From: a virus | DNA length: 64,000 nucleotides | Direction: 5' to 3' (one strand) | Virus record (IMG/VR): IMGVR_UViG_3300021139_000002 | Span: 1-64,000 of that record | Shown here: positions 1 to 64,000 of the stretch, piece by piece | Position numbering within the stretch: position 1 is the stretch's first letter | Layout: every line of letters begins with the position of its first letter | The notes under the pieces: model-generated | Seen by the model: the letters and a program-made list of their open reading frames with translations, nothing else | Database searches by the model: none | What the model was told of the DNA's origin: nothing | Made by a program: the position numbers and the translations under genes

Positions 1-1
1 G

Positions 2-229
2 GCGCAGGCTATTGTCGAAGGTCGAGAGTACGATACTCGTATTAGTATTCCACTAGATATTCCAAATGATGAACTGCTCAAATATATGATAATGGCACAT
101 GAGCGTGGAATGACTTTTAACGACTATGTCGAAGAAGCACTCAAATATGCTATCGAAGAACACAAGCGTGACCCAGAAGCATTTAAGACAAGAACGGAAA
201 CATGGAAAGCTGATCATGACAATGCCTGA
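2..229 (+). CDS. 3' part of a hypothetical protein, truncated by window edge; possible ribbon-helix-helix-like C-terminus
   Basis: Open frame from base 2 (…DTRISIPLDIPNDELLKYMIMAHERGMTFNDYVEEALK…) to TGA 227-229; read by hand. Confidence 0.6.
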   Translation, partial: AQAIVEGREYDTRISIPLDIPNDELLKYMIMAHERGMTFNDYVEEALKYAIEEHKRDPEAFKTRTETWKADHDNA

Positions 230-479
230 TGAAAGGTACCGTGCTGTAATATGGGCATCGAATTTTTTAGGAGATATTGCTAACAATCCTAAAAAATATC
301 CCAGGATTCCTAAAACAATTAGACAAGAGGCCTGGAGCATATTACGACATTATCCAAGTGATTGGGAAATGAGTCGAGTTGCCGAAAAAGTCCCAGAGGT
401 ATTCCAAGAAAGAATGGAACCTTTGTATAAGATGGTTAAACAATACAAACAGGATAAAGAAAATGAAACAGGAACTTGA
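216..479 (+). CDS. Conserved small phage protein (BPSL0761-like)
   Basis: MTMPDERYRAV…IRQEAWSILRHYP pattern; ATG 216 overlaps the end of the upstream ORF. Confidence 0.6.
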   Translation: MTMPDERYRAVIWASNFLGDIANNPKKYPRIPKTIRQEAWSILRHYPSDWEMSRVAEKVPEVFQERMEPLYKMVKQYKQDKENETGT

Positions 480-894
480 CGAATACCTATGCAAGGTCTA
501 TCCAAAGATATTTGCCAATAGGCACAAGGATATGACCGAGACAGCAATGTGTTGGGGTTTTGACTGCGGCGATGGTTGGTTTCAAATACTTAACCAACTC
601 TGCAATAATATTCAACATCACATCAATTGGAAGAACAAAGACGGTGAAGTTGTGGCACAAGTTGTAGCAGACCAAGTTAAGGAAAAATTTGGCACACTAC
701 GGTTTTACTACACCGGTGGTGATGAATATATTTCCGGTCTTGTAAGTATGGCAGAAAGCATGAGTGGGGTCACTTGCGAAGATTGCGGTGCGCCGGGCGA
801 AACTGGTGGCGGTGGTTGGATTACTACTCTATGCAAAACCCATCGTGAAGGACGAGCTCAAAAAAGAGCAGAAATGTTTAAGGAAGTATCATGA
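463..894 (+). CDS. Conserved hypothetical phage protein with C-terminal Zn-ribbon
   Basis: CGDGW, QVKEKFGTLRFY and CEDCG…TLC..H motifs; ATG 463. Confidence 0.7.
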   Translation: MKQELDEYLCKVYPKIFANRHKDMTETAMCWGFDCGDGWFQILNQLCNNIQHHINWKNKDGEVVAQVVADQVKEKFGTLRFYYTGGDEYISGLVSMAESMSGVTCEDCGAPGETGGGGWITTLCKTHREGRAQKRAEMFKEVS

Positions 895-1313
895 AAATCG
901 GACTTAGTTATAGTCGCTGTGTTAGAGACATTATCGATGGCAAGGTAGACCTTGAGGATGTGCTACTTATTATTTCTCGTACAGATTTTAATCCAAATGT
1001 AGATACAGAATGGGATGGTATTTGGTCAGGTTATCACGGCTATAGTCCATGGAGTAATCCTGAATGGGTCAACTATGAGGACGAGGACGAAGAAAAGTTT
1101 CGCAAAATTAGTATCGAACTTTATGCGTCTGGTAGACTACATCAACCTCGCCAATTTGGCGCACACCCAAAACGACTACCGTATTACTGGCTCGAAGCAA
1201 GTCTACCGGCAGAAGAATTAGAATCTAATCCGTCTGTTAAACGAGCATGGGAACAATTTCAAATTGTTGCCGGGTTGTCAAATCCAACACCTGTTTTGAA
1301 AGACAACTTCTAA
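891..1313 (+). CDS. Hypothetical protein
   Basis: 140-aa ORF with ATGA overlap to upstream gene. Confidence 0.7.
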   Translation: MKIGLSYSRCVRDIIDGKVDLEDVLLIISRTDFNPNVDTEWDGIWSGYHGYSPWSNPEWVNYEDEDEEKFRKISIELYASGRLHQPRQFGAHPKRLPYYWLEASLPAEELESNPSVKRAWEQFQIVAGLSNPTPVLKDNF

Positions 1314-1564
1314 TGAAAATCTTATCATTCATCAAATGGCATATTCGTAAACTAACATTAGATATGTGTCTATGGATGGTGTTTTGTTTTTGTGTATCTT
1401 CTTGGGCAAGTTCAAAAAATGAAACAATGTTCCAAATTGCGGCATTGATTTTCCTTTACGGTTTCTGTAAAATTACTTGGAGCCTTGTAAAAGAATCTTA
1501 CAAGACGTTTGAAGAAGAACAGCAAAGTCTATTTGACACAATTAAAAACTCTGATAAAAAATAA
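1313..1564 (+). CDS. Small membrane protein (2 TM)
   Basis: TAATG coupling at 1311-1315; two hydrophobic segments. Confidence 0.6.
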
Positions 1565-1572
1565 GGAAAACT

Positions 1573-2193
1573 ATGTTAGTACCAATGGTAATTGAGAAAA
1601 CCGGACAAGGCGAACGTGCCTTTGATATTTTTAGCCGGTTGTTAAATGAACGCATCGTGTTCCTAAATGGACCAGTTGATGATCATAGTGCTCACTTGAT
1701 TGTGGCACAACTATTACATCTTGAAAGTCAAGATGCAGAAAAGGACATCAACTTTTATATCAATAGTCCCGGTGGACTAGTTACAGCTGGTCTAAGCATC
1801 TATGATGTTATGCAGTTTGTTAAACCAGATGTCGCTACCTATGTTATGGGTCAGGCGGCTAGTATGGGTTCATTCCTTGCACAAGCAGGTGCCAAGGGTA
1901 AACGATTTGTTTTGCCAGAATCACGTACAATGATTCACCGTGTTAGCTCAGGTACTCCGGGAACTAAAGGTTCAGTCCATGTACAAGAATTACAATTCGA
2001 AGATGCAAAACGCACATACGAAGAAAGTCAACGTATCAATCGACGACTAACTGAGCTCTATGTCAAACATAATACAGCAGGCAAGAGTTACGAAGACATG
2101 TTTGAAACAATGAAGTTTGATACATTCTTGAGTGCAGAAGAAGCAGTTGCATTCGGACTTGCAGATAAAGTTGTAGAAAATCGACCTGCATAA
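1573..2193 (+). CDS. clpP: ATP-dependent Clp protease proteolytic subunit
   Basis: [23 protein letters not shown] (catalytic Ser), MIH, D.FLSAEEA..FGL.D. Confidence 0.97.
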
Positions 2194-2210
2194 TAAACTA
2201 CTGACAAAAA

Positions 2211-2250
2211 TCTCCCACTAGGTGTAGTAAATAATTACACTTATGGGAGA
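2211..2250 (+). promoter_or_regulatory. RBS-sequestering hairpin containing TAAATA late promoter
   Basis: TCTCCCA…GTGTAG / TTACAC…TGGGAGA arms; TAAATA 2228-2233 at the apex; SD (GGGAG) in the 3' arm. Confidence 0.6.
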
Positions 2251-2256
2251 ATCATT

Positions 2257-2424
2257 ATGGCATACACATTAATAATCTTAAGCATTACAGGCATCGGTAG
2301 TATATGGGTATTGAAAAGCCTACACCACGAGTGTAAAGCAAGAGAAAAAGAAAAAAGTATAGTCAGTTTTTTAGCAGAAGAGATTAAAAAACTTCGCAAA
2401 GATGTTAACGATTTGAAAAAATAA
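2257..2424 (+). CDS. Small protein with N-terminal TM and coiled coil
   Basis: Hand-translated MAYTLIILSITGIGSIWVLK…KKLRKDVNDLKK (55 aa) after GGGAG SD. Confidence 0.6.
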   Translation: MAYTLIILSITGIGSIWVLKSLHHECKAREKEKSIVSFLAEEIKKLRKDVNDLKK

Positions 2425-2428
2425 CTGC

Positions 2429-2457
2429 TTGACATTTTTTAACTTAAATAGTATTAT
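2429..2457 (+). promoter_or_regulatory. Sigma70-type promoter with nested TAAATA late motif
   Basis: TTGACA-17nt-TATTAT; TAAATA at 2445-2450. Confidence 0.7.
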
Positions 2458-2465
2458 AATCACAC

Positions 2466-2520
2466 AGCGGCCTTTTACGTCATTCAACCCGCTTTATAAA
2501 TTCTGCATGTCGTCAAACTT
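2466..2520 (+). ncRNA. Candidate cis-regulatory pseudoknot (preQ1-I riboswitch-like) in queD leader
   Basis: Stem AGCGG/CCGCT followed by TTATAAA; loop TTTACGTCAT partly complementary to downstream ATGTCGTCAAA. Confidence 0.4.
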
Positions 2521-2544
2521 GCTCATACAAAAAGGAGACTAGAG

Positions 2545-3051
2545 ATGGCAAATTTACAACCAGTACAATATAAGTATACTTCAACAAAAGAATATCACGA
2601 TGCATTTCCATGTGCATACCGCCAATGGCGTGCCGATAGCCATTGCAATCTAATTCATGGCTATTCGTTTAGTATGAAGTTTTACTTTGGAACCAACGAC
2701 CTTGATGTTCGTAATTGGGCGGCTGACTACGGCGGTTTAAAAGAACTTAAAAAGATTTTAGAAGACCAATTCGATCATACACTTATTGTAGCCGCGGATG
2801 ATCCAGAGATGGCGACATTTAAAATGCTACAAGAAAAGAACATGGCCAAGATTGTAGTCTTGCCTAGAATTGGATGTGAAGGTCTTAGTGACATGCTATA
2901 CAAGTATGTAAATGGCGTTTACATTCCCGAAATGTGGGGACCAGGTGAAGCGGCTAGACTTTGGTGCTACCGTGTAGAAGTACGTGAAACACAATCAAAT
3001 ATGGCTTATTGTGAAGGTCACAGAGAATGGAATGAGGATCTATTTGCGTAA
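2545..3051 (+). CDS. queD: 6-carboxy-5,6,7,8-tetrahydropterin synthase (QueD/PTPS family)
   Basis: CNLIHGY motif, DYGGLK…FDH, VEVRET; AAGGAG SD. Confidence 0.85.
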   Translation: MANLQPVQYKYTSTKEYHDAFPCAYRQWRADSHCNLIHGYSFSMKFYFGTNDLDVRNWAADYGGLKELKKILEDQFDHTLIVAADDPEMATFKMLQEKNMAKIVVLPRIGCEGLSDMLYKYVNGVYIPEMWGPGEAARLWCYRVEVRETQSNMAYCEGHREWNEDLFA

Positions 3052-3202
3052 AATTTGGCGCCTTTGGGCAAAAGCACTAGGAGAGAAGGCAGGCAGCACA
3101 GATCAAGAATCCGATCGTGTTGCTTGTATCCGGACCTGTATTGTGCTATCATATATTATAACGAACTGCTTTATCATAGCAGGCGTTGTTAGGCATTGGT
3201 AA
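3032..3202 (+). CDS. Small conserved phage membrane protein
   Basis: WRLWAKALGEKAG…ITNCFIIAGVVRHW. Confidence 0.65.
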   Translation: MRIYLRKIWRLWAKALGEKAGSTDQESDRVACIRTCIVLSYIITNCFIIAGVVRHW

Positions 3203-3205
3203 ACT

Positions 3206-3355
3206 ATGAAAGATAAAGATTGGTTAGACAAAATTAGTGTTGCTTATAAATCGTTTCCTTACCCAAATATAAACATTGAATTTTTTATACTTTGGCTCTA
3301 TAGGCAATACGGAATTGTTCCTCCTGAAGAACGAAAGAAAAAGGATAAAGAATGA
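3206..3355 (+). CDS. Small hypothetical protein
   Basis: Hand-translated 49-aa ORF filling the gap; ATGA overlap with the next gene. Confidence 0.5.
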
Positions 3356-4287
3356 AAAAGATTTTAGTAACAGGTGGCGCTGGCTTCTTAGGAAGTCATC
3401 TCTGCGAACGTTTAGTTAAAGAAGGGCACCATGTACTTTGTGTTGATAATTATTTTACAGGTAGTAAAAAGAATATTGAACACCTGCTCGACTATAAAAA
3501 CTTCGAAGTTATTAGACAAGATATTTGTTTACCATTGTATGTTGAAGTAGACAAAATTTATAATCTTGCTTGTCCAGCAAGTCCATATTACTATCAATGG
3601 GATCCAATCCAAACGATGAAGACCAGTGTTATTGGTTCTTATAATATGCTAGGATTAGCAAAACGCACCGGTGCTAAGATTCTACAAGCATCAACTAGTG
3701 AATGCTACGGTGATCCAACCGTACATCCACAGCCAGAATCATATTGGGGTAATGTAAACCCAATCGGTATTCGTAGTTGCTATGATGAAGGCAAACGTGC
3801 CGCAGAAACGTTATTCATGGACTACTATCGCACACACAATGTTAAGGCCAAAATTGTCCGTATTTTCAACACATATGGACCTAAAATGTCACAAAATGAC
3901 GGCAGAGTTGTCAGTAATTTTGTGGTTCAAGCACTACAAGGCAAAGACATTACTATCTACGGAGACGGTATGCAAACCCGTAGTTTCTGTTATGTCGATG
4001 ATCTTTTGGATGCTATGCAGGCACACATGAATCATCCAGATGACAATTTCATTGGACCTGTTAACATTGGTAATCCAGGAGAGTTCACCATGTGGGAATT
4101 AGCACACAAGGTAATTGAGCTAACTAATAGTAAGAGTCAACTCCTACAGATGCCTCTTCCTCAAGATGATCCAAAACAACGTCGCCCGGATATTACATTA
4201 GCAAAGAAAATGCTCAACTGGGAACCTAAAATTAATTTGGAACAAGGTTTAATTAAAACTATAGATTATTTCCGTACCGTGGTATAA
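3352..4287 (+). CDS. UDP-glucuronate decarboxylase (UDP-xylose synthase, extended SDR)
   Basis: [42 protein letters not shown]. Confidence 0.92.
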
Positions 4288-5105
4288 TGAAATTTAGAAT
4301 TAATAATAAAGAAACGTTTTTTAATCAATTTGTTGCGTTAAAAATAACGTATCTTCTATGCGGCATATACTCTTTAGCAACACTACCTATAGAGTATTGG
4401 TACTATCCTATTATAGGTTATGTATGCCTTGCCTCATCTTATATTATTAGTCATGCATACTTTGGACACGAACAATATCAAGTTAACAAGATAGGAAAAA
4501 TTGTACTGGCATTTATAACAACAATCGGTGCAGTTAGTCCTGTTATATTCTGGAAATCCCTACACTGGTATCATCACACCTATCCTGATACTGAAAAGGA
4601 TATCCATAGTCCTAAGACAGGATTTTTAAATTCTTTTATTCTATGGTATTATAAGGCATCTAGTTTTGATAAAGTCATGGTCGATAAAAGAACCGTTGCT
4701 GTATATCTGCGAGCAATGAAGGATCCTGTTATAGCATTTTTCTCAAAATATACGGTGGCCATTAACCTTGTCTTTGTTTTAATATTGCTTTTAATAAATT
4801 GGCATATTCTAATGTATGTATATTTTGCAGGATATGTCCTCGATCATATCAGAAGTGGACTTGTTAATTCTGTATGCCATATGAAATTCCCTGGTAATTA
4901 TAGGAATTTTAATACAAACGATGATAGCCAAAATAATCTATTAATAGGTATAGTCTCGTTTGGATTTAGTTGGCACAATAACCATCATGCGCTCCCGCAA
5001 CAATTAGATACAAAAGTAAAATGGTGGGAATGGGATATGCAATATTATTTGGGCAGATTAATCATGGCAATCTTCCCCGTTGACAAAAATGAAAAACAAG
5101 TGTAA
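4287..5105 (+). CDS. Membrane fatty-acid desaturase (delta-9-like)
   Basis: His boxes HAYFGH, HWYHH, HNNHH; DIHSP; TM segments. Confidence 0.85.
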   Translation: MKFRINNKETFFNQFVALKITYLLCGIYSLATLPIEYWYYPIIGYVCLASSYIISHAYFGHEQYQVNKIGKIVLAFITTIGAVSPVIFWKSLHWYHHTYPDTEKDIHSPKTGFLNSFILWYYKASSFDKVMVDKRTVAVYLRAMKDPVIAFFSKYTVAINLVFVLILLLINWHILMYVYFAGYVLDHIRSGLVNSVCHMKFPGNYRNFNTNDDSQNNLLIGIVSFGFSWHNNHHALPQQLDTKVKWWEWDMQYYLGRLIMAIFPVDKNEKQV

Positions 5106-5108
5106 AAT
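5080..5108 (+). promoter_or_regulatory. Sigma70-type promoter, probably driving a leaderless mRNA
   Basis: TTGACA-17-TAAAAT; ATG 5115 lies 7 nt after the -10 box. Confidence 0.7.
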
Positions 5109-5114
5109 ATACAC

Positions 5115-5345
5115 ATGACAACATTCGAAGTAGGCAATATTTTATCGACTCCGGTATTATCTATATCCGAACCACCAAAAAATAACATTACTTTTAATGT
5201 AGGTCCATCGGAAATGTTAAAGGTAACTGAAGATGGATTTTATGTTAAAGGTGTAAAGGTAGAAGCTGACGAAAAAGAAGCAGCCTCTGTGTACAAGGCT
5301 TTTAAAGCATTTTTAGTTTATCATGCACTCACAAGGAATATTTAA
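5115..5345 (+). CDS. Hypothetical protein
   Basis: 76-aa ORF directly after promoter. Confidence 0.65.
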   Translation: MTTFEVGNILSTPVLSISEPPKNNITFNVGPSEMLKVTEDGFYVKGVKVEADEKEAASVYKAFKAFLVYHALTRNI

Positions 5346-5521
5346 TGAGTAATTTTCGTAATTGGTACGTTCGCAACCAGGATGTGATCACAGGATTTGT
5401 TATCGGTTGGTGTACATTTGCAGGCATCAATGATTTGACCCAGGGACAATATATTTGGGCCGGAGTCAATTTTGTCCTTGCATATCTCAACTACAAACTG
5501 CAAGATTTCAGACTGCAATGA
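5345..5521 (+). CDS. Small membrane protein
   Basis: Hand-translated MSNFRNWYVRNQDVITGFVIGW… (58 aa); TAATG and ATGA couplings on either side. Confidence 0.6.
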   Translation: MSNFRNWYVRNQDVITGFVIGWCTFAGINDLTQGQYIWAGVNFVLAYLNYKLQDFRLQ

Positions 5522-5688
5522 CAACTTGGACCGTAATCATCGACGAAGCAGATGACGGCAGTGGTGATTTAATAATGCCGTTACCTCAAGACCTTCTAGA
5601 CCTCCAAGGTTGGAAAGAAGGTGATGTGTTAGAATGGATTGACAACAACAACGGCACATGGAGCCTCAAGAAAGTTAAAAATGGATAA
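5518..5688 (+). CDS. AbrB/MazE-like swapped-hairpin protein
   Basis: GDLIMPLPQDLL…GWKEGDVLEW pattern. Confidence 0.65.
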   Translation: MTTWTVIIDEADDGSGDLIMPLPQDLLDLQGWKEGDVLEWIDNNNGTWSLKKVKNG

Positions 5689-5691
5689 AAT

Positions 5692-6723
5692 ATGGTAATA
5701 AAACGTCTGGGATTCGCGTGTAAGTGGATTGATCATGCAGGTCAGGTTGACGGCATCAAACCCAATGACGATGCTAAACAATACAATACCGGCTCCACTA
5801 CCGTTGCATGGTTAAATAGACAAACAAAAGATGTAGCAGAACAAAAGCTATGGGACCTAATGGTAGCCAATATCGAGTCTGTTCGAAAACTTGTCGATCG
5901 TGTAGGAGCACTTGATGAAAATCTTAGAATGGTACGACTCGGTAGCGATATCCTACCTGTCTATACTCAGTCAGATTGGAGCTGGTTTTGGCGGCTTCCC
6001 GATACTAGAGCATATTGCGAAAAAGGATTTAGAGCCGTGGGAGATCTGGCTCGTGAGAGGGGCGTTAGGCTCTCTTTTCATCCTGGGCAGTTTTGCGTGT
6101 TGGCATCTGATAACCCAGATATTGTAGATCGTAGCATAGAGGAGTTTGAATATCATGCAGATATGGCCAGGTACATGGGATACGGTAAGTCGTTTCAGGA
6201 CTTTAAAATCAACGTCCACATTGCGGGTAGAGCCGGTACAGAAGGCGTCCGACAAGCCTACAAAAGACTCTCGCCCGAAGCAAGAAATTGTATCACAATC
6301 GAAAACGAGGAAATAAGTTATGGCTTGGATGATTGCCTTGAGTTGGCTGATGTCGTTCCTATCGTATTGGATATTCATCACCATTGGTGTAAGACAGGAG
6401 AATACATCTCCGCCATGGACCCCCGTGTTGATCGGGTCATTCAGTCTTGGCGTGGGGTTCGCCCTACTTGCCACTATTCTGTTAGTCGCGAAGATTGTCT
6501 TGTCGGTCATGACCCTATGATTCCACCTAACAAGGCTCAATTGTTACAAGAAGGTTATAAATTGCAAAAGCTCAGAGCACATTCTAACTTCTACTGGAAT
6601 ACAGCAGTAAATGAATGGGCACTGAGCTTTCTACACAGATTCGATATTATGGCCGAATCTAAAGCCAAAAATTTAGCCAGCTTTGAACTGGCTAAACAGG
6701 CAAAAAGATTAAACCTTATTTGA
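5692..6723 (+). CDS. uvsE: UV-damage endonuclease (UvsE/UvdE)
   Basis: LGFAC, RLSFHPGQF.VL.S, INVH, IENEE, LDIHHH, RAHS. Confidence 0.92.
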   Translation: MVIKRLGFACKWIDHAGQVDGIKPNDDAKQYNTGSTTVAWLNRQTKDVAEQKLWDLMVANIESVRKLVDRVGALDENLRMVRLGSDILPVYTQSDWSWFWRLPDTRAYCEKGFRAVGDLARERGVRLSFHPGQFCVLASDNPDIVDRSIEEFEYHADMARYMGYGKSFQDFKINVHIAGRAGTEGVRQAYKRLSPEARNCITIENEEISYGLDDCLELADVVPIVLDIHHHWCKTGEYISAMDPRVDRVIQSWRGVRPTCHYSVSREDCLVGHDPMIPPNKAQLLQEGYKLQKLRAHSNFYWNTAVNEWALSFLHRFDIMAESKAKNLASFELAKQAKRLNLI

Positions 6724-7056
6724 TCTAGGTGTCTTTGCTTTAATTGCCGCTGCCTTTTTAGGGGCGGCTTTTTTTGCGACTGGTTTAGCGGCCGGCTTTT
6801 CTGCTTTAGGAGCACGTGGTTTACGTGGCTTCTTAGCAGGAGCTGGTGTTTCTTCAACATCAGGAGCTAATGATGGAGCTACTGGTGCAACTTCAGGAAC
6901 AGGTTCTTGAACAACAGGTGTTTCTGGAACTGCTAAAACAGGTGTTTCTACTTTGTACGGTGCAGCCGTTTCTGGATCAGCTGGTTTGTTATTTCTTGTC
7001 TTAACTAACAAATAAGCAAGAGCACCAATGACCACAAGAGCAATAATAAATTCCAT
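6709..7056 (-). CDS. Membrane-anchored protein with Pro-rich linker and Lys/Ala-rich histone-like tail
   Basis: N-terminal TM; KKPRKPRAPKAEKPAAKPVAKKAAPKK; minus-strand TAAATA at 7087-7092. Confidence 0.8.
   Translation of the reverse strand: MEFIIALVVIGALAYLLVKTRNNKPADPETAAPYKVETPVLAVPETPVVQEPVPEVAPVAPSLAPDVEETPAPAKKPRKPRAPKAEKPAAKPVAKKAAPKKAAAIKAKTPRSNKV
6746..6775 (+). terminator. Probable intrinsic terminator embedded in the antisense gene
   Basis: GCCGC…GCGGC stem followed by T7, just downstream of the uvsE stop. Confidence 0.45.
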
Positions 7057-7187
7057 TTTAAGGATTCCTTTATAAAAATGTGCTTATATTTAAGTCTCAC
7101 TAAATATCTATATAACAAAAAACGGAGGGCAATTTTACCGCTTTAACTAGGTAGATAACTACCAACACATTTATTTGGAGTAATGCA

Positions 7188-7412
7188 ATGCCCAACAGCA
7201 TCCAATCAGCAAACATACTCGTAGATGAGTACGATGCACAAGACGACGAATCCGCAGAAGATTTTACTTTTATTTTACATTCAGATGGAAGTTTAAAATC
7301 TTTTTCAATACCACAGCACTTAATGAGTGATATACCCGAAGAAGCAAAAATGATTTTAGAACTATTCGGTATAGACGATGTACAGGAACTAACAAACAGA
7401 GTACTACACTAA
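7188..7412 (+). CDS. Small acidic hypothetical protein
   Basis: 74-aa ORF, GGAG SD, TAAATA at 7101. Confidence 0.65.
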   Translation: MPNSIQSANILVDEYDAQDDESAEDFTFILHSDGSLKSFSIPQHLMSDIPEEAKMILELFGIDDVQELTNRVLH

Positions 7413-7414
7413 CG

Positions 7415-7468
7415 CCTTTGATAAAACTACTTTTTAAGGTAAATACACGATTAGCAGTTTTATCAAGG
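7415..7468 (+). promoter_or_regulatory. RBS-sequestering hairpin with TAAATA late promoter in loop
   Basis: TTGATAAAACT / AGTTTTATCAA(GG) arms; TAAATA 7440-7445. Confidence 0.65.
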
Positions 7469-7475
7469 AAGATAC

Positions 7476-8801
7476 ATGCCTTTACGTCCTCCCGAATTCA
7501 TCAATGGTATTGAATTAGGAACAATTTTATCCGGCGAAAAACATTACATGCCACTTACGGCATATGATCCAGATCCTCTGGCAGGTCCTATAATCTATTC
7601 TACTAATAGTAGTCTCCCTGGAAACCTACAACTTGACCCAACTACCGGATACCTATACGGATATCTATCAACACAAACTGAATATCTAAAACATTACACT
7701 ATTACCGTTAAAGCAACCAAGCATCAAAGAATAACCAATGCTCAAGTAACTGCCACAAATACATTTACACTAACGGTTTTAGGAAGGAATCAAAACAAAA
7801 TATCTTGGGTAACTCCTGCAAATTTAGGAAATATAGAAGAAGGTATTACCAGCGAGTTATCAGTAGTTGCAACACAAACTAGCGTAACTAGCAATTTAAA
7901 ATACAAATTAGTTCCAGACAATTCTTTACCGAGAGGTTTGTCGTTATCCACATCAACAGGTGATATTATTGGGTACGCAACTACAAGTGGAAACTTTTCT
8001 TTTACGGTGCTGGCAAGTACTGCAACATACGGTGATTCGATAATAACTGCTACCACTGCAATGTACGCATTTGCTACACAAACATTTAATTTAAATATAA
8101 TTCCTGTATCAACTGAATACACTAGCATTTATGTAAAACCGTTTTTAACACCGTCACAGAATCAAGAATGGACTAACTTTATCACTAGCTCTAGCATCTT
8201 TCTACCAGAATTACTTTACAGAGCAGACGATCCTGCATTCGGTGTACAAACAGAATTGAAAATGTTTTTAGAATTTGGAATAGAACGTCTTAATATTGCA
8301 GAATATGTTCCAGCACTTGCACAGCATTTTTATATGAGACGCTTAGGATTTGGATCTGTTAAAACTGCAATTGCCAAAGATAGCAATGGCAATCATGTGT
8401 ACGATGCAGTTTATGTAGATATTATTGACGATCTCGAAGGAGCAAAATCAGCAGTTAGTATAAATGGCAACGTTTATTACCCAGGGAGCATAAACAATAT
8501 GCGTAACGCTTTAGAATCGTTGACTTTAGGTGACGGTTCTACTATCAAAATAGATCCCAAACATTTACCAAGATTTATGCAAACCGTTCAAAGTGGTTCG
8601 CAAAATAACAATGCATACATAAAAGCTGTTATTTTATGCTATACATTACCTGGACAGGCAACCAAAATTACCAATAGAATACGTGCTTCTAAATTTAACT
8701 TCCAAGACATAAACTTTATAATAGATCGTTTGGTTGTTCAAAATAGCCTAGATCAAGACGGTGCAACATATTTGGTATTCAACAAACGATCGATAAATTA
8801 A
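7476..8801 (+). CDS. Virion structural protein with putative Ig-like repeats
   Basis: LPGNLQLDPTTGYLYG and LPRGLSLSTSTGDIIG He_PIG-like repeats; late promoter. Confidence 0.7.
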   Translation: MPLRPPEFINGIELGTILSGEKHYMPLTAYDPDPLAGPIIYSTNSSLPGNLQLDPTTGYLYGYLSTQTEYLKHYTITVKATKHQRITNAQVTATNTFTLTVLGRNQNKISWVTPANLGNIEEGITSELSVVATQTSVTSNLKYKLVPDNSLPRGLSLSTSTGDIIGYATTSGNFSFTVLASTATYGDSIITATTAMYAFATQTFNLNIIPVSTEYTSIYVKPFLTPSQNQEWTNFITSSSIFLPELLYRADDPAFGVQTELKMFLEFGIERLNIAEYVPALAQHFYMRRLGFGSVKTAIAKDSNGNHVYDAVYVDIIDDLEGAKSAVSINGNVYYPGSINNMRNALESLTLGDGSTIKIDPKHLPRFMQTVQSGSQNNNAYIKAVILCYTLPGQATKITNRIRASKFNFQDINFIIDRLVVQNSLDQDGATYLVFNKRSIN

Positions 8802-8864
8802 AAAAATAACAGCAGAATTTATATTGAATAAATAATAGAACGCATAAGTTATGGAGTCTTTTAG

Positions 8865-9830
8865 ATGGCATCTACAATCACAAATTTAATCAACACTATT
8901 AATGTTGCATTTCCTGTCGCAGGGCAAGACAACGATAGTCAAGGGTTCAGAGATAATTTCAACATTATTCAACAATCGCTTCTAGCAACAGAAAGCGAAA
9001 TTGAAAATATTCAAAATACGGTCAACACATTAGGTGGTAGTGTTTATAGCACAGCTACACACATCGTTGCATTACAAGATGTATCTATTGGAACTGCAAC
9101 AAATGTTGTATTGAGTGTAGATCAAGGTACTGGAGACTTAATTATTACAGGTGATTCAGCATCGGGAGTTGTAGTAACATTATCCGAACAGGTTACTGCT
9201 ACGGTTGTAAATGCGTTAACTGATTCTGTAACTAACTCAACTACAGGAACATTCGGAGTGCAAGATGTTAAGAACATATTAACAGGTGCAACCGTTTATT
9301 TCCAAAGTCAAACACGTACGGTAACTAGCGTAGATCATAGTACAAATTATATCACCGTTACTCCAGAATTTACGGTTCCTCCGTTTAGTGTAGGGACTAT
9401 TTTAACATTCCAAAATCCGTACAATAACCCAGTTGGCAACTTGTATATCACTGGTGATATCTTTGCTTCAGGAAATATTACCGCGTATGCAGGTGCTCCA
9501 TCTGATGCAAGACTTAAAGAAAATGTTGTTACCATTACAGATGCACTTTCTAAAGTCAACTCGATGCGTGGTGTATTTTATGATTGGACTGACAGCTATC
9601 TTGAAATGCTTAACTTCTCTCCGTTGTTACCAAAACACGATACAGGCGTTATAGCACAAGAAGTACAAGAAGTTGTACCGGAAATTGTTTTCATGAAATC
9701 AAACGGTGATTTGGGTGTTAAGTATGAAAAACTTGCTGGATTCTTTATTGAAGCCATTAAAGAATTAAGTGCAAAAGTTGATACATTACAAGCTCAAGTA
9801 AATGCATTAACTACAGGCACCAATGTTTAA
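8865..9830 (+). CDS. Tail fibre/spike-like protein with C-terminal intramolecular chaperone (peptidase S74)
   Basis: SDARLKENV, GVIAQEV..V.PE.V, V.YEKL…EAIKEL; TAAATA 8829. Confidence 0.85.
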   Translation: MASTITNLINTINVAFPVAGQDNDSQGFRDNFNIIQQSLLATESEIENIQNTVNTLGGSVYSTATHIVALQDVSIGTATNVVLSVDQGTGDLIITGDSASGVVVTLSEQVTATVVNALTDSVTNSTTGTFGVQDVKNILTGATVYFQSQTRTVTSVDHSTNYITVTPEFTVPPFSVGTILTFQNPYNNPVGNLYITGDIFASGNITAYAGAPSDARLKENVVTITDALSKVNSMRGVFYDWTDSYLEMLNFSPLLPKHDTGVIAQEVQEVVPEIVFMKSNGDLGVKYEKLAGFFIEAIKELSAKVDTLQAQVNALTTGTNV

Positions 9831-10068
9831 TCCTCTAATTGAAAATATTAGTAAATTAAAAGACCAAGATCTAGAAAAAAAGATTTTAGATCTTAGTCAA
9901 AAATATGGTATGGCATTAAGATTGGGTCAGGGCGGACTAGCACAACAGATCGTTATTACTTTAGAATCTTATAAAGAAGAATACAGAATTCGTCAAGCTC
10001 AATCATTGCAAAAAATACAAGAAAAACAAAAAGACCAAGGAATAGACGATCTTATAAATGTCAAATGA
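9823..10068 (+). CDS. Hypothetical helical protein
   Basis: 81-aa ORF overlapping neighbours. Confidence 0.65.
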   Translation: MFNPLIENISKLKDQDLEKKILDLSQKYGMALRLGQGGLAQQIVITLESYKEEYRIRQAQSLQKIQEKQKDQGIDDLINVK

Positions 10069-10612
10069 TCAAGCACAATTTGTATGGCCTACTACATTTG
10101 CCTGTACACTAATTTCAGATAACAACATAATTCCAAACTTATACTCCATAAGTGTTAGCATAGTTCCTATTGAAAATTCACCAGGCGACATATCTTTAGG
10201 TTATAAAAGGTTAAGATACTTTGTCGACGAATACTTAAACCATAGTGTGTTTATTTGTAAAGATAATCCACTTGTTCCGTCTTTATCAAACATTAACACC
10301 AATTTGGTAATTTTGCCAACTGAACCATACGACTACTTTGTTGGTAGTGTGCTGTTCACAAAATTTTTAGTAATAACTGAAAAATATTTCCATGTTGACG
10401 TTATTACTATTGACAGCTCCGTAGGAGATCATGTAAGCTATACTTTATTAGATCCAAATGAATGTGGGTTAGATTTAGATGGCGATCATTGGTGGAATTC
10501 AGACTCAACTTATACTGGACATGGTTCAGATACAAGTTGGGGAGAGTTAGTTGATCAAACAGCGCCTAGATTCGAACCCCGAGTCATCAAAGGCGGAAAA
10601 AGTGAAGATTGA
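10058..10612 (+). CDS. Hypothetical protein, possible degenerate QueD/T-fold paralog
   Basis: LRYFVDEYLNHSVFICKDNP…LVILP aligns by eye with QueD LKKILEDQFDHTLIVAADDP…IVVLP; lacks CxxxHG. Confidence 0.5.
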   Translation: MSNDQAQFVWPTTFACTLISDNNIIPNLYSISVSIVPIENSPGDISLGYKRLRYFVDEYLNHSVFICKDNPLVPSLSNINTNLVILPTEPYDYFVGSVLFTKFLVITEKYFHVDVITIDSSVGDHVSYTLLDPNECGLDLDGDHWWNSDSTYTGHGSDTSWGELVDQTAPRFEPRVIKGGKSED

Positions 10613-11135
10613 CAATTACGGTCGAGTATCAATAACAGAACAAGAAGCATTTGACGCAATATACACAGGTAAACTAAAAAGTTTAGACGGTGTAACAATC
10701 GACGGCAATATTGAAAAATATAATCTCGGCCGAACACAAAACGCAGATCGTATCCCTACACTTCTTCCTCAAGAAGATCTATCAGAAATCAGTAAAGAAT
10801 TCTTTGACGAATCTAACCAATGTAATTGGTTCATGCCAAATGATTACTGCCCAAACTTAGTAGAAATGCTGTACGGCATGTGTACTACTCCAGAGCAAAC
10901 AGATAGAGTAAGCCAAGAATTAAAATTGTTTATCGAGCACGGAATGTTTGATCTACTATTTTATCTCAAATATCTTGTTGATACTATGAGACAAAATAAA
11001 ATCGTTTGGGGTGTAGGACGTGGCAGTAGTGTAGCAAGTTATGTACTCTTTTTAATAGGGGTTCATAAAATTGACAGCCTTAAATACAATCTAGATATAC
11101 ACGAATTTCTAAAGGAGAAACAAAATGGTCTATAA
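10602..11135 (+). CDS. DNA polymerase III alpha (DnaE)-like fragment
   Basis: WGVGRGSSVASYVLFLIGVHKID.LKY.L…FL matches the DnaE GPGRGS region; GTG start inferred. Confidence 0.8.
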   Translation: MKIDNYGRVSITEQEAFDAIYTGKLKSLDGVTIDGNIEKYNLGRTQNADRIPTLLPQEDLSEISKEFFDESNQCNWFMPNDYCPNLVEMLYGMCTTPEQTDRVSQELKLFIEHGMFDLLFYLKYLVDTMRQNKIVWGVGRGSSVASYVLFLIGVHKIDSLKYNLDIHEFLKEKQNGL

Positions 11136-11403
11136 AACAATGCAGGGTAAAGTTATCGATATGGAAAAATTAATGCAACAGAACGAGTTGACACCTGCTG
11201 TAGGAAATGCTAAAATGAATGCTAGAGGTGACAAGTTAGGTGCTGGTGGCAAGATTGTTCAAACTAGAGAAGAAATTGTCGCAGAGTATTACGAAACAAA
11301 TCCAAAGGCTGCTAAAGCAAATAAAGCACCAGCGGTTCAAACTATCGTAGAAGAACCTGTTGCACCTGTAAAAAATAAAAATAACCCACAGGGAACTAAA
11401 TGA
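11125..11403 (+). CDS. Conserved hypothetical protein
   Basis: AVGN.KMNARGD.LG.GG motif; AAGGAG SD. Confidence 0.7.
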   Translation: MVYKTMQGKVIDMEKLMQQNELTPAVGNAKMNARGDKLGAGGKIVQTREEIVAEYYETNPKAAKANKAPAVQTIVEEPVAPVKNKNNPQGTK

Positions 11404-11741
11404 AAGTTGAAGGAACTATTGTCCCGTTACGCAATATGATTATTGCTAGCGATATGGAATTTGGAAACGAAACGTTAAAAAGCGGACTCATAGTCCTAAG
11501 CGATAACGGTAAAACTAGAGGTATTCGCCCTCGCTGGTGCAAGGTATTTGCTGTAGGACCAGAACAAACAGATGTAACAATTGGTCAATGGGTCTGTGTA
11601 GAACACGGACGTTGGGGACGGACTATCGAACTTGATGTTGGAGAAGACGATCCTATTGAACTCAGAGTCATCGATCCTAATGCTGTCATGATGATTGCAG
11701 ACGAAAAACCAGACGATGTAACTCTTATCAAGAAAGACTAA
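11400..11741 (+). CDS. groES: GroES-like co-chaperonin
   Basis: PLRNMII, mobile loop KSGLIV, VFAVGP, V.IGQ.V. Confidence 0.75.
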   Translation: MKVEGTIVPLRNMIIASDMEFGNETLKSGLIVLSDNGKTRGIRPRWCKVFAVGPEQTDVTIGQWVCVEHGRWGRTIELDVGEDDPIELRVIDPNAVMMIADEKPDDVTLIKKD

Positions 11742-11742
11742 C

Positions 11743-11982
11743 ATGGGACACAAGTATCAAGTTGATGTAGCATCAATTGCTGGACAGATCAATGCTGCCG
11801 TATATGAGCAGTCCAGTGGCTACAACGACGGATTTATCGGTTGGGGATACAAACAAGACCTTTATAGAATCAAATGGATCTTAGATGAAGCCCTTAAAAG
11901 ATCCCCAACATACTCCGGAGAGCAAGAGTGGATCCGCGAGCAAGAAAAGAAACAAGTAATTAAAATCCTGTCCGGAAAATGA
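11743..11982 (+). CDS. Hypothetical protein
   Basis: 79-aa ORF in operon. Confidence 0.65.
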   Translation: MGHKYQVDVASIAGQINAAVYEQSSGYNDGFIGWGYKQDLYRIKWILDEALKRSPTYSGEQEWIREQEKKQVIKILSGK

Positions 11983-12134
11983 AACTATTATACGACGACT
12001 ACAACGATGTATGGGTGTGGGTCGAAACTAACGACCACAATACTGAACTAAGTCCAAGATTTGATGAAGAAGAAGATGCTAAATTTTGGATGAGTAGAAT
12101 TATCAATATAGTGAAGAAAAATGATATTCAATAA
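11979..12134 (+). CDS. Small hypothetical protein
   Basis: Hand-translated MKLLYDDYNDVWVWVE… (51 aa); ATGA overlap. Confidence 0.55.
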   Translation: MKLLYDDYNDVWVWVETNDHNTELSPRFDEEEDAKFWMSRIINIVKKNDIQ

Positions 12135-12585
12135 AATTAAAGATCTCAAATCCAAAGGCTTAAAAATTGGAATAACTTTTAGTACATTTGACCTGCTTCA
12201 TGCAGGTCATATTGCTATGTTAGCTGAAGCCAAAAATCACTGCGATTACCTAATTGCAGGACTTCAAACTGATCCAACTATCGATCGTCCGGATACAAAA
12301 AATAAGCCTGTACAGAGCATTGTGGAAAGACAAATTCAATTAGCCTCTTGCAGATTTGTTGACGAGGTAGTAGTATATACAACAGAGCAAGACTTAATTG
12401 ATCTTATTCTTATTTTACCAATTGATGTTCGAATTCTAGGCGTTGAATATCAAAGCCAAGATTTTACAGGTCGTGCAGAAGGTGCTCATAAGAATATAGA
12501 ACATGTCTTTAATAGTAGAGACCATAGTTTTAGTTCATCTAGTCTACGTAAACGTGTAGCATCAGCAGAAGGAAAAAAGAAATGA
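12121..12585 (+). CDS. Cytidylyltransferase (TagD/glycerol-3-phosphate cytidylyltransferase-like)
   Basis: TFDLLHAGH, VDEV, R….SSSSLR. Confidence 0.85.
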   Translation: MIFNKIKDLKSKGLKIGITFSTFDLLHAGHIAMLAEAKNHCDYLIAGLQTDPTIDRPDTKNKPVQSIVERQIQLASCRFVDEVVVYTTEQDLIDLILILPIDVRILGVEYQSQDFTGRAEGAHKNIEHVFNSRDHSFSSSSLRKRVASAEGKKK

Positions 12586-12782
12586 AAGAGTTTGTAGTTA
12601 AAGAAAACGACGGTTTCAGACTTCGTGTTAAATCATGGAAGTGTTTAAACCCTAATGATTTAAATTCTATTGAATTTATCCAGGAAACTTTAAGAGAGGG
12701 TGATGTTGAGCAAAGTTCAGCTTACAATTTCTTTATGACCGACAACGAAATTAAAACACTTGCAGAAGGATTATCATCATGA
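12582..12782 (+). CDS. Hypothetical protein
   Basis: 66-aa ORF with ATGA overlaps. Confidence 0.6.
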   Translation: MKEFVVKENDGFRLRVKSWKCLNPNDLNSIEFIQETLREGDVEQSSAYNFFMTDNEIKTLAEGLSS

Positions 12783-13186
12783 GTAGTGGATATGCAATAC
12801 CTGAGGCAAATTATGAAGAAGCAGCTAAAGTAATGGCGGTACCAAATGAAAAAGTAAAGAAACTAGGTTTCTTTAAACGTTGGTTACTTAAATCAGTTAA
12901 AGATGTTGTAAAAGCAGAACGAGACTTAAATGAATTTCGAACAAATATAATTTCTAATCAGAAAAGTACCAGGATAGGAATTCAACTAGACTCTAAAAGT
13001 ATCGATCAACCAGAACGAGCAATTCAGTTTACTATCTATACAGCCAACGGCGGTCGTGTTGTTGAAACTAGACGATATGATAGAAAAACTGATCGTCATA
13101 CTAACGGCCTGTATGTCATTACTAACGATCAAGATTTTGGTCGTGAAATTGATAAAATCATTTCTATGGAGAGTTTGCGTGGATAA
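12779..13186 (+). CDS. Hypothetical protein
   Basis: 135-aa ORF with ATGA overlap. Confidence 0.7.
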   Translation: MSSGYAIPEANYEEAAKVMAVPNEKVKKLGFFKRWLLKSVKDVVKAERDLNEFRTNIISNQKSTRIGIQLDSKSIDQPERAIQFTIYTANGGRVVETRRYDRKTDRHTNGLYVITNDQDFGREIDKIISMESLRG

Positions 13187-13430
13187 ATGTAATGTTTGTC
13201 ACAACCAATATAGTCCAGATTGTGACTGGAATCAAGGACGATGCCCTAATCATCCACCTATGATTAAAATTCAACCTAAAGATACAAGCCGAGGGCATTT
13301 TATTGTTAGTCTTGTAAAGAGTTTAATTCGTATCGGTGCAGGCAGTGCATTGATTATGGGCCATATTTGGTGGGCAGGCTTTTTGCTAATCTTTGCAGAA
13401 TTTTTAGGCATTTTAGAGGAAATAGTATGA
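13179..13430 (+). CDS. Small protein with Cys-rich N-terminus and C-terminal TM hairpin
   Basis: GTG start after GGAGAG; CxxC…C…C, then SLVKS.IRI…AE.LGI.EE. Confidence 0.55.
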   Translation: MDKCNVCHNQYSPDCDWNQGRCPNHPPMIKIQPKDTSRGHFIVSLVKSLIRIGAGSALIMGHIWWAGFLLIFAEFLGILEEIV

Positions 13431-14344
13431 AAGAACTTTGGACAGAAAAGTATCGTCCTAAAAAAATTGATGACTATGTGTTCCGTGATGCGGCACAACG
13501 TAAACAAGTCGAGTCTTGGATCAAAGAAGGCAGTATTCCCCATCTGTTGTTAAGTGGTGCTGCCGGCATTGGTAAGACTACACTTGCTAAAGTTCTTTGT
13601 AATGAATTAGGTATTGAAGATTTTGACATTTTAGAAATCAACGCAAGTCGAGATAATAACGTAGACACCGTACGTGACAAGATTGTCAACTTTGTACAAA
13701 TGATTCCGTTTGGACCATTTAAGGTTGTATTGCTTGACGAAGCAGATTACTTAACTCCTAACGCACAGGCTATCTTGCGTGGTGTTATGGAACAATACTC
13801 TAGCACCAGCCGATTCATTCTAACCTGTAACTATCCCAATCGTATCATTCCTGCGATTCATAGTCGCTGTCAAGGATACCATGTTGAGAAAACTGATCAA
13901 ACAGAATTCACTGCTCGTGTTGCTACAATTTTAGTCAACGAAGGTATTGACTTTGATTTAGATACATTAGATACTTACGTCAAGTCTACCTATCCAGATT
14001 TGCGTAAATGTATCAACATGGTACAACAACATATTACAGGTACACAACTTGCGGCACCTAGCGCAGAAGCAGACTCCGGTGACTACCGCATCGAGATGGT
14101 CGAGTTGTTTAAAAAGGGTAAAATTCCCGAAGCACGTAAATTGTTATGTGCTAAAGCTCGTCCAGAAGAAATTGAAGATATCTTCCGTTGGATGTATGAC
14201 AACTTAGATTTGTTTGGAAAAACTGAAGAAACTAAAGATAGTGCATTGTTAATTATTAAACAAGGACTAGTTGATCATACACTGATTGCAGATCCAGAAA
14301 TTAACCTTGCGGCCTGCTTGGTGAAGCTGGCAAGATTACAATAA
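13427..14344 (+). CDS. Clamp loader AAA+ subunit (RFC/T4 gp44-like)
   Basis: W.EKYRP, GAAGIGKTT, INAS, LLDEAD, SRC. Confidence 0.93.
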   Translation: MKELWTEKYRPKKIDDYVFRDAAQRKQVESWIKEGSIPHLLLSGAAGIGKTTLAKVLCNELGIEDFDILEINASRDNNVDTVRDKIVNFVQMIPFGPFKVVLLDEADYLTPNAQAILRGVMEQYSSTSRFILTCNYPNRIIPAIHSRCQGYHVEKTDQTEFTARVATILVNEGIDFDLDTLDTYVKSTYPDLRKCINMVQQHITGTQLAAPSAEADSGDYRIEMVELFKKGKIPEARKLLCAKARPEEIEDIFRWMYDNLDLFGKTEETKDSALLIIKQGLVDHTLIADPEINLAACLVKLARLQ

Positions 14345-14346
14345 AC

Positions 14347-14388
14347 AGAACCGCATAGTCGGTTGCAGGTCGAGTACTATGCGGTTCT
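14347..14388. terminator. Hairpin between convergent genes (probable bidirectional terminator)
   Basis: AGAACCGCATAGT / ACTATGCGGTTCT 13-bp inverted repeat. Confidence 0.7.
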
Positions 14389-14410
14389 ATTATGTTAAGT
14401 ATTGTTAGAT

Positions 14411-15169
14411 TTACTCGTTATCAATCTCCTTATAGATACTTAAAATTTCCTTCACTACAGGATGACGCTCGACATCTTTAGTCTCAAACCTTGCCATAGC
14501 TATCATACGATAATCACCTCCTTGGCCGTACAATGAGCAGAATTCTAGCAGACCGTTTTCTCTTGGCCGATCAGCCTGGTTTAAGTCGCCGGTTACTACC
14601 ATACGTGAGTTTTCACCCAAACGTGTTAGTAGCATTTTCATCTGTGAGGGTGTTGCGTTTTGCATTTCGTCTGCAACGATAAACGCATTTTTAAAAGTAC
14701 GACCACGCATATAAGCAAGTGGACTGATTTCAATCACACCGTCTTCTAGCATTTCCTGGATTTCTCTAGGATGATAGTACTCTTCGAAAACATCAAAAAT
14801 GGGACGAGTCCATGGTTCCATTTTTTGGTTTAGTGTTCCTGGTAAGAATCCATGTTCTTCATCAACACTAACCGCGGGTCTTGTAACAATAATCTTATTG
14901 ATTGATCCTTCTTTAAATAGTTTAATAGCCATTTGCACAGCCAGCATTGTTTTACCCGTACCCGCAGGTCCGATGGCAAAAACAATGAATTTTCTTGGAT
15001 TTTTTAACAATTCTAAATAGTTTTCCTGCGAAATATTTCGTGGAACTATTAGAACTTGTTGCTTTCTTTTCAAATAGGGCTTGATAGCTATCAAGTTATT
15101 TGACTCAGGCATAGATCGAGGATCTCGATTTACCTGCTCTTTGATGTTACGTCGTTTGGCTCTAGGCAA
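14411..15169 (-). CDS. phoH: PhoH-family ATPase
   Basis: GPAGTGKT, TRP.V, GFLPG, YMRGRTF, DE.QN, GDLNQ.D, RH; TTG start with AAGGAGG SD. Confidence 0.95.
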   Translation of the reverse strand: MPRAKRRNIKEQVNRDPRSMPESNNLIAIKPYLKRKQQVLIVPRNISQENYLELLKNPRKFIVFAIGPAGTGKTMLAVQMAIKLFKEGSINKIIVTRPAVSVDEEHGFLPGTLNQKMEPWTRPIFDVFEEYYHPREIQEMLEDGVIEISPLAYMRGRTFKNAFIVADEMQNATPSQMKMLLTRLGENSRMVVTGDLNQADRPRENGLLEFCSLYGQGGDYRMIAMARFETKDVERHPVVKEILSIYKEIDNE

Positions 15170-15292
15170 TTTTACCTCCTTGGCAATATCGACCTGCGTA
15201 GATATTTACATTCATTTGAAAAAAATGGCGTGTAATGCCTTTAAATTGATCCTGACATCCTAGCATAAATAAAAACAATAAAGAGAATAACT

Positions 15293-15832
15293 ATGCACGA
15301 CATCATCGACATAATTAAAAACGTACAGACTTTAAGCGAAAACAATAATGCTTTTAAGGTTCTAAAAGACTTTGAACGAGTGATTGACGAGCTAGATATC
15401 TACGTATTTAAAAACTGGGAAGAAGGAGAGCTTCTGTCCGGACCTGACGTAAACAGATACAGCGTTACCTGTGCGTTTATGTGGCCCAAGGAAGAAATGC
15501 CAGATCCCGAAGGCGCACAGCGTTTAAATGATTATGGATGTAAAGTTGTTTATAAGAAAACACACATAATGGTTCCTAGAAAAATCAAGACACCCGCTGA
15601 CTATCGTCCAGGTACCAAGAAAGGCAAAATTGATGCACACCCAGTTTGGGTTGTAGAAATTACAATGCCTAAGAAATTGATGCAAGATATATACATAGGT
15701 AAAGAAAATCAAGAGCACAATCAAATGGCAGAATTTATGAAGTATCGTCAAGATGCTAGTGTTGATTCTAACGAAGTTGCTCAGGAGTCCCCAGAAAATG
15801 CAGAAGCAGAAACAACACCACCAAGCGCTTAA
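15293..15832 (+). CDS. Conserved hypothetical late protein
   Basis: 179-aa ORF downstream of TAAATA 15266. Confidence 0.75.
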   Translation: MHDIIDIIKNVQTLSENNNAFKVLKDFERVIDELDIYVFKNWEEGELLSGPDVNRYSVTCAFMWPKEEMPDPEGAQRLNDYGCKVVYKKTHIMVPRKIKTPADYRPGTKKGKIDAHPVWVVEITMPKKLMQDIYIGKENQEHNQMAEFMKYRQDASVDSNEVAQESPENAEAETTPPSA

Positions 15833-16559
15833 CGAAGGTCTACGTCCTAATGACTTAGAAGAGTTTGTTAGTGATCTATTCACCGTAGATCAGTACCGTA
15901 GTAAGATGGGTGAAGACAAAGACATTGTTGTCTTAGGATTCCGTGTCAATGAAAAATATCCTGCAACTGATTTAATGGAATTTCTTGAAAGAGGATACAA
16001 CTACATTTTAGATGCTGACATGAGCACAGGTGAAGAAAATGATGGAAAGTACCAAGTGTTTGTTGAAATAGAAAGAACCAACAAATTACCAGGACAATTA
16101 AGAGATATTCTTCGAGGCATTGGACAACTTACAAATATTAAAGAATGGCGATTTAGATATCAAAAGCAACCTAGTAGTGTAGAGTTCAGTGAAGAAACCG
16201 TTATGGAACATATTCCATTAACACCTGTAGAATACGAATCAAAAATTTTAGAAATAAAAAATATCGATGTTAAGGAATTCTTTGACCAAGGTAGTATGGA
16301 TGTAGAACTCGACGAAGATAATAATTTAACATTTAGAAAACCATACTCCGGAGATGTTACTGCAAAATTTATTGCCATCGGTGATTATGAAGATGTTAAA
16401 CATACGGTTGCTGGTGGAATTAGTCTAGACGAAAGCAGCCAAAGCCAAGTGTTATTTTTAAACAAATACATTGGCAACTACGATATCAATAAGATAGGAA
16501 ATAAGTTTTTAATTAGAAACGGCAGTAAAGCAGTAGTAATTGAAAAAGGTAGGTGGTAA
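15798..16559 (+). CDS. Conserved hypothetical protein
   Basis: ATG 15798 with AGGAG upstream; long ORF. Confidence 0.75.
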   Translation: MQKQKQHHQALNEGLRPNDLEEFVSDLFTVDQYRSKMGEDKDIVVLGFRVNEKYPATDLMEFLERGYNYILDADMSTGEENDGKYQVFVEIERTNKLPGQLRDILRGIGQLTNIKEWRFRYQKQPSSVEFSEETVMEHIPLTPVEYESKILEIKNIDVKEFFDQGSMDVELDEDNNLTFRKPYSGDVTAKFIAIGDYEDVKHTVAGGISLDESSQSQVLFLNKYIGNYDINKIGNKFLIRNGSKAVVIEKGRW

Positions 16560-17045
16560 ATGTGGCAGATAAATTGGATACTTAGTTTAGTATCTGAAGC
16601 AGTTTGGACTTCTCTTTTAATTGGAAGCCTAATAGCCCTTGCAGGAACTTATGTATTAAAGTTCATTAAACCTTTTGCAATCTACGGAAGCATTATTCGT
16701 CCGGTTGCTATAATCATTGCCTTCTTTGCAGTTTATTGGCAAGGAGGCTTTGATAACGAAAAGAAGTGGCAGGCCAAAGTTAAAGAAATGGAAAGCAAGG
16801 TTGCTGTAGCAGAAGCTGAAAGTAAAGATGCTAACACGGAACTTGTAAAAGTAAAAAAGAAAAAATCCAAAGTTAGAAAAGAGTACATTACAACGGTAAA
16901 AGAACGTATTGTGGAAAAAGAAAAACTAATCGATGCTGAATGCAAAATAGATCCAAGCGTTCCACAAATCTTAAATGATGCCGCTAGGAATATCGCTAAA
17001 AAGGGAACCGTAACAATAGGACCAATAGAAGAGGTGAAGAAATGA
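16560..17045 (+). CDS. Probable inner-membrane spanin (Rz-like)
   Basis: N-terminal TMs, coiled coil, C-terminal Cys; precedes a lipoprotein in the lysis cluster. Confidence 0.6.
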   Translation: MWQINWILSLVSEAVWTSLLIGSLIALAGTYVLKFIKPFAIYGSIIRPVAIIIAFFAVYWQGGFDNEKKWQAKVKEMESKVAVAEAESKDANTELVKVKKKKSKVRKEYITTVKERIVEKEKLIDAECKIDPSVPQILNDAARNIAKKGTVTIGPIEEVKK

Positions 17046-17308
17046 GATACTTAGTCATTCCTTTATTGTTGCTATCTGCATGTTCCACTACCGTTCCTGT
17101 AACTATGAAGTTTCCAGAGGCACCTAGTGAATTGATGCAGGCATGCCCTGACTTAAAAACTTTAGATCCTAATACTACAAAATTAAGTGATATATTAGAA
17201 GTTGTTACAGACAACTACGGCCAATACTACGATTGTAAAGCAAACGTAGATGATTGGATAGAGTGGTATAACACTCAAAAGAAAATATTTGATAAGGTAA
17301 GTAAATGA
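17042..17308 (+). CDS. Probable outer-membrane spanin lipoprotein (Rz1-like)
   Basis: Lipobox LSAC; Pro-rich FPEAP.ELM..CPDL. Confidence 0.7.
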   Translation: MRYLVIPLLLLSACSTTVPVTMKFPEAPSELMQACPDLKTLDPNTTKLSDILEVVTDNYGQYYDCKANVDDWIEWYNTQKKIFDKVSK

Positions 17309-17712
17309 AAAAACTACTATTAGCAGGTTTAACAACTATGACCTTATCAGGGTGTGCATTTGTTGATGCATACTTAATGACCAACTTTGATCCTAACGAA
17401 TATCAAATAATCACCGGTGTTCGCTTGCAAGCACAGCAGGCAAAAGCACAATGCGATGATGCCGCTGTAAGCAAAACTAATTCTGTTAAGATCGAATCAG
17501 ATACACAATTGTTTGTGCTGTATAGCGAGCACATTCCTCGCAACAAGGACCTAATAGAGGCCAGCAAAAATTTACACGATATTGCCAAAGGGTTAAGCGA
17601 CCAATACGGCAAAGGTGATAAAGTAAGTCCTGCATTTTGTAAGATTAAGTTTCAAAGTATAGAAACATCTGCAGATAGGATCCAGGACGTTGTTGCAAGG
17701 AGACCTAGATGA
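17305..17712 (+). CDS. Lipoprotein of unknown function
   Basis: Signal peptide with lipobox LSGC. Confidence 0.7.
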   Translation: MKKLLLAGLTTMTLSGCAFVDAYLMTNFDPNEYQIITGVRLQAQQAKAQCDDAAVSKTNSVKIESDTQLFVLYSEHIPRNKDLIEASKNLHDIAKGLSDQYGKGDKVSPAFCKIKFQSIETSADRIQDVVARRPR

Positions 17713-17969
17713 GCGTAGAACAACACCAACAAGCACTAGAAGTTAGTTACAATGGATCACAAGATCCTAATGTACAACAGGCAGCGTCTACTGCCAACCA
17801 ATATACAGAAATGTTAAAAACAGGTCAAATAACTAAAGACGAGTATGTACAACTTATGGAAGACATCGTTAGAACAAATAACATCAATAAGAATGTAGAT
17901 AATCAACAAGTCTTAGAATATATGAATACTGCAATTAACGGATTAATAACATTGGCATCATTAGCATAA
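17709..17969 (+). CDS. Hypothetical protein
   Basis: 86-aa ORF with ATGA overlap. Confidence 0.65.
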   Translation: MSVEQHQQALEVSYNGSQDPNVQQAASTANQYTEMLKTGQITKDEYVQLMEDIVRTNNINKNVDNQQVLEYMNTAINGLITLASLA

Positions 17970-17978
17970 GGAATATAT

Positions 17979-18599
17979 ATGTCAGACTTTATTTTAACAC
18001 AGGATCAATTGGCCCAGATACTTCCGGGTAATCCTTACATTGAACACTGGTACCATGCACTATCAGAAGCACTACCAGATTACGATATTACATCACCGCA
18101 ACGTATTGCTTGTTTCTTAGCACAATGCGCTCACGAAAGTGGAGGGTTTACTGCTATCCAAGAAAACTTAAACTACAAAGCAGAAAGCCTATGCCGCGTA
18201 TGGCCTAGATATTTTAACGCAGGTAATGCCGACGACTACGCACATCAACCAGAAAAAATTGCCAACAGAGCATACGCAGGTCGTATGGGCAATGGTCCAG
18301 AAGAAAGCGGAGATGGTTGGAAATTTTGCGGGCGTGGATTAATTCAATTAACAGGTCGCCAAAACTACCAAGCGTTTGCAGATAGTTTGCAAATGAGCAT
18401 CGACGATGTTCCAGAATATCTAGCCACATTTGAGGGCGCTGTACAATCAGCATGTTTCTTCTGGGAAAGCAATAACCTAAATCAATGGGCTGACAAAAGC
18501 GACATGACAACACTAACTAAAAAAATTAACGGGGGAACATTAGGACTAGAAGATCGTATGAACCGTTATCAGCACGTATTATCAATATTAGGAGCATAA
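17979..18599 (+). CDS. Glycoside hydrolase family 19 endolysin
   Basis: FLAQ..HESGGF….ENLNY, GRGLIQLTGR.NY, INGG..GL.DR. Confidence 0.92.
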   Translation: MSDFILTQDQLAQILPGNPYIEHWYHALSEALPDYDITSPQRIACFLAQCAHESGGFTAIQENLNYKAESLCRVWPRYFNAGNADDYAHQPEKIANRAYAGRMGNGPEESGDGWKFCGRGLIQLTGRQNYQAFADSLQMSIDDVPEYLATFEGAVQSACFFWESNNLNQWADKSDMTTLTKKINGGTLGLEDRMNRYQHVLSILGA

Positions 18600-18600
18600 A

Positions 18601-19185
18601 ATGGCATTACTAGATTCAATACTAGGGTTACTGAATAAACAACCAAAGGACGAAACTGCACCAAAACCACCAGTAGGTAGTCGAAGTGAGCGTGAAGCAA
18701 AAATCAAAGACAAGGCAGGACTTGTTATCAATATTTTTGCTCTACTACTAGCAGTTAACACATGGTATGGTGGTAAGTTAGGAAGTACCATCCTTAACAA
18801 TACCATCAAAGCCAACGACACTTATAGTTTTTATCAAGCAAAAGCAATTAAACAAAGTTTAGCCGAACAGAATTTGTACGAAGCAGAACATAACGGTGAT
18901 AAAGCTCGTGCTGAAGAAATGAAAGCTAAAATTGATCGTTACGAAAATGAACCCAAAGAAGGCAAGAAAGACTTGCTAACAAAAGCACAAGCATTAGAAG
19001 CAGAACGTGACGATGCTAAGTTACGAAGTCCTTGGATTGGATACGCTAACACCGCATACCAATTAGCAATTGTATTCTTATCAGCAAGTATTCTTGCTGT
19101 CAGTATGCCAATGTTCTGGGGTAGCTTTGTTGTTGCAGCCTTTGGTCTAAGTTTAAGCCTACAGGGCCTATTCCTATTTTTCTAA
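18601..19185 (+). CDS. DUF4337-like membrane protein
   Basis: ANDTYSFYQAK.IK motif, TM-coil-2TM layout. Confidence 0.6.
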   Translation: MALLDSILGLLNKQPKDETAPKPPVGSRSEREAKIKDKAGLVINIFALLLAVNTWYGGKLGSTILNNTIKANDTYSFYQAKAIKQSLAEQNLYEAEHNGDKARAEEMKAKIDRYENEPKEGKKDLLTKAQALEAERDDAKLRSPWIGYANTAYQLAIVFLSASILAVSMPMFWGSFVVAAFGLSLSLQGLFLFF

Positions 19186-19215
19186 ATTATAACCCACTTT
19201 AATCTAGATTAAACT

Positions 19216-19255
19216 ACCGCTTAAATAATAGTACACTATTATGGGGCGGTTTTTT
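19216..19255 (+). promoter_or_regulatory. Hairpin/terminator overlapping TAAATA late promoter and RBS
   Basis: ACCGC..ATAATAGT / ACTATTAT..GCGGT followed by a T run; TAAATA 19222-19227. Confidence 0.55.
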
Positions 19256-19256
19256 A

Positions 19257-20039
19257 ATGGATCCACTAACACTCTTTGCGTTGGCGAATGGAGCTGTCTC
19301 TGCTGTCAAGGCTGGGTGTAAACTCTACAAGGATATCAAAGGCGCCGCTGGCGAAGTAAAAGAAGTCCTTAAAGACTTAGACGATCAATTTAAAAAACTA
19401 CATCCCGCCGATAAACCCGCTACCTTAGAACAAAGAAATGCCTATGTAGAAGAGCGCAATCGTGTTGTTGAGTTAAACAGAAAAGCCAATGCCGATGAAC
19501 ACACAGGTGTTTATACAGAAATTGGTAATCATCTTGGCGCATATTATGACAATATGTATAAGTGCATAGCAATCTTTGAAGAAGAAGAAAGACGTGCAAA
19601 TACTGAAGTGTATACCGGTGATGCTAGTCTAGGAAAACGTGCTCTACAGCGTGTACTAATGCGTAAGCAGTTAGAACAAATGAGCATAGAATTACGAGAG
19701 TTAATGGTTTATCAAAGCCCGCCCGAACTAGGTGCTTTGTATACAGAAGTCGAAGCAATGATGAAAGAAATGGGCAAACAACAAAAAGTACTTATTGCAC
19801 AGCAAATGGCACGAGAAAGAATGCTTAGTGCCAAACGTAGAAAACGTATTGATAAAGTTTGGGAAGAAGCAATATGGGGTATTTGTGTGATTTCATGCGC
19901 GGCAACATTCGGAGTATCTATGGCAATGGTTGTAGAAGATCGTATACAAAAATACCCACAATACGGTACTGAGTGGATTCCTAAAACTGAAAAACGCAGA
20001 CAGGAAGAATCTAAACCTCAGATTTATATAGGCAGATAA
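19257..20039 (+). CDS. Coiled-coil protein with C-terminal TM
   Basis: MDPLTLFALA N-terminus, helical body, TM near C-terminus. Confidence 0.75.
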   Translation: MDPLTLFALANGAVSAVKAGCKLYKDIKGAAGEVKEVLKDLDDQFKKLHPADKPATLEQRNAYVEERNRVVELNRKANADEHTGVYTEIGNHLGAYYDNMYKCIAIFEEEERRANTEVYTGDASLGKRALQRVLMRKQLEQMSIELRELMVYQSPPELGALYTEVEAMMKEMGKQQKVLIAQQMARERMLSAKRRKRIDKVWEEAIWGICVISCAATFGVSMAMVVEDRIQKYPQYGTEWIPKTEKRRQEESKPQIYIGR

Positions 20040-20067
20040 TAAATATATTAAACACTAGGAGCAACTA

Positions 20068-20694
20068 ATGGCAGACGAAGAAGTAAAGCTAAGTGCTAGC
20101 GAAAAGAAAAAAGAAGACTGGATGAACAGCAAATGGCGTCCTATGATGGGCTGGATGTATATGCTAGTCTGTACTATGGATTTTGTAGGATTCCCAGTTC
20201 TATGGAGTTTACTACAAGCATATGACCATGGACAAGTTACTAGTCAATGGCAACCATTAACATTACAAGGTGCTGGATTATTTCACATAGCAATGGGTGC
20301 TGTTATTGGTATTAGTGCATATGGTCGTACACAAGAAAAATTAGGTGGAGCAGCTGGCCCAACAATGAGCTTTCCACAAGGAGCAGGTACAACCTATGTA
20401 CCACCAGGACAAGGCAATGTCAATGTAAGCAACCAACCTGGTATGGGTGGCAGTTTTGGAGGATCATCAAATGGCGGATTCGGTTCATCATCAAGCGGGG
20501 CTTCAGCATTTGGCGCTCCGGCAGCAGGAGGCTTCGGTTCCTCATCCGGCGGTTTTGGTTCAACAACGTCAGCACCTGCCTCAAGTGGGTTTGGCGGAGG
20601 CGGCTTTGGAAGCGCACCTGCAACAACAGCGGCAGTTACAACAGGGTTCGGAGGCAAACCAGCACCAGCCCCAACAACATTTCCAGCAATTTAA
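20068..20694 (+). CDS. 3-TM holin-like protein with Gly/Phe low-complexity tail
   Basis: W…WRP.MGW…G…YGRT.EK (GTA-type 3TM holin pattern); location in lysis cluster. Confidence 0.7.
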   Translation: MADEEVKLSASEKKKEDWMNSKWRPMMGWMYMLVCTMDFVGFPVLWSLLQAYDHGQVTSQWQPLTLQGAGLFHIAMGAVIGISAYGRTQEKLGGAAGPTMSFPQGAGTTYVPPGQGNVNVSNQPGMGGSFGGSSNGGFGSSSSGASAFGAPAAGGFGSSSGGFGSTTSAPASSGFGGGGFGSAPATTAAVTTGFGGKPAPAPTTFPAI

Positions 20695-20705
20695 AGGATA
20701 ACAAA

Positions 20706-20912
20706 ATGAAAAAATTATTAGTCGCATTATTAGCAACTGCATTTGTCGGAGTAGCATTTGCCGAAGCAGAAGTAAAAGAAGTCTGTCATGACAAAGTAGA
20801 TAAAGCCGGTAAACCATTAATGGATAAAAAGACCGGACAACCTGCACAAGAATGCAAGAAAATCAAAGTACATAAAAAGTTAGAAGGTGAAGCAGTACCA
20901 ACAAAGAAATAA
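20706..20912 (+). CDS. Small exported protein with one Cys pair
   Basis: Signal peptide ending VAFA; C…C; basic tail. Confidence 0.7.
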   Translation: MKKLLVALLATAFVGVAFAEAEVKEVCHDKVDKAGKPLMDKKTGQPAQECKKIKVHKKLEGEAVPTKK

Positions 20913-20919
20913 TTAGTAC

Positions 20920-20962
20920 TTGACACAAACCAAAAGGTATAGTATAATTTACTATACCTTTT
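20920..20962 (+). promoter_or_regulatory. Consensus sigma70 promoter overlapped by 13-bp inverted repeat
   Basis: TTGACA-17-TATAAT; AAAAGGTATAGTA / TACTATACCTTTT. Confidence 0.8.
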
Positions 20963-20969
20963 TCTAATT

Positions 20970-21800
20970 ATGGATCATTACTCTACATTAGGCGTTAATA
21001 AAGACGCTAGCCAAGACGAAATCAAAAAAGCATATCGTAGTCTTGCGAGTAAACACCATCCAGATAAAGGTGGGGATACTGCTAAATTTCAAGAAATCCA
21101 AACTGCGTATGCCACACTAAGCGATCCGGAAAAACGAGCAGAATACGATAATCCTGCTCCTCAATTCCAAGGTGGTCATTTTGGTGGTGGTATGCCTCCG
21201 GGTTTTGAAGATATCTTTGGACAGATGTTTGGCGGACATCCGTTCGGAGGCGCATTTAGTCAAAGACATCGACAACCACAACGTAACAGAACACTAAACA
21301 TCCAAACTAGCATTACATTAGAAGAAGCATTTCACGGTAAAGACTTGATTGCTAATCTAACACTACCAAGCGGGCGTGATCAAATGCTAGAGATAAAAAT
21401 TCCCGCAGGTGTACAAGATGGTACCGTATTGCGATTGGCGGGTATGGGCGATGATAGCATACCCGGAGTACCAAAGGGCGACATACATTTAACCATCAAT
21501 GTTACATCACACAATATTTTTCAACGCCAGGGCGACGACTTAGTTAGTAGTCTCAATATCAATTGTATAGATGCCATTATAGGTAAGACCGTAAACGTTA
21601 ATACAATCGACGGTAAAACTCTTGAGCTTACAATTAAGCCCGGTACACAGCACGGACAAATTTTAGCAGCCGCAGGTTATGGTATGCCTAAAATGTCAGA
21701 TAACCGATTTAAAGGTCGTATGTTGATACAAATACAAATTGTTATACCAACTGATCTAACAGAGGCACAAAAACAAATCCTTAAGGAACATTTCCAGTAA
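20970..21800 (+). CDS. dnaJ: DnaJ class II chaperone (CbpA-like)
   Basis: J-domain HPD, G/F region, C-terminal domains, no Zn finger. Confidence 0.92.
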
Positions 21801-21808
21801 ATATTATT

Positions 21809-22336
21809 ATGCTAGATATAATTAAATTTCCCAATGAAGTATTACGACAAAAAGTCGAAGAGTTCGATTTTGAAAACTGCATCCTTGATCCAGAAAAACT
21901 AGAAGCAGAATTAATCGAAACTATGTTTGCACACGACGGCATCGGTCTTGCCGCAACACAAGTAGGAATAACGGTGCGTGTGTTTGTTATGGGTCATAAA
22001 GATAACCCAGAATCAGCACAAGCATTTTTTAATCCTATTGTGGTTAAGTGGACCGACGAAGTAGAAGATCTGGAGGAAGGATGTTTGAGTTTTCCAGGGA
22101 TGTATGCTAACATTAAACGTCCTAAGAAAATATTAGCCCGTTGGCAAAACTCAAAAGGAGAATGGCAAGAATCAGAATTTGATGGATACAACTGCAAGTG
22201 TTTTTTACATGAGTTAGATCATTTAGAAGGCATCGTATTTCAAGATCGGGTCAGTCCCTTAAAATGGGCAATGGCTGTTAAAAAGTCTAAACCCAAAAAA
22301 GTTAAAGTTATAAAAGTAAAAAGGAAATTCAAGTAA
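21809..22336 (+). CDS. def: Peptide deformylase
   Basis: GIGLAATQVG, EGCLS, HELDH. Confidence 0.95.
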   Translation: MLDIIKFPNEVLRQKVEEFDFENCILDPEKLEAELIETMFAHDGIGLAATQVGITVRVFVMGHKDNPESAQAFFNPIVVKWTDEVEDLEEGCLSFPGMYANIKRPKKILARWQNSKGEWQESEFDGYNCKCFLHELDHLEGIVFQDRVSPLKWAMAVKKSKPKKVKVIKVKRKFK

Positions 22337-24603
22337 TGTTGGAACCAGATAAAGATTTAGAAAAAATCTTTGAACATGCTGTTCAAGTAGCGTCAATTAA
22401 TAAACACGAGTATGTTACTTTGGAGCATTTCTTACTCAGTATGCTGAGTAACGATTCTTTCGTTAAACTATTAGAAGCGTTCGGTACAGACATAAAACCT
22501 TTTAAAGAAGATATCGAAAATTTCATTGCCAATGAATTGAAAGATATTGTTAACGATTCTGCCAACAAACCTAAAAAGACCGCAAGCGTTGATCGCATGT
22601 TGAACCGTGCCTTTACACAGGTATTGTTCAGTGGTCGTCAAATTATCGAGCCCGTAGATTGTTTTATCAGTATCTTCGGTGAAAGAAAAAGCCATGCTAG
22701 TTTCTTTATTAAAAAAGCAAAGATTGACAAAGATAGTTTTGTTAACTTTGTTAAGAAAGAAATTATTAAAGATGAAGAAACAGAAGAAACTACGATCAAT
22801 CCTCAAATTGAGAGAATGATCTTACAATTCTGTACAAACCTTAGTGCTCGTGCTAAAAGCAAAAAGATCGATCCAGTTATTGGCCGTGAAAAAGAGATTG
22901 AAGAAATTCAACTTGTACTTGCACGCCGAACAAAATCTAATGCGATTCTTATCGGTGATCCGGGTGTAGGTAAGACTGCTATTGCAGAAGGTCTTGCACG
23001 TAACATCTTTGAAGACAAGGTTCCTAAATTTATTAAAGAACATACGGTCTATAGTTTAGATATTAGTGCATTGCTAGCTGGTTCTAAATACCGTGGAGAC
23101 TTTGAAGAAAGGCTTAAAGCTGTACTAGCCGGACTTGAGAAAAAAGGCAAGTGTATCCTGTTCATCGACGAAGCACATATGATGAATGGTGCAGGTGCTG
23201 TAAGTGGCGGTAGCAATGATATGGCCAATATGCTTAAGGCTGCATTGTCAAAAGGTACTATTAAAGTCATTGCATCAACTACTTGGGAAGAATATCGTAA
23301 ACACTTTGAAAAGGATCGCGCCCTAATGCGTCGATTCCAACGTGTTGTTATTGATGAGCCTTCAGAAGCAACTGCTATTAAGATTATCAAAGGTCTCAAG
23401 AAGTATTACGAAAAACATCACGGTGTTAAAATCACTAACCAAGCAGTTATTGATAGTGTTAAGTATTCTGTCAAATATCTTAGCGATAAGAAATTGCCAG
23501 ACAAGGCCATTGACTTAATCGATTGTGCCTGTGCCCGATTCAAGGTACGTGACGAAGAGGGTGGCATTGTTGACCATGAAGAAATCTTGTTTGAAATTGC
23601 TAAGATGGCCAATATTCCAATTGAGACAATCAATAGCAAAGAAACAAGCAACCTTCCTAATCTTGAAAAGAATATGAAGGCCAAAGTCTACGGACAGGAA
23701 AAAGCAATCGAAAGTCTGTTAGACAAAGTGTTTATTGCACAAGCAGGTTTGAAGTCGCCTACTAAGCCAATCGGTAGTTTCTTATTTGTTGGTCCTACAG
23801 GTGTTGGTAAGACTGAAGCCGCTAAACAACTTGCCAGTAACCTAGGCATTAAGTTGATCCGCTTTGATATGAGTGAATATCAAGAAGCTCATAGTGTTGC
23901 TAAGTTTATCGGTAGCCCTCCCGGTTATGTTGGTTACGAAGATAACGCTGGTCAATTGATTACTAGCCTACAAGAAAACCCAAATTGTGTTCTATTGTTG
24001 GACGAAGTTGAAAAAGCTCACCCTAGTGTTCTAACTATTATGCTTCAATTGATGGATAACGGATTTGTTACAGGTTCAAATGGTAAGAAAGCTGATGCTC
24101 GCAATGCAATCGTTATTATGACATCAAACTTAGGTGCCGCTGATGCTGAGAAAAATAGTGTAGGCTTTGGCAACTTAGAACGTGACGGTGATCCTAAAGA
24201 TGCTGTCAACAAGTTCTTTGCTCCTGAGTTCCGTAACCGATTAGATGGTATGATTCGATTCGGCAAGTTAGACAACGATACAATGATCAAGATTGTTAAG
24301 AAGTTTATCGACGAACTTAATGCTCTTGTTAAGGATAAAAACGTTCATGTTAAACCTAATGCAGATGCTGTAGAGTATTTGATTAAGAAAGGGTTTGACA
24401 GCAAGATGGGCGCTCGTCCGTTGCAACGTACTATCGACGATATGATCAAACGTCCCCTAAGTAAGGAAATCTTATTTGGAAAACTTACAAACGGTGGTGT
24501 TGTTGAAATTACGGTTGAAGACAATGCATTGAAACTTAATGTCATTGACATTTTGCCAGTAGAAAAGGCAAAAGATGCAGTACAAGAAGCAGATAACACA
24601 TAA
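22336..24603 (+). CDS. clpA: ATP-dependent Clp protease ATP-binding subunit ClpA
   Basis: Two AAA modules ([16 protein letters not shown]), no M-domain, VGF ClpP-docking loop. Confidence 0.92.
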
Positions 24604-25276
24604 GCTCTTTTACGGAAAATACCCATTCAAGATCAAATGCGTTTGCAAAGGATCTTGGATGGTTAAACGTCTCGGAGTTGCTCAGACTATAGGAAAGTGT
24701 CTATCAGGTGATACATCTGGCTGGGGTTGGGGTAGTAAGAACTTTAATCCCAGTCAACTTTTAGACTTTACCAACGATGTTGAACCATTTCTATCTAAGG
24801 ATATTAGTGTTCGTGCGGAAGGCAGTATTTTCAGTATCTATTGCAGTGACGAAGCACTATTTAATTCAATGTGCAAAAAACTTAAACACTGGATTGAATG
24901 TATTTACATCCCTGCAACAGATGCTGAGCAAACGTTCTTATTAGACAACAAGCATAAAAAGATTATATGTAATCATTTGCCTTTTGATACCTATCATTAC
25001 AGGGTAAATTTAAAGTCAACCCTATCAGATAATGTTAGAGAAAGTTTTTACAAATGGATGTCTAACTACGATGGCAAAATACAAGCACCTAGTAGCACAC
25101 TAAATTGGCTATCTGGTACTATGCGTTGGGCTGTGAATCCTAATTTCTATGTAAAAGACGGTCCTACACTAGCTATGGTGGGTTTATTTTTAGGTGACAG
25201 AATCTCAAGTGTCCAGGAGTTTGTACCTAGATCTATGATAAATACCTTATCTAAGGAACAGCCATGCCCAGTTTAG
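24575..25276 (+). CDS. Conserved hypothetical protein
   Basis: 233-aa ORF. Confidence 0.7.
   Translation: MQYKKQITHKLFYGKYPFKIKCVCKGSWMVKRLGVAQTIGKCLSGDTSGWGWGSKNFNPSQLLDFTNDVEPFLSKDISVRAEGSIFSIYCSDEALFNSMCKKLKHWIECIYIPATDAEQTFLLDNKHKKIICNHLPFDTYHYRVNLKSTLSDNVRESFYKWMSNYDGKIQAPSSTLNWLSGTMRWAVNPNFYVKDGPTLAMVGLFLGDRISSVQEFVPRSMINTLSKEQPCPV
25222..25260 (+). promoter_or_regulatory. RBS-sequestering hairpin with TAAATA in loop
   Basis: TGTACCTAGAT / ATCTAAGGAACA imperfect arms; TAAATA 25239-25244. Confidence 0.45.
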
Positions 25277-25680
25277 CACAAGGATTAGAATTCGTTACGT
25301 ATACAAATACAGCCAGTGTACAGGTTACATATCCGTTATATAATACATCATCAGGTACACTAATATACCAAAGTACTCCCGTAAAAGGAGACGGTTATTT
25401 TGGAAATAGCGACGGTTTACACACCGTTATGTATACCTACGACAGCAACTTTGTTGGTACTATTACCATGCAAGCATCGCTGGCTACAAGTCCTGTAGAA
25501 ACAGATTGGTTTGATATTCAAGAATCTACTAGAGAACTTGCTAGTAGTCGGTCTGATTACAACAATATGAACGTAACGGTGGCTTCGGATTACCTTAATT
25601 TTACAGGTAATTTTGTATGGGTGCGCGGCGTAGTCTCTATAGATAGCGGTCAAGTAGACTCTATTCTATACAATCACTAA
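25264..25680 (+). CDS. Probable virion structural protein (beta-rich)
   Basis: Late promoter; GDGYFG..DGLHTV, NFTGNFVWVR. Confidence 0.65.
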   Translation: MPSLAQGLEFVTYTNTASVQVTYPLYNTSSGTLIYQSTPVKGDGYFGNSDGLHTVMYTYDSNFVGTITMQASLATSPVETDWFDIQESTRELASSRSDYNNMNVTVASDYLNFTGNFVWVRGVVSIDSGQVDSILYNH

Positions 25681-25682
25681 TT

Positions 25683-25750
25683 TTCCAAATAAACTTTTTG
25701 TAATAAATACTCTATTATAGAGTGTTATACTCGCGACTTCATATTTGGAA
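25683..25750 (+). promoter_or_regulatory. Late promoter within leader hairpin
   Basis: TTCCAAATA / TATTTGGAA outer arms, inner ACTCTA/TAGAGT; TAAATA 25704-25709. Confidence 0.5.
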
Positions 25751-25756
25751 TAGCCA

Positions 25757-26125
25757 ATGTTACTAAAAGAATTTTTCGGAAAAGGTGAAGATGTTGTTAA
25801 AAATCTTCATAAAAACAGAGACGATAAAAACATATCCGACGATCTGTTCTGGTACATCATAGACCACGACAAATTACACAAGGACTACTTTTTCCCTATT
25901 GCAAGAAAAATTGCCAAAAATAAGGACAAAATAGACAGAGAACAAATGGTCAAAGAGTTCTTACCAATGGTTTTAAAGGGATGTAAAGAGTATTACGAAC
26001 ACAAAAAAATGAAGGGTAAATTAGGACAGGTATTTTCTAAAGAATTACGTCAAGATATGTGCGAAAGATTACTAGATCATTATAAAGATGATGTAATTAA
26101 TGACAAATATAAGGTAGGCGTATAA
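25757..26125 (+). CDS. Hypothetical protein with capsid-targeting-like N-terminus
   Basis: MLLKEFF start; late promoter upstream. Confidence 0.7.
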   Translation: MLLKEFFGKGEDVVKNLHKNRDDKNISDDLFWYIIDHDKLHKDYFFPIARKIAKNKDKIDREQMVKEFLPMVLKGCKEYYEHKKMKGKLGQVFSKELRQDMCERLLDHYKDDVINDKYKVGV

Positions 26126-26126
26126 C

Positions 26127-29100
26127 ATGATCTTAAGAGAATTCTTCAAACGCACACTATTAGAAGGCGGCAATTTAGAAATTGACGGAGCACAAGCACA
26201 GCACATTGATCTTAAGGTGCATAATCGTGGATACATTGTTCCTATCTTAAGTCAATTACTTACTAGTATTAACTCAGAATTTAAACAAAGTCAAGGCAAC
26301 GACTTATGGAATCCAAAAGTTTTAAAAAGTCGTAAGTACCTAAGCGGGTCTAGTCTACATTTCTTCGACACAGACATTCCAGACGAAGAATTTGAACGTG
26401 TCAAACCTAAAGTAGGTGACATTGACACACAAGTTAACAAGGCAGCAGAACAACATCTAGCACAATGGCTTAATGGCGTAAAAGGTCAAGTTGTAGGTAA
26501 CGCCAAGTTCTTAGGTTTTAGTAGAGGTAACGAACAATATAGTAGCTTATGGGAATTAACAGACCCTCCTGTTAAAGTACAGATTGACTTTGAATTTGTC
26601 GACTATAATGAAAAGGACGAACCTACTGACTGGTCTGCATTTAGCCATAGCAGTAGTTGGAATGACTTGAATGAAGGTATTAAAGGCGTTTTCCATAAAT
26701 GGTTAATACAGGCTTTTACAAAACTATCAACACAAGAATTTCTACTACGTAAAATGGTAGGTCGTGGGAAAGCACGAGTAGAACAAGATGTTCCAACAAC
26801 AGATAACATGTTCTCATTTGCTGTAAGTAGCAAAGAGGGTGGTGGACTACGTCCTAAATACGAACCAGTAGCAGATGCCAAAGGTCGTCCACTTGTAATA
26901 GACGGTTTACCTGTCATGCGAGCATTGCCTGCTAGTGGTTACGAAAAAGACATAGGCGCAATGTTCCAAAATATTTTTGGTAAACGTGTTGATCGTAAAA
27001 CACTAAACAAGCTACTACCCAAGACATGGAGTTTTACTGGCTTATTAGATGTAATGAATTTAATACTACCGCCAGAAGAGAAAGAACAAGTACTAGATGC
27101 GTTTGTTGATAAACTATTTGCGCCAGGAGCACAAGGTCTATACAAAGGCGATGCACAGCGTGATATGGTAGAAAAGAATGCCGCACTGAACTATGCATTA
27201 AAAACTCTTAAAACAACTGCTCCCAAGAACCTTGAACAGATGCGTCAAGACTATGTTAAGAATTATAAAGTAACATCTGAAGGTCCTATTGGTTTAGACA
27301 AACCAATAGAAGAAGCAGAAGGCGATCAAGCACAGCCGGCAGTTAAAGCACAACTACGTAAAGGCATGCCTCACTTACGTGATTTGAAACCTGCTGACTT
27401 TTTAGACCTAATTGACGAACTTCGTAGCGAAGGTGGTCGTTTTAAACTACAAAATATTCCGTTAAATGTTAAGATCGACGGCTTTGGTGGACGTTTTGGT
27501 AAGGATGCTGAAGGTAAACCTTTCATGGGTACCAGTAATACTCCTCCAAAATACGAAGCAGGGTTTGTCAAGTACCATCAAGAGAAGGGTACAACTGATC
27601 CGGAAATACTAGGCCGTGCTGCCAACTTTGATAAACTATTCAACGAAATGATGAAGGCTATCAAAACCGTTGACAGCAAACTAGGTCCAGATGCATTAAT
27701 GGATAAACAGGTCAGTTGTGAAGTATTGTTCTTACCATTTGCTACACAAACAGACGAAGGTAAGTTAAAGTTTGTAGGTATTGAATACGATCAATTACCA
27801 AAAGGTGTTGATCTTGTTCTAGTTCCTTATCGTGTTGTTGATGCTAGCACAGGAGAAGAATCTCCTGAAGGTGAAAAGATTGTACAAGCATTGACCAGTT
27901 TAGGCCAGAACGGTAGTGTTATGTTTATGAGCAATAGACTTACGCAAAAAGAAGGGCTTGATGTTACAGAAATTATCAATCCGTTAGAAAATTTAGAAGA
28001 ACTTAAAAAAATTGTTAGCGATACAGCAGGTAAACGTGATCGTGCTAGCCTACAATTACGCAGAGAAGTTGAAGATAAATTAAAACCTGTACAAATTGCT
28101 TTAGAAAAAGCCATTGACGAAGATCCTAACATTGTGGGCAAAGATAATCTAGGACAAGACTATGAAGGTATTGTTATTAATAGTCGTCTTGGTCCTATTA
28201 AAGTTACAAGTCAAAAGCAAAAAGATATTATTATTAAAAAGAATGCTGCCAAGGCTGCGGCTCGTGCAGAACAACCTAGAGAAAACGCAAACAAAACTGC
28301 TGTGGTTGCCATAGGTAGTTTTGTTGGACATATTGGTCACGAGCAACTTTGGGATTATACAATTAAGAAAGCCGCAGAAGTAGGCGGAGATCCTTATTTG
28401 TTTATCGGTAATGCACAAGGTAAAGATGATCCTATTCCTCCAAGTGTTAAAGTTGAAACATGGCATAAGATGTATCCAAAGTATGCTAAGAATATCAGCA
28501 CGGTAACGCAAGAAGGCGGTAGCCTAATGCAAAAGATCAAGCACGAATTGATCAATCCATTACCAGGTAAACCTCCACGCTACGACAATATTATCATTAT
28601 GGTAGGTGAAGATCAAGCCAACATGAATATTGCTAATGCACTTATGAAGGCGGTTAACAAGTTTCAAGGTTATGAACATGTTAAGGTCAGTTTAGAAGTA
28701 ACACCGCGTGGTACTGGTATGAGTTTTACCAAACTACGCAACATTCTTAAAGATCCAAATGCTACACCTGAACAACAATATGCTGTTTGGGCGCAAGGAT
28801 TTGATGAGAAGAAATTAGGTAAACCTTGGATTTTACATTTAATGGACATTACAAGAAAAGGTATGGGTATTACACAACAACCAAAAGAACCCCAACAACC
28901 GGCACCACAAGTTCAACCTGTTGCAGAAGTAAGAGTGTTCAATGCATTAATTCGTCCACGCATAATTTCAGAATTATCTAACGAAAAGCTAGGACAATAC
29001 AAGAAAGCGGCAAGTGCAGATGCTAGTGCTGCCGATAAAGCAGGCAACTATGAGCGTGGTAACAAACGCTTCAGTGGTATTGTTAAAGCAACTAAGAAAC

Positions 29101-29567
29101 AATTTGCCAACGATGAAAAGAAACATCAAGGTGTGAATGAAAAGATGATGCCAGCAAGCATGTTCGCAGGATCAAAGAAGAATAAATTAGGTTCAGCAGG
29201 ACAATGGAAGAATACTGGCTCAAGTAAGAATCGTCCAGCACGCCAAGGTGATCTAGTTGGTGGTGCTGAAGAAAGTGTACAAAGAGAAAACGATAACATG
29301 AGTGGTGGTTACGCAAAGAACAAACCAGGTCTAGGTCAACAATCGTATGTGAGTAAAACACAAGCACCTATGGCACCTATGGAAGAAAAAATTAAGGGTG
29401 TTGACGGTAAAGCCTGCTGGAAAGGTAAACGCTACGCCGGAAAAGTGAAAAAAGCAGATGGTACTTATAAGGATAAGTGTGTTCCTGTAAGTGAAGATAT
29501 ACAAAATATTATGGATGTCTTAATTAACAAGATTATAGTAAATGAAACAATATCGAATAACAAGTGA
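26127..29567 (+). CDS. Multi-domain polyprotein: Pol-beta-type nucleotidyltransferase + ligase-like (KxDG) domain + HIGH nucleotidyltransferase + short basic modules
   Basis: SGSS…GDID; VKIDG…EGIVI…K; GHIGH…MSFTKLR; N-terminus MILREFF…LLE. Confidence 0.65.
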   Translation: MILREFFKRTLLEGGNLEIDGAQAQHIDLKVHNRGYIVPILSQLLTSINSEFKQSQGNDLWNPKVLKSRKYLSGSSLHFFDTDIPDEEFERVKPKVGDIDTQVNKAAEQHLAQWLNGVKGQVVGNAKFLGFSRGNEQYSSLWELTDPPVKVQIDFEFVDYNEKDEPTDWSAFSHSSSWNDLNEGIKGVFHKWLIQAFTKLSTQEFLLRKMVGRGKARVEQDVPTTDNMFSFAVSSKEGGGLRPKYEPVADAKGRPLVIDGLPVMRALPASGYEKDIGAMFQNIFGKRVDRKTLNKLLPKTWSFTGLLDVMNLILPPEEKEQVLDAFVDKLFAPGAQGLYKGDAQRDMVEKNAALNYALKTLKTTAPKNLEQMRQDYVKNYKVTSEGPIGLDKPIEEAEGDQAQPAVKAQLRKGMPHLRDLKPADFLDLIDELRSEGGRFKLQNIPLNVKIDGFGGRFGKDAEGKPFMGTSNTPPKYEAGFVKYHQEKGTTDPEILGRAANFDKLFNEMMKAIKTVDSKLGPDALMDKQVSCEVLFLPFATQTDEGKLKFVGIEYDQLPKGVDLVLVPYRVVDASTGEESPEGEKIVQALTSLGQNGSVMFMSNRLTQKEGLDVTEIINPLENLEELKKIVSDTAGKRDRASLQLRREVEDKLKPVQIALEKAIDEDPNIVGKDNLGQDYEGIVINSRLGPIKVTSQKQKDIIIKKNAAKAAARAEQPRENANKTAVVAIGSFVGHIGHEQLWDYTIKKAAEVGGDPYLFIGNAQGKDDPIPPSVKVETWHKMYPKYAKNISTVTQEGGSLMQKIKHELINPLPGKPPRYDNIIIMVGEDQANMNIANALMKAVNKFQGYEHVKVSLEVTPRGTGMSFTKLRNILKDPNATPEQQYAVWAQGFDEKKLGKPWILHLMDITRKGMGITQQPKEPQQPAPQVQPVAEVRVFNALIRPRIISELSNEKLGQYKKAASADASAADKAGNYERGNKRFSGIVKATKKQFANDEKKHQGVNEKMMPASMFAGSKKNKLGSAGQWKNTGSSKNRPARQGDLVGGAEESVQRENDNMSGGYAKNKPGLGQQSYVSKTQAPMAPMEEKIKGVDGKACWKGKRYAGKVKKADGTYKDKCVPVSEDIQNIMDVLINKIIVNETISNNK

Positions 29568-29850
29568 AAATAGTCAGGCTATGGATAGCAACGATGATTG
29601 TATATTGCCTCCAGATGACTATACTCACCAATTAAAACGACTGCAATATTTAGGCGGACTCGGCGGCGAAGCACGACTACAAGAATATAATGCTCACCAA
29701 AATGCTATAAATAAAGGTAGTAATATTAGTGTAACAGGCATGGAAAAAGCCACACTAATGAAGGATAACAATATTAAACCAGGAACACCAGAATGGTTTC
29801 AACTATGGTTTGCTAGACAATTCATGACTGGCGAAAAACCTATTAATTAA
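29542..29850 (+). CDS. Conserved hypothetical protein
   Basis: IKPGTPEWFQLWF motif. Confidence 0.7.
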   Translation: MKQYRITSENSQAMDSNDDCILPPDDYTHQLKRLQYLGGLGGEARLQEYNAHQNAINKGSNISVTGMEKATLMKDNNIKPGTPEWFQLWFARQFMTGEKPIN

Positions 29851-29886
29851 GGTTCAGCAATCCATTTCTAACAGATAAATAAATGC

Positions 29887-29997
29887 ATGTTAGAAAACAA
29901 ATACACTAAAATATATAACAGCATAATATCTCGATCCAAAAATCGAAAAATAACCAGTGATTATTATGAATCTCATCATATTATCATATATCAGTAG
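29887..29997 (+). pseudogene. Truncated HNH homing endonuclease remnant
   Basis: MLENKYTKIYNSIISRSKNRKITSDYYESHHIIIYQ* resembles the N-terminus of phage HNH endonucleases (…E.HHIIP…GG); stops just after HHII. Confidence 0.65.
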
Positions 29998-30006
29998 GAA
30001 AATAAA

Positions 30007-30453
30007 GTGGATCAATTAGTTCAAATAACAAGAATTGCCTTTAGCAGTACATTTAGTTTTTATGTAAAAACTCACTCATTCCATTGGAATGTAGAAGGCA
30101 GTGATTTCTTTGAATATCACAAACTATTCGAAGAAATCTATAACGAAGTCTACGAAGCAATTGATCCATTTGCAGAAAATATTCGCAAATTAGATGCGTA
30201 CATGCCTACCAGTTACCACACACTAAGTATGCTGTCAAAAATTGAAGATGAAGATCGTGTACCTTCTAAAGAAGAAATGGTTAAAGAGTTGTTAATGGAC
30301 GGCGAAAAACTATTGTTAATTTTAAAGAAAAACTACGATCTAGCAGAAGCAGCTAGTGAACATGGACTAAGTAATTTCCTAGCAGAACGTATGGACGCAC
30401 ATAAAAAACATGCATGGTTTTTAAGATCCAGCATCAAAGGTGAAATGCAATGA
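30007..30453 (+). CDS. dps: Dps-family ferritin-like protein
   Basis: K.HSFHWNVEG..F…H.LFEE.Y……D..AE.IR; K.AWFL. Confidence 0.93.
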   Translation: MDQLVQITRIAFSSTFSFYVKTHSFHWNVEGSDFFEYHKLFEEIYNEVYEAIDPFAENIRKLDAYMPTSYHTLSMLSKIEDEDRVPSKEEMVKELLMDGEKLLLILKKNYDLAEAASEHGLSNFLAERMDAHKKHAWFLRSSIKGEMQ

Positions 30454-30821
30454 GAGCAAAAGAATTTGTAAACGAAGGTAGAGATGCGGCAGGTGCTAAA
30501 AACATGCCAGGTGATCACGTTACTACAATTCCAAATGCTCACTACTTTCCAGATTTAGATAACAGCAGTGGTTATCATGCGTACCGTTGGGGTGTTGCAC
30601 TTGCGGGAGCACCTGATATTCCTATGCCAACAGACGGGCCTACTGGACAAAAATTAGTTACTATAGGATACACTGACGGCGACGATGTTATCATCGATAG
30701 TGCATCAAAGCTGTTTGGTGCTAGAAAAATTAGATTAACACCGCGTGGTAGTACCGAACTAAAAGATACATATACTACAAGTCCTGTAAGTAACTGGAAT
30801 TCAAGGAACAAAAAGAAATGA
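30450..30821 (+). CDS. Putative internal head protein (CTS-like N-terminus)
   Basis: MRAKEFVNE start resembles T4 capsid-targeting sequence MKTYQEFIAE. Confidence 0.6.
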   Translation: MRAKEFVNEGRDAAGAKNMPGDHVTTIPNAHYFPDLDNSSGYHAYRWGVALAGAPDIPMPTDGPTGQKLVTIGYTDGDDVIIDSASKLFGARKIRLTPRGSTELKDTYTTSPVSNWNSRNKKK

Positions 30822-33022
30822 ACAACGAATTTAAAGTAAAAAAATTTAAAAGCGCAACCGTTTATGTATTAGAATCTGCAACAGGGGGTGGTACTAGTGC
30901 AGGTGGTATTGCAAGTGTGAGTGGCGCAATGGGTGGAGTTCGCAAGCGTGGCGGTAATCTTATTGTTCAAGACGATAACAATTCTAAGAAAGTTCCTGCT
31001 ACCAAACCACGCAACTTTGTAGCCAAGAATGCCAAGATGGGCGGTGCTGGTGCTCACAAGGATAAGAAGAAGGCTGCTAAACAAGGTGATGTTAAGCATA
31101 AGGCCCGTGAATTGGATGTGGCGGAAGAAAGTGATAAACAATTCGCACAGCGTATGAAGAAGAAGGCAGCACAACCTCCAACAAAGGGTATGAGCCAAAA
31201 GGAAAAAGAAGATAAAGGCTGGGCGAAACCTAAAGAGCAAGGTGTGGCGGAAGAAGCAAGCCCTATGATTAAACCGCCCACTAATAGATTCGATAACAAA
31301 CAAGAAGCATTTGCCTACGCTCGAGAACACGGCGGTAAAGTATTCAGAAGCACATACATTGATCCCAACACCGGAAACAAAAACATAACCTTTGTTGTTA
31401 AAAAAAATCAAGGTGTGGCGGAAGGCTTAGACGATAGTGCTAGTGCTACCCCAGCAAAAAACGAACGCGGAAGATTCACAGCGTGGGATGATGATGAACC
31501 GATGCGTTTGAAATGCGAAGATGGTGAGTTTAGAACCATACAAGAAATCAATATGCTTAGACAGAAAATAGGAATGAAACCTTTTTCTATCAAAGGCGAA
31601 CAAGGTATGGCGGAAGGCGCCAAGTTTGGTGCTTACTATTCTGAGAAAGTAGCACAAGAAATATTTAACAAGCGTCAAGATATCACGTCCGAGGACGAGG
31701 TGCTAAATCAAGCATATCACATTGTTTCTAACGAATTAGGTCAAAAGACTGCTCGTTATAAATTTAACTACGATGAAGATTTCTCAAGTGATGTTGTTTC
31801 TAATTACTTCTGGCTAAAGAAACAAAGTCAAGGTGTGGAGGAAGAACTCGTTGGACAGCCACAATCTGGACATCCAGGACAGGCAGGTCAAGGATCATAT
31901 AGTGCTGCCGAACATACAGCAAAAACTCAACATCGTCTAGGTTCACATACATATACGGTAACGTCAGAACAAGACAATGATGGCGATTTCTATTACTTCA
32001 TTTATGAGAATGGAGAAAAGGTATTTTACGGTACTGAAATGGATAGCGACGAATTATCTGTTCATGAAGATAAGTTAGGTCCAAAAATCAGTAGTGCTTT
32101 GATAGATGAGCATAAAAAAGCAACAGCACATTTATATAATGATGAAGATGATTATGATGATGTTGACGAAGGCGGGTATGCACACGGTTTTGCAGATCCC
32201 AATGCTCCTAGATTAGGACAGCGCCAAAGAGATTATGACAGAGGAGAAGATGAACCACAAGGTATGTTTGCTGTCGTTATCAACGGTCGTCCTTGGAAAG
32301 AGTTTACCAGTAATAAAGCATTTCAAGTAGCAAAAACTATTGCTTCTAAAAATCCAGATAAGAAAGTACAAGTACGTTGGCCCAATGGTACTTTAAATGG
32401 TATAAACGAAGATCATAGCACAGCAACACAGGGCTACGGACAAGGCGGATATGATACTTACGCAAACGGACGCCATGGTAGAGGAGTTGCAGAAAATCCA
32501 GAATGGTATAATGATGAAGCTAACGGTATGACTACTGCTCAACTAAAGAGTCTGGTTAAACATGCCGCTAAGTTGCGTCGAGCAGTTAAAGCCATGCAAG
32601 CACAGGGCGATACATTAGAACCTTGGCAACAAAGTAAAGTTACCAAAGCTGCTGATTATCTAGATGCAGTATTCAACGCTGTAGATGACAATCACGATAT
32701 GGGAGAAAGTGCTCCTAAAGGTTGGGAAGGCACGGTTAAGGCTATGAAAAAGCATAAAGAAATCGATAATCCTTATGCGTTAACAAACTGGATGAAAAAT
32801 AAAGGATATAAGAGTCACAAGAAAGAAGACGCTTATATGGAACAACTGGCTAAACAAGTAGCAGAAAAATTAAATCCTAGCGCACCAGTTGATGTGTGGG
32901 TTCAAGATTTCCAAAAGGCTGATCCTAACAAGTATCACCAGTTTAAAAATAAAACTCCAGAAAAGAAAGCACGTATGGCCGCCGCGGCACATTATGCTGC
33001 CAATGAACCTAGTAAAAAATGA
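30818..33022 (+). CDS. Modular polyprotein of short cassettes separated by QGVAE-type linkers (putative internal head protein)
   Basis: DVAEE, QGVAEE, QGVAEG, QGMAEG, QGVEEE, GVAEN, DVDEG, INED, MGES, VAEK junctions between unrelated segments. Confidence 0.7.
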   Translation: MNNEFKVKKFKSATVYVLESATGGGTSAGGIASVSGAMGGVRKRGGNLIVQDDNNSKKVPATKPRNFVAKNAKMGGAGAHKDKKKAAKQGDVKHKARELDVAEESDKQFAQRMKKKAAQPPTKGMSQKEKEDKGWAKPKEQGVAEEASPMIKPPTNRFDNKQEAFAYAREHGGKVFRSTYIDPNTGNKNITFVVKKNQGVAEGLDDSASATPAKNERGRFTAWDDDEPMRLKCEDGEFRTIQEINMLRQKIGMKPFSIKGEQGMAEGAKFGAYYSEKVAQEIFNKRQDITSEDEVLNQAYHIVSNELGQKTARYKFNYDEDFSSDVVSNYFWLKKQSQGVEEELVGQPQSGHPGQAGQGSYSAAEHTAKTQHRLGSHTYTVTSEQDNDGDFYYFIYENGEKVFYGTEMDSDELSVHEDKLGPKISSALIDEHKKATAHLYNDEDDYDDVDEGGYAHGFADPNAPRLGQRQRDYDRGEDEPQGMFAVVINGRPWKEFTSNKAFQVAKTIASKNPDKKVQVRWPNGTLNGINEDHSTATQGYGQGGYDTYANGRHGRGVAENPEWYNDEANGMTTAQLKSLVKHAAKLRRAVKAMQAQGDTLEPWQQSKVTKAADYLDAVFNAVDDNHDMGESAPKGWEGTVKAMKKHKEIDNPYALTNWMKNKGYKSHKKEDAYMEQLAKQVAEKLNPSAPVDVWVQDFQKADPNKYHQFKNKTPEKKARMAAAAHYAANEPSKK
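31115..31846 (+). repeat. Dispersed in-frame direct repeat CAAGGTGTGGCGGAAG (5 copies)
   Basis: Copies at 31115 (partial GATGTGGCGGAAG), 31238, 31409, 31601 (1 mismatch), 31829 (1 mismatch). Confidence 0.85.
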
Positions 33023-33756
33023 GACTCTACGAATTCGAGCAAAGTGATTATGTAATCAGAAATCGTGATAAACTAGATCACATTCTGCTCGAACTCTGCC
33101 ACCATGTAATTGAAGGACAACAACATGATCCAGTAAAATATGGAATGGTTGCGGCCTGTGTCTTAGACCCCGAAAACCGCAAAGTCTTTGGTGTAAACGA
33201 GGCGGCCAAAGATGGTACCAGACGCCACGCAGAAAGAGTTGCAATGGATCGTTATGTAGAACACTATGGCGATATTCCAGAAGGTAGTATCATACTAACT
33301 ACCTTAAGTCCGTGTAGTGACGATATGGATGAACGCTATGGTGAAAGTTGTCAAGATTTAATCAACAATAGTAATGTTCGAAAAGTATATTGCGGTTATA
33401 CAGATCCTACCCAACATGATACACACAAAGAATATACCTTAGAAGAAACTAGTAATGAAGGTATTATCAGCATGTGTAAAAAGTTTGCTGATACATTTTT
33501 GAAAGACTCAGTAAATGAAGCAGCCAATCCAGCACAGCAAGCCGCTATTGCTATCGCTAAGAAAGAAAAACAAGCACAAGAAAACTTTGCCGACGGTAAA
33601 CACCCTGGTCGCAAAGGCCTTGCCAAGCGTAGCGGAGTAAATACCAAAGCGTCAGTTAGCAGTTTGAGAAATACTGCTAAACATAGTTCAGGTGAAAAGG
33701 CACGCATGGCACATTGGTTGGCTAATATGAAAGCAGGAAGGGCTAAAAAGAAATGA
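33019..33756 (+). CDS. Zn-dependent nucleotide/nucleic-acid deaminase fused to short basic modules
   Basis: HAE…TLSPC…C deaminase motifs; modules after VNE and AQE. Confidence 0.75.
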   Translation: MRLYEFEQSDYVIRNRDKLDHILLELCHHVIEGQQHDPVKYGMVAACVLDPENRKVFGVNEAAKDGTRRHAERVAMDRYVEHYGDIPEGSIILTTLSPCSDDMDERYGESCQDLINNSNVRKVYCGYTDPTQHDTHKEYTLEETSNEGIISMCKKFADTFLKDSVNEAANPAQQAAIAIAKKEKQAQENFADGKHPGRKGLAKRSGVNTKASVSSLRNTAKHSSGEKARMAHWLANMKAGRAKKK

Positions 33757-34196
33757 GAGCACAAGAATTTATTATCGAAGGAATGTTGCAAGAAGCATTA
33801 GATAAACAATTCGACATAATCGAATCTATGATAGAATATTGGGCCAAACATCATGGTGTAGATAGCGAAGTAATTTGGGAAGACCTTGAAGAAGTTGACG
33901 ATGAAGATCTACTGAGTGAAGCTGAAGCCTGGCAAAAGAAATCTGGTAAAAACAAAAACGGTGGCTTGAACAAAAAAGGTGTAGCAAGTTATCGTCGTAG
34001 CCATCCTGGTAGCCATTTACAAACTGCTGTAACTACCAAACCTAGCAAACTTAAAAAAGGTAGCAAGGCTTCTAAGCGCCGTAAATCATTCTGCGCTCGT
34101 ATGAAAGGCATGAAGAAACATCGTGCAGGCGCCAAAACCAAAAGAGATCCAAATAGTCGCATAAACAAAAGTCTCCGTAAATGGAATTGTGAGTAA
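33753..34196 (+). CDS. Putative internal head protein with basic C-terminal domain
   Basis: MRAQEFIIE CTS-like start; acidic pro-region, then AWQKKSGKN..GGLN…RRKSFCARM…W.C. Confidence 0.65.
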   Translation: MRAQEFIIEGMLQEALDKQFDIIESMIEYWAKHHGVDSEVIWEDLEEVDDEDLLSEAEAWQKKSGKNKNGGLNKKGVASYRRSHPGSHLQTAVTTKPSKLKKGSKASKRRKSFCARMKGMKKHRAGAKTKRDPNSRINKSLRKWNCE

Positions 34197-34203
34197 AAAG
34201 TAT

Positions 34204-34232
34204 TTGACCTTCTCTGTCTAAAACTATATACT
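34204..34232 (+). promoter_or_regulatory. Sigma70-type promoter
   Basis: TTGACC-17-TATACT. Confidence 0.65.
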
Positions 34233-34252
34233 ATAGGATACAGGAGATTATT

Positions 34253-34525
34253 ATGGGCAAAGCATTTGGCGCACCAGAACAAGCAAAAATCAAACAAATC
34301 GTTGCAGAAGGCATGACCGTTATGCAAGAGATTCAAGACCTTACTGAGGGATTGAACGAAACAATTAAAGCAGTTGCAGAAGAACTAGAGGTCAAGCCCA
34401 GTGTAATTAAAAAAGCAATCAAAGTTTCAATGAAAGATCAGTGGGATCAAGTTTGGAGAGAATTTGACGATCTCGAAACTATTGTTGATATCAGCGGACA
34501 TTCACATCGTCGTACTGAAGAATAA
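34253..34525 (+). CDS. Small helical DNA-binding protein (T4 DsbA-like)
   Basis: 90-aa all-helical, KAVAEELEVKPSVIKKAIK; upstream of polymerase. Confidence 0.5.
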   Translation: MGKAFGAPEQAKIKQIVAEGMTVMQEIQDLTEGLNETIKAVAEELEVKPSVIKKAIKVSMKDQWDQVWREFDDLETIVDISGHSHRRTEE

Positions 34526-34824
34526 TGGATCAGATTACCAACACGTTTGTAAATATCTACAACTGGGCAAAGGGCGACTTTAAAGAGTGGCCCGTTCGCT
34601 TCGTTTTAGAAATTACAGCATGGTTTATGAGTTTAGGCTGTTCGCTAACCCTAGCAGCCGGTGCAAGTGATCCATTGTTTGTTTATCTCTATCCAATCTT
34701 TATTACACAATGTGCTATATTTGGATGGGCGGCTTGGACTCGAAAGAGTACCGGCATGGTCGCAAACTATGCACTATTAGTCACAATTGATTTAATAGGG
34801 TACATTAGACTAATAAATATGTAA
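34525..34824 (+). CDS. Small 3-TM membrane protein
   Basis: Three hydrophobic segments; TAATG coupling. Confidence 0.7.
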   Translation: MDQITNTFVNIYNWAKGDFKEWPVRFVLEITAWFMSLGCSLTLAAGASDPLFVYLYPIFITQCAIFGWAAWTRKSTGMVANYALLVTIDLIGYIRLINM

Positions 34825-34830
34825 CAGAAA

Positions 34831-34884
34831 GGTATGATCAGCCACAAATGATCATTAGGGTATTTTGCAAGCCGAAAATTGCAA
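34831..34884 (+). promoter_or_regulatory. Tandem hairpins with shared GCC(A/G)(C/A)AAA loop in polymerase leader
   Basis: ATGATCA-GCCACAAA-TGATCAT and TTGCAA-GCCGAAAA-TTGCAA, directly before GGAG SD. Confidence 0.65.
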
Positions 34885-34897
34885 TGGAGAAAAATTA

Positions 34898-37567
34898 ATG
34901 AGTTATGTAGATGCACGATGGGATCGTGACAAAGATATTGTCACCGTTGTTGAAAGAGATCCCAAAAAGGGCAGAGTCTATCAAGATTATCCTGCCAGAT
35001 ATTTGTTTTATTATCCCGATCCTAAGGGGAAACATAAATCAATTTACGGTGAAAGTCTTAGCCGAGTCAGCGCTAAGAGTCACAAAGAATTTATCAAAGA
35101 ACAAAAAATTCACAGCGGTTATAAATTATACGAAAGTGATATTAACCCTGTATTCCGTTGCCTAGAAGAAAACTATCTAGGTAAAGAACCTCCAAAACTA
35201 AATGTGGCGTTTTGGGATATTGAGGTGGACTTTGATCCAGAACGTGGTTATGCATCACCAGACGATGCATTTATGCCAATTACTGCGATTGCTGTTCACC
35301 TACAATGGTTAGACACACTCGTTTGTCTTGCTATACCTCCAAAGACATTGACCGTAGATCAAGCTAAAGAACAGGTTAAAGATTTTCCTAACACATTTAT
35401 ATTTGATACAGAATATGAAATGTTAGACACATTTTTAAACTTGATTGAAGATGCAGATATATTAAGTGGTTGGAACTCAGAGGGCTTCGATATGCCCTAC
35501 ACGGTAAATAGAGTTATCAAAGTCTTAAGCAAAGAAGATACCAGAAGATTTTGTTTATGGGATGCAATGCCCAAGAAGCGGGAGTATGAAAAGTATGGAA
35601 AAGCGGCTGTTACTTATGACCTGGTTGGTCGCGTTCATTTGGACAGCCTCGAATTGTACCGCAAATACACATATGAAGAGCGTCACACCTACCGATTGGA
35701 TGCCATTGGAGAAATGGAGATAGGTGAATCTAAAACCGTATACGAAGGTACATTAGATCAACTTTATAACAATGACTTTAAGAAGTTTATCGAATATAAC
35801 AGACAAGATTGTGCGTTATTAAACAAACTAGATAAAAAATTAAAATTCATTGACCTTGCTAATACAATTGCACACGAAAACACCGTATTGTTGCAAACAA
35901 CAATGGGTGCCGTTGCTGTTACAGAACAGGCTATTGTAAACGAAGCTCATCACAGAGGTTTGATTGTGCCAAGTCGTCCAAGACGTGATGACACAGCAAA
36001 TAGTCAGGCAGCAGGTGCTTATGTTGCATATCCTAAAAAAGGATTGCATGACTACATAGGCTCAATGGACATTAACTCTTTGTATCCATCTGTCATTCGT
36101 GCATTGAATATGGGTCCGGAAACTATTGTCGGACAACTACGTCAAGAATATACTAAAGACGAAATTGATGGCAAAATTGCCAAAGGTAATTCATTTGCGG
36201 CATCTTGGGAAGGTAAGTTTGGCGCCAACGAATATGAAATGGTCATGAATAAAGATCGTGTCAACGATATTACTATCGACTGGGAGAACGGATCAGTTGA
36301 TGTAATGAGCGGTGCTCAAATATATGAATTGATTTTTGAAAGTAATAAACCGTGGATGCTTAGTGCTAACGGTACAATCTTTACACACGAGCACGAAGGT
36401 ATTATCCCTGGATTGCTCAAACGTTGGTATGCTGAACGCAAGGACATGCAGGCTAAACTAAAAGAAGCAATTAAAGCGGAGAATAAAATTGAAGAAGAAT
36501 ACTGGGACAAACGTCAGTTGGTTAAGAAAATTAACCTTAATAGCCTTTACGGTGCTATCCTTAATGTTGGGTGTCGTTTCTTTGATGATCGTATTGGTCA
36601 ATCAACCACCCTTACAGGGCGTGGAATTGCCCGACATATGGCCGCTAAAATCAATGAAGTTATTACAGGCGAATACAATCACGTCGGTAAGTCAATCATC
36701 TACGGAGACACCGACTCGGCTTATTTCAGTGCCTATTCATCCTTAAAGAATGAAATTGCCAAAGGCGAAATTGCATGGAACAAAGATACTGCTGTTCAGC
36801 TGTATGATACTATTGCCGCAGAAGTCAATAGTACATTCCCTCAGTATATGTTAGATGCACATCATTGTCCAAAGTCACGCGGTGAAGTTATTAAAGCCGG
36901 TCGTGAAATCGTTGCTATCAAAGGCCTGTTCATTACCAAGAAGCGTTATGCTGTGTTGTATTACGATAAAGAAGGTAAACGTGCAGACGTAGATGGTAAG
37001 CCAGGTAAAATTAAAGCCATGGGGTTAGATCTCAAGCGTAGTGATACTCCAGAATTTATGCAAAAGTTCTTAGAAGAAATTTTAACTGATGTACTTAACG
37101 GTGCTCAGGAAAAAGAAACATTAGAACGCATCAGCGAATTCCGTACAGAATTCAAAGCCCGCCCAGGTTGGGAGAAAGGAAGTCCGAAACGTGCAAACAA
37201 CATTACAGAATACGAAGCAAAAGAGAAGAAGGCTGGCAAGGCTAATATGCCTGGTCATGTTAGAGCAAGTATTAATTGGAATACGCTCAAAAGAATGAAC
37301 GGTGACAAGTACAGCCAACAGATTGTTGATGGTATGAAAGTTATTGTGTGTAAGTTGAAAGCTAATCCATTAGGTTATACATCAGTAGCTTATCCAGTAG
37401 ACGAGTTGCGTTTACCCAAATGGTTCCAAGAATTACCATTTGATCATGCAGAAATGGAAACTACCATTATCAACAATAAGATTGAAAATCTTATAGGTGT
37501 ACTAGAATGGGATCTAAATAGTACCACCGAAACAAACACGTTTGGAAGTCTATTCAGTTTTGAATAA
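34898..37567 (+). CDS. polB: Family B DNA polymerase
   Basis: Exo DIE, GWN…FD, YN.QD; Pol DINSLYPS, K..LNSLYG, YGDTDS, KKRY; ATG 34898 after GGAG. Confidence 0.97.
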   Translation: MSYVDARWDRDKDIVTVVERDPKKGRVYQDYPARYLFYYPDPKGKHKSIYGESLSRVSAKSHKEFIKEQKIHSGYKLYESDINPVFRCLEENYLGKEPPKLNVAFWDIEVDFDPERGYASPDDAFMPITAIAVHLQWLDTLVCLAIPPKTLTVDQAKEQVKDFPNTFIFDTEYEMLDTFLNLIEDADILSGWNSEGFDMPYTVNRVIKVLSKEDTRRFCLWDAMPKKREYEKYGKAAVTYDLVGRVHLDSLELYRKYTYEERHTYRLDAIGEMEIGESKTVYEGTLDQLYNNDFKKFIEYNRQDCALLNKLDKKLKFIDLANTIAHENTVLLQTTMGAVAVTEQAIVNEAHHRGLIVPSRPRRDDTANSQAAGAYVAYPKKGLHDYIGSMDINSLYPSVIRALNMGPETIVGQLRQEYTKDEIDGKIAKGNSFAASWEGKFGANEYEMVMNKDRVNDITIDWENGSVDVMSGAQIYELIFESNKPWMLSANGTIFTHEHEGIIPGLLKRWYAERKDMQAKLKEAIKAENKIEEEYWDKRQLVKKINLNSLYGAILNVGCRFFDDRIGQSTTLTGRGIARHMAAKINEVITGEYNHVGKSIIYGDTDSAYFSAYSSLKNEIAKGEIAWNKDTAVQLYDTIAAEVNSTFPQYMLDAHHCPKSRGEVIKAGREIVAIKGLFITKKRYAVLYYDKEGKRADVDGKPGKIKAMGLDLKRSDTPEFMQKFLEEILTDVLNGAQEKETLERISEFRTEFKARPGWEKGSPKRANNITEYEAKEKKAGKANMPGHVRASINWNTLKRMNGDKYSQQIVDGMKVIVCKLKANPLGYTSVAYPVDELRLPKWFQELPFDHAEMETTIINNKIENLIGVLEWDLNSTTETNTFGSLFSFE

Positions 37568-37575
37568 AAAATATA

Positions 37576-37604
37576 TTGACTTTACAAGCAGATCTAAATA
37601 AACT
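37576..37604 (+). promoter_or_regulatory. Sigma70-type promoter with nested TAAATA
   Basis: TTGACT-17-TAAACT; TAAATA 37595-37600. Confidence 0.6.
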
Positions 37605-37624
37605 TATACAAAGGAATTATAATT

Positions 37625-38359
37625 ATGAAATCTATCCTCCAAGACATCGTTGCTCACACAAACAAATTAGGCTTTCTTAATATTGTTAAAGTAACAGGTA
37701 CTGAAGACAAAACATTAATCGACTCAATGGCAGATGACCGTAGTGTTATTATGTATGCCGAAACTGCAAATCCATACTTAGAGATGGTCGGTACATTTGG
37801 CATGCCGCAACTTGAAAAACTTCGCTATCTAGTAGATGGTAAGGAATATCAAGACGGTGCAACCATCGAAGTAGTCACTGCCGACCGCAACGGAGAAACT
37901 ATTCCAATTGGTCTTCACTTTGAAAATAAAGATGGCGACTTCAAGAACGATTATCGTTTTATGAATCAGGCTATCATCGAAGAAAAACTAAAAACCGTTA
38001 AATTCCGTGGAGTTAACTGGCACGTTGAAGTTACTCCAACCGTTAGTGCTATCCAGCGTTTCCAATTCCAAGCAGGTGCTAACACAGAACATACAACATT
38101 CTTAGCTAAGACAGATGGTGATAAATTAGTATTCACATTCGGTGATGCTAGCAGTCACGGTGGTGAATTTACTTTTGCAACAGGTGTTACTGGAAAGATT
38201 ACTAAAGCATGGACATGGCCAGTTAACAATGTTTTAAACATCTTAAAAATTGCCGATGGTAACAATACCAAGATGAGTTTTAGTAACGATGGTGCTATGC
38301 AAATTGAATTAGATAGCGGCATTGCAACTTACAAATATATTATCCCAGCAAACGCATGA
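37625..38359 (+). CDS. Sliding clamp (gp45/PCNA-like)
   Basis: 244 aa, follows PolB, beta-rich, ends YKYIIPA like PCNA-type clamps. Confidence 0.7.
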   Translation: MKSILQDIVAHTNKLGFLNIVKVTGTEDKTLIDSMADDRSVIMYAETANPYLEMVGTFGMPQLEKLRYLVDGKEYQDGATIEVVTADRNGETIPIGLHFENKDGDFKNDYRFMNQAIIEEKLKTVKFRGVNWHVEVTPTVSAIQRFQFQAGANTEHTTFLAKTDGDKLVFTFGDASSHGGEFTFATGVTGKITKAWTWPVNNVLNILKIADGNNTKMSFSNDGAMQIELDSGIATYKYIIPANA

Positions 38360-38604
38360 TAAAAGGTCTAACTCCTTGGAATAAAGGCAAGACAGGTGTT
38401 CAAAAAGGTTCCAGATTGGGGGTAGAAGTAAGTGCCGAAACCCGTGCTAAAATGAGTGCCGCACAAAAAGGAAAGGTAATGTCAGACTTGCAAAAAGAAA
38501 AAATAAGTGCTACACTTAAAGGTAGAAAGATGTCAGAAGAAACTAAAAGAAAAATGTCAGAGGCAAGAAAAAAATTATGGGAACAAAAACGCAATGAAAA
38601 ATAG
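38356..38604 (+). CDS. NUMOD3-repeat protein without nuclease domain (homing endonuclease remnant)
   Basis: PWNKGK; S.ETRAKMSAAQKG; S..QKEKISATLKG; SEETKRKMSEARK. Confidence 0.75.
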   Translation: MIKGLTPWNKGKTGVQKGSRLGVEVSAETRAKMSAAQKGKVMSDLQKEKISATLKGRKMSEETKRKMSEARKKLWEQKRNEK

Positions 38605-40228
38605 ACCACCAGTAGATTTAAGTGCATTAAACAAGGATTACGCCTGCTATTTGCCAGCCATTAGTTCTTTTTATAGTACCTACGTTGCTAAACAACGTCT
38701 AGAAGAGTTTGTACCCAACGATCGTATTCCTAAAGGATTTGATCGTGGTATCGAGGGTATGAACTTTTTAAATCCTGAACAAGGATATTTTACTTATAAG
38801 TATGCCTTATATTCTGCAGGTCATGCACAATTAGATATTGTCAAGGCACAGACGCAAGAATCAATGATACAACAACGTGATCGCAATGGTACATTGATAC
38901 TAGGAGACTCCGGCGGATACCAAATTGGCAAGGGTGTTTTAAAGTTTGATTGGTTAGATTTCGAAGGAGCAAAGGCAAACGCTACTCGCCAACAAATCTT
39001 AGAGTGGTTAGAAGCAACTGCTGATTGGTCAATGATGCTTGACGTTCCTACTTGGGCATGTGACCATATACATAGTCCTAAAACTGGTTTAAAAACTTTT
39101 GAAGATTGTTTAGAGAAGACACGTTTTAATAACAAATACTTCTTAGATAATCGATTAGGTGCTACTAAATGGCTGAACGTTTTACAAGGATCAGATTGGG
39201 ATACTGCCGAACAATGGTATCAAGGTGTTAAAGAGTTTAGTGACCCTAACGGTCCGTATGCTGGTAAAGAAGCCGAAGGTTGGGCCTTTGGTGGAGCTAA
39301 CATGTGTAAAATGGATATTACTCTTAAGCGTTTAATGACGTTAAGAGAAGATGGTTTGCTGAAGGGCAAAAACTGGATCCACTTCTTGGGTACAGCACAA
39401 CTTGACTGGAGTTGTTACTTAACTTTAATTCAAAGACAAATCAGGAAACATATTAATGAAGAAATTACCATCTCTTTTGATTGCGCCTCACCGTTCATTG
39501 CAACAGCGCACGGACTTGTCTACACCAACGCTCAACACTCTCCCAAAAGGTGGAGTGTTATTATGGACAAAGCCCCAGATAACAAAGCACTTGCCGGATC
39601 CGACATTCCGTTTCCCTTTGAAAGCGAAATCGGCAGCAGGTTAACAATGGGCGATATTGCTTACTATGACTTAGGTCAACGTAAGACAGATGCAGAATTA
39701 AATGGTGTTAAGTTTGATCATTTAAACCCAGATCATTATCATATTGTTCCTAAACTTAACAAGTTAGGTAAGATTCCAAACAGAACAAGTTGGGATAGTT
39801 TTGCGTATGCACTAATGATGGGGCACAATGTCGAATGTCATATTAAAGGTGTTCAAAGAGCACAACATTTAATGGATATTGAAATTGCTAAGACTAAAGA
39901 TAAACTTACTTGGAGACATTGGAAGAAAGTTAAAAATCAAGATATGAGCGACGAGTACAGCGATTGGGTTCCTCGCAACATCTTGTATTTTAGCAGTTTC
40001 ATCGAAGACTTGTTTAATACAGCAACAAAAGACGAAGCCTTTGCATTAATCGATCAAGCAGGTCCATTCTTGCGTAGCTTAGAAGGTGCTCGACTACAAG
40101 GCGGTCCTGCACAAAATACATTTGGCAATTTGTTTGAAATCGAAACGGTAACAGACCAAGACGAAATTGATCTTGCTAATCCAGACGACGACGAACTAAG
40201 AGCACTTGAAGAAGGTATTGGAGAATAA
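38594..40228 (+). CDS. dpdA: TGT-fold guanine transglycosylase (DpdA-like, probably DNA-modifying)
   Basis: DSGGYQ, LDVP, VLQG, WAFGG, HFLG, SFDCAS; co-located with replication and Que genes. Confidence 0.7.
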   Translation: MKNRPPVDLSALNKDYACYLPAISSFYSTYVAKQRLEEFVPNDRIPKGFDRGIEGMNFLNPEQGYFTYKYALYSAGHAQLDIVKAQTQESMIQQRDRNGTLILGDSGGYQIGKGVLKFDWLDFEGAKANATRQQILEWLEATADWSMMLDVPTWACDHIHSPKTGLKTFEDCLEKTRFNNKYFLDNRLGATKWLNVLQGSDWDTAEQWYQGVKEFSDPNGPYAGKEAEGWAFGGANMCKMDITLKRLMTLREDGLLKGKNWIHFLGTAQLDWSCYLTLIQRQIRKHINEEITISFDCASPFIATAHGLVYTNAQHSPKRWSVIMDKAPDNKALAGSDIPFPFESEIGSRLTMGDIAYYDLGQRKTDAELNGVKFDHLNPDHYHIVPKLNKLGKIPNRTSWDSFAYALMMGHNVECHIKGVQRAQHLMDIEIAKTKDKLTWRHWKKVKNQDMSDEYSDWVPRNILYFSSFIEDLFNTATKDEAFALIDQAGPFLRSLEGARLQGGPAQNTFGNLFEIETVTDQDEIDLANPDDDELRALEEGIGE

Positions 40229-40229
40229 T

Positions 40230-40430
40230 ATGGCAACACGTAAAAAGAAGGCAGTATCACCAAATGTAGATAGTGGCGGTTGGCCTAAAATACAACAAGG
40301 TACACACCTTACCGTAAAAACATTCGAAGATGGGCATACTGAATTAATTTGGGATGATGAAGCATTGCTCAAGGAAGTAAGAGATGCTATACTAAACTAT
40401 GAATTAGGTGATTTTCAACCTCCCTGTTAA
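40230..40430 (+). CDS. Hypothetical protein
   Basis: ATG 40230 with GGAG SD. Confidence 0.6.
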   Translation: MATRKKKAVSPNVDSGGWPKIQQGTHLTVKTFEDGHTELIWDDEALLKEVRDAILNYELGDFQPPC

Positions 40431-40447
40431 ACTAAAGGAAAAACAAA

Positions 40448-40642
40448 ATGAGTGCAATTTCAAACAAACTAGTTAAAGCAAATGAGAGCTTTACCATCAA
40501 CCGTTATGACAACGGCTTTATGATTGAAGTAGGCGGGCGTGACGACAATGACGATTGGAAAAGCGCCAAAGTTATTGTCGGATCAGAAGACGAACTAATC
40601 GACGCTATTAAAGAAGCGTTGGCATTACCTTTAGCAGAGTAA
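40448..40642 (+). CDS. Hypothetical protein
   Basis: YDNGFMIEVGG motif; AAGGA SD. Confidence 0.7.
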   Translation: MSAISNKLVKANESFTINRYDNGFMIEVGGRDDNDDWKSAKVIVGSEDELIDAIKEALALPLAE

Positions 40643-40851
40643 TGTCTGATCTCATTTATCTCGTCTTAGGTTTTATATTTGGCGTTATCTTTATGCTTAA
40701 TAATAAAGAATATCGTCAAATGAAAACCTACGAACAATTAGATGAAGAAATGCGTAAAGAATTAGATACAAATAAGAACCTTGTTAAAAGTCTTAAAGAC
40801 GACTTGCATTGGGCAAAACAAAAAATCCAACACCTTAAGGAGAAACAATAA
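40642..40851 (+). CDS. TM + coiled-coil small protein
   Basis: N-terminal hydrophobic helix. Confidence 0.65.
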   Translation: MSDLIYLVLGFIFGVIFMLNNKEYRQMKTYEQLDEEMRKELDTNKNLVKSLKDDLHWAKQKIQHLKEKQ

Positions 40852-41348
40852 TGGCGTGGTTTTCAGTTAAAACATATTACAAAAAGTCCTGCGAACAGCA
40901 CGAATATTTTGTTCAACGTGAAGGGGAAGGCAGGATCAAAGTCGTTGACGGATTTCGTTTCTGCGAATATAAAATAGAAACTAATGATGATAAGTTTCCA
41001 GAGTTTGAATTTACATTTGTTCCAGGCGGCGATGGAAAGAAAGATAGTTTAGATCTTAACAACTTAACTGGAAAGAATATCGAATATTCAGAACTTGTTG
41101 AAATGTTCGATGGTGGATGTTGGGGTGGTGTCGAAGTTGAAGGCATCGAAGATGAAGACGAAGTTGAAGAACTAGAAGAATTCATTAGTGAAAACGGTGC
41201 ATACGCATTGGAAGATGAAGATGAATGGTACCTAGACGAAACAGAAGTTTGGGTATGGGGTCCTTTAGAAGTTACTGATGAAGACGGCAACACTCGTATT
41301 ATCATTGCCGACGAAAATGGTAACATCACTGACTTTGTAGACGAGTAA
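40851..41348 (+). CDS. Highly acidic hypothetical protein
   Basis: D/E-dense C-terminal half; AAGGAG SD. Confidence 0.75.
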   Translation: MAWFSVKTYYKKSCEQHEYFVQREGEGRIKVVDGFRFCEYKIETNDDKFPEFEFTFVPGGDGKKDSLDLNNLTGKNIEYSELVEMFDGGCWGGVEVEGIEDEDEVEELEEFISENGAYALEDEDEWYLDETEVWVWGPLEVTDEDGNTRIIIADENGNITDFVDE

Positions 41349-41364
41349 TTGGACAACCAATATA

Positions 41365-41393
41365 TTGACTTATACTATAAGACCTGCTATATT
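41365..41393 (+). promoter_or_regulatory. Sigma70-type promoter, probably driving a leaderless mRNA
   Basis: TTGACT-17-TATATT; ATG 41400 lies 7 nt after the -10 box. Confidence 0.6.
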
Positions 41394-41399
41394 TAACGT

Positions 41400-41912
41400 A
41401 TGAAAAGAGATTACGAGTCCGGTACATCTGATAATGTCCAATTTTTTATTGGCAGAGAAATTGAACATACGCCTGCATTTGGTAAAATGACATTGTTTGT
41501 AACAGGTGTACACCCAACTGACGAAATTGCTCTAAACCTAAACGGTGCAGAGCATATCTTCTTTGGTGCTAATCATAGTTTTAATCCACAAAATAATTTG
41601 GATTGGCAACGTTGGGAGACAATGATATCATTCTTTTTAGATAAAGGATATCTGTGCAGTCTCGATATTCCAATGAGTGCTGTTGAAGAATTTAACGAAA
41701 ACGGGTTAAACGAGTACGATAACTTTATTCCACAGATACGTGTACCAATTCCGTATATTAAACTTTGGAATTATAATACAATGATTAAAATCGACGATAT
41801 AGATTTTAATGCAACAAATCCAGGTGTGTGGTCTCATAGTCTACATGATTTAAAGGATCGTTCCAAATTTACAAGTTGGGACAAATATAAAAACGATAAG
41901 GTATTAAAATGA
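41400..41912 (+). CDS. Conserved hypothetical protein in the modification cluster
   Basis: G.E.EHTP..G..TLFV.G, HIFFGANHSF, K.DD.DF.ATNPGVW. Confidence 0.75.
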   Translation: MKRDYESGTSDNVQFFIGREIEHTPAFGKMTLFVTGVHPTDEIALNLNGAEHIFFGANHSFNPQNNLDWQRWETMISFFLDKGYLCSLDIPMSAVEEFNENGLNEYDNFIPQIRVPIPYIKLWNYNTMIKIDDIDFNATNPGVWSHSLHDLKDRSKFTSWDKYKNDKVLK

Positions 41913-42088
41913 TTAATTCAAAAATTACAAAAGGTGCCCCTAAAGAGGATCCGCAAGAGAAGCTGTTCAAGTTACTTGAAAGTATTGACTGGAAGTTATG
42001 GGAAATGTATAATATGATGAAAGACAGCCAAACTCTTGTAACTAAAAAGCCTACAACAACCAAAGCAAAAAAGACAACAGATGAGTGA
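41909..42088 (+). CDS. Small hypothetical protein
   Basis: Hand-translated 59 aa (…LLESIDWKLWEMY…); ATGA overlap. Confidence 0.6.
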   Translation: MINSKITKGAPKEDPQEKLFKLLESIDWKLWEMYNMMKDSQTLVTKKPTTTKAKKTTDE

Positions 42089-42464
42089 ACTATCAATGAT
42101 TTGGGTTACCTTCCAGAAAGAAGGTATCCACTGCTACCCTGCCGCGGCAACTGATCCTAAACTTGCCACAGGCGATGAGTATGATGTTAGTTTCTTAGGA
42201 ACACCGCATCGTCATATCTTTCACTTCAAAGTTTCTATTGAAGTCTTTCAAGATGATCGTGATATCGAATTTATCCAGTTTAAGCGTTGGCTTGAAAAGT
42301 GCTACAGCGATGGCACATTAGAGCTTAACCACAAATCCTGTGAGATGATTGCTCGTGATCTTAACACGACAATTACCGCAAGATATCCAGGTCGTAAGAC
42401 CTCGATTGAAGTAAGTGAGGATGGCGAGAATGGCGCTACCCTTGCATTTTTTAACCAAACCTAA
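42081..42464 (+). CDS. QueD-paralog T-fold enzyme with LxxxHRHxF motif (DpdL-like)
   Basis: H.YP…FLGTPHRHIF…DRDIEF…SCE.IA…VSEDGENG. Confidence 0.7.
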   Translation: MSELSMIWVTFQKEGIHCYPAAATDPKLATGDEYDVSFLGTPHRHIFHFKVSIEVFQDDRDIEFIQFKRWLEKCYSDGTLELNHKSCEMIARDLNTTITARYPGRKTSIEVSEDGENGATLAFFNQT

Positions 42465-42481
42465 TATTAGGAAATAATAAA

Positions 42482-42724
42482 ATGGCACAACCCGCCTACA
42501 TTCAAAAAACCCTTCGTATGAAACCCGAAGTCGAAAAAATCTTCGATGACCTCGATGCATGGCTTGACCATTGCCGTTTCAACCTGTTGGATTTTAATCC
42601 AGCAGACTTGTATCGCTCGCAAGAGTATCGATACTTTGCCAATCGCGGCAAACCACGCGAAGGATACAAGGGTAAAAATCCTCGTTACGAGAATCGAAAC
42701 AATGGCGAACGTTTTTCTCGTTGA
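42482..42724 (+). CDS. Hypothetical protein
   Basis: IFDDLD…CR…F.PADLY; AGGA SD. Confidence 0.7.
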   Translation: MAQPAYIQKTLRMKPEVEKIFDDLDAWLDHCRFNLLDFNPADLYRSQEYRYFANRGKPREGYKGKNPRYENRNNGERFSR

Positions 42725-43775
42725 TCTTGAAAGCGTAGAAACAAGGTACACGGGTCAATGGAAGGCCCATGTACCTAATCTACTTTCAAAAGCAGGACAT
42801 AATGTTCAAGTTATATCTGGCCCTACTGATATCCCTAGTGCTACTACCCCTGGTGCTTTTCTTAATTTTGGCGGCACCAATATCTACAAAGCAAATCAAG
42901 TCGAGCAGATTGGACGGTTATTTTGCTCCGGAGCAGTTAAACCTGGCGATCATTTTTTGTTTACTGACGCTTGGCATCCTGGCATCATTAATTTAAAGTA
43001 CATGAGTCAATTACTAGGCATCCCAGTAATTACACATGGACTATGGCATGCCGGGTCATACGACCCTCAAGACTTTTTAGGTCGTCTTGTTGGAGATACT
43101 CCTTGGGTTAGACATGCTGAAAAGAGTTTCTATCATTCGTTTGATCATAATCACTTTGCTACAGAATTTCACATCGAGATGTTCTGTAAAAATTTGTTAG
43201 ATTATGTAAACTCAGATGTTGTTCGTCAATTTGCACCAACTAAAATTGTACGCACAGGTTGGCCAATGGAATATATGGTTGATACACTTTCTTCATACAA
43301 GGGTATGAATAAACGAGATCTAATCTTGTTCCCACATCGCATCGCACCTGAAAAACAAGTCGATATTTTCCGAGACTTAAAAGAACACTTATCACAATAC
43401 GAGTTTGTTGTATGTCAGGATCAGCAACTAACTAAAAATGAATATCATAATTTGTTAGGTGAAGCAAAACTGGTATTCAGTGCAAACTTGCAAGAAACAT
43501 TGGGTATCAGTTGGTACGAAGGTGCTATTGTAGGTGCTATTCCAATGGTGCCAGATCGTTTAAGTTATAGCGAAATGGCATTTGATACATTTAAGTATCC
43601 TAGTGCGTGGACTGAAAATTTTAATTCATACGCATTTCATAGGCCGGAATTATGCAGTAAAATTATCCAATACATGGATAATTATGAAAAATTCTTACCT
43701 ACGTTGAATAAGCAGGTCGATTCTTTAACTGAAAATTTCTTTAGTGCAACTACATTGGTGGAGATGATTAAATGA
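42702..43775 (+). CDS. GT-B glycosyltransferase (GT4-like)
   Basis: FPHR..PEK, QETLGISWYEG (ExxGxxxxE), P.VPDRLSY.E. Confidence 0.8.
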   Translation: MANVFLVDLESVETRYTGQWKAHVPNLLSKAGHNVQVISGPTDIPSATTPGAFLNFGGTNIYKANQVEQIGRLFCSGAVKPGDHFLFTDAWHPGIINLKYMSQLLGIPVITHGLWHAGSYDPQDFLGRLVGDTPWVRHAEKSFYHSFDHNHFATEFHIEMFCKNLLDYVNSDVVRQFAPTKIVRTGWPMEYMVDTLSSYKGMNKRDLILFPHRIAPEKQVDIFRDLKEHLSQYEFVVCQDQQLTKNEYHNLLGEAKLVFSANLQETLGISWYEGAIVGAIPMVPDRLSYSEMAFDTFKYPSAWTENFNSYAFHRPELCSKIIQYMDNYEKFLPTLNKQVDSLTENFFSATTLVEMIK

Positions 43776-44236
43776 AATGGTTATTAAATACACTCGAGCG
43801 TTTAGGTCGTAAACGTGTTGTGATGGATAGAATTAACGATGAACCTTATCTTGAACGTTATTACCTTTTTCTTAAAGATAGAAAGCGGTTCCCTTTCAAT
43901 ATGTTTCTTCACCGTTTCCTTAAGTCAGATCCCGATGATGTGCATGATCATCCATGGCCTTACGCTACACTTATCTTAAAAGGTGGTTATTATGAATGGA
44001 CTCCTATATTCGACGGAGAAAACAAAAAAATCGGAGAAGTACGAAAATGGAAGGGCGCTGGACACTTTCGTACTTGTAGTGCTCGCTCTTATCATCGTAT
44101 TGAGCTTGACCCTAGCGTAGAATGCTGGACATTGTTTATGCCTGGTCCACAAACCCGTGAATGGGGATTCTTATACAAGAATAAGTGGATGCACAACGAC
44201 GAATATCTTAAAGGTCGAGCTGAGAGAATTTTGTAA
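43772..44236 (+). CDS. Cupin-fold metalloprotein
   Basis: HDHPW…GGY.E and YHRIEL…WTLF. Confidence 0.75.
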   Translation: MKWLLNTLERLGRKRVVMDRINDEPYLERYYLFLKDRKRFPFNMFLHRFLKSDPDDVHDHPWPYATLILKGGYYEWTPIFDGENKKIGEVRKWKGAGHFRTCSARSYHRIELDPSVECWTLFMPGPQTREWGFLYKNKWMHNDEYLKGRAERIL

Positions 44237-45245
44237 TTCTCTGATCATCTTCATTAATGCAGGAAATCATTCCGCATTTTTGAGGACCTTGAGGGGGCAT
44301 CCATCCAGGATGCCATATATTGCCTAATGCAATGTTATTGCAATTACTGCCGGATACCCAACCTTGTCCGCCTATATTCAATCTTTCAACTCCAGCATTA
44401 CATAGTTGTCCTACGTAACTAGGATGCTTACTATAGGTATCTTCATACCTTTCATCCCAAGTAGTTTCTTGAAAGTAAATCTTTTCTTCTACTAATTTAC
44501 TTGTCTCCACGGGCGGTGGCGGTGGCGGTGGTGGGGGAGGAGGTTCCGGAGGCGGTGCTTCTGCTAGTCTACGTCGCATTTCTTCTTCGCGACGTTTTTG
44601 TTCTTCAATACGTTTTGCACGTTCTTCTAAAGTACGTTGACGCATTTCTTTAGACATGTTATAAAAATCAATTTTTTGCAAATCTTCGTATGAATATTTG
44701 AGCATACCTGCACTAGGATCTGCATTAAAATACAATTGAGTTTTCGAAACCAACATATCAATTGTATCTTCTAACTCAAGCACTCTATCAATATCTTCTT
44801 GTACATTGGTATTTCTTATAGGCGCACTAATTGTAAATTTTTTACCTTTGGCATTAAATGTATCTACAATATATTTTATCAATGCAGGATTTTGCCAATG
44901 GTGATATGTTAGCACTAAGTTATCTACATACGGTTCTAACGCCCACCAATCTAACCAAAGTTTACCGCCATTAGTATGTAGTGTAACACTATCGCCGTTT
45001 GCTCTACATAATTTTAAAAATTGAGCAATATAATCCATATCTAACGGTTCGCCGCCGTTAAAAATCCATTCTATACTTCTGCCCTGTTTCTCTTTATAAG
45101 AATCTATAAGTAATTGAGCAATACGTAGATATTCGTTTATTTCGGGAGGAAGGCCGCCTCCCCTAGAATGAGTTGGACAATACTCACATTGGGCTTTGCA
45201 GTAATCGTTTAATGTCCAAGATATAATTGTTTTTAAATTGTCCAT
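44208..45245 (-). CDS. Radical SAM enzyme with Cys-rich C-terminal (twitch-like) domain and poly-Pro insert
   Basis: CKAQCEYC, GGEP, TNG; C-terminal C.AG…C…C….C. Confidence 0.85.
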   Translation of the reverse strand: MDNLKTIISWTLNDYCKAQCEYCPTHSRGGGLPPEINEYLRIAQLLIDSYKEKQGRSIEWIFNGGEPLDMDYIAQFLKLCRANGDSVTLHTNGGKLWLDWWALEPYVDNLVLTYHHWQNPALIKYIVDTFNAKGKKFTISAPIRNTNVQEDIDRVLELEDTIDMLVSKTQLYFNADPSAGMLKYSYEDLQKIDFYNMSKEMRQRTLEERAKRIEEQKRREEEMRRRLAEAPPPEPPPPPPPPPPPVETSKLVEEKIYFQETTWDERYEDTYSKHPSYVGQLCNAGVERLNIGGQGWVSGSNCNNIALGNIWHPGWMPPQGPQKCGMISCINEDDQRITKFSQLDL

Positions 45246-45250
45246 ACGGT

Positions 45251-45299
45251 CCTTGACAAGTCTAAATAAAGTATGTATAATGTACTTATCTTATCAAGG
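45251..45299 (+). promoter_or_regulatory. Sigma70 + late promoter inside an inverted repeat shared by divergent genes
   Basis: TTGACA 45253-17-TATAAT; TAAATA 45263; CCTTGACAAG / CTTATCAAGG arms. Confidence 0.7.
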
Positions 45300-45305
45300 C
45301 GTACA

Positions 45306-45590
45306 ATGGATTTAGACTCAAAAACTAAAGAAGTAATGGACATTCTACAAGAAGAATGTGCAGAGGTTATACAGGCAGTTAGTAAAATTAGCCGATTTGG
45401 AATTGATAACCTTAAACCAGGCAAACCAAAAACTAATCGAGAACATCTCGAGGAAGAACTCGGAGACATGTTGGCTATGATCGATATCTTAAAAGAAAAA
45501 GGTATCGTGTCCGGCGCTTGTTTAGAAGCAGCCAAATATGCCAAAATTGAAAAACTAAAAAAATGGTCAAACATATATGAGCAAAATTAA
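45306..45590 (+). CDS. mazG: MazG-like NTP pyrophosphohydrolase
   Basis: EECAEV…EELGD motifs. Confidence 0.8.
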   Translation: MDLDSKTKEVMDILQEECAEVIQAVSKISRFGIDNLKPGKPKTNREHLEEELGDMLAMIDILKEKGIVSGACLEAAKYAKIEKLKKWSNIYEQN

Positions 45591-46431
45591 AATCGCAGAA
45601 CTCTTTTACTCAATACAGGGCGAAGGTCGCTATATGGGCGTTCCCTCTGTATTTCTTCGCACCTTCGGGTGTAACTTTAAATGCCAAGGGTTTGGCATGC
45701 CTCGTGGAGAACTTAGCAATGAAGCAGAAAATATTGACCCGTCTAAGTACACCGAGTACAAATCGTTACCTTTGGTTAGTACAGGTTGTGATAGTTACGC
45801 TTCTTGGGATCCTCGCTTTAAGCATCTATCTCCCCTTCTTTCTACTGATGCGATTGCCACTGCTATTGTTGATACGCTACCGTACAAGGAATGGCGGGAC
45901 GAACATCTCGTAATCACAGGCGGCGAGCCATTGCTAGGTTGGCAAAAGCAATATCCAGATTTACTCAATCACGAAAAGATGCGTGGCTTAAAAGAAATTA
46001 CTTTTGAGACAAACGGCACAATGCGTCTAACCTCAGACTTCACACAATTCATAAAAGACTGGGCATGGGATCATGAAAAATCACTAATGCGACAGGTGAC
46101 ATTCAGTGTTAGTGCTAAACTTCCATGTAGCGGTGAGCCATGGAAAGATGCTATTAAACCAGAGGTTGTTAAATCATATCAAGATACTGGTTCATATGTT
46201 TATTTGAAATTTGTTATTAGCACAGAGGAGGACCTTAAAGATGCTGAACGAGCAGTTGAAGAATATCGTGCGGCGGGCTTTACTGGTCCTGTGTACATTA
46301 TGCCTGTTGGTGGCGTTGAACGGGTGTACACTCTTAATAATAGATCAGTAGCAGAGATGGCAATGCGAAAAGGATGGAGGTATTCAGACCGACTTCAAGT
46401 GCCACTATTTAAAAACGAATGGGGAACCTAA
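45577..46431 (+). CDS. queE: 7-carboxy-7-deazaguanine synthase (radical SAM)
   Basis: E.FYSIQGEG..G.PSVFLR.FGCN..C…CDS, TGGEP, ETNG, KFV. Confidence 0.9.
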   Translation: MSKIKIAELFYSIQGEGRYMGVPSVFLRTFGCNFKCQGFGMPRGELSNEAENIDPSKYTEYKSLPLVSTGCDSYASWDPRFKHLSPLLSTDAIATAIVDTLPYKEWRDEHLVITGGEPLLGWQKQYPDLLNHEKMRGLKEITFETNGTMRLTSDFTQFIKDWAWDHEKSLMRQVTFSVSAKLPCSGEPWKDAIKPEVVKSYQDTGSYVYLKFVISTEEDLKDAERAVEEYRAAGFTGPVYIMPVGGVERVYTLNNRSVAEMAMRKGWRYSDRLQVPLFKNEWGT

Positions 46432-46610
46432 TGGAAACTCATAAAAGAACTATTGCTAGAACACTTAGCTATAGATTCACAGCATTACTTATAACTGCGT
46501 TATGGACAGGTTTAGGCGAAGCCGTTGCTATTCATTTTGTACTTGCATTGTGGCAATATTTTATAGAAAGAATCTGGCTTAAAATTAAATGGGGGAAGGT
46601 GAATGAATAA
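46431..46610 (+). CDS. DUF2061-like small membrane protein
   Basis: ETHKRTIARTLSYR…ERIW.KI.WG. Confidence 0.7.
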   Translation: METHKRTIARTLSYRFTALLITALWTGLGEAVAIHFVLALWQYFIERIWLKIKWGKVNE

Positions 46611-47049
46611 ATTTATTAAAAAAATATTTGGCATAGATAAAATCGAAGCCGCAACAGAACATGCAATCTCACAAGGCGAAGCAGCCGCAAGGTTAGCCAA
46701 AGAAGCATTAGATGCCGCAGAAGCCGCAAAAGAGCAAGAACGCCTTGCTAAACTTAGTCCAAAAGAATTGGCTACAGAAAAGAAAGAGCCTTGGATTGCT
46801 GTAACTAATACCCACGTAAATAAAGATAACCTACGAAATGGATTTTTTGAACTTGATTGGAACGAGTATTTTGTGTTACAATTAAGGAGTGCAGGTTATA
46901 TCGGTGAAACTGAAGAAGAAGTTGTAGACGAATGGTTCAGCGAACTATGTCGAAATTTGGGCAATGAAGAAGGTATCGATATGAGCCGCCGCGGTGCCGG
47001 TTACGTCAATCGTGCGTTACGTGATGATGGAAGATCTGAGGTCAGCTAA
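46603..47049 (+). CDS. Conserved hypothetical protein
   Basis: GFFELDWNEYF…VD.WF. Confidence 0.7.
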   Translation: MNKFIKKIFGIDKIEAATEHAISQGEAAARLAKEALDAAEAAKEQERLAKLSPKELATEKKEPWIAVTNTHVNKDNLRNGFFELDWNEYFVLQLRSAGYIGETEEEVVDEWFSELCRNLGNEEGIDMSRRGAGYVNRALRDDGRSEVS

Positions 47050-48041
47050 TGAACAAAACATACATTCTTGTAGATACTGCTAATACATTCTTTAGGGCTA
47101 GACACGTTATTCGTGGTAGCCTAGAAGATAAAGTTGGTATGAGTATTCACACCACTTTGAGTAGTATTCGCAAGGCATGGCGAGATTTTAACGGCAGTCA
47201 TATTGTGTTCTGTTTAGAAGGTCGGTCGTGGCGCAAGGATCATTATGCTCCTTACAAGCGTAACCGCACCGACGCTCGGGCCGCGCAGAGCCCTCGCGAG
47301 GCTGAAGAAGATCGCGTATTTTGGGAAACATTTGATCAGTTCAAAGACTTCGTTATCAACAAAACAAATTGCACCGTATTACAACATCCGCAACTTGAAG
47401 CAGATGATTTAATTGCAGGTTTTATCCAAAGTCACCCTAACGACAATCACGTGATTATTTCAACAGATGGAGATTTTGCACAATTGATTTCTCCTAATGT
47501 TCGGCAATATAATGGTGTAATGGAAATTACAACTACACACGAAGGATACTTTGATGCAAAAGGTAAGCGTGTCATTGATAAGAAAACTAAGCAAGAAAAG
47601 CCCGCTCCGGACCCACAATGGTTACTCTTTGAGAAGTGTATGCGTGGCGACACCTCCGACAATATCTTCTCTGCATATCCGGGAGTACGTGAGAAAGGCA
47701 CAAAGAATAAGGTTGGTCTCCGTGAGGCCTTTGCCGATAGAGACAGCAAAGGATGGTCTTGGAACAATCTCATGTTGCAACGTTGGACTGACCACGAAGG
47801 TGTCGAACATCGTGTACTAGACGATTATTATCGAAATGTTAAGTTGTGCGACCTTTCAGCACAACCTGATGAGATTAGAAAGATAATCGATGAGACAATC
47901 ACTGCGGCAACTACAGCAGAGAAGAATATTCCACAGGTTGGCATACGCCTGCTAAAATTCTGTGCAGAGTACAACATGGTTAAAATTAGTGAGCAAGTAC
48001 AAAGTTATGCAGATCCACTTAATGCGAGGTACGTAGCATGA
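47049..48041 (+). CDS. rnh: RNase H / 5'-3' exonuclease (FEN family, T4 Rnh-like)
   Basis: LVD..N.FFR, WRK..Y..YK.NR, EADD, STDGD..QL, GD.SDNI. Confidence 0.9.
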   Translation: MNKTYILVDTANTFFRARHVIRGSLEDKVGMSIHTTLSSIRKAWRDFNGSHIVFCLEGRSWRKDHYAPYKRNRTDARAAQSPREAEEDRVFWETFDQFKDFVINKTNCTVLQHPQLEADDLIAGFIQSHPNDNHVIISTDGDFAQLISPNVRQYNGVMEITTTHEGYFDAKGKRVIDKKTKQEKPAPDPQWLLFEKCMRGDTSDNIFSAYPGVREKGTKNKVGLREAFADRDSKGWSWNNLMLQRWTDHEGVEHRVLDDYYRNVKLCDLSAQPDEIRKIIDETITAATTAEKNIPQVGIRLLKFCAEYNMVKISEQVQSYADPLNARYVA

Positions 48042-48520
48042 ATTCAACAGCCAAAGTATTAGTTCCAAATAAAGAATGGCTAGTTACTGATAACAATCAG
48101 AAAATTGGTGCCATCACAAAAAACAAAAAAGGTTATATCTTTACTAGAAAAGGAAAAGCCATAGGATTTAAAAATCTAAATGACTTAAAAAGTCAATTAG
48201 GTATTGAGTTGTTTGAAGAAGGCATTAAAAAAATTACAGCCGATCCCGATAACAAAAACTATGCAATATACGATTTTCCGTGCAGTTCAAAACCTTATGA
48301 ACCTGTATATAGTGTAAAAGAAAAACTTCCATTGTTTGCAAAAAGTGCCAAGAGTAAAAGCCGTTATTGTGCAGGTTATTACACAATCAAATTCCGCAAA
48401 GGATGGGTCAAATCATTCTGTCCTAAATTGATTACGTTACAACGATATGCCTATTACGGTCCTTTCAAAACTGAAACTGAAATGAAAGTTACATTAAATA
48501 ATGTGAACAAATATGAGTAA
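48038..48520 (+). CDS. Conserved hypothetical protein
   Basis: YCAGYY…FCPKLITL.RY…GPFKT. Confidence 0.7.
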   Translation: MNSTAKVLVPNKEWLVTDNNQKIGAITKNKKGYIFTRKGKAIGFKNLNDLKSQLGIELFEEGIKKITADPDNKNYAIYDFPCSSKPYEPVYSVKEKLPLFAKSAKSKSRYCAGYYTIKFRKGWVKSFCPKLITLQRYAYYGPFKTETEMKVTLNNVNKYE

Positions 48521-48722
48521 TCTTAATACATTTCCAATCGAAGATTTCCTAAATAAGGCAAGATTAGCAATTAAAACTAATCAAAAAAACCTTACCTTGA
48601 CTATTAAAGAAGTGACAGATTTACAAAATAGTCTTAGTGTTGTAATGACTAGAATTGCAGGTGAATCCAATTCTGATACACAAGAGGACATTGTTATCAA
48701 ATTGAACGGTGGTACTTTTTAA
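48513..48722 (+). CDS. Hypothetical protein
   Basis: 69-aa ORF. Confidence 0.65.
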   Translation: MSNLNTFPIEDFLNKARLAIKTNQKNLTLTIKEVTDLQNSLSVVMTRIAGESNSDTQEDIVIKLNGGTF

Positions 48723-48768
48723 ATAACTTTGGTAAATATATACGCACTTATCGGAGCAAGCGTATATC

Positions 48769-49068
48769 ATGAGCAGACCAAAGCCAACCGTGTTATTAGA
48801 GATAACAAATAAGAAAACATATAAAACAGAACAGGTTTTAGATGCAGAGGCCATTTGGGCTGTGTTTTACAAAGACAAGCCTATAAATTTGAAAACCAGT
48901 AGTATGTTAGGACAACAACTAGGTCCAAAATATAAAAAAGTCAGTTTTTCAAATGCCGGCCATGCACATAATCTTGCTGAAAAGTTGAACAAAATGTTTA
49001 ACTCCGAAGACTTCTCTGTTTTTAAACTAACTACCGGCGAGAAGTTATTAAATGACTCAAAAGAGTGA
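48769..49068 (+). CDS. Conserved hypothetical protein
   Basis: MSRPKP…KYKKVSFSN.GHA.NLA; TAAATA 48733 and leader hairpin ATATACGC/GCGTATAT. Confidence 0.75.
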   Translation: MSRPKPTVLLEITNKKTYKTEQVLDAEAIWAVFYKDKPINLKTSSMLGQQLGPKYKKVSFSNAGHAHNLAEKLNKMFNSEDFSVFKLTTGEKLLNDSKE

Positions 49069-49444
49069 CATTACCAAATATGTAGCAGAACAAGAAGGGC
49101 TTTCCGTAGAGGAACCGCATCTTAAAAAATTGTTACCCGTTTGGTGGCAAAATCCTAGAAATAAACCAGTAGGAGGCCTACGTCTTACCGACGAAGGCTT
49201 TGCCCGATTGTCCAAATATTTTACAGCACTTCAAGTTAGATTTGAAGAAAAGTACGAAGACTTAAACTTTACAAACCAAATGATTCTCCGTTTGGATAAC
49301 TTTATTACATGCCCTTGGTACATTACCAAAAAAGGTATGTGGGTTTTCGATGATAAAATGGCTGTCCAATTAGTGTTGTTTTCCGGCAACATTGAAAAAT
49401 TTACATCTGCAAAAGCAAGATCGCTTGACAAATCCGCAAAATAA
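49052..49444 (+). CDS. Conserved hypothetical protein
   Basis: WW.NPR….GLRLT..G. Confidence 0.7.
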   Translation: MTQKSDITKYVAEQEGLSVEEPHLKKLLPVWWQNPRNKPVGGLRLTDEGFARLSKYFTALQVRFEEKYEDLNFTNQMILRLDNFITCPWYITKKGMWVFDDKMAVQLVLFSGNIEKFTSAKARSLDKSAK

Positions 49445-49453
49445 GCGTATAAT
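49425..49453 (+). promoter_or_regulatory. Consensus sigma70 promoter
   Basis: TTGACA-17-TATAAT. Confidence 0.8.
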
Positions 49454-49514
49454 CAATACATATTGAAGCACACGGCATTCAATATTTTTTAATCTAAATT
49501 TTTGAAAGCGTAAC

Positions 49515-50597
49515 ATGGCAGAGCAAATTTCAACTAGTCGCACCGTCACTCCTAACGAAGCTAAACGTGCTCTTCGTAAGTGTGTAAAAATCCAACGTCC
49601 AGTGTTCATGTGGGGTCCTCCCGGCATTGGCAAATCTGATATCGTTAAACAAATTGGCGATGAACAAGAACGTGAAGTTATTGACGTTCGTTTGAGCTTG
49701 TGGGAACCTACAGACATTAAAGGTATTCCTTACTTTGACTCAAATGCAAATACAATGACGTGGGCTCCTCCAGCAGAATTGCCTACAGATCCAAATTCTA
49801 CTGCTATCCTGTTCTTAGACGAACTTAACTCTGCGGCTCCTGCTACTCAAGCGGCTGCTTTCCAGTTAGTGCTTAACCGCCGTGTTGGTACTTATCAACT
49901 TCCAAAAGGTGTTTCAATTGTTGCCGCAGGTAACCGTGAAACTGACAAAGGTGTTACTTATCGTATGCCTGCTCCGTTGGCTAACCGTTTCGTTCACATT
50001 GAACTTAAAACTGATTACGAAGATTGGTTGGAATGGGCTGTTACTAATAAAGTGCATGAGCAGGTTGTAGGTTATGTTGGCTTTGCCAAACAAGACTTGT
50101 ATGACTTTGATCCAAAATCTAGCTCACGTGCCTTTGCTACTCCACGTAGCTGGTCATTTGTTTCCGAGTTGCTCAAAGATGACGACTTGCCAGAAAACAC
50201 TTTGACTGATTTGGTTGCAGGTGCTATTGGCGAAGGTCTTGCTGTTAAGTTTATGGCACACCGCAAGGTTGCTAAACAAATGCCTAAGCCAGAAGATATC
50301 TTGGCAGGTAAAGTTAAGAAGTGCGACATCAAAGAAATCTCAGCGATGTATTCTTTGACCGTGTCAATGTGCTATGAACTTCAAACTGCTTATGAGAAGA
50401 AAGTTAAAGATTGGGATCCAATGGCAGATAACTTCTTTGCGTTCATGATGGACAATTTCCCAACTGAACTAGTTGTTATGGGTGCCAAGGTTGCTCTTAC
50501 TAACTATAACTTGCCATTCGATGCAAGCAAACTTAACCACTTTGATCGTTTCCACGACAAATACGGTAAGTTCATTATCACTGCAATGGAAGGTTAA
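49515..50597 (+). CDS. MoxR-type AAA+ ATPase
   Basis: GPPGIGKS, LFLDE, AAGN, PL.NRF, TPRSW. Confidence 0.88.
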   Translation: MAEQISTSRTVTPNEAKRALRKCVKIQRPVFMWGPPGIGKSDIVKQIGDEQEREVIDVRLSLWEPTDIKGIPYFDSNANTMTWAPPAELPTDPNSTAILFLDELNSAAPATQAAAFQLVLNRRVGTYQLPKGVSIVAAGNRETDKGVTYRMPAPLANRFVHIELKTDYEDWLEWAVTNKVHEQVVGYVGFAKQDLYDFDPKSSSRAFATPRSWSFVSELLKDDDLPENTLTDLVAGAIGEGLAVKFMAHRKVAKQMPKPEDILAGKVKKCDIKEISAMYSLTVSMCYELQTAYEKKVKDWDPMADNFFAFMMDNFPTELVVMGAKVALTNYNLPFDASKLNHFDRFHDKYGKFIITAMEG

Positions 50598-50601
50598 AAT
50601 T

Positions 50602-50623
50602 GGGCCCTTAGGGGCCCTTTTTT
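50602..50623 (+). terminator. Intrinsic terminator
   Basis: GGGCCC-TTAG-GGGCCC + T6. Confidence 0.8.
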
Positions 50624-50625
50624 AC

Positions 50626-50654
50626 TTGCATTATTTCTTATTTGAGTGTATAAT
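50626..50654 (+). promoter_or_regulatory. Sigma70-type promoter
   Basis: TTGCAT-17-TATAAT. Confidence 0.7.
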
Positions 50655-50684
50655 TGTATATATACATGAAACAGGAGCATTAAA

Positions 50685-51947
50685 TTGTCTGCAAAATCTT
50701 CTACAGCAACTAAACAAAAGCAAATCCAAAAACAAGAATTTACTCAAGATCAAAAAAATAAGATCGTTGAGAAATTGATTACAGCCCGTATTGGCTTGCT
50801 GTTGCGTCATCCGTTTTTTGGCAACCTTGCAACACGCCTTAAACTTGTTGATGCCACAGATTGGTGTGGTACATTGGCTACAGATGGTCGCCACTTTTAT
50901 TACAATAACGACTTCGTTCACGCACTAACTCCTAAAGAATGTGAATTTGGCTTTGCACACGAAGTTCTTCACAATGTGTTTGATCACATGGGACGTCGCG
51001 AACATCGTGATCCTAAACTATCAAACATTGCCGCAGACTACGCCGCTAATCAAATTCTTAAAGATGAGCGCATCGGTGATGTACCTAGTTTCATTCAAAT
51101 TTATCAAGACAACAAATATCGCGGATGGAGCTACGAGCAAATCTACGAAGAAATTGAAAAGAACGCAATTAAAATTGACATGAGCCAACTCGGCGAATTG
51201 TTGGACGAACACTTAGATGGCGAGGGCGACGACAACGGGGAAGGTGAAGACGGAGATGAAAAAGACGGTAAAGGTCGTCCGAAACTAACACCCGAGGAAA
51301 AGAAAGCTATTCGTGATGAGATCAAGGAAGCAATGGTAGCGGCGGCGCAAGCGGCTGGTGCTGGTAAAGTGCCTGCAGGTGTTGCACGTATGATTCAAAG
51401 CTTCACTGAACCTAAAATGGATTGGCGTCAGATGTTGCGTATGAACATCCAAAGTATCTTCAAAAGCAATTTCAGTTTTACTCGTCCTAATCGTAAGTCA
51501 CAACATTGCGGTGCAGTATTGCCCGGTATGATGAACGAAGAAACAATTGATGTGTCTGTGTGTATTGACATGTCAGGTTCTATTAGCGATGCTATGGCAC
51601 GTGACTTCTTAAGTGAAGTTAAAGGTATTATGGAAGAATACAAAGACTTCAAACTAGATTTGTGGTGCTTTGATACAGAAATCTATAACTATCAAAAGTT
51701 CACAGGCGATACTGCTGACGAGATTAACGACTATAAATGCATGGGTGGTGGTGGAACTGATTTCGATGTCAACTATCAGTTTATGAAAGACAACGATATT
51801 AACCCTAAAAAGTTTATCATGTTTACAGACGGATATCCATGTGGTAGTTGGGGTGACGAGGACTATTGCGATAGCCTGTTTATTATCCATGGTAATGACA
51901 GCATTATTGCACCATTTGGGCAAACTGCACATTATGAGTCTAAGTAG
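50685..51947 (+). CDS. Metallopeptidase-like (HExxH) + VWA domain protein (DUF2201-like), MoxR partner
   Basis: ATDG…HEVLH; MIDAS DMSGS, GGGTDF, FTDG; TTG start with AGGAG. Confidence 0.85.
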   Translation: MSAKSSTATKQKQIQKQEFTQDQKNKIVEKLITARIGLLLRHPFFGNLATRLKLVDATDWCGTLATDGRHFYYNNDFVHALTPKECEFGFAHEVLHNVFDHMGRREHRDPKLSNIAADYAANQILKDERIGDVPSFIQIYQDNKYRGWSYEQIYEEIEKNAIKIDMSQLGELLDEHLDGEGDDNGEGEDGDEKDGKGRPKLTPEEKKAIRDEIKEAMVAAAQAAGAGKVPAGVARMIQSFTEPKMDWRQMLRMNIQSIFKSNFSFTRPNRKSQHCGAVLPGMMNEETIDVSVCIDMSGSISDAMARDFLSEVKGIMEEYKDFKLDLWCFDTEIYNYQKFTGDTADEINDYKCMGGGGTDFDVNYQFMKDNDINPKKFIMFTDGYPCGSWGDEDYCDSLFIIHGNDSIIAPFGQTAHYESK

Positions 51948-52215
51948 AAACGAAGTAAATCCGTTAGGAGTCTTGGGGGTAAGGAAATTATCCTTTATCC
52001 CCGAGCACTTTACTAAACTAGCAGTATCAAATCCTGTCGATATCAAATTATTAGACCACTGGATTAACTACCACTTAAATAGTAGGTACGCAATCAAGAA
52101 GACATTATCACTGGATAGCAATAATAAAACATCCGAAGTGGTAGAAATTGGTATAGAGGATCCCCGGGAGATTACTATGCTAACTTTAGGTTGTCCGTAT
52201 ATACATAGAAAATAA
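51934..52215 (+). CDS. Conserved hypothetical protein
   Basis: ATG 51934; NPL..LG.R…IG.EDP.E. Confidence 0.65.
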   Translation: MSLSRNEVNPLGVLGVRKLSFIPEHFTKLAVSNPVDIKLLDHWINYHLNSRYAIKKTLSLDSNNKTSEVVEIGIEDPREITMLTLGCPYIHRK

Positions 52216-52229
52216 AAGGACTTTTTAAA

Positions 52230-52475
52230 ATGGAAAACCAAGATCAAGCACAAGTACCTAGCCAAGACGTTGGCGGTGCCGCAACTGCTCAACCAGAATT
52301 AAACATTAACGACTTACAAAATATTCGTGCCGTTATTGATACCGCTGTACGTCGCGGTGCATTTGGTGCTGGAGAAATGACCGCAGTTGGTGGAGTATTC
52401 GATCGTTTGAATACTTTCTTAAATGCAGTAACACCTGCACCTGCACCAGCGGCCGCTGATCAAACAGCAGAATAA
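52230..52475 (+). CDS. Conserved hypothetical protein
   Basis: DL…..ID.A.RRGAF…E…VG. Confidence 0.7.
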   Translation: MENQDQAQVPSQDVGGAATAQPELNINDLQNIRAVIDTAVRRGAFGAGEMTAVGGVFDRLNTFLNAVTPAPAPAAADQTAE

Positions 52476-52487
52476 GGAAAAATTAAT

Positions 52488-53156
52488 ATGAAACACGTAG
52501 GCAAAATGAAAAACAATGGGGCTAGAATTGCTGTAGCCTACAGAACATTGCCAGGCGATTCTGGTAGTGCATTGGTAATCGGTACCGGTAACTTACCCCC
52601 ATCCTGGCATGACTCATTAATGAGTCTTATTCAAGATCCAAGCGGACAACAAGCAAACGAACTTGCAGACATTCTTTCTGTTCGTCGTTTCCCAGACGGC
52701 AATAACATGCTACAGGCATTACACGCAGGTGGACATCTTAAGAAAGTTCCAACAAGCGGTGTGTTAATGACTCCAACTGGTAATCAAAACGTTACCGTTG
52801 TACTAAGTGAACTTAATCAGATCATTGCTGAACAACGAGGTGTTAGTGTTGACGATCTTGCTATCAAAGATGGCAGTGTAGATACTAATCCAAAGACAAG
52901 TAAAAAGGTCGATGAAGAACTTTCTGCTGTTAACAACCAGTCTAACGCATTAAACGATCCAGGAAAAACAACTTCTTCTTCAGTAAATTATGAAGAACCA
53001 GCAGTTAACGTTCCTACAGAACCGTTGACTCCTACTCAGTTACGTAGCAAAGCAGATGCTTTGTTTAAAGAAGCACAGGCTCTACGTAAACAAGCAGACG
53101 CAGTTGATCCTCCAAAAAGCAAAAAGAAACAAGTAGCAGACGCAGATGCATCCTGA
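52488..53156 (+). CDS. Conserved hypothetical protein
   Basis: 222-aa ORF, AAGGA SD. Confidence 0.75.
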   Translation: MKHVGKMKNNGARIAVAYRTLPGDSGSALVIGTGNLPPSWHDSLMSLIQDPSGQQANELADILSVRRFPDGNNMLQALHAGGHLKKVPTSGVLMTPTGNQNVTVVLSELNQIIAEQRGVSVDDLAIKDGSVDTNPKTSKKVDEELSAVNNQSNALNDPGKTTSSSVNYEEPAVNVPTEPLTPTQLRSKADALFKEAQALRKQADAVDPPKSKKKQVADADAS

Positions 53157-54027
53157 TTTAGTCTATCTCAACGCATTAAAAGATATCTTAGAAAATGGCG
53201 AGGACCGTCCTGATCGTACAGGAACTGGTACTCGCAGTATCTTTGGTATGCAGATGCGATTCGATCTCACAGAAGGTTTCCCTGCTATTACTACAAAGAA
53301 GTTAGCATGGAAGGCCTGTATTAGCGAACTATTATGGTTTATTGAAGGAAGCGGCGATGAACGACGGCTCGCTGAGATTCTACATGGAACTCGTGACACT
53401 AGCAAGAAGACTATCTGGACCGATAACGTTACAGCGGATTATTGGATTGCTAGACGCCATCAACGGAACGCAGGAGACCTCGGAAGAGTCTACGGAGTCC
53501 AATGGCGTAGATGGCGCAAACCACTAATTCGTATTAACAAGGTTGTGTTACAAAATCACGATCAGTTAATCGAATTAATCAATGGTATTAAAGAAGATCC
53601 ATACAGCCGTAGACATATCATTACAGCATGGAATCCTGGTGAACTTGATTTAATGGCGTTGCCTCCATGTCACATGATGGCGCAGTTTTACGTTTCGAAT
53701 GGTAAACTGAGTTGCCAAATGTATCAGCGTAGTGCGGATATGTTTCTTGGAGTGCCTTTTAACATTGCAAGTTACGCATTGTTCACGCACATGATTGCAC
53801 AGGTATGTAATTTAGAAGTAGGTGATTTGATTATTACTATTGGCGATGCACACATCTATAACAATCACTTTGAACAAGTAAAGGAGCAATTAACTCGCAA
53901 ACCTTTACCACTACCTACATTAAAATTGAATCCTGATATTTCAGTTATTATGGATTTTGAAATGGAAGATGTTGAGTTAGTAGGTTATCAAAGCCACGAT
54001 GCAATTAAAGCACCAATGGCTGTTTAA
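53146..54027 (+). CDS. thyA: Thymidylate synthase
   Basis: DRTGTGT, ELLWF, YG.QWR, MALPPCH, QRSADMFLGVPFN, HIY. Confidence 0.97.
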   Translation: MHPDLVYLNALKDILENGEDRPDRTGTGTRSIFGMQMRFDLTEGFPAITTKKLAWKACISELLWFIEGSGDERRLAEILHGTRDTSKKTIWTDNVTADYWIARRHQRNAGDLGRVYGVQWRRWRKPLIRINKVVLQNHDQLIELINGIKEDPYSRRHIITAWNPGELDLMALPPCHMMAQFYVSNGKLSCQMYQRSADMFLGVPFNIASYALFTHMIAQVCNLEVGDLIITIGDAHIYNNHFEQVKEQLTRKPLPLPTLKLNPDISVIMDFEMEDVELVGYQSHDAIKAPMAV

Positions 54028-55214
54028 ACTTTAACTTCAATAACTGCAAAGCCTTCGGAGTTCGCTTCGAGGGCTTTTCCAATTATAGCTCCCGAATGTA
54101 CAGAGCTAGCCGCTGTGGCATATCCCGGATGTGCGCTTGTAACTAGTAGGTCACCCTTTTTAATATAGCCCACAACTTTGCAAGGAACACGACCTTTTAA
54201 GGCAATATAGGGGTGAGTTTCGTCGGTTCCGGCGTCGGAATTCATCATATATGCCGGGTTTTTACTCACTATACCCGCTACCCGTGTATCTGCGAATTGA
54301 TCAGTAGTAGTAACTTCTTTTTCGCCGCCGATTACTAATACGGTTCCAACTTCGTATTCTTGATCTGCTTCATATCGTTCAGCAATATCTGCATACAATG
54401 CACTAGATGCCGTAATGTTTAAAATGTTAGTAGACGGATCATAAGAAAAAGTACTGGTTGTAGATAATATATTTTGACCAGTTTCATTAGCAACAAACGG
54501 TACATATTGAGTTTGAGAACCAGTAAGATTATGAGTTATTACTGATTGTGCTTGCAATGAATCAGATGCAGTTCCCCACAACAAATAACCAGTTGTTGTA
54601 CTACTTGCACTAACACCTGTTATAGGATCAGTATTGTATAAATTAATACCTTTCTTAATTAGAGGAAATTGTGTAAGATTTTCTGAAGAGTCTGGAGTGT
54701 ATGCTGTGTTAGAAATTTCAACAACCGATACTCCTCCTAATAATCCTTGAATAGCATATTCTTCTGTTAAAGAGGAATCAAGTACTCTAGAAAAATCCCA
54801 AGAGCTTCCGCCGCCGCCGTTTGCTTGGCTTGCAGACCATGTTCCACTTACTGATTCATATACCTTGATTTGACCATTAACACTATCCCACCATAAGTCA
54901 CCTGTAGTTGCATTCTTTGGAGCAGATGAACTATACGGAACGTTTGCTAAATCTCTAAAATTATTACCGTCATATGAAACCAATAAACGTCTAGAATTTG
55001 GATTACTATTAAACCATAACTGACCTTGTATAGGTTTAGTAGGTTGCGAAGTATTAGCAAAGTTTTCTAATAACTTAACAAAGTTTTCTTCAATAGTTTG
55101 TCCGTAACCAGAATAGTTTCTTCCAACAAATGTTAAACTTGTTGAATTGTCTACACTAGCATCTTGTACCGTTGCTAATGTTGTTCCGTTAGTTTTCTTT
55201 AAAATATATGGCAT
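54024..55214 (-). CDS. Tail/baseplate structural protein with C-terminal chaperone-like domain
   Basis: GRNY.GYG…ENF..LLENFA…GQLWF; YADIAERY…GRVPCKV.G.I.KGD.LV. Confidence 0.7.
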   Translation of the reverse strand: MPYILKKTNGTTLATVQDASVDNSTSLTFVGRNYSGYGQTIEENFVKLLENFANTSQPTKPIQGQLWFNSNPNSRRLLVSYDGNNFRDLANVPYSSSAPKNATTGDLWWDSVNGQIKVYESVSGTWSASQANGGGGSSWDFSRVLDSSLTEEYAIQGLLGGVSVVEISNTAYTPDSSENLTQFPLIKKGINLYNTDPITGVSASSTTTGYLLWGTASDSLQAQSVITHNLTGSQTQYVPFVANETGQNILSTTSTFSYDPSTNILNITASSALYADIAERYEADQEYEVGTVLVIGGEKEVTTTDQFADTRVAGIVSKNPAYMMNSDAGTDETHPYIALKGRVPCKVVGYIKKGDLLVTSAHPGYATAASSVHSGAIIGKALEANSEGFAVIEVKV

Positions 55215-55220
55215 AGTGTA

Positions 55221-55958
55221 TTATTGATATAAAGGTAGATAATAATTAGACCCGCCAACATCAACTTTTAACCAAGAAGCAGGAGTGGACGAATTAGTAG
55301 GTGTACCAGTTGTATGACCAACATGTAGGTTACCAGTTGCTTTGATATCTCCAATAATAGTCAGGCCGGCAGCAATTGCAAATGAACTAGTACCAGCGTT
55401 AACAAATGTACTAGTGGATGTAGCAGTATTGGCAACAAAAGACGATGTGGTTATTGCACCAATTACATCACCATAACTTTTTAATAATGTTACATTTTTT
55501 GCATTAGAACTTTGATCTACTATCGTAGTTAGAGAGGGTTGCCAACCACTAACATCGTACATAGGAAATGATGTTAGAGAACGATATTGTCCTGTATCAT
55601 CTAGAAAGTTTAAAGATGCGTTAGTAGGGTTATACCAAAACTCTCCAGGAACTTGTCCAATAGGTTGTGATGTAGAAATTGTAGGTGAATTAACTGGAGT
55701 AAATCCAGTATCATTATCAAAGACTTTTAAAACACCATAGGTAGCATCATACCAAAGTTGCCCTTGCAGAGGATTATTAGGAGGAATACTATTAGTAGAA
55801 AAATTACTCAACATATCAACCAAGTTTTGATTGATATATCTTCCGTAGTTGTTAACATCTCTGCCAATTAAGGCGATGCTGGTTGTAGCTGTATTAATTT
55901 TACCTGTTGCTACCGTAGTTAATATTGTTCCGCTGCTGGTGTAGATAATATATGACAT
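55221..55958 (-). CDS. Tail/baseplate structural protein, paralog of downstream gene
   Basis: Same N-terminal pattern (IGR…YG…N…L.NF…GQLW). Confidence 0.7.
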   Translation of the reverse strand: MSYIIYTSSGTILTTVATGKINTATTSIALIGRDVNNYGRYINQNLVDMLSNFSTNSIPPNNPLQGQLWYDATYGVLKVFDNDTGFTPVNSPTISTSQPIGQVPGEFWYNPTNASLNFLDDTGQYRSLTSFPMYDVSGWQPSLTTIVDQSSNAKNVTLLKSYGDVIGAITTSSFVANTATSTSTFVNAGTSSFAIAAGLTIIGDIKATGNLHVGHTTGTPTNSSTPASWLKVDVGGSNYYLPLYQ

Positions 55959-55968
55959 TTTACACCTC

Positions 55969-56586
55969 TTAACTTGTTAGACTTTGTACACGAACGGTAT
56001 AGTCAATCTGAATTAATCGATTCAAGCTCTTTTGCACAGGATGGAAAATAACATGAGTAAGTAAAGATCCCATGCCAGGACCGTCTGGTGTATAAGCTCT
56101 TAAACCTAACTCGTCAAATACATAAGATTCATTAGAGTTAGCCGCAGTATCAAAAGCATCTTGTCCGGAAGGCTCTCCAAAATCTAATAAACAACTTACT
56201 AAAATATCTGTGTAGTATGCTCCTGCAACGTGTCTAACTTCCATAAAGTTTCTAGCAGGGTTTAAATCTCCAGGACGATTTGCATCAACCTGTTTAATAT
56301 ATGTTTGGTTATATAAACTAGCGGAACTATCAATTACGTTTGGAGTTAGATATGTGATAATACCTGTATCATCTACGCGAGTACCTCCGTTACCAAAACA
56401 CATTTCAGCAATCATTCCAAATCCTTGATTGCTGATACTTTGTGCTAATGCCAAACTAAAATTTTCATAGTGAATAGCGTTGTCTTTGTCTATTAAGACT
56501 TCTCCAGAAACTGGATCGTAAATTTTGATATGGCCTTTCACTGAAAAAGCACCTTTATCTTTTGGATTTGTAAAAGTTTGACTCAT
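55969..56586 (-). CDS. Conserved virion structural (baseplate-region) protein
   Basis: Minus-strand TAAATA at 56607-56612 favours ATG 56586; HVIFHPVQKSLNR.IQIDYTVR. Confidence 0.7.
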   Translation of the reverse strand: MSQTFTNPKDKGAFSVKGHIKIYDPVSGEVLIDKDNAIHYENFSLALAQSISNQGFGMIAEMCFGNGGTRVDDTGIITYLTPNVIDSSASLYNQTYIKQVDANRPGDLNPARNFMEVRHVAGAYYTDILVSCLLDFGEPSGQDAFDTAANSNESYVFDELGLRAYTPDGPGMGSLLTHVIFHPVQKSLNRLIQIDYTVRVQSLTS

Positions 56587-56619
56587 TTTTTTATGTTCCG
56601 ATATGCTATTTATACTCAA

Positions 56620-57861
56620 TTAAAGAGAGGCTATCCTTGCCTGAAAGTCTGAGAAACTGGTACTTGCGGCTACTACTGCTTGAAGTGTTGCTTTACTTAT
56701 GTAAGATGTTGCTGTAAACGCAGTAGTTTGTACTGAAGTGTCTGGAAATTTCAATCCAGTATTGTCTAACTGATATCCTAAAATAGTAGCAGTTGATGTT
56801 GATAATGTTGCAATATGACTTTGATTAGAATTACTAATTATATGCAGATCGCTATTGTAATGATTTTCAGTAGGTTCTAAAACCAAACTTCTAATAGTAC
56901 TAGATGTATATGTAGCACTGGACATTGTATAGAAAACCATTTCTGATCCAGCTTGGGTGCCACTATAATCAGAACTTGCATGTACCTGAATGCTCGCTAC
57001 GTTGACGCCATTGTTAGAAGCGTCTGTTTGATTTATTCCGTTAAACCCAATATAACCTACGGTGTCCTGATGTGCTAATGGTTGTTTAAATCCGTTATAT
57101 GTATTGCTTCTACTGGTAACAAAGATATAAGCATTGGTAGATGTTAAAGTAGCATTCGGTGCTGTATTATCTTGTGTCGGTAATCCGTATTGTACTAGTT
57201 GCGAGTTAACAAAACTAACCTGCGCTCTACCAGGACCCATAAATGTGTGAACACCGTCGGTGGTTGTGTTAATATCCATCGGAGTGTTAGACATAGCACC
57301 AATTTGAATTATGTTTAAAGAGGGTAACGCAGGATTGCCTGTCGAGGTGCTGGTAACTATAATATTTCTAACTTTGCTGTTTATAGAAAGTTGAGTATTG
57401 TTAGGCTGATGATAAATGAACCATCCGGCTCCGGCGGCGGTAGTTTTAGTTCCGTTGTTGGCCCAATTTTCAGAAGCAAACCCTGCGAATGCCACACTAG
57501 GTATCTTCTCTCCCTGGACAATATCTTCATTACCATCAAATCCGCCAAATCTTAAAGAACCAATACCATCATTTGTTTGTAATGCAGTTCCGTCAGAATG
57601 ATAAAAGTCTGTTTGAAATCCGTGCTGTGATTCGCCATTAGAATCTGGTGCAAAGTCTTGTATAGTAACACTTCTAAATGTTACGTCAGTAGTCGTAAAC
57701 AAGTTTTGATCAGTTTTAAGGGTAGCAGGCAATGTTGCTTCTAATTGCGACACTAATTGTCCATAGCTAAATCTTCTCGCCAGCCCTTGATCAGACAAAA
57801 TAAAATAAGATTGCTGATCGGTTGCTGTTGTAATTGTTTGTAATAAATTTATATTTGGCAT
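56620..57861 (-). CDS. Tail fibre-like structural protein
   Basis: S/T/N/G-rich, repeated D..G.I.F.G.DG-type beta motifs. Confidence 0.6.
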   Translation of the reverse strand: MPNINLLQTITTATDQQSYFILSDQGLARRFSYGQLVSQLEATLPATLKTDQNLFTTTDVTFRSVTIQDFAPDSNGESQHGFQTDFYHSDGTALQTNDGIGSLRFGGFDGNEDIVQGEKIPSVAFAGFASENWANNGTKTTAAGAGWFIYHQPNNTQLSINSKVRNIIVTSTSTGNPALPSLNIIQIGAMSNTPMDINTTTDGVHTFMGPGRAQVSFVNSQLVQYGLPTQDNTAPNATLTSTNAYIFVTSRSNTYNGFKQPLAHQDTVGYIGFNGINQTDASNNGVNVASIQVHASSDYSGTQAGSEMVFYTMSSATYTSSTIRSLVLEPTENHYNSDLHIISNSNQSHIATLSTSTATILGYQLDNTGLKFPDTSVQTTAFTATSYISKATLQAVVAASTSFSDFQARIASL

Positions 57862-60800
57862 TTAAGTTCTTCCTGTTAAAATGCTACCATTTTCATCTGT
57901 CAATGGAACACCATTTTGATCTCTTAGTACGATATCACCTTCATAGTAATACGAGTTAGGCAATTCAGTAGGGAATTGTTTCAATTGACCTGCTATCGTT
58001 GTGCTACTTTCCCATAGAGGTAATGTTACACCCGGGCTAACTACCGTATTAAATGTATTACTTAAAGCAGATTTTTTAACAATTGCTAATTCTATATTGC
58101 TTTCGACTACAATATTTAATTGAATAGTTTGTGTGTTATTATGTGCAACGGTAAATTCTTGAGGTAATTCAGTTAAACCAGTATATACCCATCCTGGATA
58201 TTGTACGTTTGTTGATCTATTTCCTACATACTGCCATACTTGACCAGATGATACAAGTATGTAAGCATCATTTAACATTGCTGATTGTGTAGACAGGTCA
58301 CTGGTTGTTCCTTGAATGTACGACTCGTCTATACTATCATATGCAATGGTTGTATCATGTACAAATATAGGAGATTTTCTAAGTTGACGGCCGCCGTAAT
58401 ACACTTCTAATTGATCGTTATATGGTAGAGAATCTACTAATTTAATACCTGCAGATGCAATTGTAGCTGTAGTTCCTGGAACTGGCGAAGTATAAGACGA
58501 AGTACTTATATGATAAACAGAATTTGTAGCCGTAGTAAAAATATATTGAATACTTACCGCTTCTGGATTTCCAAGAACTTGTAACGTTCCTTGATCAACA
58601 ACCTTCGATCCATATAATAAGTGCGGCGATACTCCAGTTCCGAGTGTACCTCTTGTTATTTCGTCTAATTTATAGCCGCCTGATGCTACGGTAATTTGAT
58701 TAAATTCAATTCTTTCTGCGTTGATCAGCACCACACCAGGTGTAGTTTCAGTAGGAGCAGTAAGAACCGTAGCATCTGCAACATAGATTTCAGTATCATC
58801 AGGCGCTAATGGTTTGGTTAGATATGTTGTATTTGCTTTACTTAATCTAGTAAACGTTGTATGTCCTAACAAGTCATTAAAGATTCTGTAGCCAAGAACC
58901 GTATCAATATATTGGGGACTCTTGAAGCTGATAATTTCTACCGTATCTAAATTTGAAATATTCCAACTATCGCTAATTTGAACCGTAACGTTATCATCTA
59001 ATAAAATGTAATCAATACCGTTTATCAATCCAGAAACCGTATCATTTTGATGTATGATCGAAACCCACATGTAGATATCATTGCTAACAGGTCTGTTCAT
59101 AATGAATCGCCTGTTTGGATTTCCTACAAAGTTTTCTATGTCAACGCCCATCTTACCTGTAGTGTCTATAAAAGTAACAACTTTAATTAAATCACCGGGG
59201 TTCAAATGTACAGAAATTGTTAGTGTAGACCCAACAATTGTGTATTCGTTCTTAGAAGTCAATAGTCTATTAGCAACTCCATTAACAATTTTTTCTACAA
59301 TATAATCACCTTCCACATTTAATGTAAACGTAGTCATCGAAGAAGTAGAAGAAGCAACAAATTGTTGATCAATTATTTGATTAAAATTACTATGAGATTC
59401 TGTAAAGAACCAGGCTTGGACAGCATTACCTTGAGATGAATCTAACCCGTTAACGGTGACTACAGCAGGTCCTCGATTATTTGCAGAAACATCTAGAACA
59501 TAATCAGATGTAGGAATTCCGTTAACCGTTACGTATACATCTTTTACAATATTAGCAAGATATCCACTGCTAACAATACCAACTGAGCTGTTTGTTGTAA
59601 TAACAGATTCGCTGTCAATTAATCCAAAATTGTTTGTGCCGCCTCCAACACCCACCATGCTGTAACTTAATTTTCCAGACGATACTTGAGGCGGAATTAT
59701 TAATCGTTGTCCTACCCAATCAATTTCAAAACTAAGAGCGCCAGGCATTATTGGCGCACACTCTAATATAGTACCGTTTAGGATAACAGAAATACTATCA
59801 ACCGTAACCGGCAACATAGGTAACGGATAATATTGCAAATCAGCACTAGGAGAAACATCAAAATATCCTGTTACTATTGTAGGTGCTTGAGCAGGACCTT
59901 GTGTATATACGTTAATTCCTAGCGTATCAATTGCAAAACCTGGAAGTAATTCTTCAGGTGCGTGACCAGATGCTGTGTTAATAAAACCTAACTCGCCACT
60001 TAATGTAATATCTTCAGGATTAGTTCCTAATGCAGATACTCTACCATCTGCATTCCAGGTACCACCTTCAATATTGCTATAAGGGTAAACACCGCCATAC
60101 GGGTTTACAAATCTTTGACCGTCGACTAAGGTACCTGGATAACTTATTCCATCCATTAAGACCGTTAGGTCGAGACCAATCATGCCGTTTGTAGCCGTAT
60201 AATATGCCAGTATGCGATCAGTTGCATTAAGAATGTCTGCACTCTTCTTATACTTAATTGTAATTGTTGCATTATTTGCAGGAGCATTATTAACAAAAAC
60301 AAGTTTAGCAAACTTTTTAGAATAACCGTTATAAGGTTGTTCATAATAATCAATAGTCCATTCACTACTTAAGGAAATGACGCTGTTTATTTTTACAGAA
60401 ATTCCTGTTTTATTAAATGCAGGAACCCAACCTAAAACAAACTCAGATGTAATACCGTCTGCTATGAATGTATCAACTACTTCAAATCCACCAGATTGTC
60501 CTACATAACTAGTCCTATCAAATTTTAATTCAATAGTAGAAACTCTGTCTTGTTCGATAATATCAGTGTATGTAGGCTCTAACACTGAATATTCAGTTGT
60601 AAAGTTTCTAATCTGCGTATGATAAGGTTTAACTTCGTTGATATAATCTTCAAAGAAAGAACTATCGTTTAATTTATACACAGGAGGCTGATACAATTCA
60701 CCAGATGTATTTGTTACATTGATGAATGATGTTTTAAAAGCCCAATCTAAAAGTTTTTGTTCTGTTAAAGCGTACTTAACTGCCTTGAAGAACAACAGGT

Positions 60801-63800
60801 TCCAATTTATTTTTAGCTCGTTAATAAACAAATCGTTCTTCAATGCTTTAATAATGTATTCAAGTTCTGTGTCAGGTGTTTGATCATACAATGTTTGATC
60901 ATAGGTATTAAGATTATCCCAATTTAGCAAGCTGTTTGAAACATCCCAAATATCACTATTAAACTGGATTGTTCCATTTTGTTTATAGACTAAATCGTAT
61001 CCATCTCCATAACTACCTAAGACACCATCGGCGGCTTTTCTTAGCACAATATAATTGCCGTCACCGCCATTGTTAACTTTAACATATTGGCCTTCGACCG
61101 TAGATACAGAACTAAGTTCATAAGGACTACCGATGACCGCAGTATAAATTTGATATTGATTATAATCTACACTTGCATAGTCAACATAGTCCCAATACAA
61201 TGTTGTATCATAGCTTTGTGTATGGGCCCTGTTCCAAGAATAGGTTACATAATCCCATTCGTATTGAGACCACTTACCATTATAAGTATCATCACTTTGT
61301 ACAATAACCGTTTGAGGACGAGCAATTAATCTAAATTTAGAACTGAATCCGTTACCAGGATGTATAATTGATGCACTTATGATGCTACCGTGTTCGTTGA
61401 CAACGGTTTTCATTTCAAATCCAGAACTATATGTATTAGGAACATCGCGGGTAAGGAAACGAGTTCTTAAATCATCAAACGTAGTCGTTGCATTGTCGAA
61501 TATAGTTTCATACAAGTCGTTAGCAATAGTAAATGTAGGTCCTTCGTAACCAATAACGGTCCCTGTTGAACTATATACAGGATTTAGTGTTCCATATCCG
61601 TATCCAGCATCTGCAATTTGTACAAGCTCAATAGATCCATTTGCATTTGGTGTGCAGTTAATTATAGCCTGTCTATATCCAGATGTATCAATTGATGTTA
61701 AAGATGCATTATCTTCTACCAAATTATCGTATGTATTCCCGTATTGGTTAGGAATTTCTTCCTGTGCATTTAAGTTTTTAAAACTATACTTGCCAGTAAC
61801 AGGAATATTAATTAAAACATTATTTGAAAATTCAATAATATTTCTTAATGCCGCATGTCTATCGTTAAACATTGTTTGACGAGGACGAACTGATGTTCCG
61901 TAACGTGTTCTTTCAGATAATGCAATATCAGGAACTATGTTACCAAACTTGTCATGACCTAACAAGCTATCTATCAGTTTCTGTTCAAGACTTAACGGTG
62001 GCATGTTAACTGCATCGCCTTCTTGAAGCAATTTCCATTGAGTGTGTCTCGGTGTAACTACAGAAGAACTAGAAGAATCTTGTGCAATATTAATACTGAT
62101 AGTATTTCCTACTGGAATATTTCCTACGTTGCTCAACATAATAGCATCTTTTGAAATAATAGATGCAAAACTTAAACCATAAGCTGATGGATCTGCAATA
62201 GCAGATGCTACTGCATACGAACTTAGTCGTCTATCTTTATGTAAAGGTACCGTTACTTTATTCTTAACCCAGAAATAATAAACATTACTAAAAGTATTTG
62301 TTATTGTATCGTAAACTTGCTTAACAGAAATAACACTATTATCAACAAACTTAGGCTGACCACTAATTCCTTTTGCAAGACCTGCTGGAGTATCCGCAAT
62401 AGCTGCCCAAGCACTAGGCAACATTGTAGAGCTTACCCATTCATATACGTCGATGGTTGCTCCTGGGAATAATTTACCCCAATTGTTTTTACGATATTCA
62501 AGGTCTCCTTGTTCATACCAAACGTATTTGGCTGTACTCAAATCCCACCATAATTCGCCAACATGGTCATCTAACCAATTTTTGTCTGTGTTGTTATTTG
62601 TTCCAGCAACACCAATAGAGTAAATTGCAGGATCGCTGATAAGTTTATATGTTAACTCTTGTTCTGCAATGCCTGGAATCTTACCTTTCAGAGGATCAAA
62701 CAGATCTAGATAGTTAATTATTTTTTCTTTTTCAGTATCAATAATTGCTATTCTACTTATAGGACTGATATCAGTAAACGTATCTTGTTCTACAATTTTG
62801 CTTAGACTATTTGTGGTTGTATCAATTTTATCAAATACAAAGAATCCAGATGAGATACTAGTATTGTCAATTGCAGGAGCACCAGCAATTACTTCAGTAT
62901 CGTCAACGACAATAGATTTTGCAAAATTATTACCATGAGTCGTTAAAATATAAGAATCAGTTAGTTCTTGACTATATACAAACCTAGCAGACTTTTTGTA
63001 ATAAACATAGATAGTTCCTGATCCTACTTCAGTTCCTTTTATCTTTGTAATATTGCCGTCAAACGTCATATTACTACTATCAAATGTTGTGTTTAATGTA
63101 CGATTAATACCGGTTGCAGAAACAATCAGTGTATCATTTCCTATTGTAATATCCATCGAAGAACCAAAGTGCATACCTTGCCCTGCTACAGGATTATATA
63201 ATGTTTGATCTAAAACAAATGTACCATTAACATTTTTATATACTGAAACTTGCCCGTACGATCCGTCAGCATTACCTACAAACATATACGTGCCATCAGG
63301 GCTAACATTAATAGAAGTATTAGCAATATTAATTGTTTGAATGTTGGTTAAAGATTTGTTATAAATTTTAACCAAATCACCATTACCAATTGCAATAATT
63401 GTTGCATCTTCGGAACCAGACAAGGCAGTAATGTTTAATTCAGATGCTACCTTTGACAGATATGTTACTGATATAGTTCCCCCATTGTCTTTAATTTCAT
63501 ATGCATATACTGCATTATTTGCACCAATCAATACAAGTTTATTTTTTGTATTTCTTTCAACAAAAATAAATTTTCCAAAATTAGTCGAGTTATTGTAATC
63601 TGGGTTTCCTACATAAGCAAATACACCTTCTGAGAATATATTTGTATTAATGGAACTTATTTTTACAATACCATGAGTTACTAATGGAGCACCTACAAAT
63701 ACCAATCCGTATCTTGTTCCAGTAAAAGGAGTATCATCATAAACTATCGTACTGCCGAAACCGGTAGGTACATAAGAATAACTTGTACCAATTCTCCATC

Positions 63801-63999
63801 TAGCTATTTCTTGGTATGAACCGTCAGCTTTTTCATATAAACGACAAATTCCGTAGTATAAAGAATTATAATTAACAGGATCGCCTACGACCAATACATT
63901 ATCGCCTTTTCTCTTGCTGATTGCATATCCAAGTTGTTCGTGTGAAGATAATGACAATGTAGGAGTTGTATTATAATTATTAATTTTTTCGTATACCTC
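57862..63999 (-). CDS. Very large virion structural (baseplate wedge-like) protein, 5' end beyond window
   Basis: >2000-aa frame open to the window edge; FG-GAP-like propeller repeats (VGAP, FG..I); YINEVKPYHT. Confidence 0.75.
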   Translation of the reverse strand, partial: EVYEKINNYNTTPTLSLSSHEQLGYAISKRKGDNVLVVGDPVNYNSLYYGICRLYEKADGSYQEIARWRIGTSYSYVPTGFGSTIVYDDTPFTGTRYGLVFVGAPLVTHGIVKISSINTNIFSEGVFAYVGNPDYNNSTNFGKFIFVERNTKNKLVLIGANNAVYAYEIKDNGGTISVTYLSKVASELNITALSGSEDATIIAIGNGDLVKIYNKSLTNIQTINIANTSINVSPDGTYMFVGNADGSYGQVSVYKNVNGTFVLDQTLYNPVAGQGMHFGSSMDITIGNDTLIVSATGINRTLNTTFDSSNMTFDGNITKIKGTEVGSGTIYVYYKKSARFVYSQELTDSYILTTHGNNFAKSIVVDDTEVIAGAPAIDNTSISSGFFVFDKIDTTTNSLSKIVEQDTFTDISPISRIAIIDTEKEKIINYLDLFDPLKGKIPGIAEQELTYKLISDPAIYSIGVAGTNNNTDKNWLDDHVGELWWDLSTAKYVWYEQGDLEYRKNNWGKLFPGATIDVYEWVSSTMLPSAWAAIADTPAGLAKGISGQPKFVDNSVISVKQVYDTITNTFSNVYYFWVKNKVTVPLHKDRRLSSYAVASAIADPSAYGLSFASIISKDAIMLSNVGNIPVGNTISINIAQDSSSSSVVTPRHTQWKLLQEGDAVNMPPLSLEQKLIDSLLGHDKFGNIVPDIALSERTRYGTSVRPRQTMFNDRHAALRNIIEFSNNVLINIPVTGKYSFKNLNAQEEIPNQYGNTYDNLVEDNASLTSIDTSGYRQAIINCTPNANGSIELVQIADAGYGYGTLNPVYSSTGTVIGYEGPTFTIANDLYETIFDNATTTFDDLRTRFLTRDVPNTYSSGFEMKTVVNEHGSIISASIIHPGNGFSSKFRLIARPQTVIVQSDDTYNGKWSQYEWDYVTYSWNRAHTQSYDTTLYWDYVDYASVDYNQYQIYTAVIGSPYELSSVSTVEGQYVKVNNGGDGNYIVLRKAADGVLGSYGDGYDLVYKQNGTIQFNSDIWDVSNSLLNWDNLNTYDQTLYDQTPDTELEYIIKALKNDLFINELKINWNLLFFKAVKYALTEQKLLDWAFKTSFINVTNTSGELYQPPVYKLNDSSFFEDYINEVKPYHTQIRNFTTEYSVLEPTYTDIIEQDRVSTIELKFDRTSYVGQSGGFEVVDTFIADGITSEFVLGWVPAFNKTGISVKINSVISLSSEWTIDYYEQPYNGYSKKFAKLVFVNNAPANNATITIKYKKSADILNATDRILAYYTATNGMIGLDLTVLMDGISYPGTLVDGQRFVNPYGGVYPYSNIEGGTWNADGRVSALGTNPEDITLSGELGFINTASGHAPEELLPGFAIDTLGINVYTQGPAQAPTIVTGYFDVSPSADLQYYPLPMLPVTVDSISVILNGTILECAPIMPGALSFEIDWVGQRLIIPPQVSSGKLSYSMVGVGGGTNNFGLIDSESVITTNSSVGIVSSGYLANIVKDVYVTVNGIPTSDYVLDVSANNRGPAVVTVNGLDSSQGNAVQAWFFTESHSNFNQIIDQQFVASSTSSMTTFTLNVEGDYIVEKIVNGVANRLLTSKNEYTIVGSTLTISVHLNPGDLIKVVTFIDTTGKMGVDIENFVGNPNRRFIMNRPVSNDIYMWVSIIHQNDTVSGLINGIDYILLDDNVTVQISDSWNISNLDTVEIISFKSPQYIDTVLGYRIFNDLLGHTTFTRLSKANTTYLTKPLAPDDTEIYVADATVLTAPTETTPGVVLINAERIEFNQITVASGGYKLDEITRGTLGTGVSPHLLYGSKVVDQGTLQVLGNPEAVSIQYIFTTATNSVYHISTSSYTSPVPGTTATIASAGIKLVDSLPYNDQLEVYYGGRQLRKSPIFVHDTTIAYDSIDESYIQGTTSDLSTQSAMLNDAYILVSSGQVWQYVGNRSTNVQYPGWVYTGLTELPQEFTVAHNNTQTIQLNIVVESNIELAIVKKSALSNTFNTVVSPGVTLPLWESSTTIAGQLKQFPTELPNSYYYEGDIVLRDQNGVPLTDENGSILTGRT

Positions 64000-64000
64000 C

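Follow-up and report, generated by a model that had tools for sequence, protein, structure and literature searches.

Riboswitches of the preQ1-I class (RF00522), among which those of B. subtilis queC, T. tengcongensis, and E. coli types I-III are considered here, are small H-type pseudoknots that start the mRNAs of que genes. Their architecture combines a 5-bp, G-C-closed P1 with an invariant C at the L2/P1 junction, an A-rich L3 that follows P1 and leads directly into the P2 3' strand, and a short P2 (3-4 bp) formed by loop nucleotides and a downstream strand; the SD is located in or next to P2, or P2 precedes a terminator, and the element is an OFF switch. To our knowledge, it is from cellular genomes that the known riboswitch classes have been defined, the copies found in phages being mostly borrowed ones. 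Leader pseudoknots and hairpins are also familiar from phage T4, where they serve as protein operators (e.g., of gene 32, gene 43, and regA). Here we describe the leader of a queD-like gene of an uncultured lake phage, which carries a strongly conserved, phage-restricted pseudoknot that apparently controls queD and most likely represents a new riboswitch class with a preQ1-I-like shape and ON logic. A literature search on queD, preQ0, or 7-deazaguanine riboswitches of phages found no paper describing the motif.

The window analysed here (64,000 nucleotides) covers the initial 64 kb of a viral contig of 106 kb that comes from an uncultured freshwater virus. Its genes include those for a DNA polymerase of the T4 type, a clamp loader, and ClpP (1573-2193); a 755-aa AAA+ 'ATP-dependent protease' (phrog_4871) is encoded at 22336-24603, and an ORF that exceeds 2,045 aa and is open-ended occupies 57862-63999 on the minus strand, in a region of lower G+C (0.34). 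A gene for a QueD/PTPS-like protein (168 aa, CxxxHGY; PF01242, 1.8e-14; phrog_2389 'QueD-like', 2.5e-35) is located on the plus strand at 2545-3051 and has a leader of 80 bases. It is directly followed by a nucleotide-sugar epimerase/dehydratase-like gene (3352-4287) and a gene of the fatty-acid-desaturase family (4287-5105); a UvdE UV-endonuclease gene is found at 5692-6723. A sigma-70-type promoter on the plus strand at 2429-2457 (TTGACA at 2429-2434, a 17-nt spacer, and TATTAT at 2452-2457; 11 of 12 matches) predicts a transcript start at about 2464-2467, within a few bases of 2466. The first-pass annotation had placed a preQ1-I-like pseudoknot just after the predicted start of transcription.

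The letters and positions quoted in that annotation (AGCGG, CCGCT, and TTATAAA) are borne out by the sequence. On the plus strand, AGCGG (2466-2470) forms the 5' strand of P1 and pairs with CCGCU (2489-2493), with which it covaries in relatives; the loop between the two strands comprises 18 nt (2471-2488), and TTATAAA directly follows CCGCT. Within this loop, L1 (2471-2476) consists of N-C-U and a U-rich spacer of variable length, with C2472 and U2473 invariant in relatives, and is followed by the 5' strand of P2b, ACGUCAU (2477-2483), by U2484 and the 5' strand of P2a (2484-2486), and by a junction (the true L2, 2487-2488) made up of a variable nucleotide and an invariant C2488 that abuts P1. 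Downstream of P1, L3 (UUAUAAAUUC, 2494-2503; family consensus N-U-A-Y-A-A-A-Y-U-C) is an A-rich tail that would be expected, by analogy with H-type pseudoknots, to lie in the P1 minor groove. The 3' strand of P2 (2504-2513) then supplies U2504 and G2505, which pair with A2486 and C2485 in P2a, C2506, which forms a conserved mismatch with U2484, and AUGUCGU (2507-2513), which completes P2b. An imperfect pairing of loop and downstream nucleotides had indeed been anticipated, and ACGTCAT (2477-2483) does match ATGTCGT (2507-2513) with a single U.U mismatch (U2480.U2510); a TTT/AAA extension of P2 that had been part of the same proposal (2474-2476 with 2515-2517) is not conserved by relatives.

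When the window leader was folded as a single sequence, its MFE was no better than that of shuffled sequences (z = 0.26), as would be the case for a chance inverted repeat without function; this test is uninformative, however, because the fold is a pseudoknot. We therefore turn to relatives. A protein-based search for queD-like relatives yielded more than 590 viral contigs, and the leaders of the best 80 of these were conserved, with compensatory variation. A second scan, which used a DNA pattern of the conserved core and made no reference to genes, gave at least 120 matches, which lie almost only upstream of QueD-type ORFs belonging to at least four divergent subfamilies. At least 263 motif instances, at least 145 of them distinct, were parsed from uncultured phage contigs, and parse failures were very few (194 instances out of about 200 loci). 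A covariance model (R1) that was built from other phages only, with the window left out, finds the window copy at 2463-2518; the score is 38.3 bits and the E-value, for 1.04 Mb searched, is 8.5e-6. It has no second match anywhere in the 64-kb window.

Both helices covary in the three alignments that were evaluated, as had been asked of related queD leaders when the pseudoknot was first proposed. In a gapless alignment that was fitted to no structure (A2; 39 sequences, P1 and P2), 94.1% of the modelled positions were paired, as compared to 35-54% when the partners were slid, and double changes were seen at 8 of 10 pairs; the covariation score of this alignment was reached by none of 500 shuffles. 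The corresponding values were 91.8%, 36-52%, and 9 of 10 for a model-aligned set of 90 distinct sequences (A3), and 92.4%, 34-45%, and 9 of 12 for 68 sequences aligned over an extended P2 (A4), where covariation figures, here and below, count sequences rather than independent events, many contigs being closely related. Pairing in P1 (100% in A2 and A4, 99.8% in A3) is in part high by construction, as the parser demanded a paired P1; in P2, double changes occur among relatives at each of the five pairs modelled. P1 occurs as AGCGG/CCGCU, AGAGG/CCUCU, AGUGG/CCACU, ACCGG/CCGGU, UGCGG/CCGCA, and UCCGG/CCGGA, with pairs that alternate between AU/UA, GC/CG, and CG/AU/UA below two invariant top G-C pairs, while P2 variants include GGCA/UGCC, GACGC/GUGUC, GGCAU/AUGCC, AUGGCAU/AUGUCAU, GGCG/CGCC, GACUU/AAGUC, and GGGC/GUCC. 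G.U pairs are frequent, and the structure therefore belongs to the sense RNA strand. An alignment-free comparison of loop/downstream complementarity within a sequence and between sequences gave a significant but small effect (z = 4.5), small because the P2 variants are all GC-rich look-alikes, and was replaced by the register-anchored pair counts given above. The H-type pseudoknot proposed for this leader is thus real and conserved, and we regard it as almost certain that it is a functional structured RNA. A chance inverted repeat, for which the unremarkable fold energy had spoken, is refuted by hundreds of instances, by compensatory changes, and by a constant genomic position, and its probability is negligible.

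With regard to the junction between the two helices, the pair equivalent to A2486:U2504 is AU in 42, GC in 25, and another combination in 1 of the A4 sequences. Since this pair covaries to G:C, P2 continues past the conserved U2484.C2506 mismatch, and the true P2/P1 junction consequently comprises only two nucleotides, a variable base and C2488. Three protein-derived sequences with CUCCGC instead of CUCUGC in L3 carry UCG.C instead of UCA.C in L2. A scan for the C variant of L3 that allowed either A or G at the L2 base put this to the test, and the base was G in 63 of 64 true instances with C in L3. In the distinct instances with U in L3 it is A in all 128, both counts referring to the matches listed. 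This L2-A/L3-U pair is apparently undescribed, at least in that we have not seen it described. The position of C2488 is occupied by C in 131 of 131 distinct aptamers, even though it was left free in both searches. Further invariant bases are the C-U of L1, the U-C-A that precedes this C in L2, the U-C-U-G-C that ends L3, and the top two G-C pairs of P1; they cluster at the P1/P2 junction, while the helices vary. A 5' leader that combines covarying helices with invariant unpaired nucleotides is what a riboswitch would be expected to show, and the invariant junction, judged from its sequence, may be likened to a binding pocket, in which C2488 is a candidate ligand-pairing base, presumably the counterpart of C17 in the preQ1-I aptamer of B. 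subtilis.

The association of the motif with queD is close and corresponds to the linkage of preQ1-I elements to queuosine/7-deazaguanine genes. Among the matches listed, the first downstream ORF is of the QueD type in 252 of 260 instances with downstream sequence (about 97%) and a QueD-type ORF lies further downstream in one more; in the remaining seven, another ORF is inserted ahead of queD, and these insertions comprise a cupin, members of a 233-243-aa family, a gene that is probably homing-endonuclease-like, and a B12-radical-SAM gene. QueE is located within 3.5 kb of the motif in 51 of these 260 listed instances. The upstream side is more variable: a T4-late-like ATAA[AG]TA box is present in 95 of 198 distinct upstream regions (e.g., L004, L010, L021, and L035), and a strong sigma-70-like promoter in 34, i.e., in the window and 33 others. 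With both promoter types, the box ends 3-12 nt ahead of P1; this placement implies that the element starts at the mRNA 5' end, and the two promoter types imply that one and the same gene is an early gene in some phages but a late one in others. One aptamer is combined with four types of expression platform, as in known riboswitches, as well as with four QueD subfamilies and two promoter types, all mixed combinatorially, such that the element travels with queD and not with a promoter or a phage lineage.

Beyond uncultured phages, the motif was hardly found. A blastn search of the region against cultured phages gave no match, and the motif is absent at the four cultured-phage queD loci inspected (ACP17, X1, Iggy, and Phosso). 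A scan of 185,579 prokaryote species (one genome each) gave 55 raw pattern matches, approximately the number estimated for chance, and a single true motif with queD (L367), on an 8,050-bp contig of a Chitinophagales MAG that is probably a phage fragment binned into this MAG; the contig may hint, if weakly, at a Bacteroidota host.

Some loci depart from the usual arrangement. L087 carries a degenerate second copy of the motif (5-57; 25 bits, E about 0.01), followed by a 300-aa class I methyltransferase-like ORF (68-967) directly upstream of a normal motif and queD. L268 has two full copies on the minus strand (9171-9223 and 11402-11454), one of which precedes an apparent truncated queD remnant and then a 672-aa B12-binding radical SAM ORF, and L285 likewise has two (4107-4159 and 4900-4952), one of them ahead of a 236-aa ORF to which no family was assigned. 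The 233-243-aa ORFs (L138:4432-5160, L285:4181-4888, and L298:1457-2155) have no Pfam match, and two of the three share an N-terminus like NDYxIxxCQEYCKxLPF; as they are located between motif and queD, they are apparently under the same leader. L064 encodes tandem QueD paralogues (1054-1476 and 1480-1992), one with the canonical CxxxHGH and one with the window-type CxxxHGY, and its motif precedes the canonical paralogue. The substitution of Y for H at a presumed zinc ligand may give the window-type QueD an altered activity.

The 3' strand of P2 has a second possible partner. The ribosome binding region of the window (plus strand, 2533-2550) comprises the SD AGGAG (2533-2537), the AUG (2545-2547), and the first codons, and in the MFE fold an anti-RBS strand (plus strand, 2508-2524) competes for it, with UGUCGUC (2508-2514) pairing with GAUGGCA (2544-2550) and CUC (2522-2524) with GAG (2535-2537). 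In the other start-codon platform UGCCAUUG pairs with CAAUGGCA, and in the SD-type platforms CCUAUG pairs with CAUAGG or UGUCU with AGACA; a second partner in the SD or start-codon region is thus available to the P2 3' strand in every platform type, and the two pairings are mutually exclusive. Among 151 leaders folded by MFE, 95% showed this strand paired to the region of the SD and AUG, where a shuffled decamer already reached 59%. The anti-RBS duplex has a mean energy of -9.2 kcal/mol versus -5.8 for P2 and is the stronger of the two in 99% of leaders, these being duplex energies that leave aside tertiary contacts and co-transcriptional folding. Since the anti-RBS helix is the stronger one, the leader should be closed by default, and whatever stabilises the knot would be expected to make the ribosome site accessible; the ON direction is thus a prediction from pairing energies.

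These observations suggest the following mechanism. The first ~50 nt of the mRNA would fold into a compact H-type pseudoknot aptamer with a 5-bp P1, a long interrupted P2, and an invariant junction. In the effector-free leader, the P2 3' strand (2507-2514) would prefer the start-codon region (2544-2550) while the adjacent CUC holds the SD core, and the leader would in this way close its own ribosome site by default. A bound effector, which C2488 would read and which is most likely a small metabolite shaped like guanine, 7-deazaguanine, or a pterin, would stabilise the pseudoknot, retain the P2 3' strand, and release SD and AUG, such that translation of QueD would be switched ON in vivo. We hold with considerable confidence that the element is a translational switch, and we favour, with more reserve, a switch that is worked by a small molecule in the ON direction.

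A switch of this kind could also do without a ligand, for instance as an mRNA 5' stabiliser, a thermometer, or a kinetic timer that sets the level of queD translation. 5' stem-loops are known to protect bacterial mRNAs, the element starts at the predicted +1, and a two-state design could respond to temperature or Mg2+. For a stabiliser, however, a pseudoknot and some 15 invariant unpaired nucleotides would be superfluous, as would a P2 strand that doubles as a partner of the RBS in each of four independent designs of the platform, and we consider a ligand-independent element quite unlikely. The comparative data fit equally well a protein of phage or host that binds the junction and shifts the two-state equilibrium, be it QueD, another enzyme of the pathway, or a T4-type regulator; the phages concerned are T4-like, as indicated by polymerase and clamp loader, and the T4 operators mentioned above provide a precedent. 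Against such a translational operator, the element is tiny, has a densely invariant junction, and is found on four QueD subfamilies that are only 40-50% alike, so that an autoregulating protein would need to have retained a single RNA-binding surface in all of these. We know of no T-fold PTPS/QueD enzyme that binds RNA, and ON wiring would turn autoregulation into positive feedback. A protein operator thus appears unlikely, if still deserving of attention.

The first-pass annotation had also linked the leader to the supply of deazaguanine. This link is made plausible by a QueE-like radical SAM gene in the window (plus strand, 45577-46431; phrog_2076, 3.5e-56), the product of which is 70% identical to the QueE encoded after queD in L138; QueE catalyses the next step of the QueD pathway, and the window gene has no motif upstream, the R1 match at queD being the single one. 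In complete relatives, no convincing QueC above the Pfam cut-off and no TGT-family enzyme were detected (negative or sub-threshold), and Iggy-type DpdA was not found, where a divergent DpdA3/4-type enzyme could escape such a search. FolE is present in three essentially complete relatives (353-383 kb) and in two others at 82-86% completeness, and QueE was matched in all four relatives searched, if weakly in G003 (E = 1.4e-5). In the 106-kb contig itself, searches for QueC, FolE, and TGT found none, and a PRTase is likewise absent. QueD homologues up to about 51% identical are found in deazaguanine clusters of cultured phages (e.g., QueE-QueC-QueD-FolE-DpdA in Iggy), which use QueD for 7-deazaguanine DNA modification.

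The region at 42546-46431 of the window contains a partial 7-deazapurine-type cluster, namely a conserved 409-aa ORF with no assigned family (42546-43775), the gene of a cupin that carries the annotation 'cysteine dioxygenase' (43772-44236), a minus-strand radical SAM gene (44208-45245), and the QueE-like gene; no QueC or DpdA is detectable in it. This region is syntenic with a cluster of the relative G002 that additionally includes FolE and a phosphoribosyltransferase; in one relative, the cluster has the order FolE, cupin, phosphoribosyltransferase, several ORFs without assigned function, and QueE. We take the window cluster to recall the CDG + PRPP nucleoside routes of tubercidin-type pathways. 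Judged from this gene content, the product of the pathway is probably a CDG-derived 7-deazapurine, because phages without QueC can make 7-deazaguanine DNA from CDG (PMC10516641). Candidate ligands are guanine-shaped and include H2NTP (feed-forward), CDG, 7-deazaguanine, preQ0/preQ1, and guanine. For a biosynthetic gene, to be switched ON by a metabolite related to its own pathway would be unusual and needs a rationale, e.g., feed-forward by the substrate H2NTP.

Taking these lines of evidence together, we tentatively propose, as a reading that comes close to being probable, a riboswitch class confined to phages, be it an offshoot of preQ1-I or a product of convergence on it, that would act as a translational ON switch, sense a guanine-shaped metabolite of the pathway (for example dihydroneopterin triphosphate, i.e., the QueD substrate, CDG/7-deazaguanine, or guanine released during infection), and time the production of QueD in lake jumbo phages. 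If true, this would be the first virus-native riboswitch class and the first ON member of the preQ1-I-like fold, and an aptamer so compact and abundant, restricted to phages and reversed in its logic, would indicate that viruses evolve metabolite sensors of their own. It would furthermore provide a handle on a 7-deazapurine or pterin branch with FolE, QueD, and QueE but without QueC or DpdA, which in relatives is next to a phosphoribosyltransferase and which occurs in very common freshwater jumbo phages, and it would offer synthetic biology an ON switch of ~50 nt. The candidate ligands are small in number and can be bought or made with enzymes, so that the question of the ligand is directly testable.

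Among described systems, preQ1-I shares with the phage motif the small H-type pseudoknot at the start of a que-gene mRNA, the 5-bp G-C-closed P1, the invariant C at the L2/P1 junction, the A-rich L3 following P1, a P2 made of loop nucleotides and a downstream strand, and control of translation through P2. The initial reading of the element as preQ1-I-like holds in so far as the 5-bp P1 with two top G-C pairs, the invariant C before the P1 3' strand, and the A-rich L3 are concerned; it fails with regard to the longer P2 with its U.C mismatch, the invariant UCUGC, the reversed wiring, and membership in the Rfam family. Rfam 15 gave no family match over the whole window at gathering scores or over 2380-2620 at E<=10. 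RF00522 in particular, which has a gathering score of 39 bits, had no match at E<=10 on 2380-2620 or in L004 and 20 further relatives, and over the entire 106-kb contig its best matches fall outside this region and score no more than 14.6 bits; conversely, a real preQ1-I example (Cetobacterium, 36.6 bits) goes undetected by the phage model. The phage motif also differs from preQ1-I by a longer L1 with an invariant C-U, by the U-C-U-G-C after L3, by a P2 that spans 6-10 positions (a 2-bp C-G/A-U extension, a U.C mismatch, and 3-7 bp), by an SD outside P2, at least 20 nt downstream, with a P2 3' strand that is anti-SD/anti-AUG and predicts ON, and by its occurrence almost only in uncultured phages. 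A diverged true preQ1-I riboswitch that binds preQ1/preQ0 and represses queD like its cellular counterparts would explain the shared features and the que-gene context, and some variants read AGAGG...CCUCUAUAAAAA, which we take to be close to the B. subtilis preQ1-I aptamer. The absence of cross-detection between window or relatives and RF00522, the opposite wiring, and the complete relatives without detectable QueC, which may hence make no preQ0, render such a riboswitch very improbable.

Other H-type classes (SAM-II/SAM-V, guanidine-III, NAD+-II, fluoride, and preQ1-II/III) resemble the phage motif in having two helices and a ligand-stabilised knot that is coupled to the RBS, and the U-rich L1 of the phage motif could lie in the P2 groove as that of SAM-II does; they differ from it in their conserved nucleotides, whereas the phage motif is associated with queD only and has no Rfam match at E<=10. 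The T4 gene 32 operator, as we understand it, is similarly a 5'-terminal H-type pseudoknot in a T4-like leader with a role in translational control, but presumably nucleates cooperative binding of gp32, represses, is tied to gene 32, and has no junction that is invariant across phage groups. The add adenine riboswitch, finally, has a three-way junction aptamer, unlike the pseudoknot described here, but shares with the phage motif the mutually exclusive folds and an aptamer strand that acts as anti-RBS, with the ligand freeing SD and AUG.

Follow-up and report, generated by a model that had tools for sequence, protein, structure and literature searches.

The window analysed here comprises positions 1 to 64,000 (64,000 nucleotides) of the IMG/VR virus record IMGVR_UViG_3300021139_000002, which is 106 kb in full and stems from a large T4-related phage. 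It contains an uninterrupted open reading frame (ORF) for a polyprotein of 1146 amino acids, whose gene neighbours encode DnaJ, PDF, a ClpB-like protein, Dps and DNA polymerase, i.e., chaperone and replication genes outside the head module. At least 80 IMG/VR loci carry full-length relatives, and conservation was scored on an alignment of 31 fused homologues with 36-64% identity. In the literature, no published description of this head-tagged polyprotein, which joins nucleotidyltransferase (NTase), ligase-type and HIGH domains, was found. Its features are as follows, with a slash marking predicted cleavage here and below:

26127..29567, plus strand: polyprotein gene, 1146 aa, including the stop codon
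26127..26165, plus strand: leader MILREFFKRTLLE (residues 1-13), a predicted capsid-targeting sequence (CTS) cut after E13 and followed by GGN
26166..27314, plus strand: Pol-beta-fold (PolX/TUTase-like) NTase, residues 14-396 (AlphaFold2 model, pLDDT 92)
27312..27314, plus strand: E396 of PIEE/AE, protease site predicted from site conservation, in the linker between NTase and ligase-type domain
27315..28241, plus strand: ligase-type (covalent) NTase domain, residues 397-705 (VIA and Foldseek matches, invariant motifs)
28284..28901, plus strand: HIGH-superfamily NTase with a PPAT/NMNAT-like fold, residues 720-925
28926..28928, plus strand: E934 of QPVAE/V, predicted protease site following the P/Q-rich linker behind the HIGH domain
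28929..29564, plus strand: basic tail of low complexity, made up of short shuffled modules, net charge +17

An earlier reading made from the sequence only had proposed three different nucleotidyl-transfer folds in this ORF, and AlphaFold2 models (pLDDT 92.4 for residues 1-400 and 91.9 for residues 400-930) together with fold searches bear this out domain by domain, so that the polyprotein almost certainly consists of a Pol-beta-fold NTase, a ligase-type NTase and a HIGH NTase. The motifs it quoted were all located, namely G74-S75-S76 and G97-D98-I99-D100 in the first domain, V447-K-I-D-G452 and E680-G-I-V-I684 in the second, and G734-H-I-G-H738 and S866-F-T-K-L-R871 in the third. The catalytic residues are also conserved in homologues: G74, S75, D98, D100, D154 and E156 of the NTase, K449, D451, G452 (motif I, in full KIDGFGGRFG), E532 (motif III), E680, G681 (motif IV) and K692 (motif V) of the ligase-type domain, and H735, G737, H738, R861 and R871 of the HIGH domain are invariant in the 31 fused homologues, with S866 and T868 at least 90% conserved. 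At the level of sequence these motifs are no chance matches, and the three domains are intact and probably active. No Pfam family matched the first two domains.

For the N-terminal domain, the best Foldseek matches are Pol beta, lambda and mu and ASFV PolX, and the best 50 VIA matches are nearly all Pol-beta-fold NTases, among them TUT7 (Z 8.1), Pol beta (Z 7.2, 175 residues aligned) and ASFV PolX (Z 6.6, 158 of 176 residues). These scores are middling (Z 7-8), with comparable values for OAS, CD-NTases, ANT and MenT, and they leave RNA-tailing enzymes, PolX, OAS/CD-NTases and protein- or antibiotic-modifying NTases unseparated. The label "CCA-type" originally given to this domain has no specific support: TUTases and PolX both rank higher than CCA-adding enzymes. 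Neither PF10127 nor any other Pfam NTase model matched the domain or 44 relatives.

In the model comparisons, the ligase-type domain is closest to nick-sealing RNA ligases, with VIA scores of Z 10.6 for Naegleria Rnl5 (193 aligned), 9.8 for T. brucei REL1 and 9.3 for T4 Rnl2, as opposed to Z 7.8-8.7 for DNA ligases; Foldseek matched Trl1, Rnl3 and Rnl5. ATP-dependent DNA ligases are defined by an OB domain and motif VI, both of which are absent from this domain, and the Pfam RNA_ligase model did not match it either. The HIGH domain fits PPAT (Z 13.4, 151 of 161 residues aligned) and, nearly level with it, NadM, NMNAT and NaMNAT (VIA, Z 11.7-12.1); it also matches the cytidyltransferase family phrog_3041 (E 7.6e-13), and its profile matches FAD synthetase at the HxGH segment. 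No NCBIfam or Pfam family model reached threshold for this domain, the NCBIfam NMNAT and PPAT models included. Other phages also have the ligase-type and HIGH domains joined in a protein of two domains.

In T4, the 10-residue CTS is cut by gp21 (PMC9026906), whose cleavage specificity is I/LxE (PMC12991175). The leader MILREFFKRTLLE, modelled with pLDDT below 50, resembles the start MKTYQEFIAE/A of T4 IPII and IPIII. Among 45 stand-alone relatives, 17 begin directly with M-GGN, and all others but two have a leader that always ends in [LI]xE/GGN. Leaders in relatives vary in length from 6 to 20 residues and end in [LIV]xE directly before GGN; at this junction, 45 IMG/VR homologues have L (26), I (13) or V (6) at P3 and E at P1. 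In the alignment of 31 homologues, only two positions show a conserved [LI]xE[AGS], around residue 13 (26/31) and around residue 396 (23/31), the latter being [LI]xE followed by A, G or S in 23-24 of 31 amid an otherwise variable and disordered linker (pLDDT 46-60). Behind the HIGH domain, P[VL][AS]E at E934 is kept in all 11 close homologues aligned and [PTAL][VLIM][AGS]E in 28 of 50 distinct IMG/VR homologues, while others have IKE/A and then an embedded MRAxEF leader. Of the glutamate linkers previously suggested as cut sites, IEE/AE and PVAE are thus conserved and IISE is not; the proposed cutting into separate enzymes is supported for the NTase, predicted to be split off at E396, but not for the ligase-type and HIGH domains, between which the 31 fused homologues have no conserved site. 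The short basic modules noted at the C-terminus correspond to the modular, positively charged tail (C-terminal 220 residues), which is poorly conserved overall, matches phrog_26930 and closes with a conserved hairpin-like C-x-C element and a helix at the C-terminus (VSEDIQNIMDVLINKIIVNE). Homologue tails hold differing modules, including ParB-like and lysozyme-like ones, with QG[VM]AE/[GA] between them.

The record also contains a head module in T4 order, consisting of the portal, a small CTS-like ORF, a gp21-type protease (Peptidase_S77, 93 bits), a scaffold-like gene and the major capsid protein; capsid protein, scaffold and protease each carry LxE/[GS] sites. ORF starts of the form M[KRILF]x1-3[EQ]F were found in 6 of 229 ORFs, five of them within 25757-34196 and the sixth between the portal and protease genes. 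Besides the polyprotein gene, the cargo cluster comprises:

25703..25709, plus strand: promoter-like ATAAATA (core of the T4 late promoter), 54 nt ahead of the cluster's first gene
25757..26125, plus strand: 122-aa ORF with the CTS-like start MLLKEFFGK, ending 1 nt before the polyprotein gene
30450..30821, plus strand: 123-aa ORF with the leader MRAKEFVNE/G
30818..33022, plus strand: second polyprotein, 734 aa, with four QG[VM]AE junction motifs
33019..33756, plus strand: 245-aa ORF with the leader-like start MRLYEF and a cytidine/dCMP-deaminase domain (PF00383, E 1.3e-10)
33753..34196, plus strand: 147-aa ORF with DUF6321 and the leader MRAQEFIIE/G, the closest to the T4 CTS

Over the N-terminal 110-122 residues of two homologues (P0007 and P0021), identity to the 122-aa ORF is 48-56%; in both, its counterpart is fused in frame to the polyprotein with the junctions KLME/GGN and SLNE/GGN. 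The DUF6321 module of the 147-aa ORF is fused into a polyprotein tail at another locus (L069), and the N-terminal 152 residues of the 734-aa polyprotein are weakly similar to the tail of the NTase polyprotein. ATAAATA occurs 18 times in the 106-kb record, 13 of these sites preceding a gene start on the same strand by 11-60 nt, and the exact T4 late-promoter motif TATAAATA was not enriched; as a sequence sign of late timing the element is weak, and it does not establish such timing because it also precedes the DNA polymerase gene. The window contains no tRNA genes.

Relatives in other phages show how the domains combine. Gene 1-56 of Campylobacter phage IBB_35 starts with MKLSELMFILE/GGN and is a full-length homologue (hhalign E 1.4e-53), and its product was among 38 virion proteins identified by ESI-MS/MS, with 17% coverage (PMC3322345 supplement). 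In the Campylobacter phages, where the N-terminal domain stands alone, no ligase-HIGH relative was found. Xanthomonas phage BUDD has NTase, ligase-like (E 1.8e-32) and HIGH proteins as separate adjacent genes in one cassette. In Vibrio phage pv27 the NTase gene lacks a leader, and a ligase-like domain (KTDG...EEGVIL) fused to a HIGH domain is encoded five genes further downstream. The HIGH counterparts of both match NMNAT models best, far below cut-off. Packaging appears to be optional for the family, since the relatives in BUDD and pv27 are leaderless in phages that carry the same protease.

Because a T4-style head-loading tag precedes three enzymes, the polyprotein is probably cut in the head and injected with the DNA. 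The earlier claim of virion delivery with cuts after glutamate is largely supported by the T4-like leader, the conserved E13 and E396 sites and the E934 site in about half of the relatives, and further by the gp21-type protease, the T4-order head module and the IBB_35 homologue in virions; we consider head targeting and processing quite probable. Nucleic-acid end repair is slightly favoured as the function, and, given repair, RNA is the somewhat better supported guess for the substrate, because the ligase-type domain is closest to Rnl5, REL1 and Rnl2. For the combined reading, a cargo of a T4-type phage head that fills and seals broken ends, chiefly of RNA, we estimate a probability of about 50%. 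The CTS-like leader would quite probably take the precursor into the scaffolding core, where the gp21-type protease would cut after E13, E396 and probably E934. The products would be an NTase of 383 residues, a ligase-HIGH enzyme of two domains and 538 residues, and basic peptides from the tail; all would remain in the head and enter the cell along with the DNA. There, before any phage gene is expressed, the NTase might extend a damaged 3' end by one or a few nucleotides, after which the ligase-type domain might seal the nick, the likeliest target being RNA, e.g., tRNA cut by host abortive-infection nucleases. The always-attached HIGH domain may provide an adenylylated donor or end, or activate one, a role in repair for which we know of no precedent. 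Most anticodon nucleases leave ends that need healing by a kinase, phosphatase or 2',3'-cyclic phosphodiesterase, and the polyprotein has no such domain. A precedent for adding and then sealing is RlaP, which adds one to two NMPs to damaged RNA 3' ends and is found beside RNA ligases (bioRxiv 10.64898/2025.12.29.696909; PMC7824862). If this reading is true, broken nucleic acids are mended by ready-made enzymes that the phage injects together with its DNA.

The same packaged cargo could instead act on DNA, with a PolX-like polymerase filling gaps and the ligase sealing nicks in the injected genome, damaged possibly by sunlight or nuclease. The NTase may then add ribonucleotides, as bacterial LigD does, leaving a 3'-ribo nick that an Rnl2-like ligase could seal. 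The longest structural alignments of the N-terminal domain, over the palm and thumb of Pol beta and ASFV PolX, its Foldseek ranking and BFVD matches that include giant-virus PolX agree with this, as do the DNA ligase matches of the second domain and the fact that injected proteins travel alongside DNA; some Atlas neighbours carry DNA_pol_B_palm, which is a mere lead. However, PolX does not score above TUTases, helix-hairpin-helix and 8-kDa DNA-binding domains are missing from the polyprotein, and the ligase-type domain, with neither OB domain nor motif VI, matches RNA ligases best, which makes DNA repair unlikely.

We regard it as quite unlikely that the domains are host-takeover or counter-defence effectors acting on small molecules or proteins, for example an NMNAT-like domain that rebuilds NAD+ after NADase defences, a ligase-type domain that caps or destroys nucleotide signals, or a Pol-beta NTase that nucleotidylates a host protein in the way that T4 Alt ADP-ribosylates RNA polymerase. 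The NMNAT, NadM and NaMNAT matches of the HIGH domain and the NMNAT model matches of its BUDD and pv27 counterparts are consistent with such a role, but PPAT fits at least as well, the NCBIfam NMNAT and PPAT models do not match the domain, and the window showed neither a NAMPT nor a Nudix partner. Similarly, OAS, CD-NTases, ANT and MenT rank among the N-domain matches, the Campylobacter phages package this domain alone, and Pol-beta NTases of polyvalent proteins were predicted to modify proteins (PMC5512222), whereas distant phages repeatedly have the NTase and a ligase-type domain fused or adjacent, a pattern that speaks for nucleic-acid ends. An ordinary, unpackaged cytoplasmic multi-enzyme with an incidental N-terminal peptide and incidental glutamate linkers would suit the location among early- and middle-type genes and the leaderless relatives. 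It is nevertheless rather improbable, as it hardly explains the either/or start (M-GGN or a leader ending in [LIV]xE/GGN) and the two position-specific [LI]xE[AGS] sites, and it is opposed by the clustering of five leader-bearing ORFs, by fusion and fission exactly at the predicted cleavage sites and by the IBB_35 homologue in virions.

Packaged repair cargo, the reading we prefer, can be placed beside several known systems. T4 IPI, IPII, IPIII and Alt are CTS-targeted, gp21-processed and injected, and the polyprotein shares with them a short leader ending in [LI]xE before a small residue, basic tail modules, the clustering of several such genes, and a genome with a Peptidase_S77 protease in a T4-order head module. 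Unlike the T4 cargo, which consists of small basic proteins or an ADP-ribosyltransferase, it strings together three nucleotidyltransferases over 1146 residues, with predicted internal cleavage sites, and its packaging is a prediction. The polyvalent proteins of phages and conjugative elements, as far as the survey describes them, are likewise long polypeptides of unrelated enzymatic effector domains, predicted to enter with the DNA and shuffled between relatives (Iyer, Burroughs, Anand, de Souza, Aravind 2017; PMC5512222). That survey includes minimal Pol-beta NTases of firmicute elements and embedded zincin-like peptidases; RNA ligases appear among the matches listed (12 of 29) only as not associating with 2H domains (PMC5512222). 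Compared with the proteins so described, the set of PolX-like NTase, RNA-ligase-like and HIGH domains and the predicted processing in trans by a head protease are different.

The RNA-repair modules of RlaP (PF10127) and RNA ligase (Burroughs and Aravind 2016; Carruthers et al. 2025 preprint) likewise couple a Pol-beta-superfamily NTase genetically to an ATP-dependent RNA-ligase-type enzyme and follow the logic of restoring lost 3' nucleotides before sealing. The polyprotein differs from them in its lack of a PF10127 match and of a kinase, phosphatase or 2H healing enzyme, and in its additional HIGH NTase and predicted head targeting. With Rnl5, Rnl2 and REL1 it shares the conserved motifs I, III, IV and V, but only the NTase domain is common to them, the family-specific N- or C-terminal substrate-binding domains being absent and a HIGH NTase standing in their place. 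In RNA editing, trypanosome REL1 acts together with the RET2 TUTase, so that here, too, a ligase is paired with a Pol-beta-fold NTase. ASFV PolX with its ligase and bacterial LigD resemble the polyprotein in coupling a minimal palm-plus-thumb PolX-like enzyme to a ligase, although it has no OB domain, PolX profile match or DNA-binding HhH domains. Finally, the HIGH domain has the same Rossmann-like fold as PPAT (CoaD), NMNAT/NadM/NadD and the N-domain of FAD synthetase, aligning at Z 12-13.4 across some 150 residues, and like them carries HxGH and an ISxTxxR-like sequence; unlike these enzymes, it is permanently fused to a ligase-type domain.

The ORF at 26127-29567 (+) is open across 1146 residues and encodes a polyprotein, in which a sequence-only reading had seen three different nucleotidyl-transfer folds. 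The window covers the first 64 kb of its parent record, which comprises 106,021 bp at an estimated completeness of about 30% (IMG/VR), so the source is a large phage. All of the motifs quoted in that reading were found in the ORF, and the catalytic residues are kept across an alignment of 31 fused homologues with 36-64% identity. In the N-terminal domain (residues 14-396, referred to as the N-domain), G74, S75, D98, D100 and D154 are invariant in these homologues and in 45 stand-alone relatives, and E156 of the Pol-beta signature is invariant in the former and at least 90% conserved in the latter. The signature of the Pol-beta superfamily consists of hG[GS], [DE]h[DE]h and a third carboxylate on the adjoining strand; the distance of 22 residues from GS to DxD exceeds the usual spacing. 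The ligase motifs I, III, IV and V of the second domain (residues 397-705; K449, D451, G452, E532, E680, G681, K692) are invariant in 31/31 fused homologues, as are H735, G737, H738, R861 and R871 of the HIGH signature in the third (residues 720-925), where conservation of S866 and T868 reaches at least 90%. AlphaFold2 models were built on alignments of natural relatives for residues 1-400 (pLDDT 92.4) and 400-930 (pLDDT 91.9), and in Foldseek and VIA they match the Pol-beta, ligase and HIGH folds. The observation of three nucleotidyl-transfer folds in one protein is thus confirmed; its interpretation as a virion-delivered repair or counter-defence unit is, taken as a whole, partly supported.

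The best Foldseek matches of the N-domain were Pol beta, lambda and mu and ASFV PolX, with weak E-values from 6e-3. In the VIA all-against-all comparison, Pol-beta-fold NTases made up nearly all of the top 50, including TUT7 (Z 8.1, rmsd 3.9, 112 residues aligned), OAS2 (Z 7.7), the palm and thumb of Pol beta (Z 7.2, rmsd 4.4, 175 aligned) and ASFV PolX (Z 6.6, 158/176 residues aligned). The BFVD matches are giant-virus PolX proteins and uncharacterised phage proteins. According to its model, the N-domain belongs to the Pol-beta superfamily at the fold level. With regard to family X, the structural alignments span palm and thumb at Z 6.5-7.2, which is not above the TUTases, and Pfam NTase models including DNA_pol_B_palm and DNA_pol_B_thumb matched neither the N-domain nor 44 relatives. 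RlaP (PF10127) gave no match at E-values up to 1 for the polyprotein or 0.5 for 45 family members; since no Pfam NTase family was found among the 45 relatives, the HMM evidence speaks for rejecting RlaP membership. A trait shared with RlaP is genomic association with a ligase: in this polyprotein and many of its relatives the N-domain is fused to a ligase-type domain, and in Xanthomonas phage BUDD the two lie in one cassette.

The ligase-like domain is closest in VIA to Naegleria Rnl5 (5cot; Z 10.6, rmsd 3.7, 193 aligned), trypanosome REL1 (Z 9.8, 204 aligned) and T4 Rnl2 (Z 9.3), with DNA ligases (Z 7.8-8.7), Rnl3, Trl1 and Rnl1 below these in VIA and Foldseek; Foldseek lists Trl1, Rnl3 and Rnl5 at E-values of 9e-5 to 7e-4. 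Based on motifs I, III, IV and V and the modelled NTase-domain fold, it is assigned to the covalent nucleotidyltransferases, and lysyl-AMP would be formed at K449, the predicted catalytic lysine of the KxDG motif I. The Rnl alignments are confined to the NTase domains (residues 1-233 of Rnl2, 136-339 of Rnl5), and the polyprotein, unlike these enzymes, has neither the C-terminal domain of Rnl2 nor the N-terminal domain of Rnl5, nor a match to Pfam RNA_ligase. In ATP-dependent DNA ligases, the NTase domain is followed by an OB fold that contains motif VI. In the model, by contrast, a single linker helix follows motif V and leads directly to the HIGH domain, so the OB fold and motif VI are absent here, and the DNA-ligase alignments end at the NTase domain. 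The HIGH domain aligns with PPAT at Z 13.4 (151/161 residues) and with NMNAT, NadM and NaMNAT at Z 11.7-12.1, PPAT and NMNAT being about equal in fit. Its HxGH and ISxTxxR-type motifs and the Rossmann-like fold of the model identify it as a HIGH nucleotidyltransferase. A specific NMNAT or PPAT identity is not supported, as there is no curated NCBIfam match and the two families tie structurally.

Sequence databases contributed little to these assignments. A Pfam scan of the polyprotein gave one sub-threshold FAD_syn match and nothing else, and PHROGs gave three families of unknown function and 'cytidyltransferase' (phrog_3041, E 7.6e-13). Phmmer with the whole polyprotein found no match among PDB sequences; a profile of 31 sequences hit the HxGH segment of FAD synthetase (E 3e-4) and otherwise low-complexity noise. 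NCBIfam models matched none of the three domains, the HIGH domain being checked at E-values up to 1. Megablast of cultured phages gave no match, tblastn covered at most 47% of the polyprotein by any record, and the fused form was found in no cultured phage by either search.

The first residues of the polyprotein, MILREFFKRTLLE↓GGN (↓ marks a predicted cut), resemble the leader MKTYQEFIAE of T4 and end in [LI]xE before a small residue. T4 IPII and IPIII start with MKTYQEFIAE↓A and IPI with MKTFKEF (NC_000866); the first ten residues of IPII and IPIII are the capsid-targeting sequence (CTS) removed by the prohead protease gp21 (PMC9026906), which cuts after I/LxE (PMC12991175). When the 31 fused homologues are aligned, just two positions have a conserved [LI]xE with A, G or S after it: the leader end (26/31) and, within the disordered NTase-ligase linker, residue 396 (23/31). 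In 45 IMG/VR homologues, P3 is L, I or V and P1 is E in every case. The stand-alone N-domain relatives start with M-GGN in 17/45, and all but two of the others have a leader of 6-20 residues that always places [LI]xE immediately before the invariant GGN. A third site, P[VL][AS]E (E934) after the HIGH domain, is present in 11/11 close homologues and 28/50 distinct IMG/VR homologues. The proposed cutting into separate enzymes is supported at the NTase-ligase junction, where E396 is conserved, but not between ligase and HIGH domain, where the linker has no conserved Glu site, and the IISE site (E949) suggested as a third cut is not conserved among the homologues.

The same motifs mark the borders of gene fusions. 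In two homologues (P0007, P0021), an upstream 122-aa ORF is fused in frame via an LxE↓GGN junction, and some homologues have internal MRAxEF leaders after an IKE↓A site. The tails of the homologues consist of differing modules divided by QG[VM]AE↓[GA], namely lysozyme-like and ParB-like modules, DUF6321 and the C-terminal motif of the deaminase ORF of the window. From these alignments, genes fuse and split exactly at the predicted cleavage sites. In addition, two longer relatives (P0042, P0044) carry a second weak NTP_transf_2 and DUF6934, and P0042 also Amidoligase_2, so the enzyme string is extensible.

Neighbouring ORFs have leader-like starts as well (MLLKEFFGKGE, MRAKEFVNE↓G, MRLYEF, MRAQEFIIE↓G). 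The start pattern M[KRILF]x1-3[EQ]F occurs in 6/229 ORFs of the record, five of which lie within 25757-34196 and the sixth between the portal and protease genes. The neighbours with cargo-like features and the protease are as follows:

30818-33022, +, 734-aa ORF with four QG[VM]AE junction motifs and VLE↓SAT at residue 19; weak DUF7230 match
33019-33756, +, 245-aa ORF with the CTS-like start MRLYEF and a cytidine/dCMP-deaminase zinc-binding domain (PF00383, E 1.3e-10); weak RibD-deaminase match
33753-34196, +, 147-aa ORF whose start MRAQEFIIE↓G is the nearest to the T4 CTS; C-terminal DUF6321
93080-93508 of the record, gp21-type protease (PF03420, Peptidase_S77, 93 bits)

The four QG[VM]AE motifs of the 734-aa ORF compare with three in the rest of 493 ORFs, and the ORF has the look of a second cargo polyprotein, with modules otherwise of no known family. 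The 245-aa ORF may be a head-packaged deaminase. Many unrelated PHROG families end in DUF6321, which is also joined to the tail of the NTase polyprotein in one of the fetched loci (L069). A Dps/ferritin-like gene without leader (30007-30453, +) lies within this leader-bearing cluster.

The head module of the record follows the T4 order of portal, small leader-bearing ORF, Peptidase_S77 protease, scaffold-like gene and major capsid protein, and the capsid, scaffold and protease proteins have LxE↓[GS] sites at the positions of T4. Outside the window, this small ORF and the protease are separated by the gene of a 373-aa acidic protein (91873-92994 of the whole record, G000; L090 5873-6994) with at least six tandem DEDMDE↓[GSA] repeats, which is likely a prohead core protein full of cleavage sites. 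Experimental, though indirect, support for packaging of the polyprotein comes from Campylobacter phage vB_CcoM-IBB_35, whose gene 1-56 starts with MKLSELMFILE↓GGN, encodes a full-length homologue (hhalign probability 100%, E 1.4e-53) and is listed, at 17% coverage, as one of the 38 proteins that ESI-MS/MS detected in the virions (PMC3322345 supplement). The setting of the polyprotein gene among DnaJ, peptide deformylase, ClpB-like ATPase, Dps and DNA polymerase genes counts against packaging. The exact T4 late promoter TATAAATA, another point against, is depleted in the window (2 sites against 8 expected), and sigma-70 and terminator scans gave nothing informative. Of the 18 ATAAATA sites in the whole record, 13 precede a gene start on the same strand by 11-60 nt; for ORF 25757 the distance is 54 nt. 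By its placement, ATAAATA behaves like a promoter element, but it is no proof of late timing, as it also precedes the polymerase gene. The idea that phages with leaderless relatives lack a gp21-type protease was rejected, because BUDD, pv27 and CPt10 all carry PF03420; for the family as a whole, packaging is therefore optional, which likewise weighs against it here.

The family is widespread, with 1937 relatives matched in a library of representatives at 50% identity. They comprise many full fusions, N-domain with ligase, ligase with HIGH domain, and several hundred stand-alone N-domains. In IMG/VR, at least 211 loci contain the family, of which 80 were fetched for context; the gene order is preserved across related loci, and this synteny mirrors relatedness, not function. 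In BUDD, the three modules are separate genes of one cassette, with a profile match at E 1.8e-32 for the ligase-like one. Between this and the NTase gene of BUDD lies a 334-aa gene without known family (L002 7023-8027), which could be a missing partner, e.g., an end-healing enzyme. In Vibrio phage pv27, the N-domain gene is leaderless, and a 484-aa ligase-HIGH protein (P0152) with KTDG and EEGVIL motifs is encoded five genes downstream. In hhalign against the ligase-HIGH alignment, only motifs IV/V of this protein were aligned (E 0.13), so the likeness is one of architecture and motifs and too divergent for orthology; profile searches found no ligase-HIGH relatives in CPt10 and pv27. Across the library, BUDD and pv27, the ligase and HIGH domains thus travel together, with the NTase accompanying them.

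Other genes of the record were also noted. DnaJ (J domain and C-terminal domain), peptide deformylase and a 755-aa two-ring AAA+ ATPase of the Clp/Hsp100 family lie in a row at 20970-24603 (+), an order that most of the 80 fetched IMG/VR loci share. At 44208-46431, a radical-SAM gene (-) adjoins a QueE-like gene (+; phrog_2076, E 3.5e-56), a pair that hints at 7-deazaguanine chemistry; genes of this kind also lie near the N-domain genes of BUDD (QueE, a queuine tRNA-ribosyltransferase-like gene) and CPt10 (radical-SAM). The 64-kb window contains no tRNA genes. A giant ORF of about 3933 aa (57862-63999, -) runs to 69663 in the record, and an ORF of 2113 aa lies at 97611-103952 of the record.

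The three catalytic domains are intact, the junction motifs are conserved, and the head machinery is encoded in the same record. In the mechanism proposed here, the leader would carry the precursor into the scaffolding core, where the protease, acting in trans, would free a 383-residue NTase, a 538-residue ligase-HIGH enzyme and basic tail peptides, and these products would enter the host along with the phage DNA. The NTase would then extend a 3' end and the nick-sealing ligase domain would close the break, i.e., fill-and-seal repair. RNA editing has a comparable pair in RET2 and REL1, and DNA repair in PolX and ligase. RlaP is likewise coupled with RNA ligases in an add-then-seal arrangement (PMC7824862; bioRxiv 10.64898/2025.12.29.696909). 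With these three precedents for joining an NTase that extends 3' ends to a nick-sealing ligase, fill-and-seal repair is the favoured function of the polyprotein.

The substrate is more likely RNA, as indicated by the nearest folds of the modelled ligase-like domain and the missing OB domain. The main rival is DNA, including a LigD-like ribonucleotide patch; the PolX pairing is a DNA-repair precedent, and DNA ligases rank below Rnl5, REL1 and Rnl2 as structural neighbours. No end-healing enzyme is present among the domains of the polyprotein, which leaves a real gap for the RNA-repair reading. The second rival is that the enzymes act on small molecules or modify proteins. The boldest version of fill-and-seal repair is that T4-related freshwater phages pre-load their heads with such a kit, including a fused ligase-HIGH enzyme with undescribed coupled chemistry, and reverse the cuts of defence nucleases; we give this roughly one chance in eight. 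The HIGH domain might, for example, adenylylate a terminal phosphate or make a nucleotide donor, breaks would be sealed without a separate kinase or phosphatase, and cuts in tRNA, mRNA or DNA by host nucleases would be undone before phage gene expression. If true, the pre-loaded kit would be a new class of injected counter-defence.

To our knowledge, few kinds of enzymes occur in phage heads, including ADP-ribosyltransferases, virion RNA polymerases, anti-restriction proteins and lysins. If polymerase-like and ligase-like enzymes are indeed packaged, some phages would deliver nucleic-acid repair capacity to the host, which would be a logical response to defences whose immediate effect is to cut tRNA, mRNA or incoming DNA. 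Since their families are absent from Pfam, the N-domain and the ligase-like domain might be sources of new RNA- or DNA-end enzymology and of reagents. The [LI]xE junction grammar, together with fusion and fission at these sites, offers a route to predicting head cargo by sequence in T4-related phages. A literature search found no published description of this cargo combination, and neither it nor the two sequence families that lack Pfam models appear to have been described. In its predicted delivery logic, the polyprotein follows the T4 internal proteins and Alt as well as the polyvalent proteins of Iyer et al. 2017 (PMC5512222). Polyvalent proteins likewise combine several unrelated effector domains predicted to enter with the DNA, here three enzymes and tail modules, and about one third of them embed a zincin-like MPTase as processing peptidase. 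The polyprotein differs from this account in that Pfam and PHROGs found no peptidase domain within it and its processing is predicted to occur in trans.

Follow-up and report, generated by a model that had tools for sequence, protein, structure and literature searches.

An in-frame DNA word bounding exchangeable protein modules in a putative phage head-cargo polyprotein

The window analysed here is the whole stretch of 64,000 nucleotides that opens the viral record IMGVR_UViG_3300021139_000002, part of a 106-kb contig. It carries a 734-residue open reading frame (P0001) within which a short DNA word recurs between otherwise unlike segments; each copy is termed a joint and each enclosed segment a cassette. 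The features of this gene and its neighbours are as follows, in window coordinates.

29127..29141, + strand: decayed joint CAAGGTGTGAATGAA (QGVNE) in the 1146-aa mosaic ORF 26127-29567, in keeping with homologue alignment
30450..30479, + strand: T4-CTS-like leader MRAKEFVNEG of a small upstream gene (compare the T4 ipII/ipIII leader MKTYQEFIAE)
30818..33022, + strand: P0001, mosaic ORF for a putative head-cargo polyprotein (open frame; homologues)
30818..30874, + strand: leader MNNEFKVKKFKSATVYVLE, ending V-L-E, with a putative first protease cut (family pattern M-x-x-E-F-K ... Y-x-L-E-S)
30863..30949, + strand: copy, in aa 16-44, of the junction and arm that open the major capsid protein (29 aa aligned at 45% identity)
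31004..31111, + strand: Lys-rich tail of the N-terminal module, DUF7230/phrog_1359-like (PF23876 E 3e-4, below cut-off; phrog_1359 E 5.5e-6)
31115..31129, + strand: half joint GATGTGGCGGAAGAA (DVAEE), left border of cassette 1 (13-nt identity; left breakpoint)
31130..31237, + strand: cassette 1 (aa 105-140), Lys-rich, predicted disordered (pLDDT <50; ~99% nucleotide identity in contigs L016 and L014)
31238..31255, + strand: joint 1, CAAGGTGTGGCGGAAGAA (QGVAE-E), right breakpoint of the shared cassette
31256..31408, + strand: cassette 2 (aa 147-197), small beta-alpha-beta-beta module (folded element, pLDDT ~60)
31409..31426, + strand: joint 2, CAAGGTGTGGCGGAAGGC (QGVAE-G), the full canonical 18-mer, in a linker of pLDDT <50
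31427..31600, + strand: cassette 3 (aa 204-261), small alpha/beta module (pLDDT 70-82)
31601..31618, + strand: joint 3, CAAGGTATGGCGGAAGGC (QGMAE-G), in a linker of pLDDT <50
31619..31828, + strand: cassette 4 (aa 268-337), predicted four-helix bundle (pLDDT >95)
31829..31846, + strand: joint 4, CAAGGTGTGGAGGAAGAA (QGVEE-E), with homologue coverage falling right after it
32159..32173, + strand: possible decayed joint GATGTTGACGAAGGC (DVDE-G), inferred from the step up in homologue coverage at aa 453
32396..32413, + strand: decayed joint AATGGTATAAACGAAGAT (NGINE-D), where coverage rises from 37 to 94
32480..32497, + strand: decayed joint AGAGGAGTTGCAGAAAAT (RGVAE-N), with the peptide retained but its codons shifted to those preferred by the genome
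32498..33019, + strand: conserved C-terminal helical modules (aa 561-734), in ~100 of the best 120 homologues
33753..33782, + strand: T4-CTS-like leader MRAQEFIIEG of a DUF6321 gene (compare T4 MKTYQEFIAE)

The 16-mer CAAGGTGTGGCGGAAG has four matches at no more than one mismatch, all of them in P0001; 0.23 would be expected, and in 100 shuffles four were never reached. It is exact at 31238 and 31409 and varied at 31601 (GTG>ATG) and 31829 (GCG>GAG), the four in-frame copies encoding QGVAE, QGVAE, QGMAE and QGVEE. Thirteen nucleotides of the half copy at 31115, TGTGGCGGAAGAA, are identical to 31243-31255, and the decayed copy at 29127 is likewise in frame in its own gene. Spacings between copies are 126, 171, 192 and 228 nt, each a multiple of 3, and the segments that they enclose are mutually unrelated, with the joint as their sole common part. 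The positions and frame of the copies, the spacings (given as about 125, 171, 192 and 228 nt) and the lack of relationship between segments are all as the first-pass annotation of this DNA described them. Across the whole 106-kb contig, QG[VMIL]xE is found in the two mosaic genes and at one unrelated site, QGVKE at 39221.

P0001 represents a metagenomic family in which word-indexed homologues number more than 830 and representative clusters 2040, and in which alignment coverage is always partial and module-wise. A common N-terminal module and common C-terminal modules enclose a hypervariable middle that is split by QGVAE. The best 120 homologues contain 240 QG[VMI]xE motifs (0-6 per protein), 192 of them QGVAE; among the variants QGMAE is seen most often, and some members have no strict joint. 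In the neighbouring family, that of ORF 26127-29567, 60 QGVAE motifs occur in 120 homologues, with QGVAE, GVAE or KVAE at the aligned site. Hundreds of contigs drawn from many samples carry the QGVAE word, about 93% in frame within long ORFs. Individual modules recur in other settings: that of cassette 2 in two copies, with other neighbours, in P0083; that of cassette 3 in P0115-P0119 and P0209, beside different neighbours; and that of cassette 4 by itself at the P0233 N-terminus, and also in P0055 and P0152. In the predicted structure all four joints fall in segments of pLDDT <50 between folded modules, and P0001 is predicted to consist of independently folding units with disordered linkers. 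The AF2 model of the C-terminal part likewise has helical sub-modules with disordered linkers between them, aa 690-734 being modelled at pLDDT >90.

Searches with blastn and tblastn of the P0001 ORF against 50,697 records of isolated phages returned no match. Pfam and PHROGs, searched module by module, gave nothing above cut-off except the DUF7230/phrog_1359 basic tail, and a Foldseek comparison of the AF2 model of the C-terminal 205 aa with the PDB yielded generic helical hairpins only, none of them a match at E<=0.001. A literature search found no description of such a joint system, the string QGVAE leading to alpha-synuclein papers only. A host Chi-like or cellular element was also considered and rejected, as 596 Gb of bacterial genomes contained the 19-mer in just 22 stretches, for the most part high-GC chance matches or small, phage-derived-looking MAG contigs.

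Comparison of relatives shows that modules are gained, lost and swapped exactly at the joint. The stretch 31118-31252 is ~99% identical in L016 and L014, and from both joints outward the flanks are unrelated; this 126-nt cassette is thus shared by three contigs in all. A 91%-identical relative, P0002, is without exactly aa 104-145 of P0001, which is the shared cassette; upstream of the gap the two proteins are ~80% identical, while the 589 aa downstream match at 100%. The half joint at 31115 is the left breakpoint of both the shared cassette and the P0002 deletion. More than one kind of left neighbour was found for 29 of the 31 module clusters with at least three members, and the DHST...RGVAE mini-module of P0001 also appears at a joint outside its own family, in a homologue of the neighbouring gene. 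Relatives have QGVAE-DH opening this same mini-module where P0001 has NGINE-D, and carry canonical QGVAE-EW at the RGVAE-N border, which in P0001 is predicted to be disordered. Over the whole family, HSP ends are only ~3-fold enriched at strict joints, a modest value because many borders carry decayed joints; the comparisons of module clusters and of aligned DNA were more informative. Relatives are therefore not collinear over a fixed set of cassettes; content and order differ among them with breakpoints at the repeat, and one mini-module also turns up in a different gene family, in agreement with the earlier suggestion that the repeat bounds exchangeable units.

That suggestion had also likened the array to an integron, a likeness that was not supported. 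No recombinase was found on the contig (~30% of the genome), nor did any part of these 106 kb match the tyrosine integrase family PF00589, and around the joint there is no palindrome, flanking structure or flanking conservation of the kind expected of an attC-like site. The lack of both integrase and attC-like structure argues for short-homology recombination rather than site-specific cassette capture, and short-homology recombination is what the mechanism looks like. An identity of 15-20 nt is short for classical homologous recombination.

The joint is conserved as DNA, beyond the peptide that it encodes. Under genome codon usage the probability of this 15-mer given QGVAE is 0.0018. At 24 distinct QGVAE sites, taken from loci found by protein similarity, the identical 15-mer stands 18 times, with GCG at 24/24 and GTG at 23/24, so the codons of QGVAE do not vary freely at synonymous sites. 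Among 139 joint-bearing ORFs, GTG is used in 93% of joints against a background of 18%, GCG in 95% against 7%, and GGT in 98% against 44%. GTG and GCG are indeed uncommon in this genome (7.6% of Val and 7.7% of Ala codons), and the GVAE at 32483 is encoded by other codons than the repeat, GGA GTT GCA GAA, so that conservation at the nucleotide level and against codon usage, as first proposed, is upheld. The fixation extends to positions that lay outside the search pattern: the codon preceding the joint ends in G (AAG in 54/66, GAG in 57/74 and CAG in 28/29, with backgrounds of 32%, 19% and 26%), and a following Gly is GGC in 92/121 cases against 32%. Conservation drops to background 2-3 nt beyond the joint on both sides, leaving a non-palindromic block of 18-20 nt. 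Codon-pair context was rejected as the cause of GTG-GCG, since only 1.6% of Val-Ala pairs outside joints are encoded by GTGGCG. An internal translation start at the GTG or ATG of the joint was also rejected: the SD-like AAGG is 1 nt away and there is no conserved downstream start. A function at the RNA level or in DNA binding could be an alternative cause of the nucleotide fixation.

The first-pass annotation took the gene product for a putative capsid polyprotein. Replication and metabolism genes (Dps-like, deaminase-like, PolB) surround it, and the head genes are ~60 kb away, which argues that it is not a capsid protein; on the features that follow, it is likely to be a head-cargo protein. 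The head block has the gene order of T4 (portal, small ORF, acidic ORF, protease, scaffold, gp23-like), and its Peptidase_S77 gene is at contig 93008-93640, with a PF03420 match of 93 bits at contig 93080-93508. In T4 the protease gp21 has the cut motif L/I-X-E, and cleavage reduces the scaffold to fragments (PMC9026906). The V-A-E of the joint fits this motif. The scaffold encoded here contains 6 [LIVM]AE against 1.1 expected and 26 [LIVM]xE against 10.1 (p<0.0005), and P0001 contains 6 against 0.8. At RGVAE the peptide is kept while its codons have drifted, so that selection acts on the peptide itself, and its use as a prohead protease cut site is plausible.

The N-terminal module of P0001 resembles the capsid protein of its own phage. 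Residues 16-44 match residues 38-66 of the gp23-like protein of the same contig at 13/29 positions (45%, pairwise E 1e-5), much as T4 gp61.1 copies T4 gp23 57-93 across the E65/A66 cut (E 6e-9). The 19-residue leader, ending V-L-E, copies the capsid junction, its end aligning with Y-L-A-E-S of the capsid protein, and the basic tail of the module covers aa 63-98. The cut in the capsid protein is proposed to be E41/S42, which is not at the T4 E65/A66 column in the alignment, so that the site itself is a prediction. The capsid N-termini of two relatives are near-identical to the present one. The P0001 leader is unlike the MKTYQEFIAE type, whereas the flanking genes at 30450 and 33753 have T4-like leaders; the leader region of the 30450 gene includes a 36-nt DNA repeat shared with 33746-33781, and in T4 the MKTYQEFIAE leader is a 30/30-nt DNA-identical word common to two genes. 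Six clustered ORFs (25757-33753) start M-x-x-x-E-F, like the T4 CTS, and leaders of this type are 3-fold enriched in joint-bearing ORFs (p 2e-7). Of the T4 late promoter TATAAATA the contig contains only 4 copies, and the cargo cluster is preceded by none of them; the one-mismatch ATAAATACT upstream of 25757 is a weak late-promoter candidate.

These observations are probably best accounted for by a modular cargo polyprotein of a giant T4-related phage, in which the joint serves both as crossover word and as protease site. The N-terminal module has the gp61.1 architecture of leader, hydrophobic-x-Glu site from the capsid junction, capsid N-arm copy and basic tail. A chain of small unrelated modules, predicted to fold independently, comes next, linked by QGVAE(G) in predicted disordered linkers, with the conserved helical C-terminal modules last. 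The word (A)G-CAA-GGT-GTG-GCG-GAA-GGC is the only sequence common to unrelated cassettes and always in frame, so that recombination can delete, duplicate or swap whole modules and leave the reading frame intact. Any pair of copies could serve for such short-homology recombination, whether they lie in one genome or in two phages that infect the same cell. Cassettes with the canonical word would stay mobile and joints at non-exchanging borders would decay at silent sites, which would explain the fixed rare codons without strong organism-level selection. The V-A-E would be a substrate of the gp21-type prohead protease, and the N-terminal module would load the polyprotein into the prohead, where it may be cut into small proteins that travel with the DNA.

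A wider claim is put forward more tentatively, as something that may well prove too broad. QGVAE might be a dual-coded 'plug' in thousands of giant freshwater phages, serving as DNA for in-frame trade of modules and as peptide for protease release of the modules as injected proteins. With the same reservation, the phages might hold a population-wide, recombination-driven library of injected anti-host and anti-defence effectors, whose cassettes would be semi-selfish and persist by keeping the word.

Of the other explanations, the one that keeps most weight, though we think it unlikely, is that the joint is a recombination word and flexible linker only, with the polyprotein working uncut (polyvalent-type) and QGVAE kept as a docking motif or linker. 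It would suit a gene outside the head module and a family in which some members have no strict joint, and exchange at the joint is seen among relatives while we only infer cleavage. It does not readily explain why the peptide obeys the T4-type hydrophobic-x-Glu rule and outlasts codon drift, why the phage's own scaffold is enriched in [LIVM]AE, or why the N-terminal module copies a capsid maturation junction. A role in the mRNA is less probable again. GTG and GCG, the rarest Val and Ala codons, could act with the SD-like stretch AGGUG to pause ribosomes while the preceding mini-domain folds, recombination being a by-product, and the joints do lie exactly between modules predicted to fold independently. 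However, GGT, the preceding G and the following GGC are also fixed and none is a rare codon, joints that have decayed to common codons are still present where borders are fixed, and no conserved downstream start codon or flanking structure accompanies the word.

We give still less credence to a phage nuclease or recombinase that would recognise the word specifically, exchange then being homing-like or site-specific: the contig is without an integrase, no palindrome or flanking signal surrounds the joint and no nuclease gene was consistently seen beside the arrays, although nuclease and recombinase sites are about as long as the sharp 18-20-nt block and T4-like phages are rich in homing endonucleases (T4 segD, segE). 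Chance, low complexity or recent internal duplication, which the shortness of the word might bring to mind, is refuted by the excess of copies, by the unrelated segments enclosed and by the in-frame occurrence of the word in hundreds of contigs.

If the reading as a modular cargo polyprotein is true, one 18-base word solves both the in-frame shuffling of modules and the delivery of many small proteins per gene, and the T4 internal-protein and arms-race paradigm comes to cover a repertoire much larger and more plastic than before. The more than 2000 protein clusters, with hundreds of module types without known function, would make a large set of candidate injected effectors, and the joint would be a clear instance, from nature, of synonymous sites shaped by selection or survivorship for recombination. 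The joint is also a practical handle, in that a single 15-19-mer pulls these genes from metagenomes and lets module borders be read directly.

The T4 internal proteins IPI, IPII and IPIII, and Alt, carry a capsid targeting sequence that is removed by the prohead protease gp21. They are diverse cargo in which only the targeting element is conserved (PMC3012670). The present system resembles them in its T4-type protease and syntenic head module, in its hydrophobic-x-Glu logic (PMC9026906) and in the neighbouring leaders MRAKEFVNE and MRAQEFIIE, which recall T4 MKTYQEFIAE. It differs in that many cargo modules share one frame, that the conserved word is internal and repeated and, instead of opening a gene, provides an in-frame crossover point, and that the P0001 family is without a match in cultured phages (50,697 phage records); its cleavage and packaging are presumptive. 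Another counterpart is T4 gp61.1 (54 aa), whose parts stand in the same order as in the first ~100 residues of P0001, each protein copying the capsid protein of its own phage; this is why the two have no significant direct similarity. Gp61.1 stands alone, whereas the P0001 mimic heads a 734-aa cassette array.

PeSL (promoter-early stem-loop) cassettes of T4-type phages similarly involve a short conserved DNA repeat, in hyperplastic regions, with modular shuffling by recombination (Arbiol et al. 2010, PMC2839356). They are regulatory elements that combine an intergenic sigma-70-like promoter with a terminator hairpin and shuffle whole genes, whereas the QGVAE word is coding and in frame, has no stem-loop and shuffles protein modules. 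Integron cassettes are alike in forming arrays whose units can be exchanged and have a recurring site at their borders; they differ from the present units, which are in frame within one ORF, with no integrase on the contig, no attC-like site and no promoter capture. T-even tail-fibre adhesins reportedly recombine between conserved motifs (the His boxes of gp37 and the Gly-rich motifs of gp38), as Tetart and colleagues are said to have described in 1998. They too would use short conserved in-frame motifs as crossover points for swapping protein segments between phages. Those motifs are structural, however, and belong to one fold in which homologous segments are swapped, whereas the QGVAE joint is a universal 18-mer that joins unrelated modules in thousands of proteins of at least two gene families.

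The open reading frame (ORF) at 30818-33022 (+) encodes a protein of 734 residues (P0001), is open throughout and is translationally coupled to the ORFs on either side. It carries four matches to the 16-mer CAAGGTGTGGCGGAAG, compared with 0.23 expected from shuffles; we refer to the QGVAE peptide and its DNA word as the joint, and to the segments between joints as modules or cassettes.

Copies of the joint in P0001 and the adjoining ORF
31238, + strand, exact copy of CAAGGTGTGGCGGAAG
31409, + strand, exact copy of CAAGGTGTGGCGGAAG
31601, + strand, copy with one change (Val to Met)
31829, + strand, copy with one change (Ala to Glu)
31117-31129, + strand, half copy of the joint (13 nt)
29127, + strand, copy matching at 12 of 15 positions, inside the adjoining 1146-residue ORF

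As the first-pass annotation had described, all copies are in frame and the segments that they enclose are unrelated to each other; the start spacings are 126, 171, 192 and 228 nt. It was also correct that GVAE at 32483 is written GGA GTT GCA GAA, and that GTG and GCG are uncommon in this genome; they make up 7.6% of Val and 7.7% of Ala codons, so that the probability of QGVAE being spelled as found is 0.0018. Across the family the joint decays in a series from QGVAE through xGVAE to xxVAE. The borders of P0001 beyond residue 343 carry decayed copies (possibly DVDE-G, then NGINE-D and RGVAE-N), the last with drifted codons and a retained peptide.

At 32 loci found by protein similarity, CAAGGTGTGGCGGAA is present at 18 of 24 distinct QGVAE sites, with GCG at all 24 and GTG at 23. 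The exact 15-mer occurs in at least 120 IMG/VR stretches from many samples, with GC contents of 0.30-0.51, and approximately 155 of the 167 matches listed are in frame within long ORFs. The suggestion that conservation acts at the nucleotide level is borne out by codon choice: joints use GTG in 93% and GCG in 95% of cases, against 18% and 7% in the background of the same 139 joint-bearing ORFs, and GTGGCG encodes 1.6% of Val-Ala pairs elsewhere. The bias extends to positions outside the search pattern, since the codon preceding the joint ends in G (AAG in 54/66, GAG in 57/74 and CAG in 28/29; backgrounds 32%, 19% and 26%) and the Gly following it is GGC in 92/121 (background 32%). Background information content is reached 2-3 nt beyond the block (A)GCAAGGTGTGGCGGAAG(GC). 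The 19-mer joint occurs at chance level across 596 Gb of cellular genomes. These comparisons show that the joint is fixed in its DNA and not in the peptide alone. An 8.9-kb contig (L181) binned into a MAG labelled 'uncultured Bacteroidetes' carries three canonical 19-mer joints in a span of 900 nt; it probably belongs to a phage of the same kind and is no evidence of a host.

The stretch 31118-31252, comprising cassette 1 (31130-31237, +) and both its joints, is ∼99% identical to stretches in two other loci (L016 and L014), and the similarity stops exactly at the joints, with unrelated sequence on either side. P0001 has its closest relative in P0002 (91% identity), from which exactly residues 104-145 are missing; these are encoded by the 126 nt between the two 13-nt repeats. 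Identity is ∼80% upstream of the joint and 100% over the 589 residues that follow it. Recombination at the joint is seen directly in these two cases, the shared cassette and the deletion both being signatures of crossovers in the repeat.

Homologues of P0001 number more than 830 by word-indexed search and 2040 representative clusters by exhaustive search, with no member in any cultured phage among the isolated phage records searched. Residues 1-95 and ∼531-734 are common to nearly all homologues, and the middle is covered module by module in ever fewer. The best 120 homologues contain 240 QG[VMI]xE motifs (0-6 per protein), of which 192 are QGVAE. Splitting 238 proteins at the joint motif gave 215 module clusters, and 29 of the 31 with at least three members are found with left neighbours of two or more kinds. 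Module 146-202 of P0001 occurs twice in one homologue (P0083), and module 203-266 recurs in six others (P0115-P0119 and P0209) beside different modules; in every case a joint stands directly before the module and another at its end. Together with the exact cassette breakpoints, these varied neighbours give the proposed recombination joint good comparative support. The term 'integron-like' describes an analogy of outcome, not mechanism; no recombinase or integrase was found on the 106-kb contig (an estimated ∼30% of the genome). Searches of Pfam, PHROGs and Foldseek found no recognisable function for the modules.

The 1146-residue ORF (26127-29567) belongs to a second mosaic family (561 matches; 60 QGVAE among 120 homologues). 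Its relatives have QGVAE, GVAE or KVAE where it has QGVNE, and one carries the DHST...RGVAE mini-module of P0001 at that same joint. Different parts of this ORF match four different PHROGs, one of which (residues 718-923) is annotated as cytidyltransferase; lysozyme, LysM, PG-binding or sigma-70 domains occur in homologues of the ORF. Among isolated phages, the DUF6321 basic C-terminal domain (PF19846; 33753-34196) occurs in 339 records, most of them T4-like cyanophages and pelagiphages. In P-HM1 it forms the end of a 233-residue protein whose gene stands between those of the terminase, gp16 and gp17, and it is also one cassette type in QGVAE-family proteins.

The window covers the opening 64 kb of the viral contig (GC 38%), which encodes a polymerase similar to the polymerases of PA5oct-like and Rak2-like jumbo phages. 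P0001 had been called a putative capsid polyprotein. Its ORF is surrounded by genes for a ClpB-like ATPase, the 1146-residue mosaic protein, Dps/ferritin-like, deaminase-like and DUF6321 proteins and PolB, which is not the setting of a capsid gene. Beyond the window, the same contig has a head block syntenic with that of T4 (portal, small ORF, acidic ORF, Peptidase_S77 protease, scaffold and gp23-like capsid protein). P0001 is better described as a probable head-cargo polyprotein. The Dps/ferritin-like protein (30007-30453; PF00210, E 1.5e-20; phrog_3636) is phage-encoded immediately upstream of the cargo genes, the ClpB/ClpA-like protein (22336-24603; 755 residues, phrog_4871) is a full-length double AAA+ protein, and an ORF of more than 2030 residues (57862-63999, −) extends past the window end.

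In T4, gp21 recognises L/I-X-E and cleaves behind the Glu; it breaks the scaffold into fragments and removes a 10-residue targeting leader (the capsid targeting sequence, CTS) from internal proteins (PMC9026906, PMC3012670). The contig that encodes P0001 also encodes the Peptidase_S77 protease; its scaffold has 6 [LIVM]AE (1.1 expected) and 26 [LIVM]xE (10.1 expected), and P0001 has 6 [LIVM]AE (0.8 expected). AF2 predicts small folded modules in P0001, one a four-helix bundle with pLDDT >95, and places each joint in a segment with pLDDT <50. By strong analogy the joint is a putative protease site, and a repeat with two jobs, recombination joint and protease site, as the first-pass annotation proposed, explains the data best so far.

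Six clustered ORFs (25757, 26127, 30450, 30818, 33019 and 33753), including those of the deaminase-like protein (33019-33756) and the nucleotidyltransferase-like 1146-residue protein, begin M-x-x-x-E-F like the T4 CTS. Leader starts in the 25757-34196 cluster are MLLKEF, MILREF, MRAKEF, MNNEF, MRLYEF and MRAQEF, two continuing as MRAKEFVNE-G and MRAQEFIIE-G. A seventh such ORF (MILREF, contig 91561) lies between portal and scaffold. Across the loci analysed, 31% of joint-bearing ORFs start with such a leader, compared with 9.6% of the remaining ORFs (p 2e-7), and 'MRA[KRQ]EF[IVL]xE' heads ∼10% of all ORFs of at least 100 residues in related loci. The sequence ATAAATACT, located ∼45 nt before ORF 25757 (in 25681-25756), matches TATAAATACT, which precedes a structural gene at contig 87353, and is one base off the T4 late promoter TATAAATA, a weak hint that the cluster may be expressed late. 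Clear sigma-70-like promoters (TTGAC-N17-TATACT / TAAACT / TATATT) at 34197-34252, 37568-37624 and 41349-41399 precede ORFs 34253, 37625 and 41400, and suggest early transcription units starting directly after the cargo cluster.

Two different small genes share a 36-nt direct repeat (30443-30478 and 33746-33781, 83% identity), which takes in their start codons and CTS-like leaders and may serve as a second recombination word, one acting between genes. It has a parallel in T4 ipII and ipIII (L161, L162), whose leaders are identical over 30/30 nt from the start, encoding MKTYQEFIAE. Residues 16-44 of P0001 (YVLE-SATGGGTSAGGIASV...) are a copy of capsid protein residues 38-66 (YLAE-SATAGATSAGNVATL...), with 45% identity (pairwise E 1e-5); the predicted capsid cut site is offset from that of T4 in the alignment. 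The T4 gene 61.1 product (MKTFKEFIKE-DMVAGDSGG...TTSGAVVNKGP...KKKK) can be aligned to residues 57-93 of gp23, a stretch that includes the known E65|A66 cut (E 6e-9), and has the same plan as the first ∼100 residues of P0001: leader, cut-site copy, arm copy and Lys-rich tail, the tail in P0001 being DUF7230-like. A literature search found no published description of the QGVAE joint. The P0001 system would combine two known kinds, the CTS/internal-protein cargo of T4 and recombination at a conserved motif.
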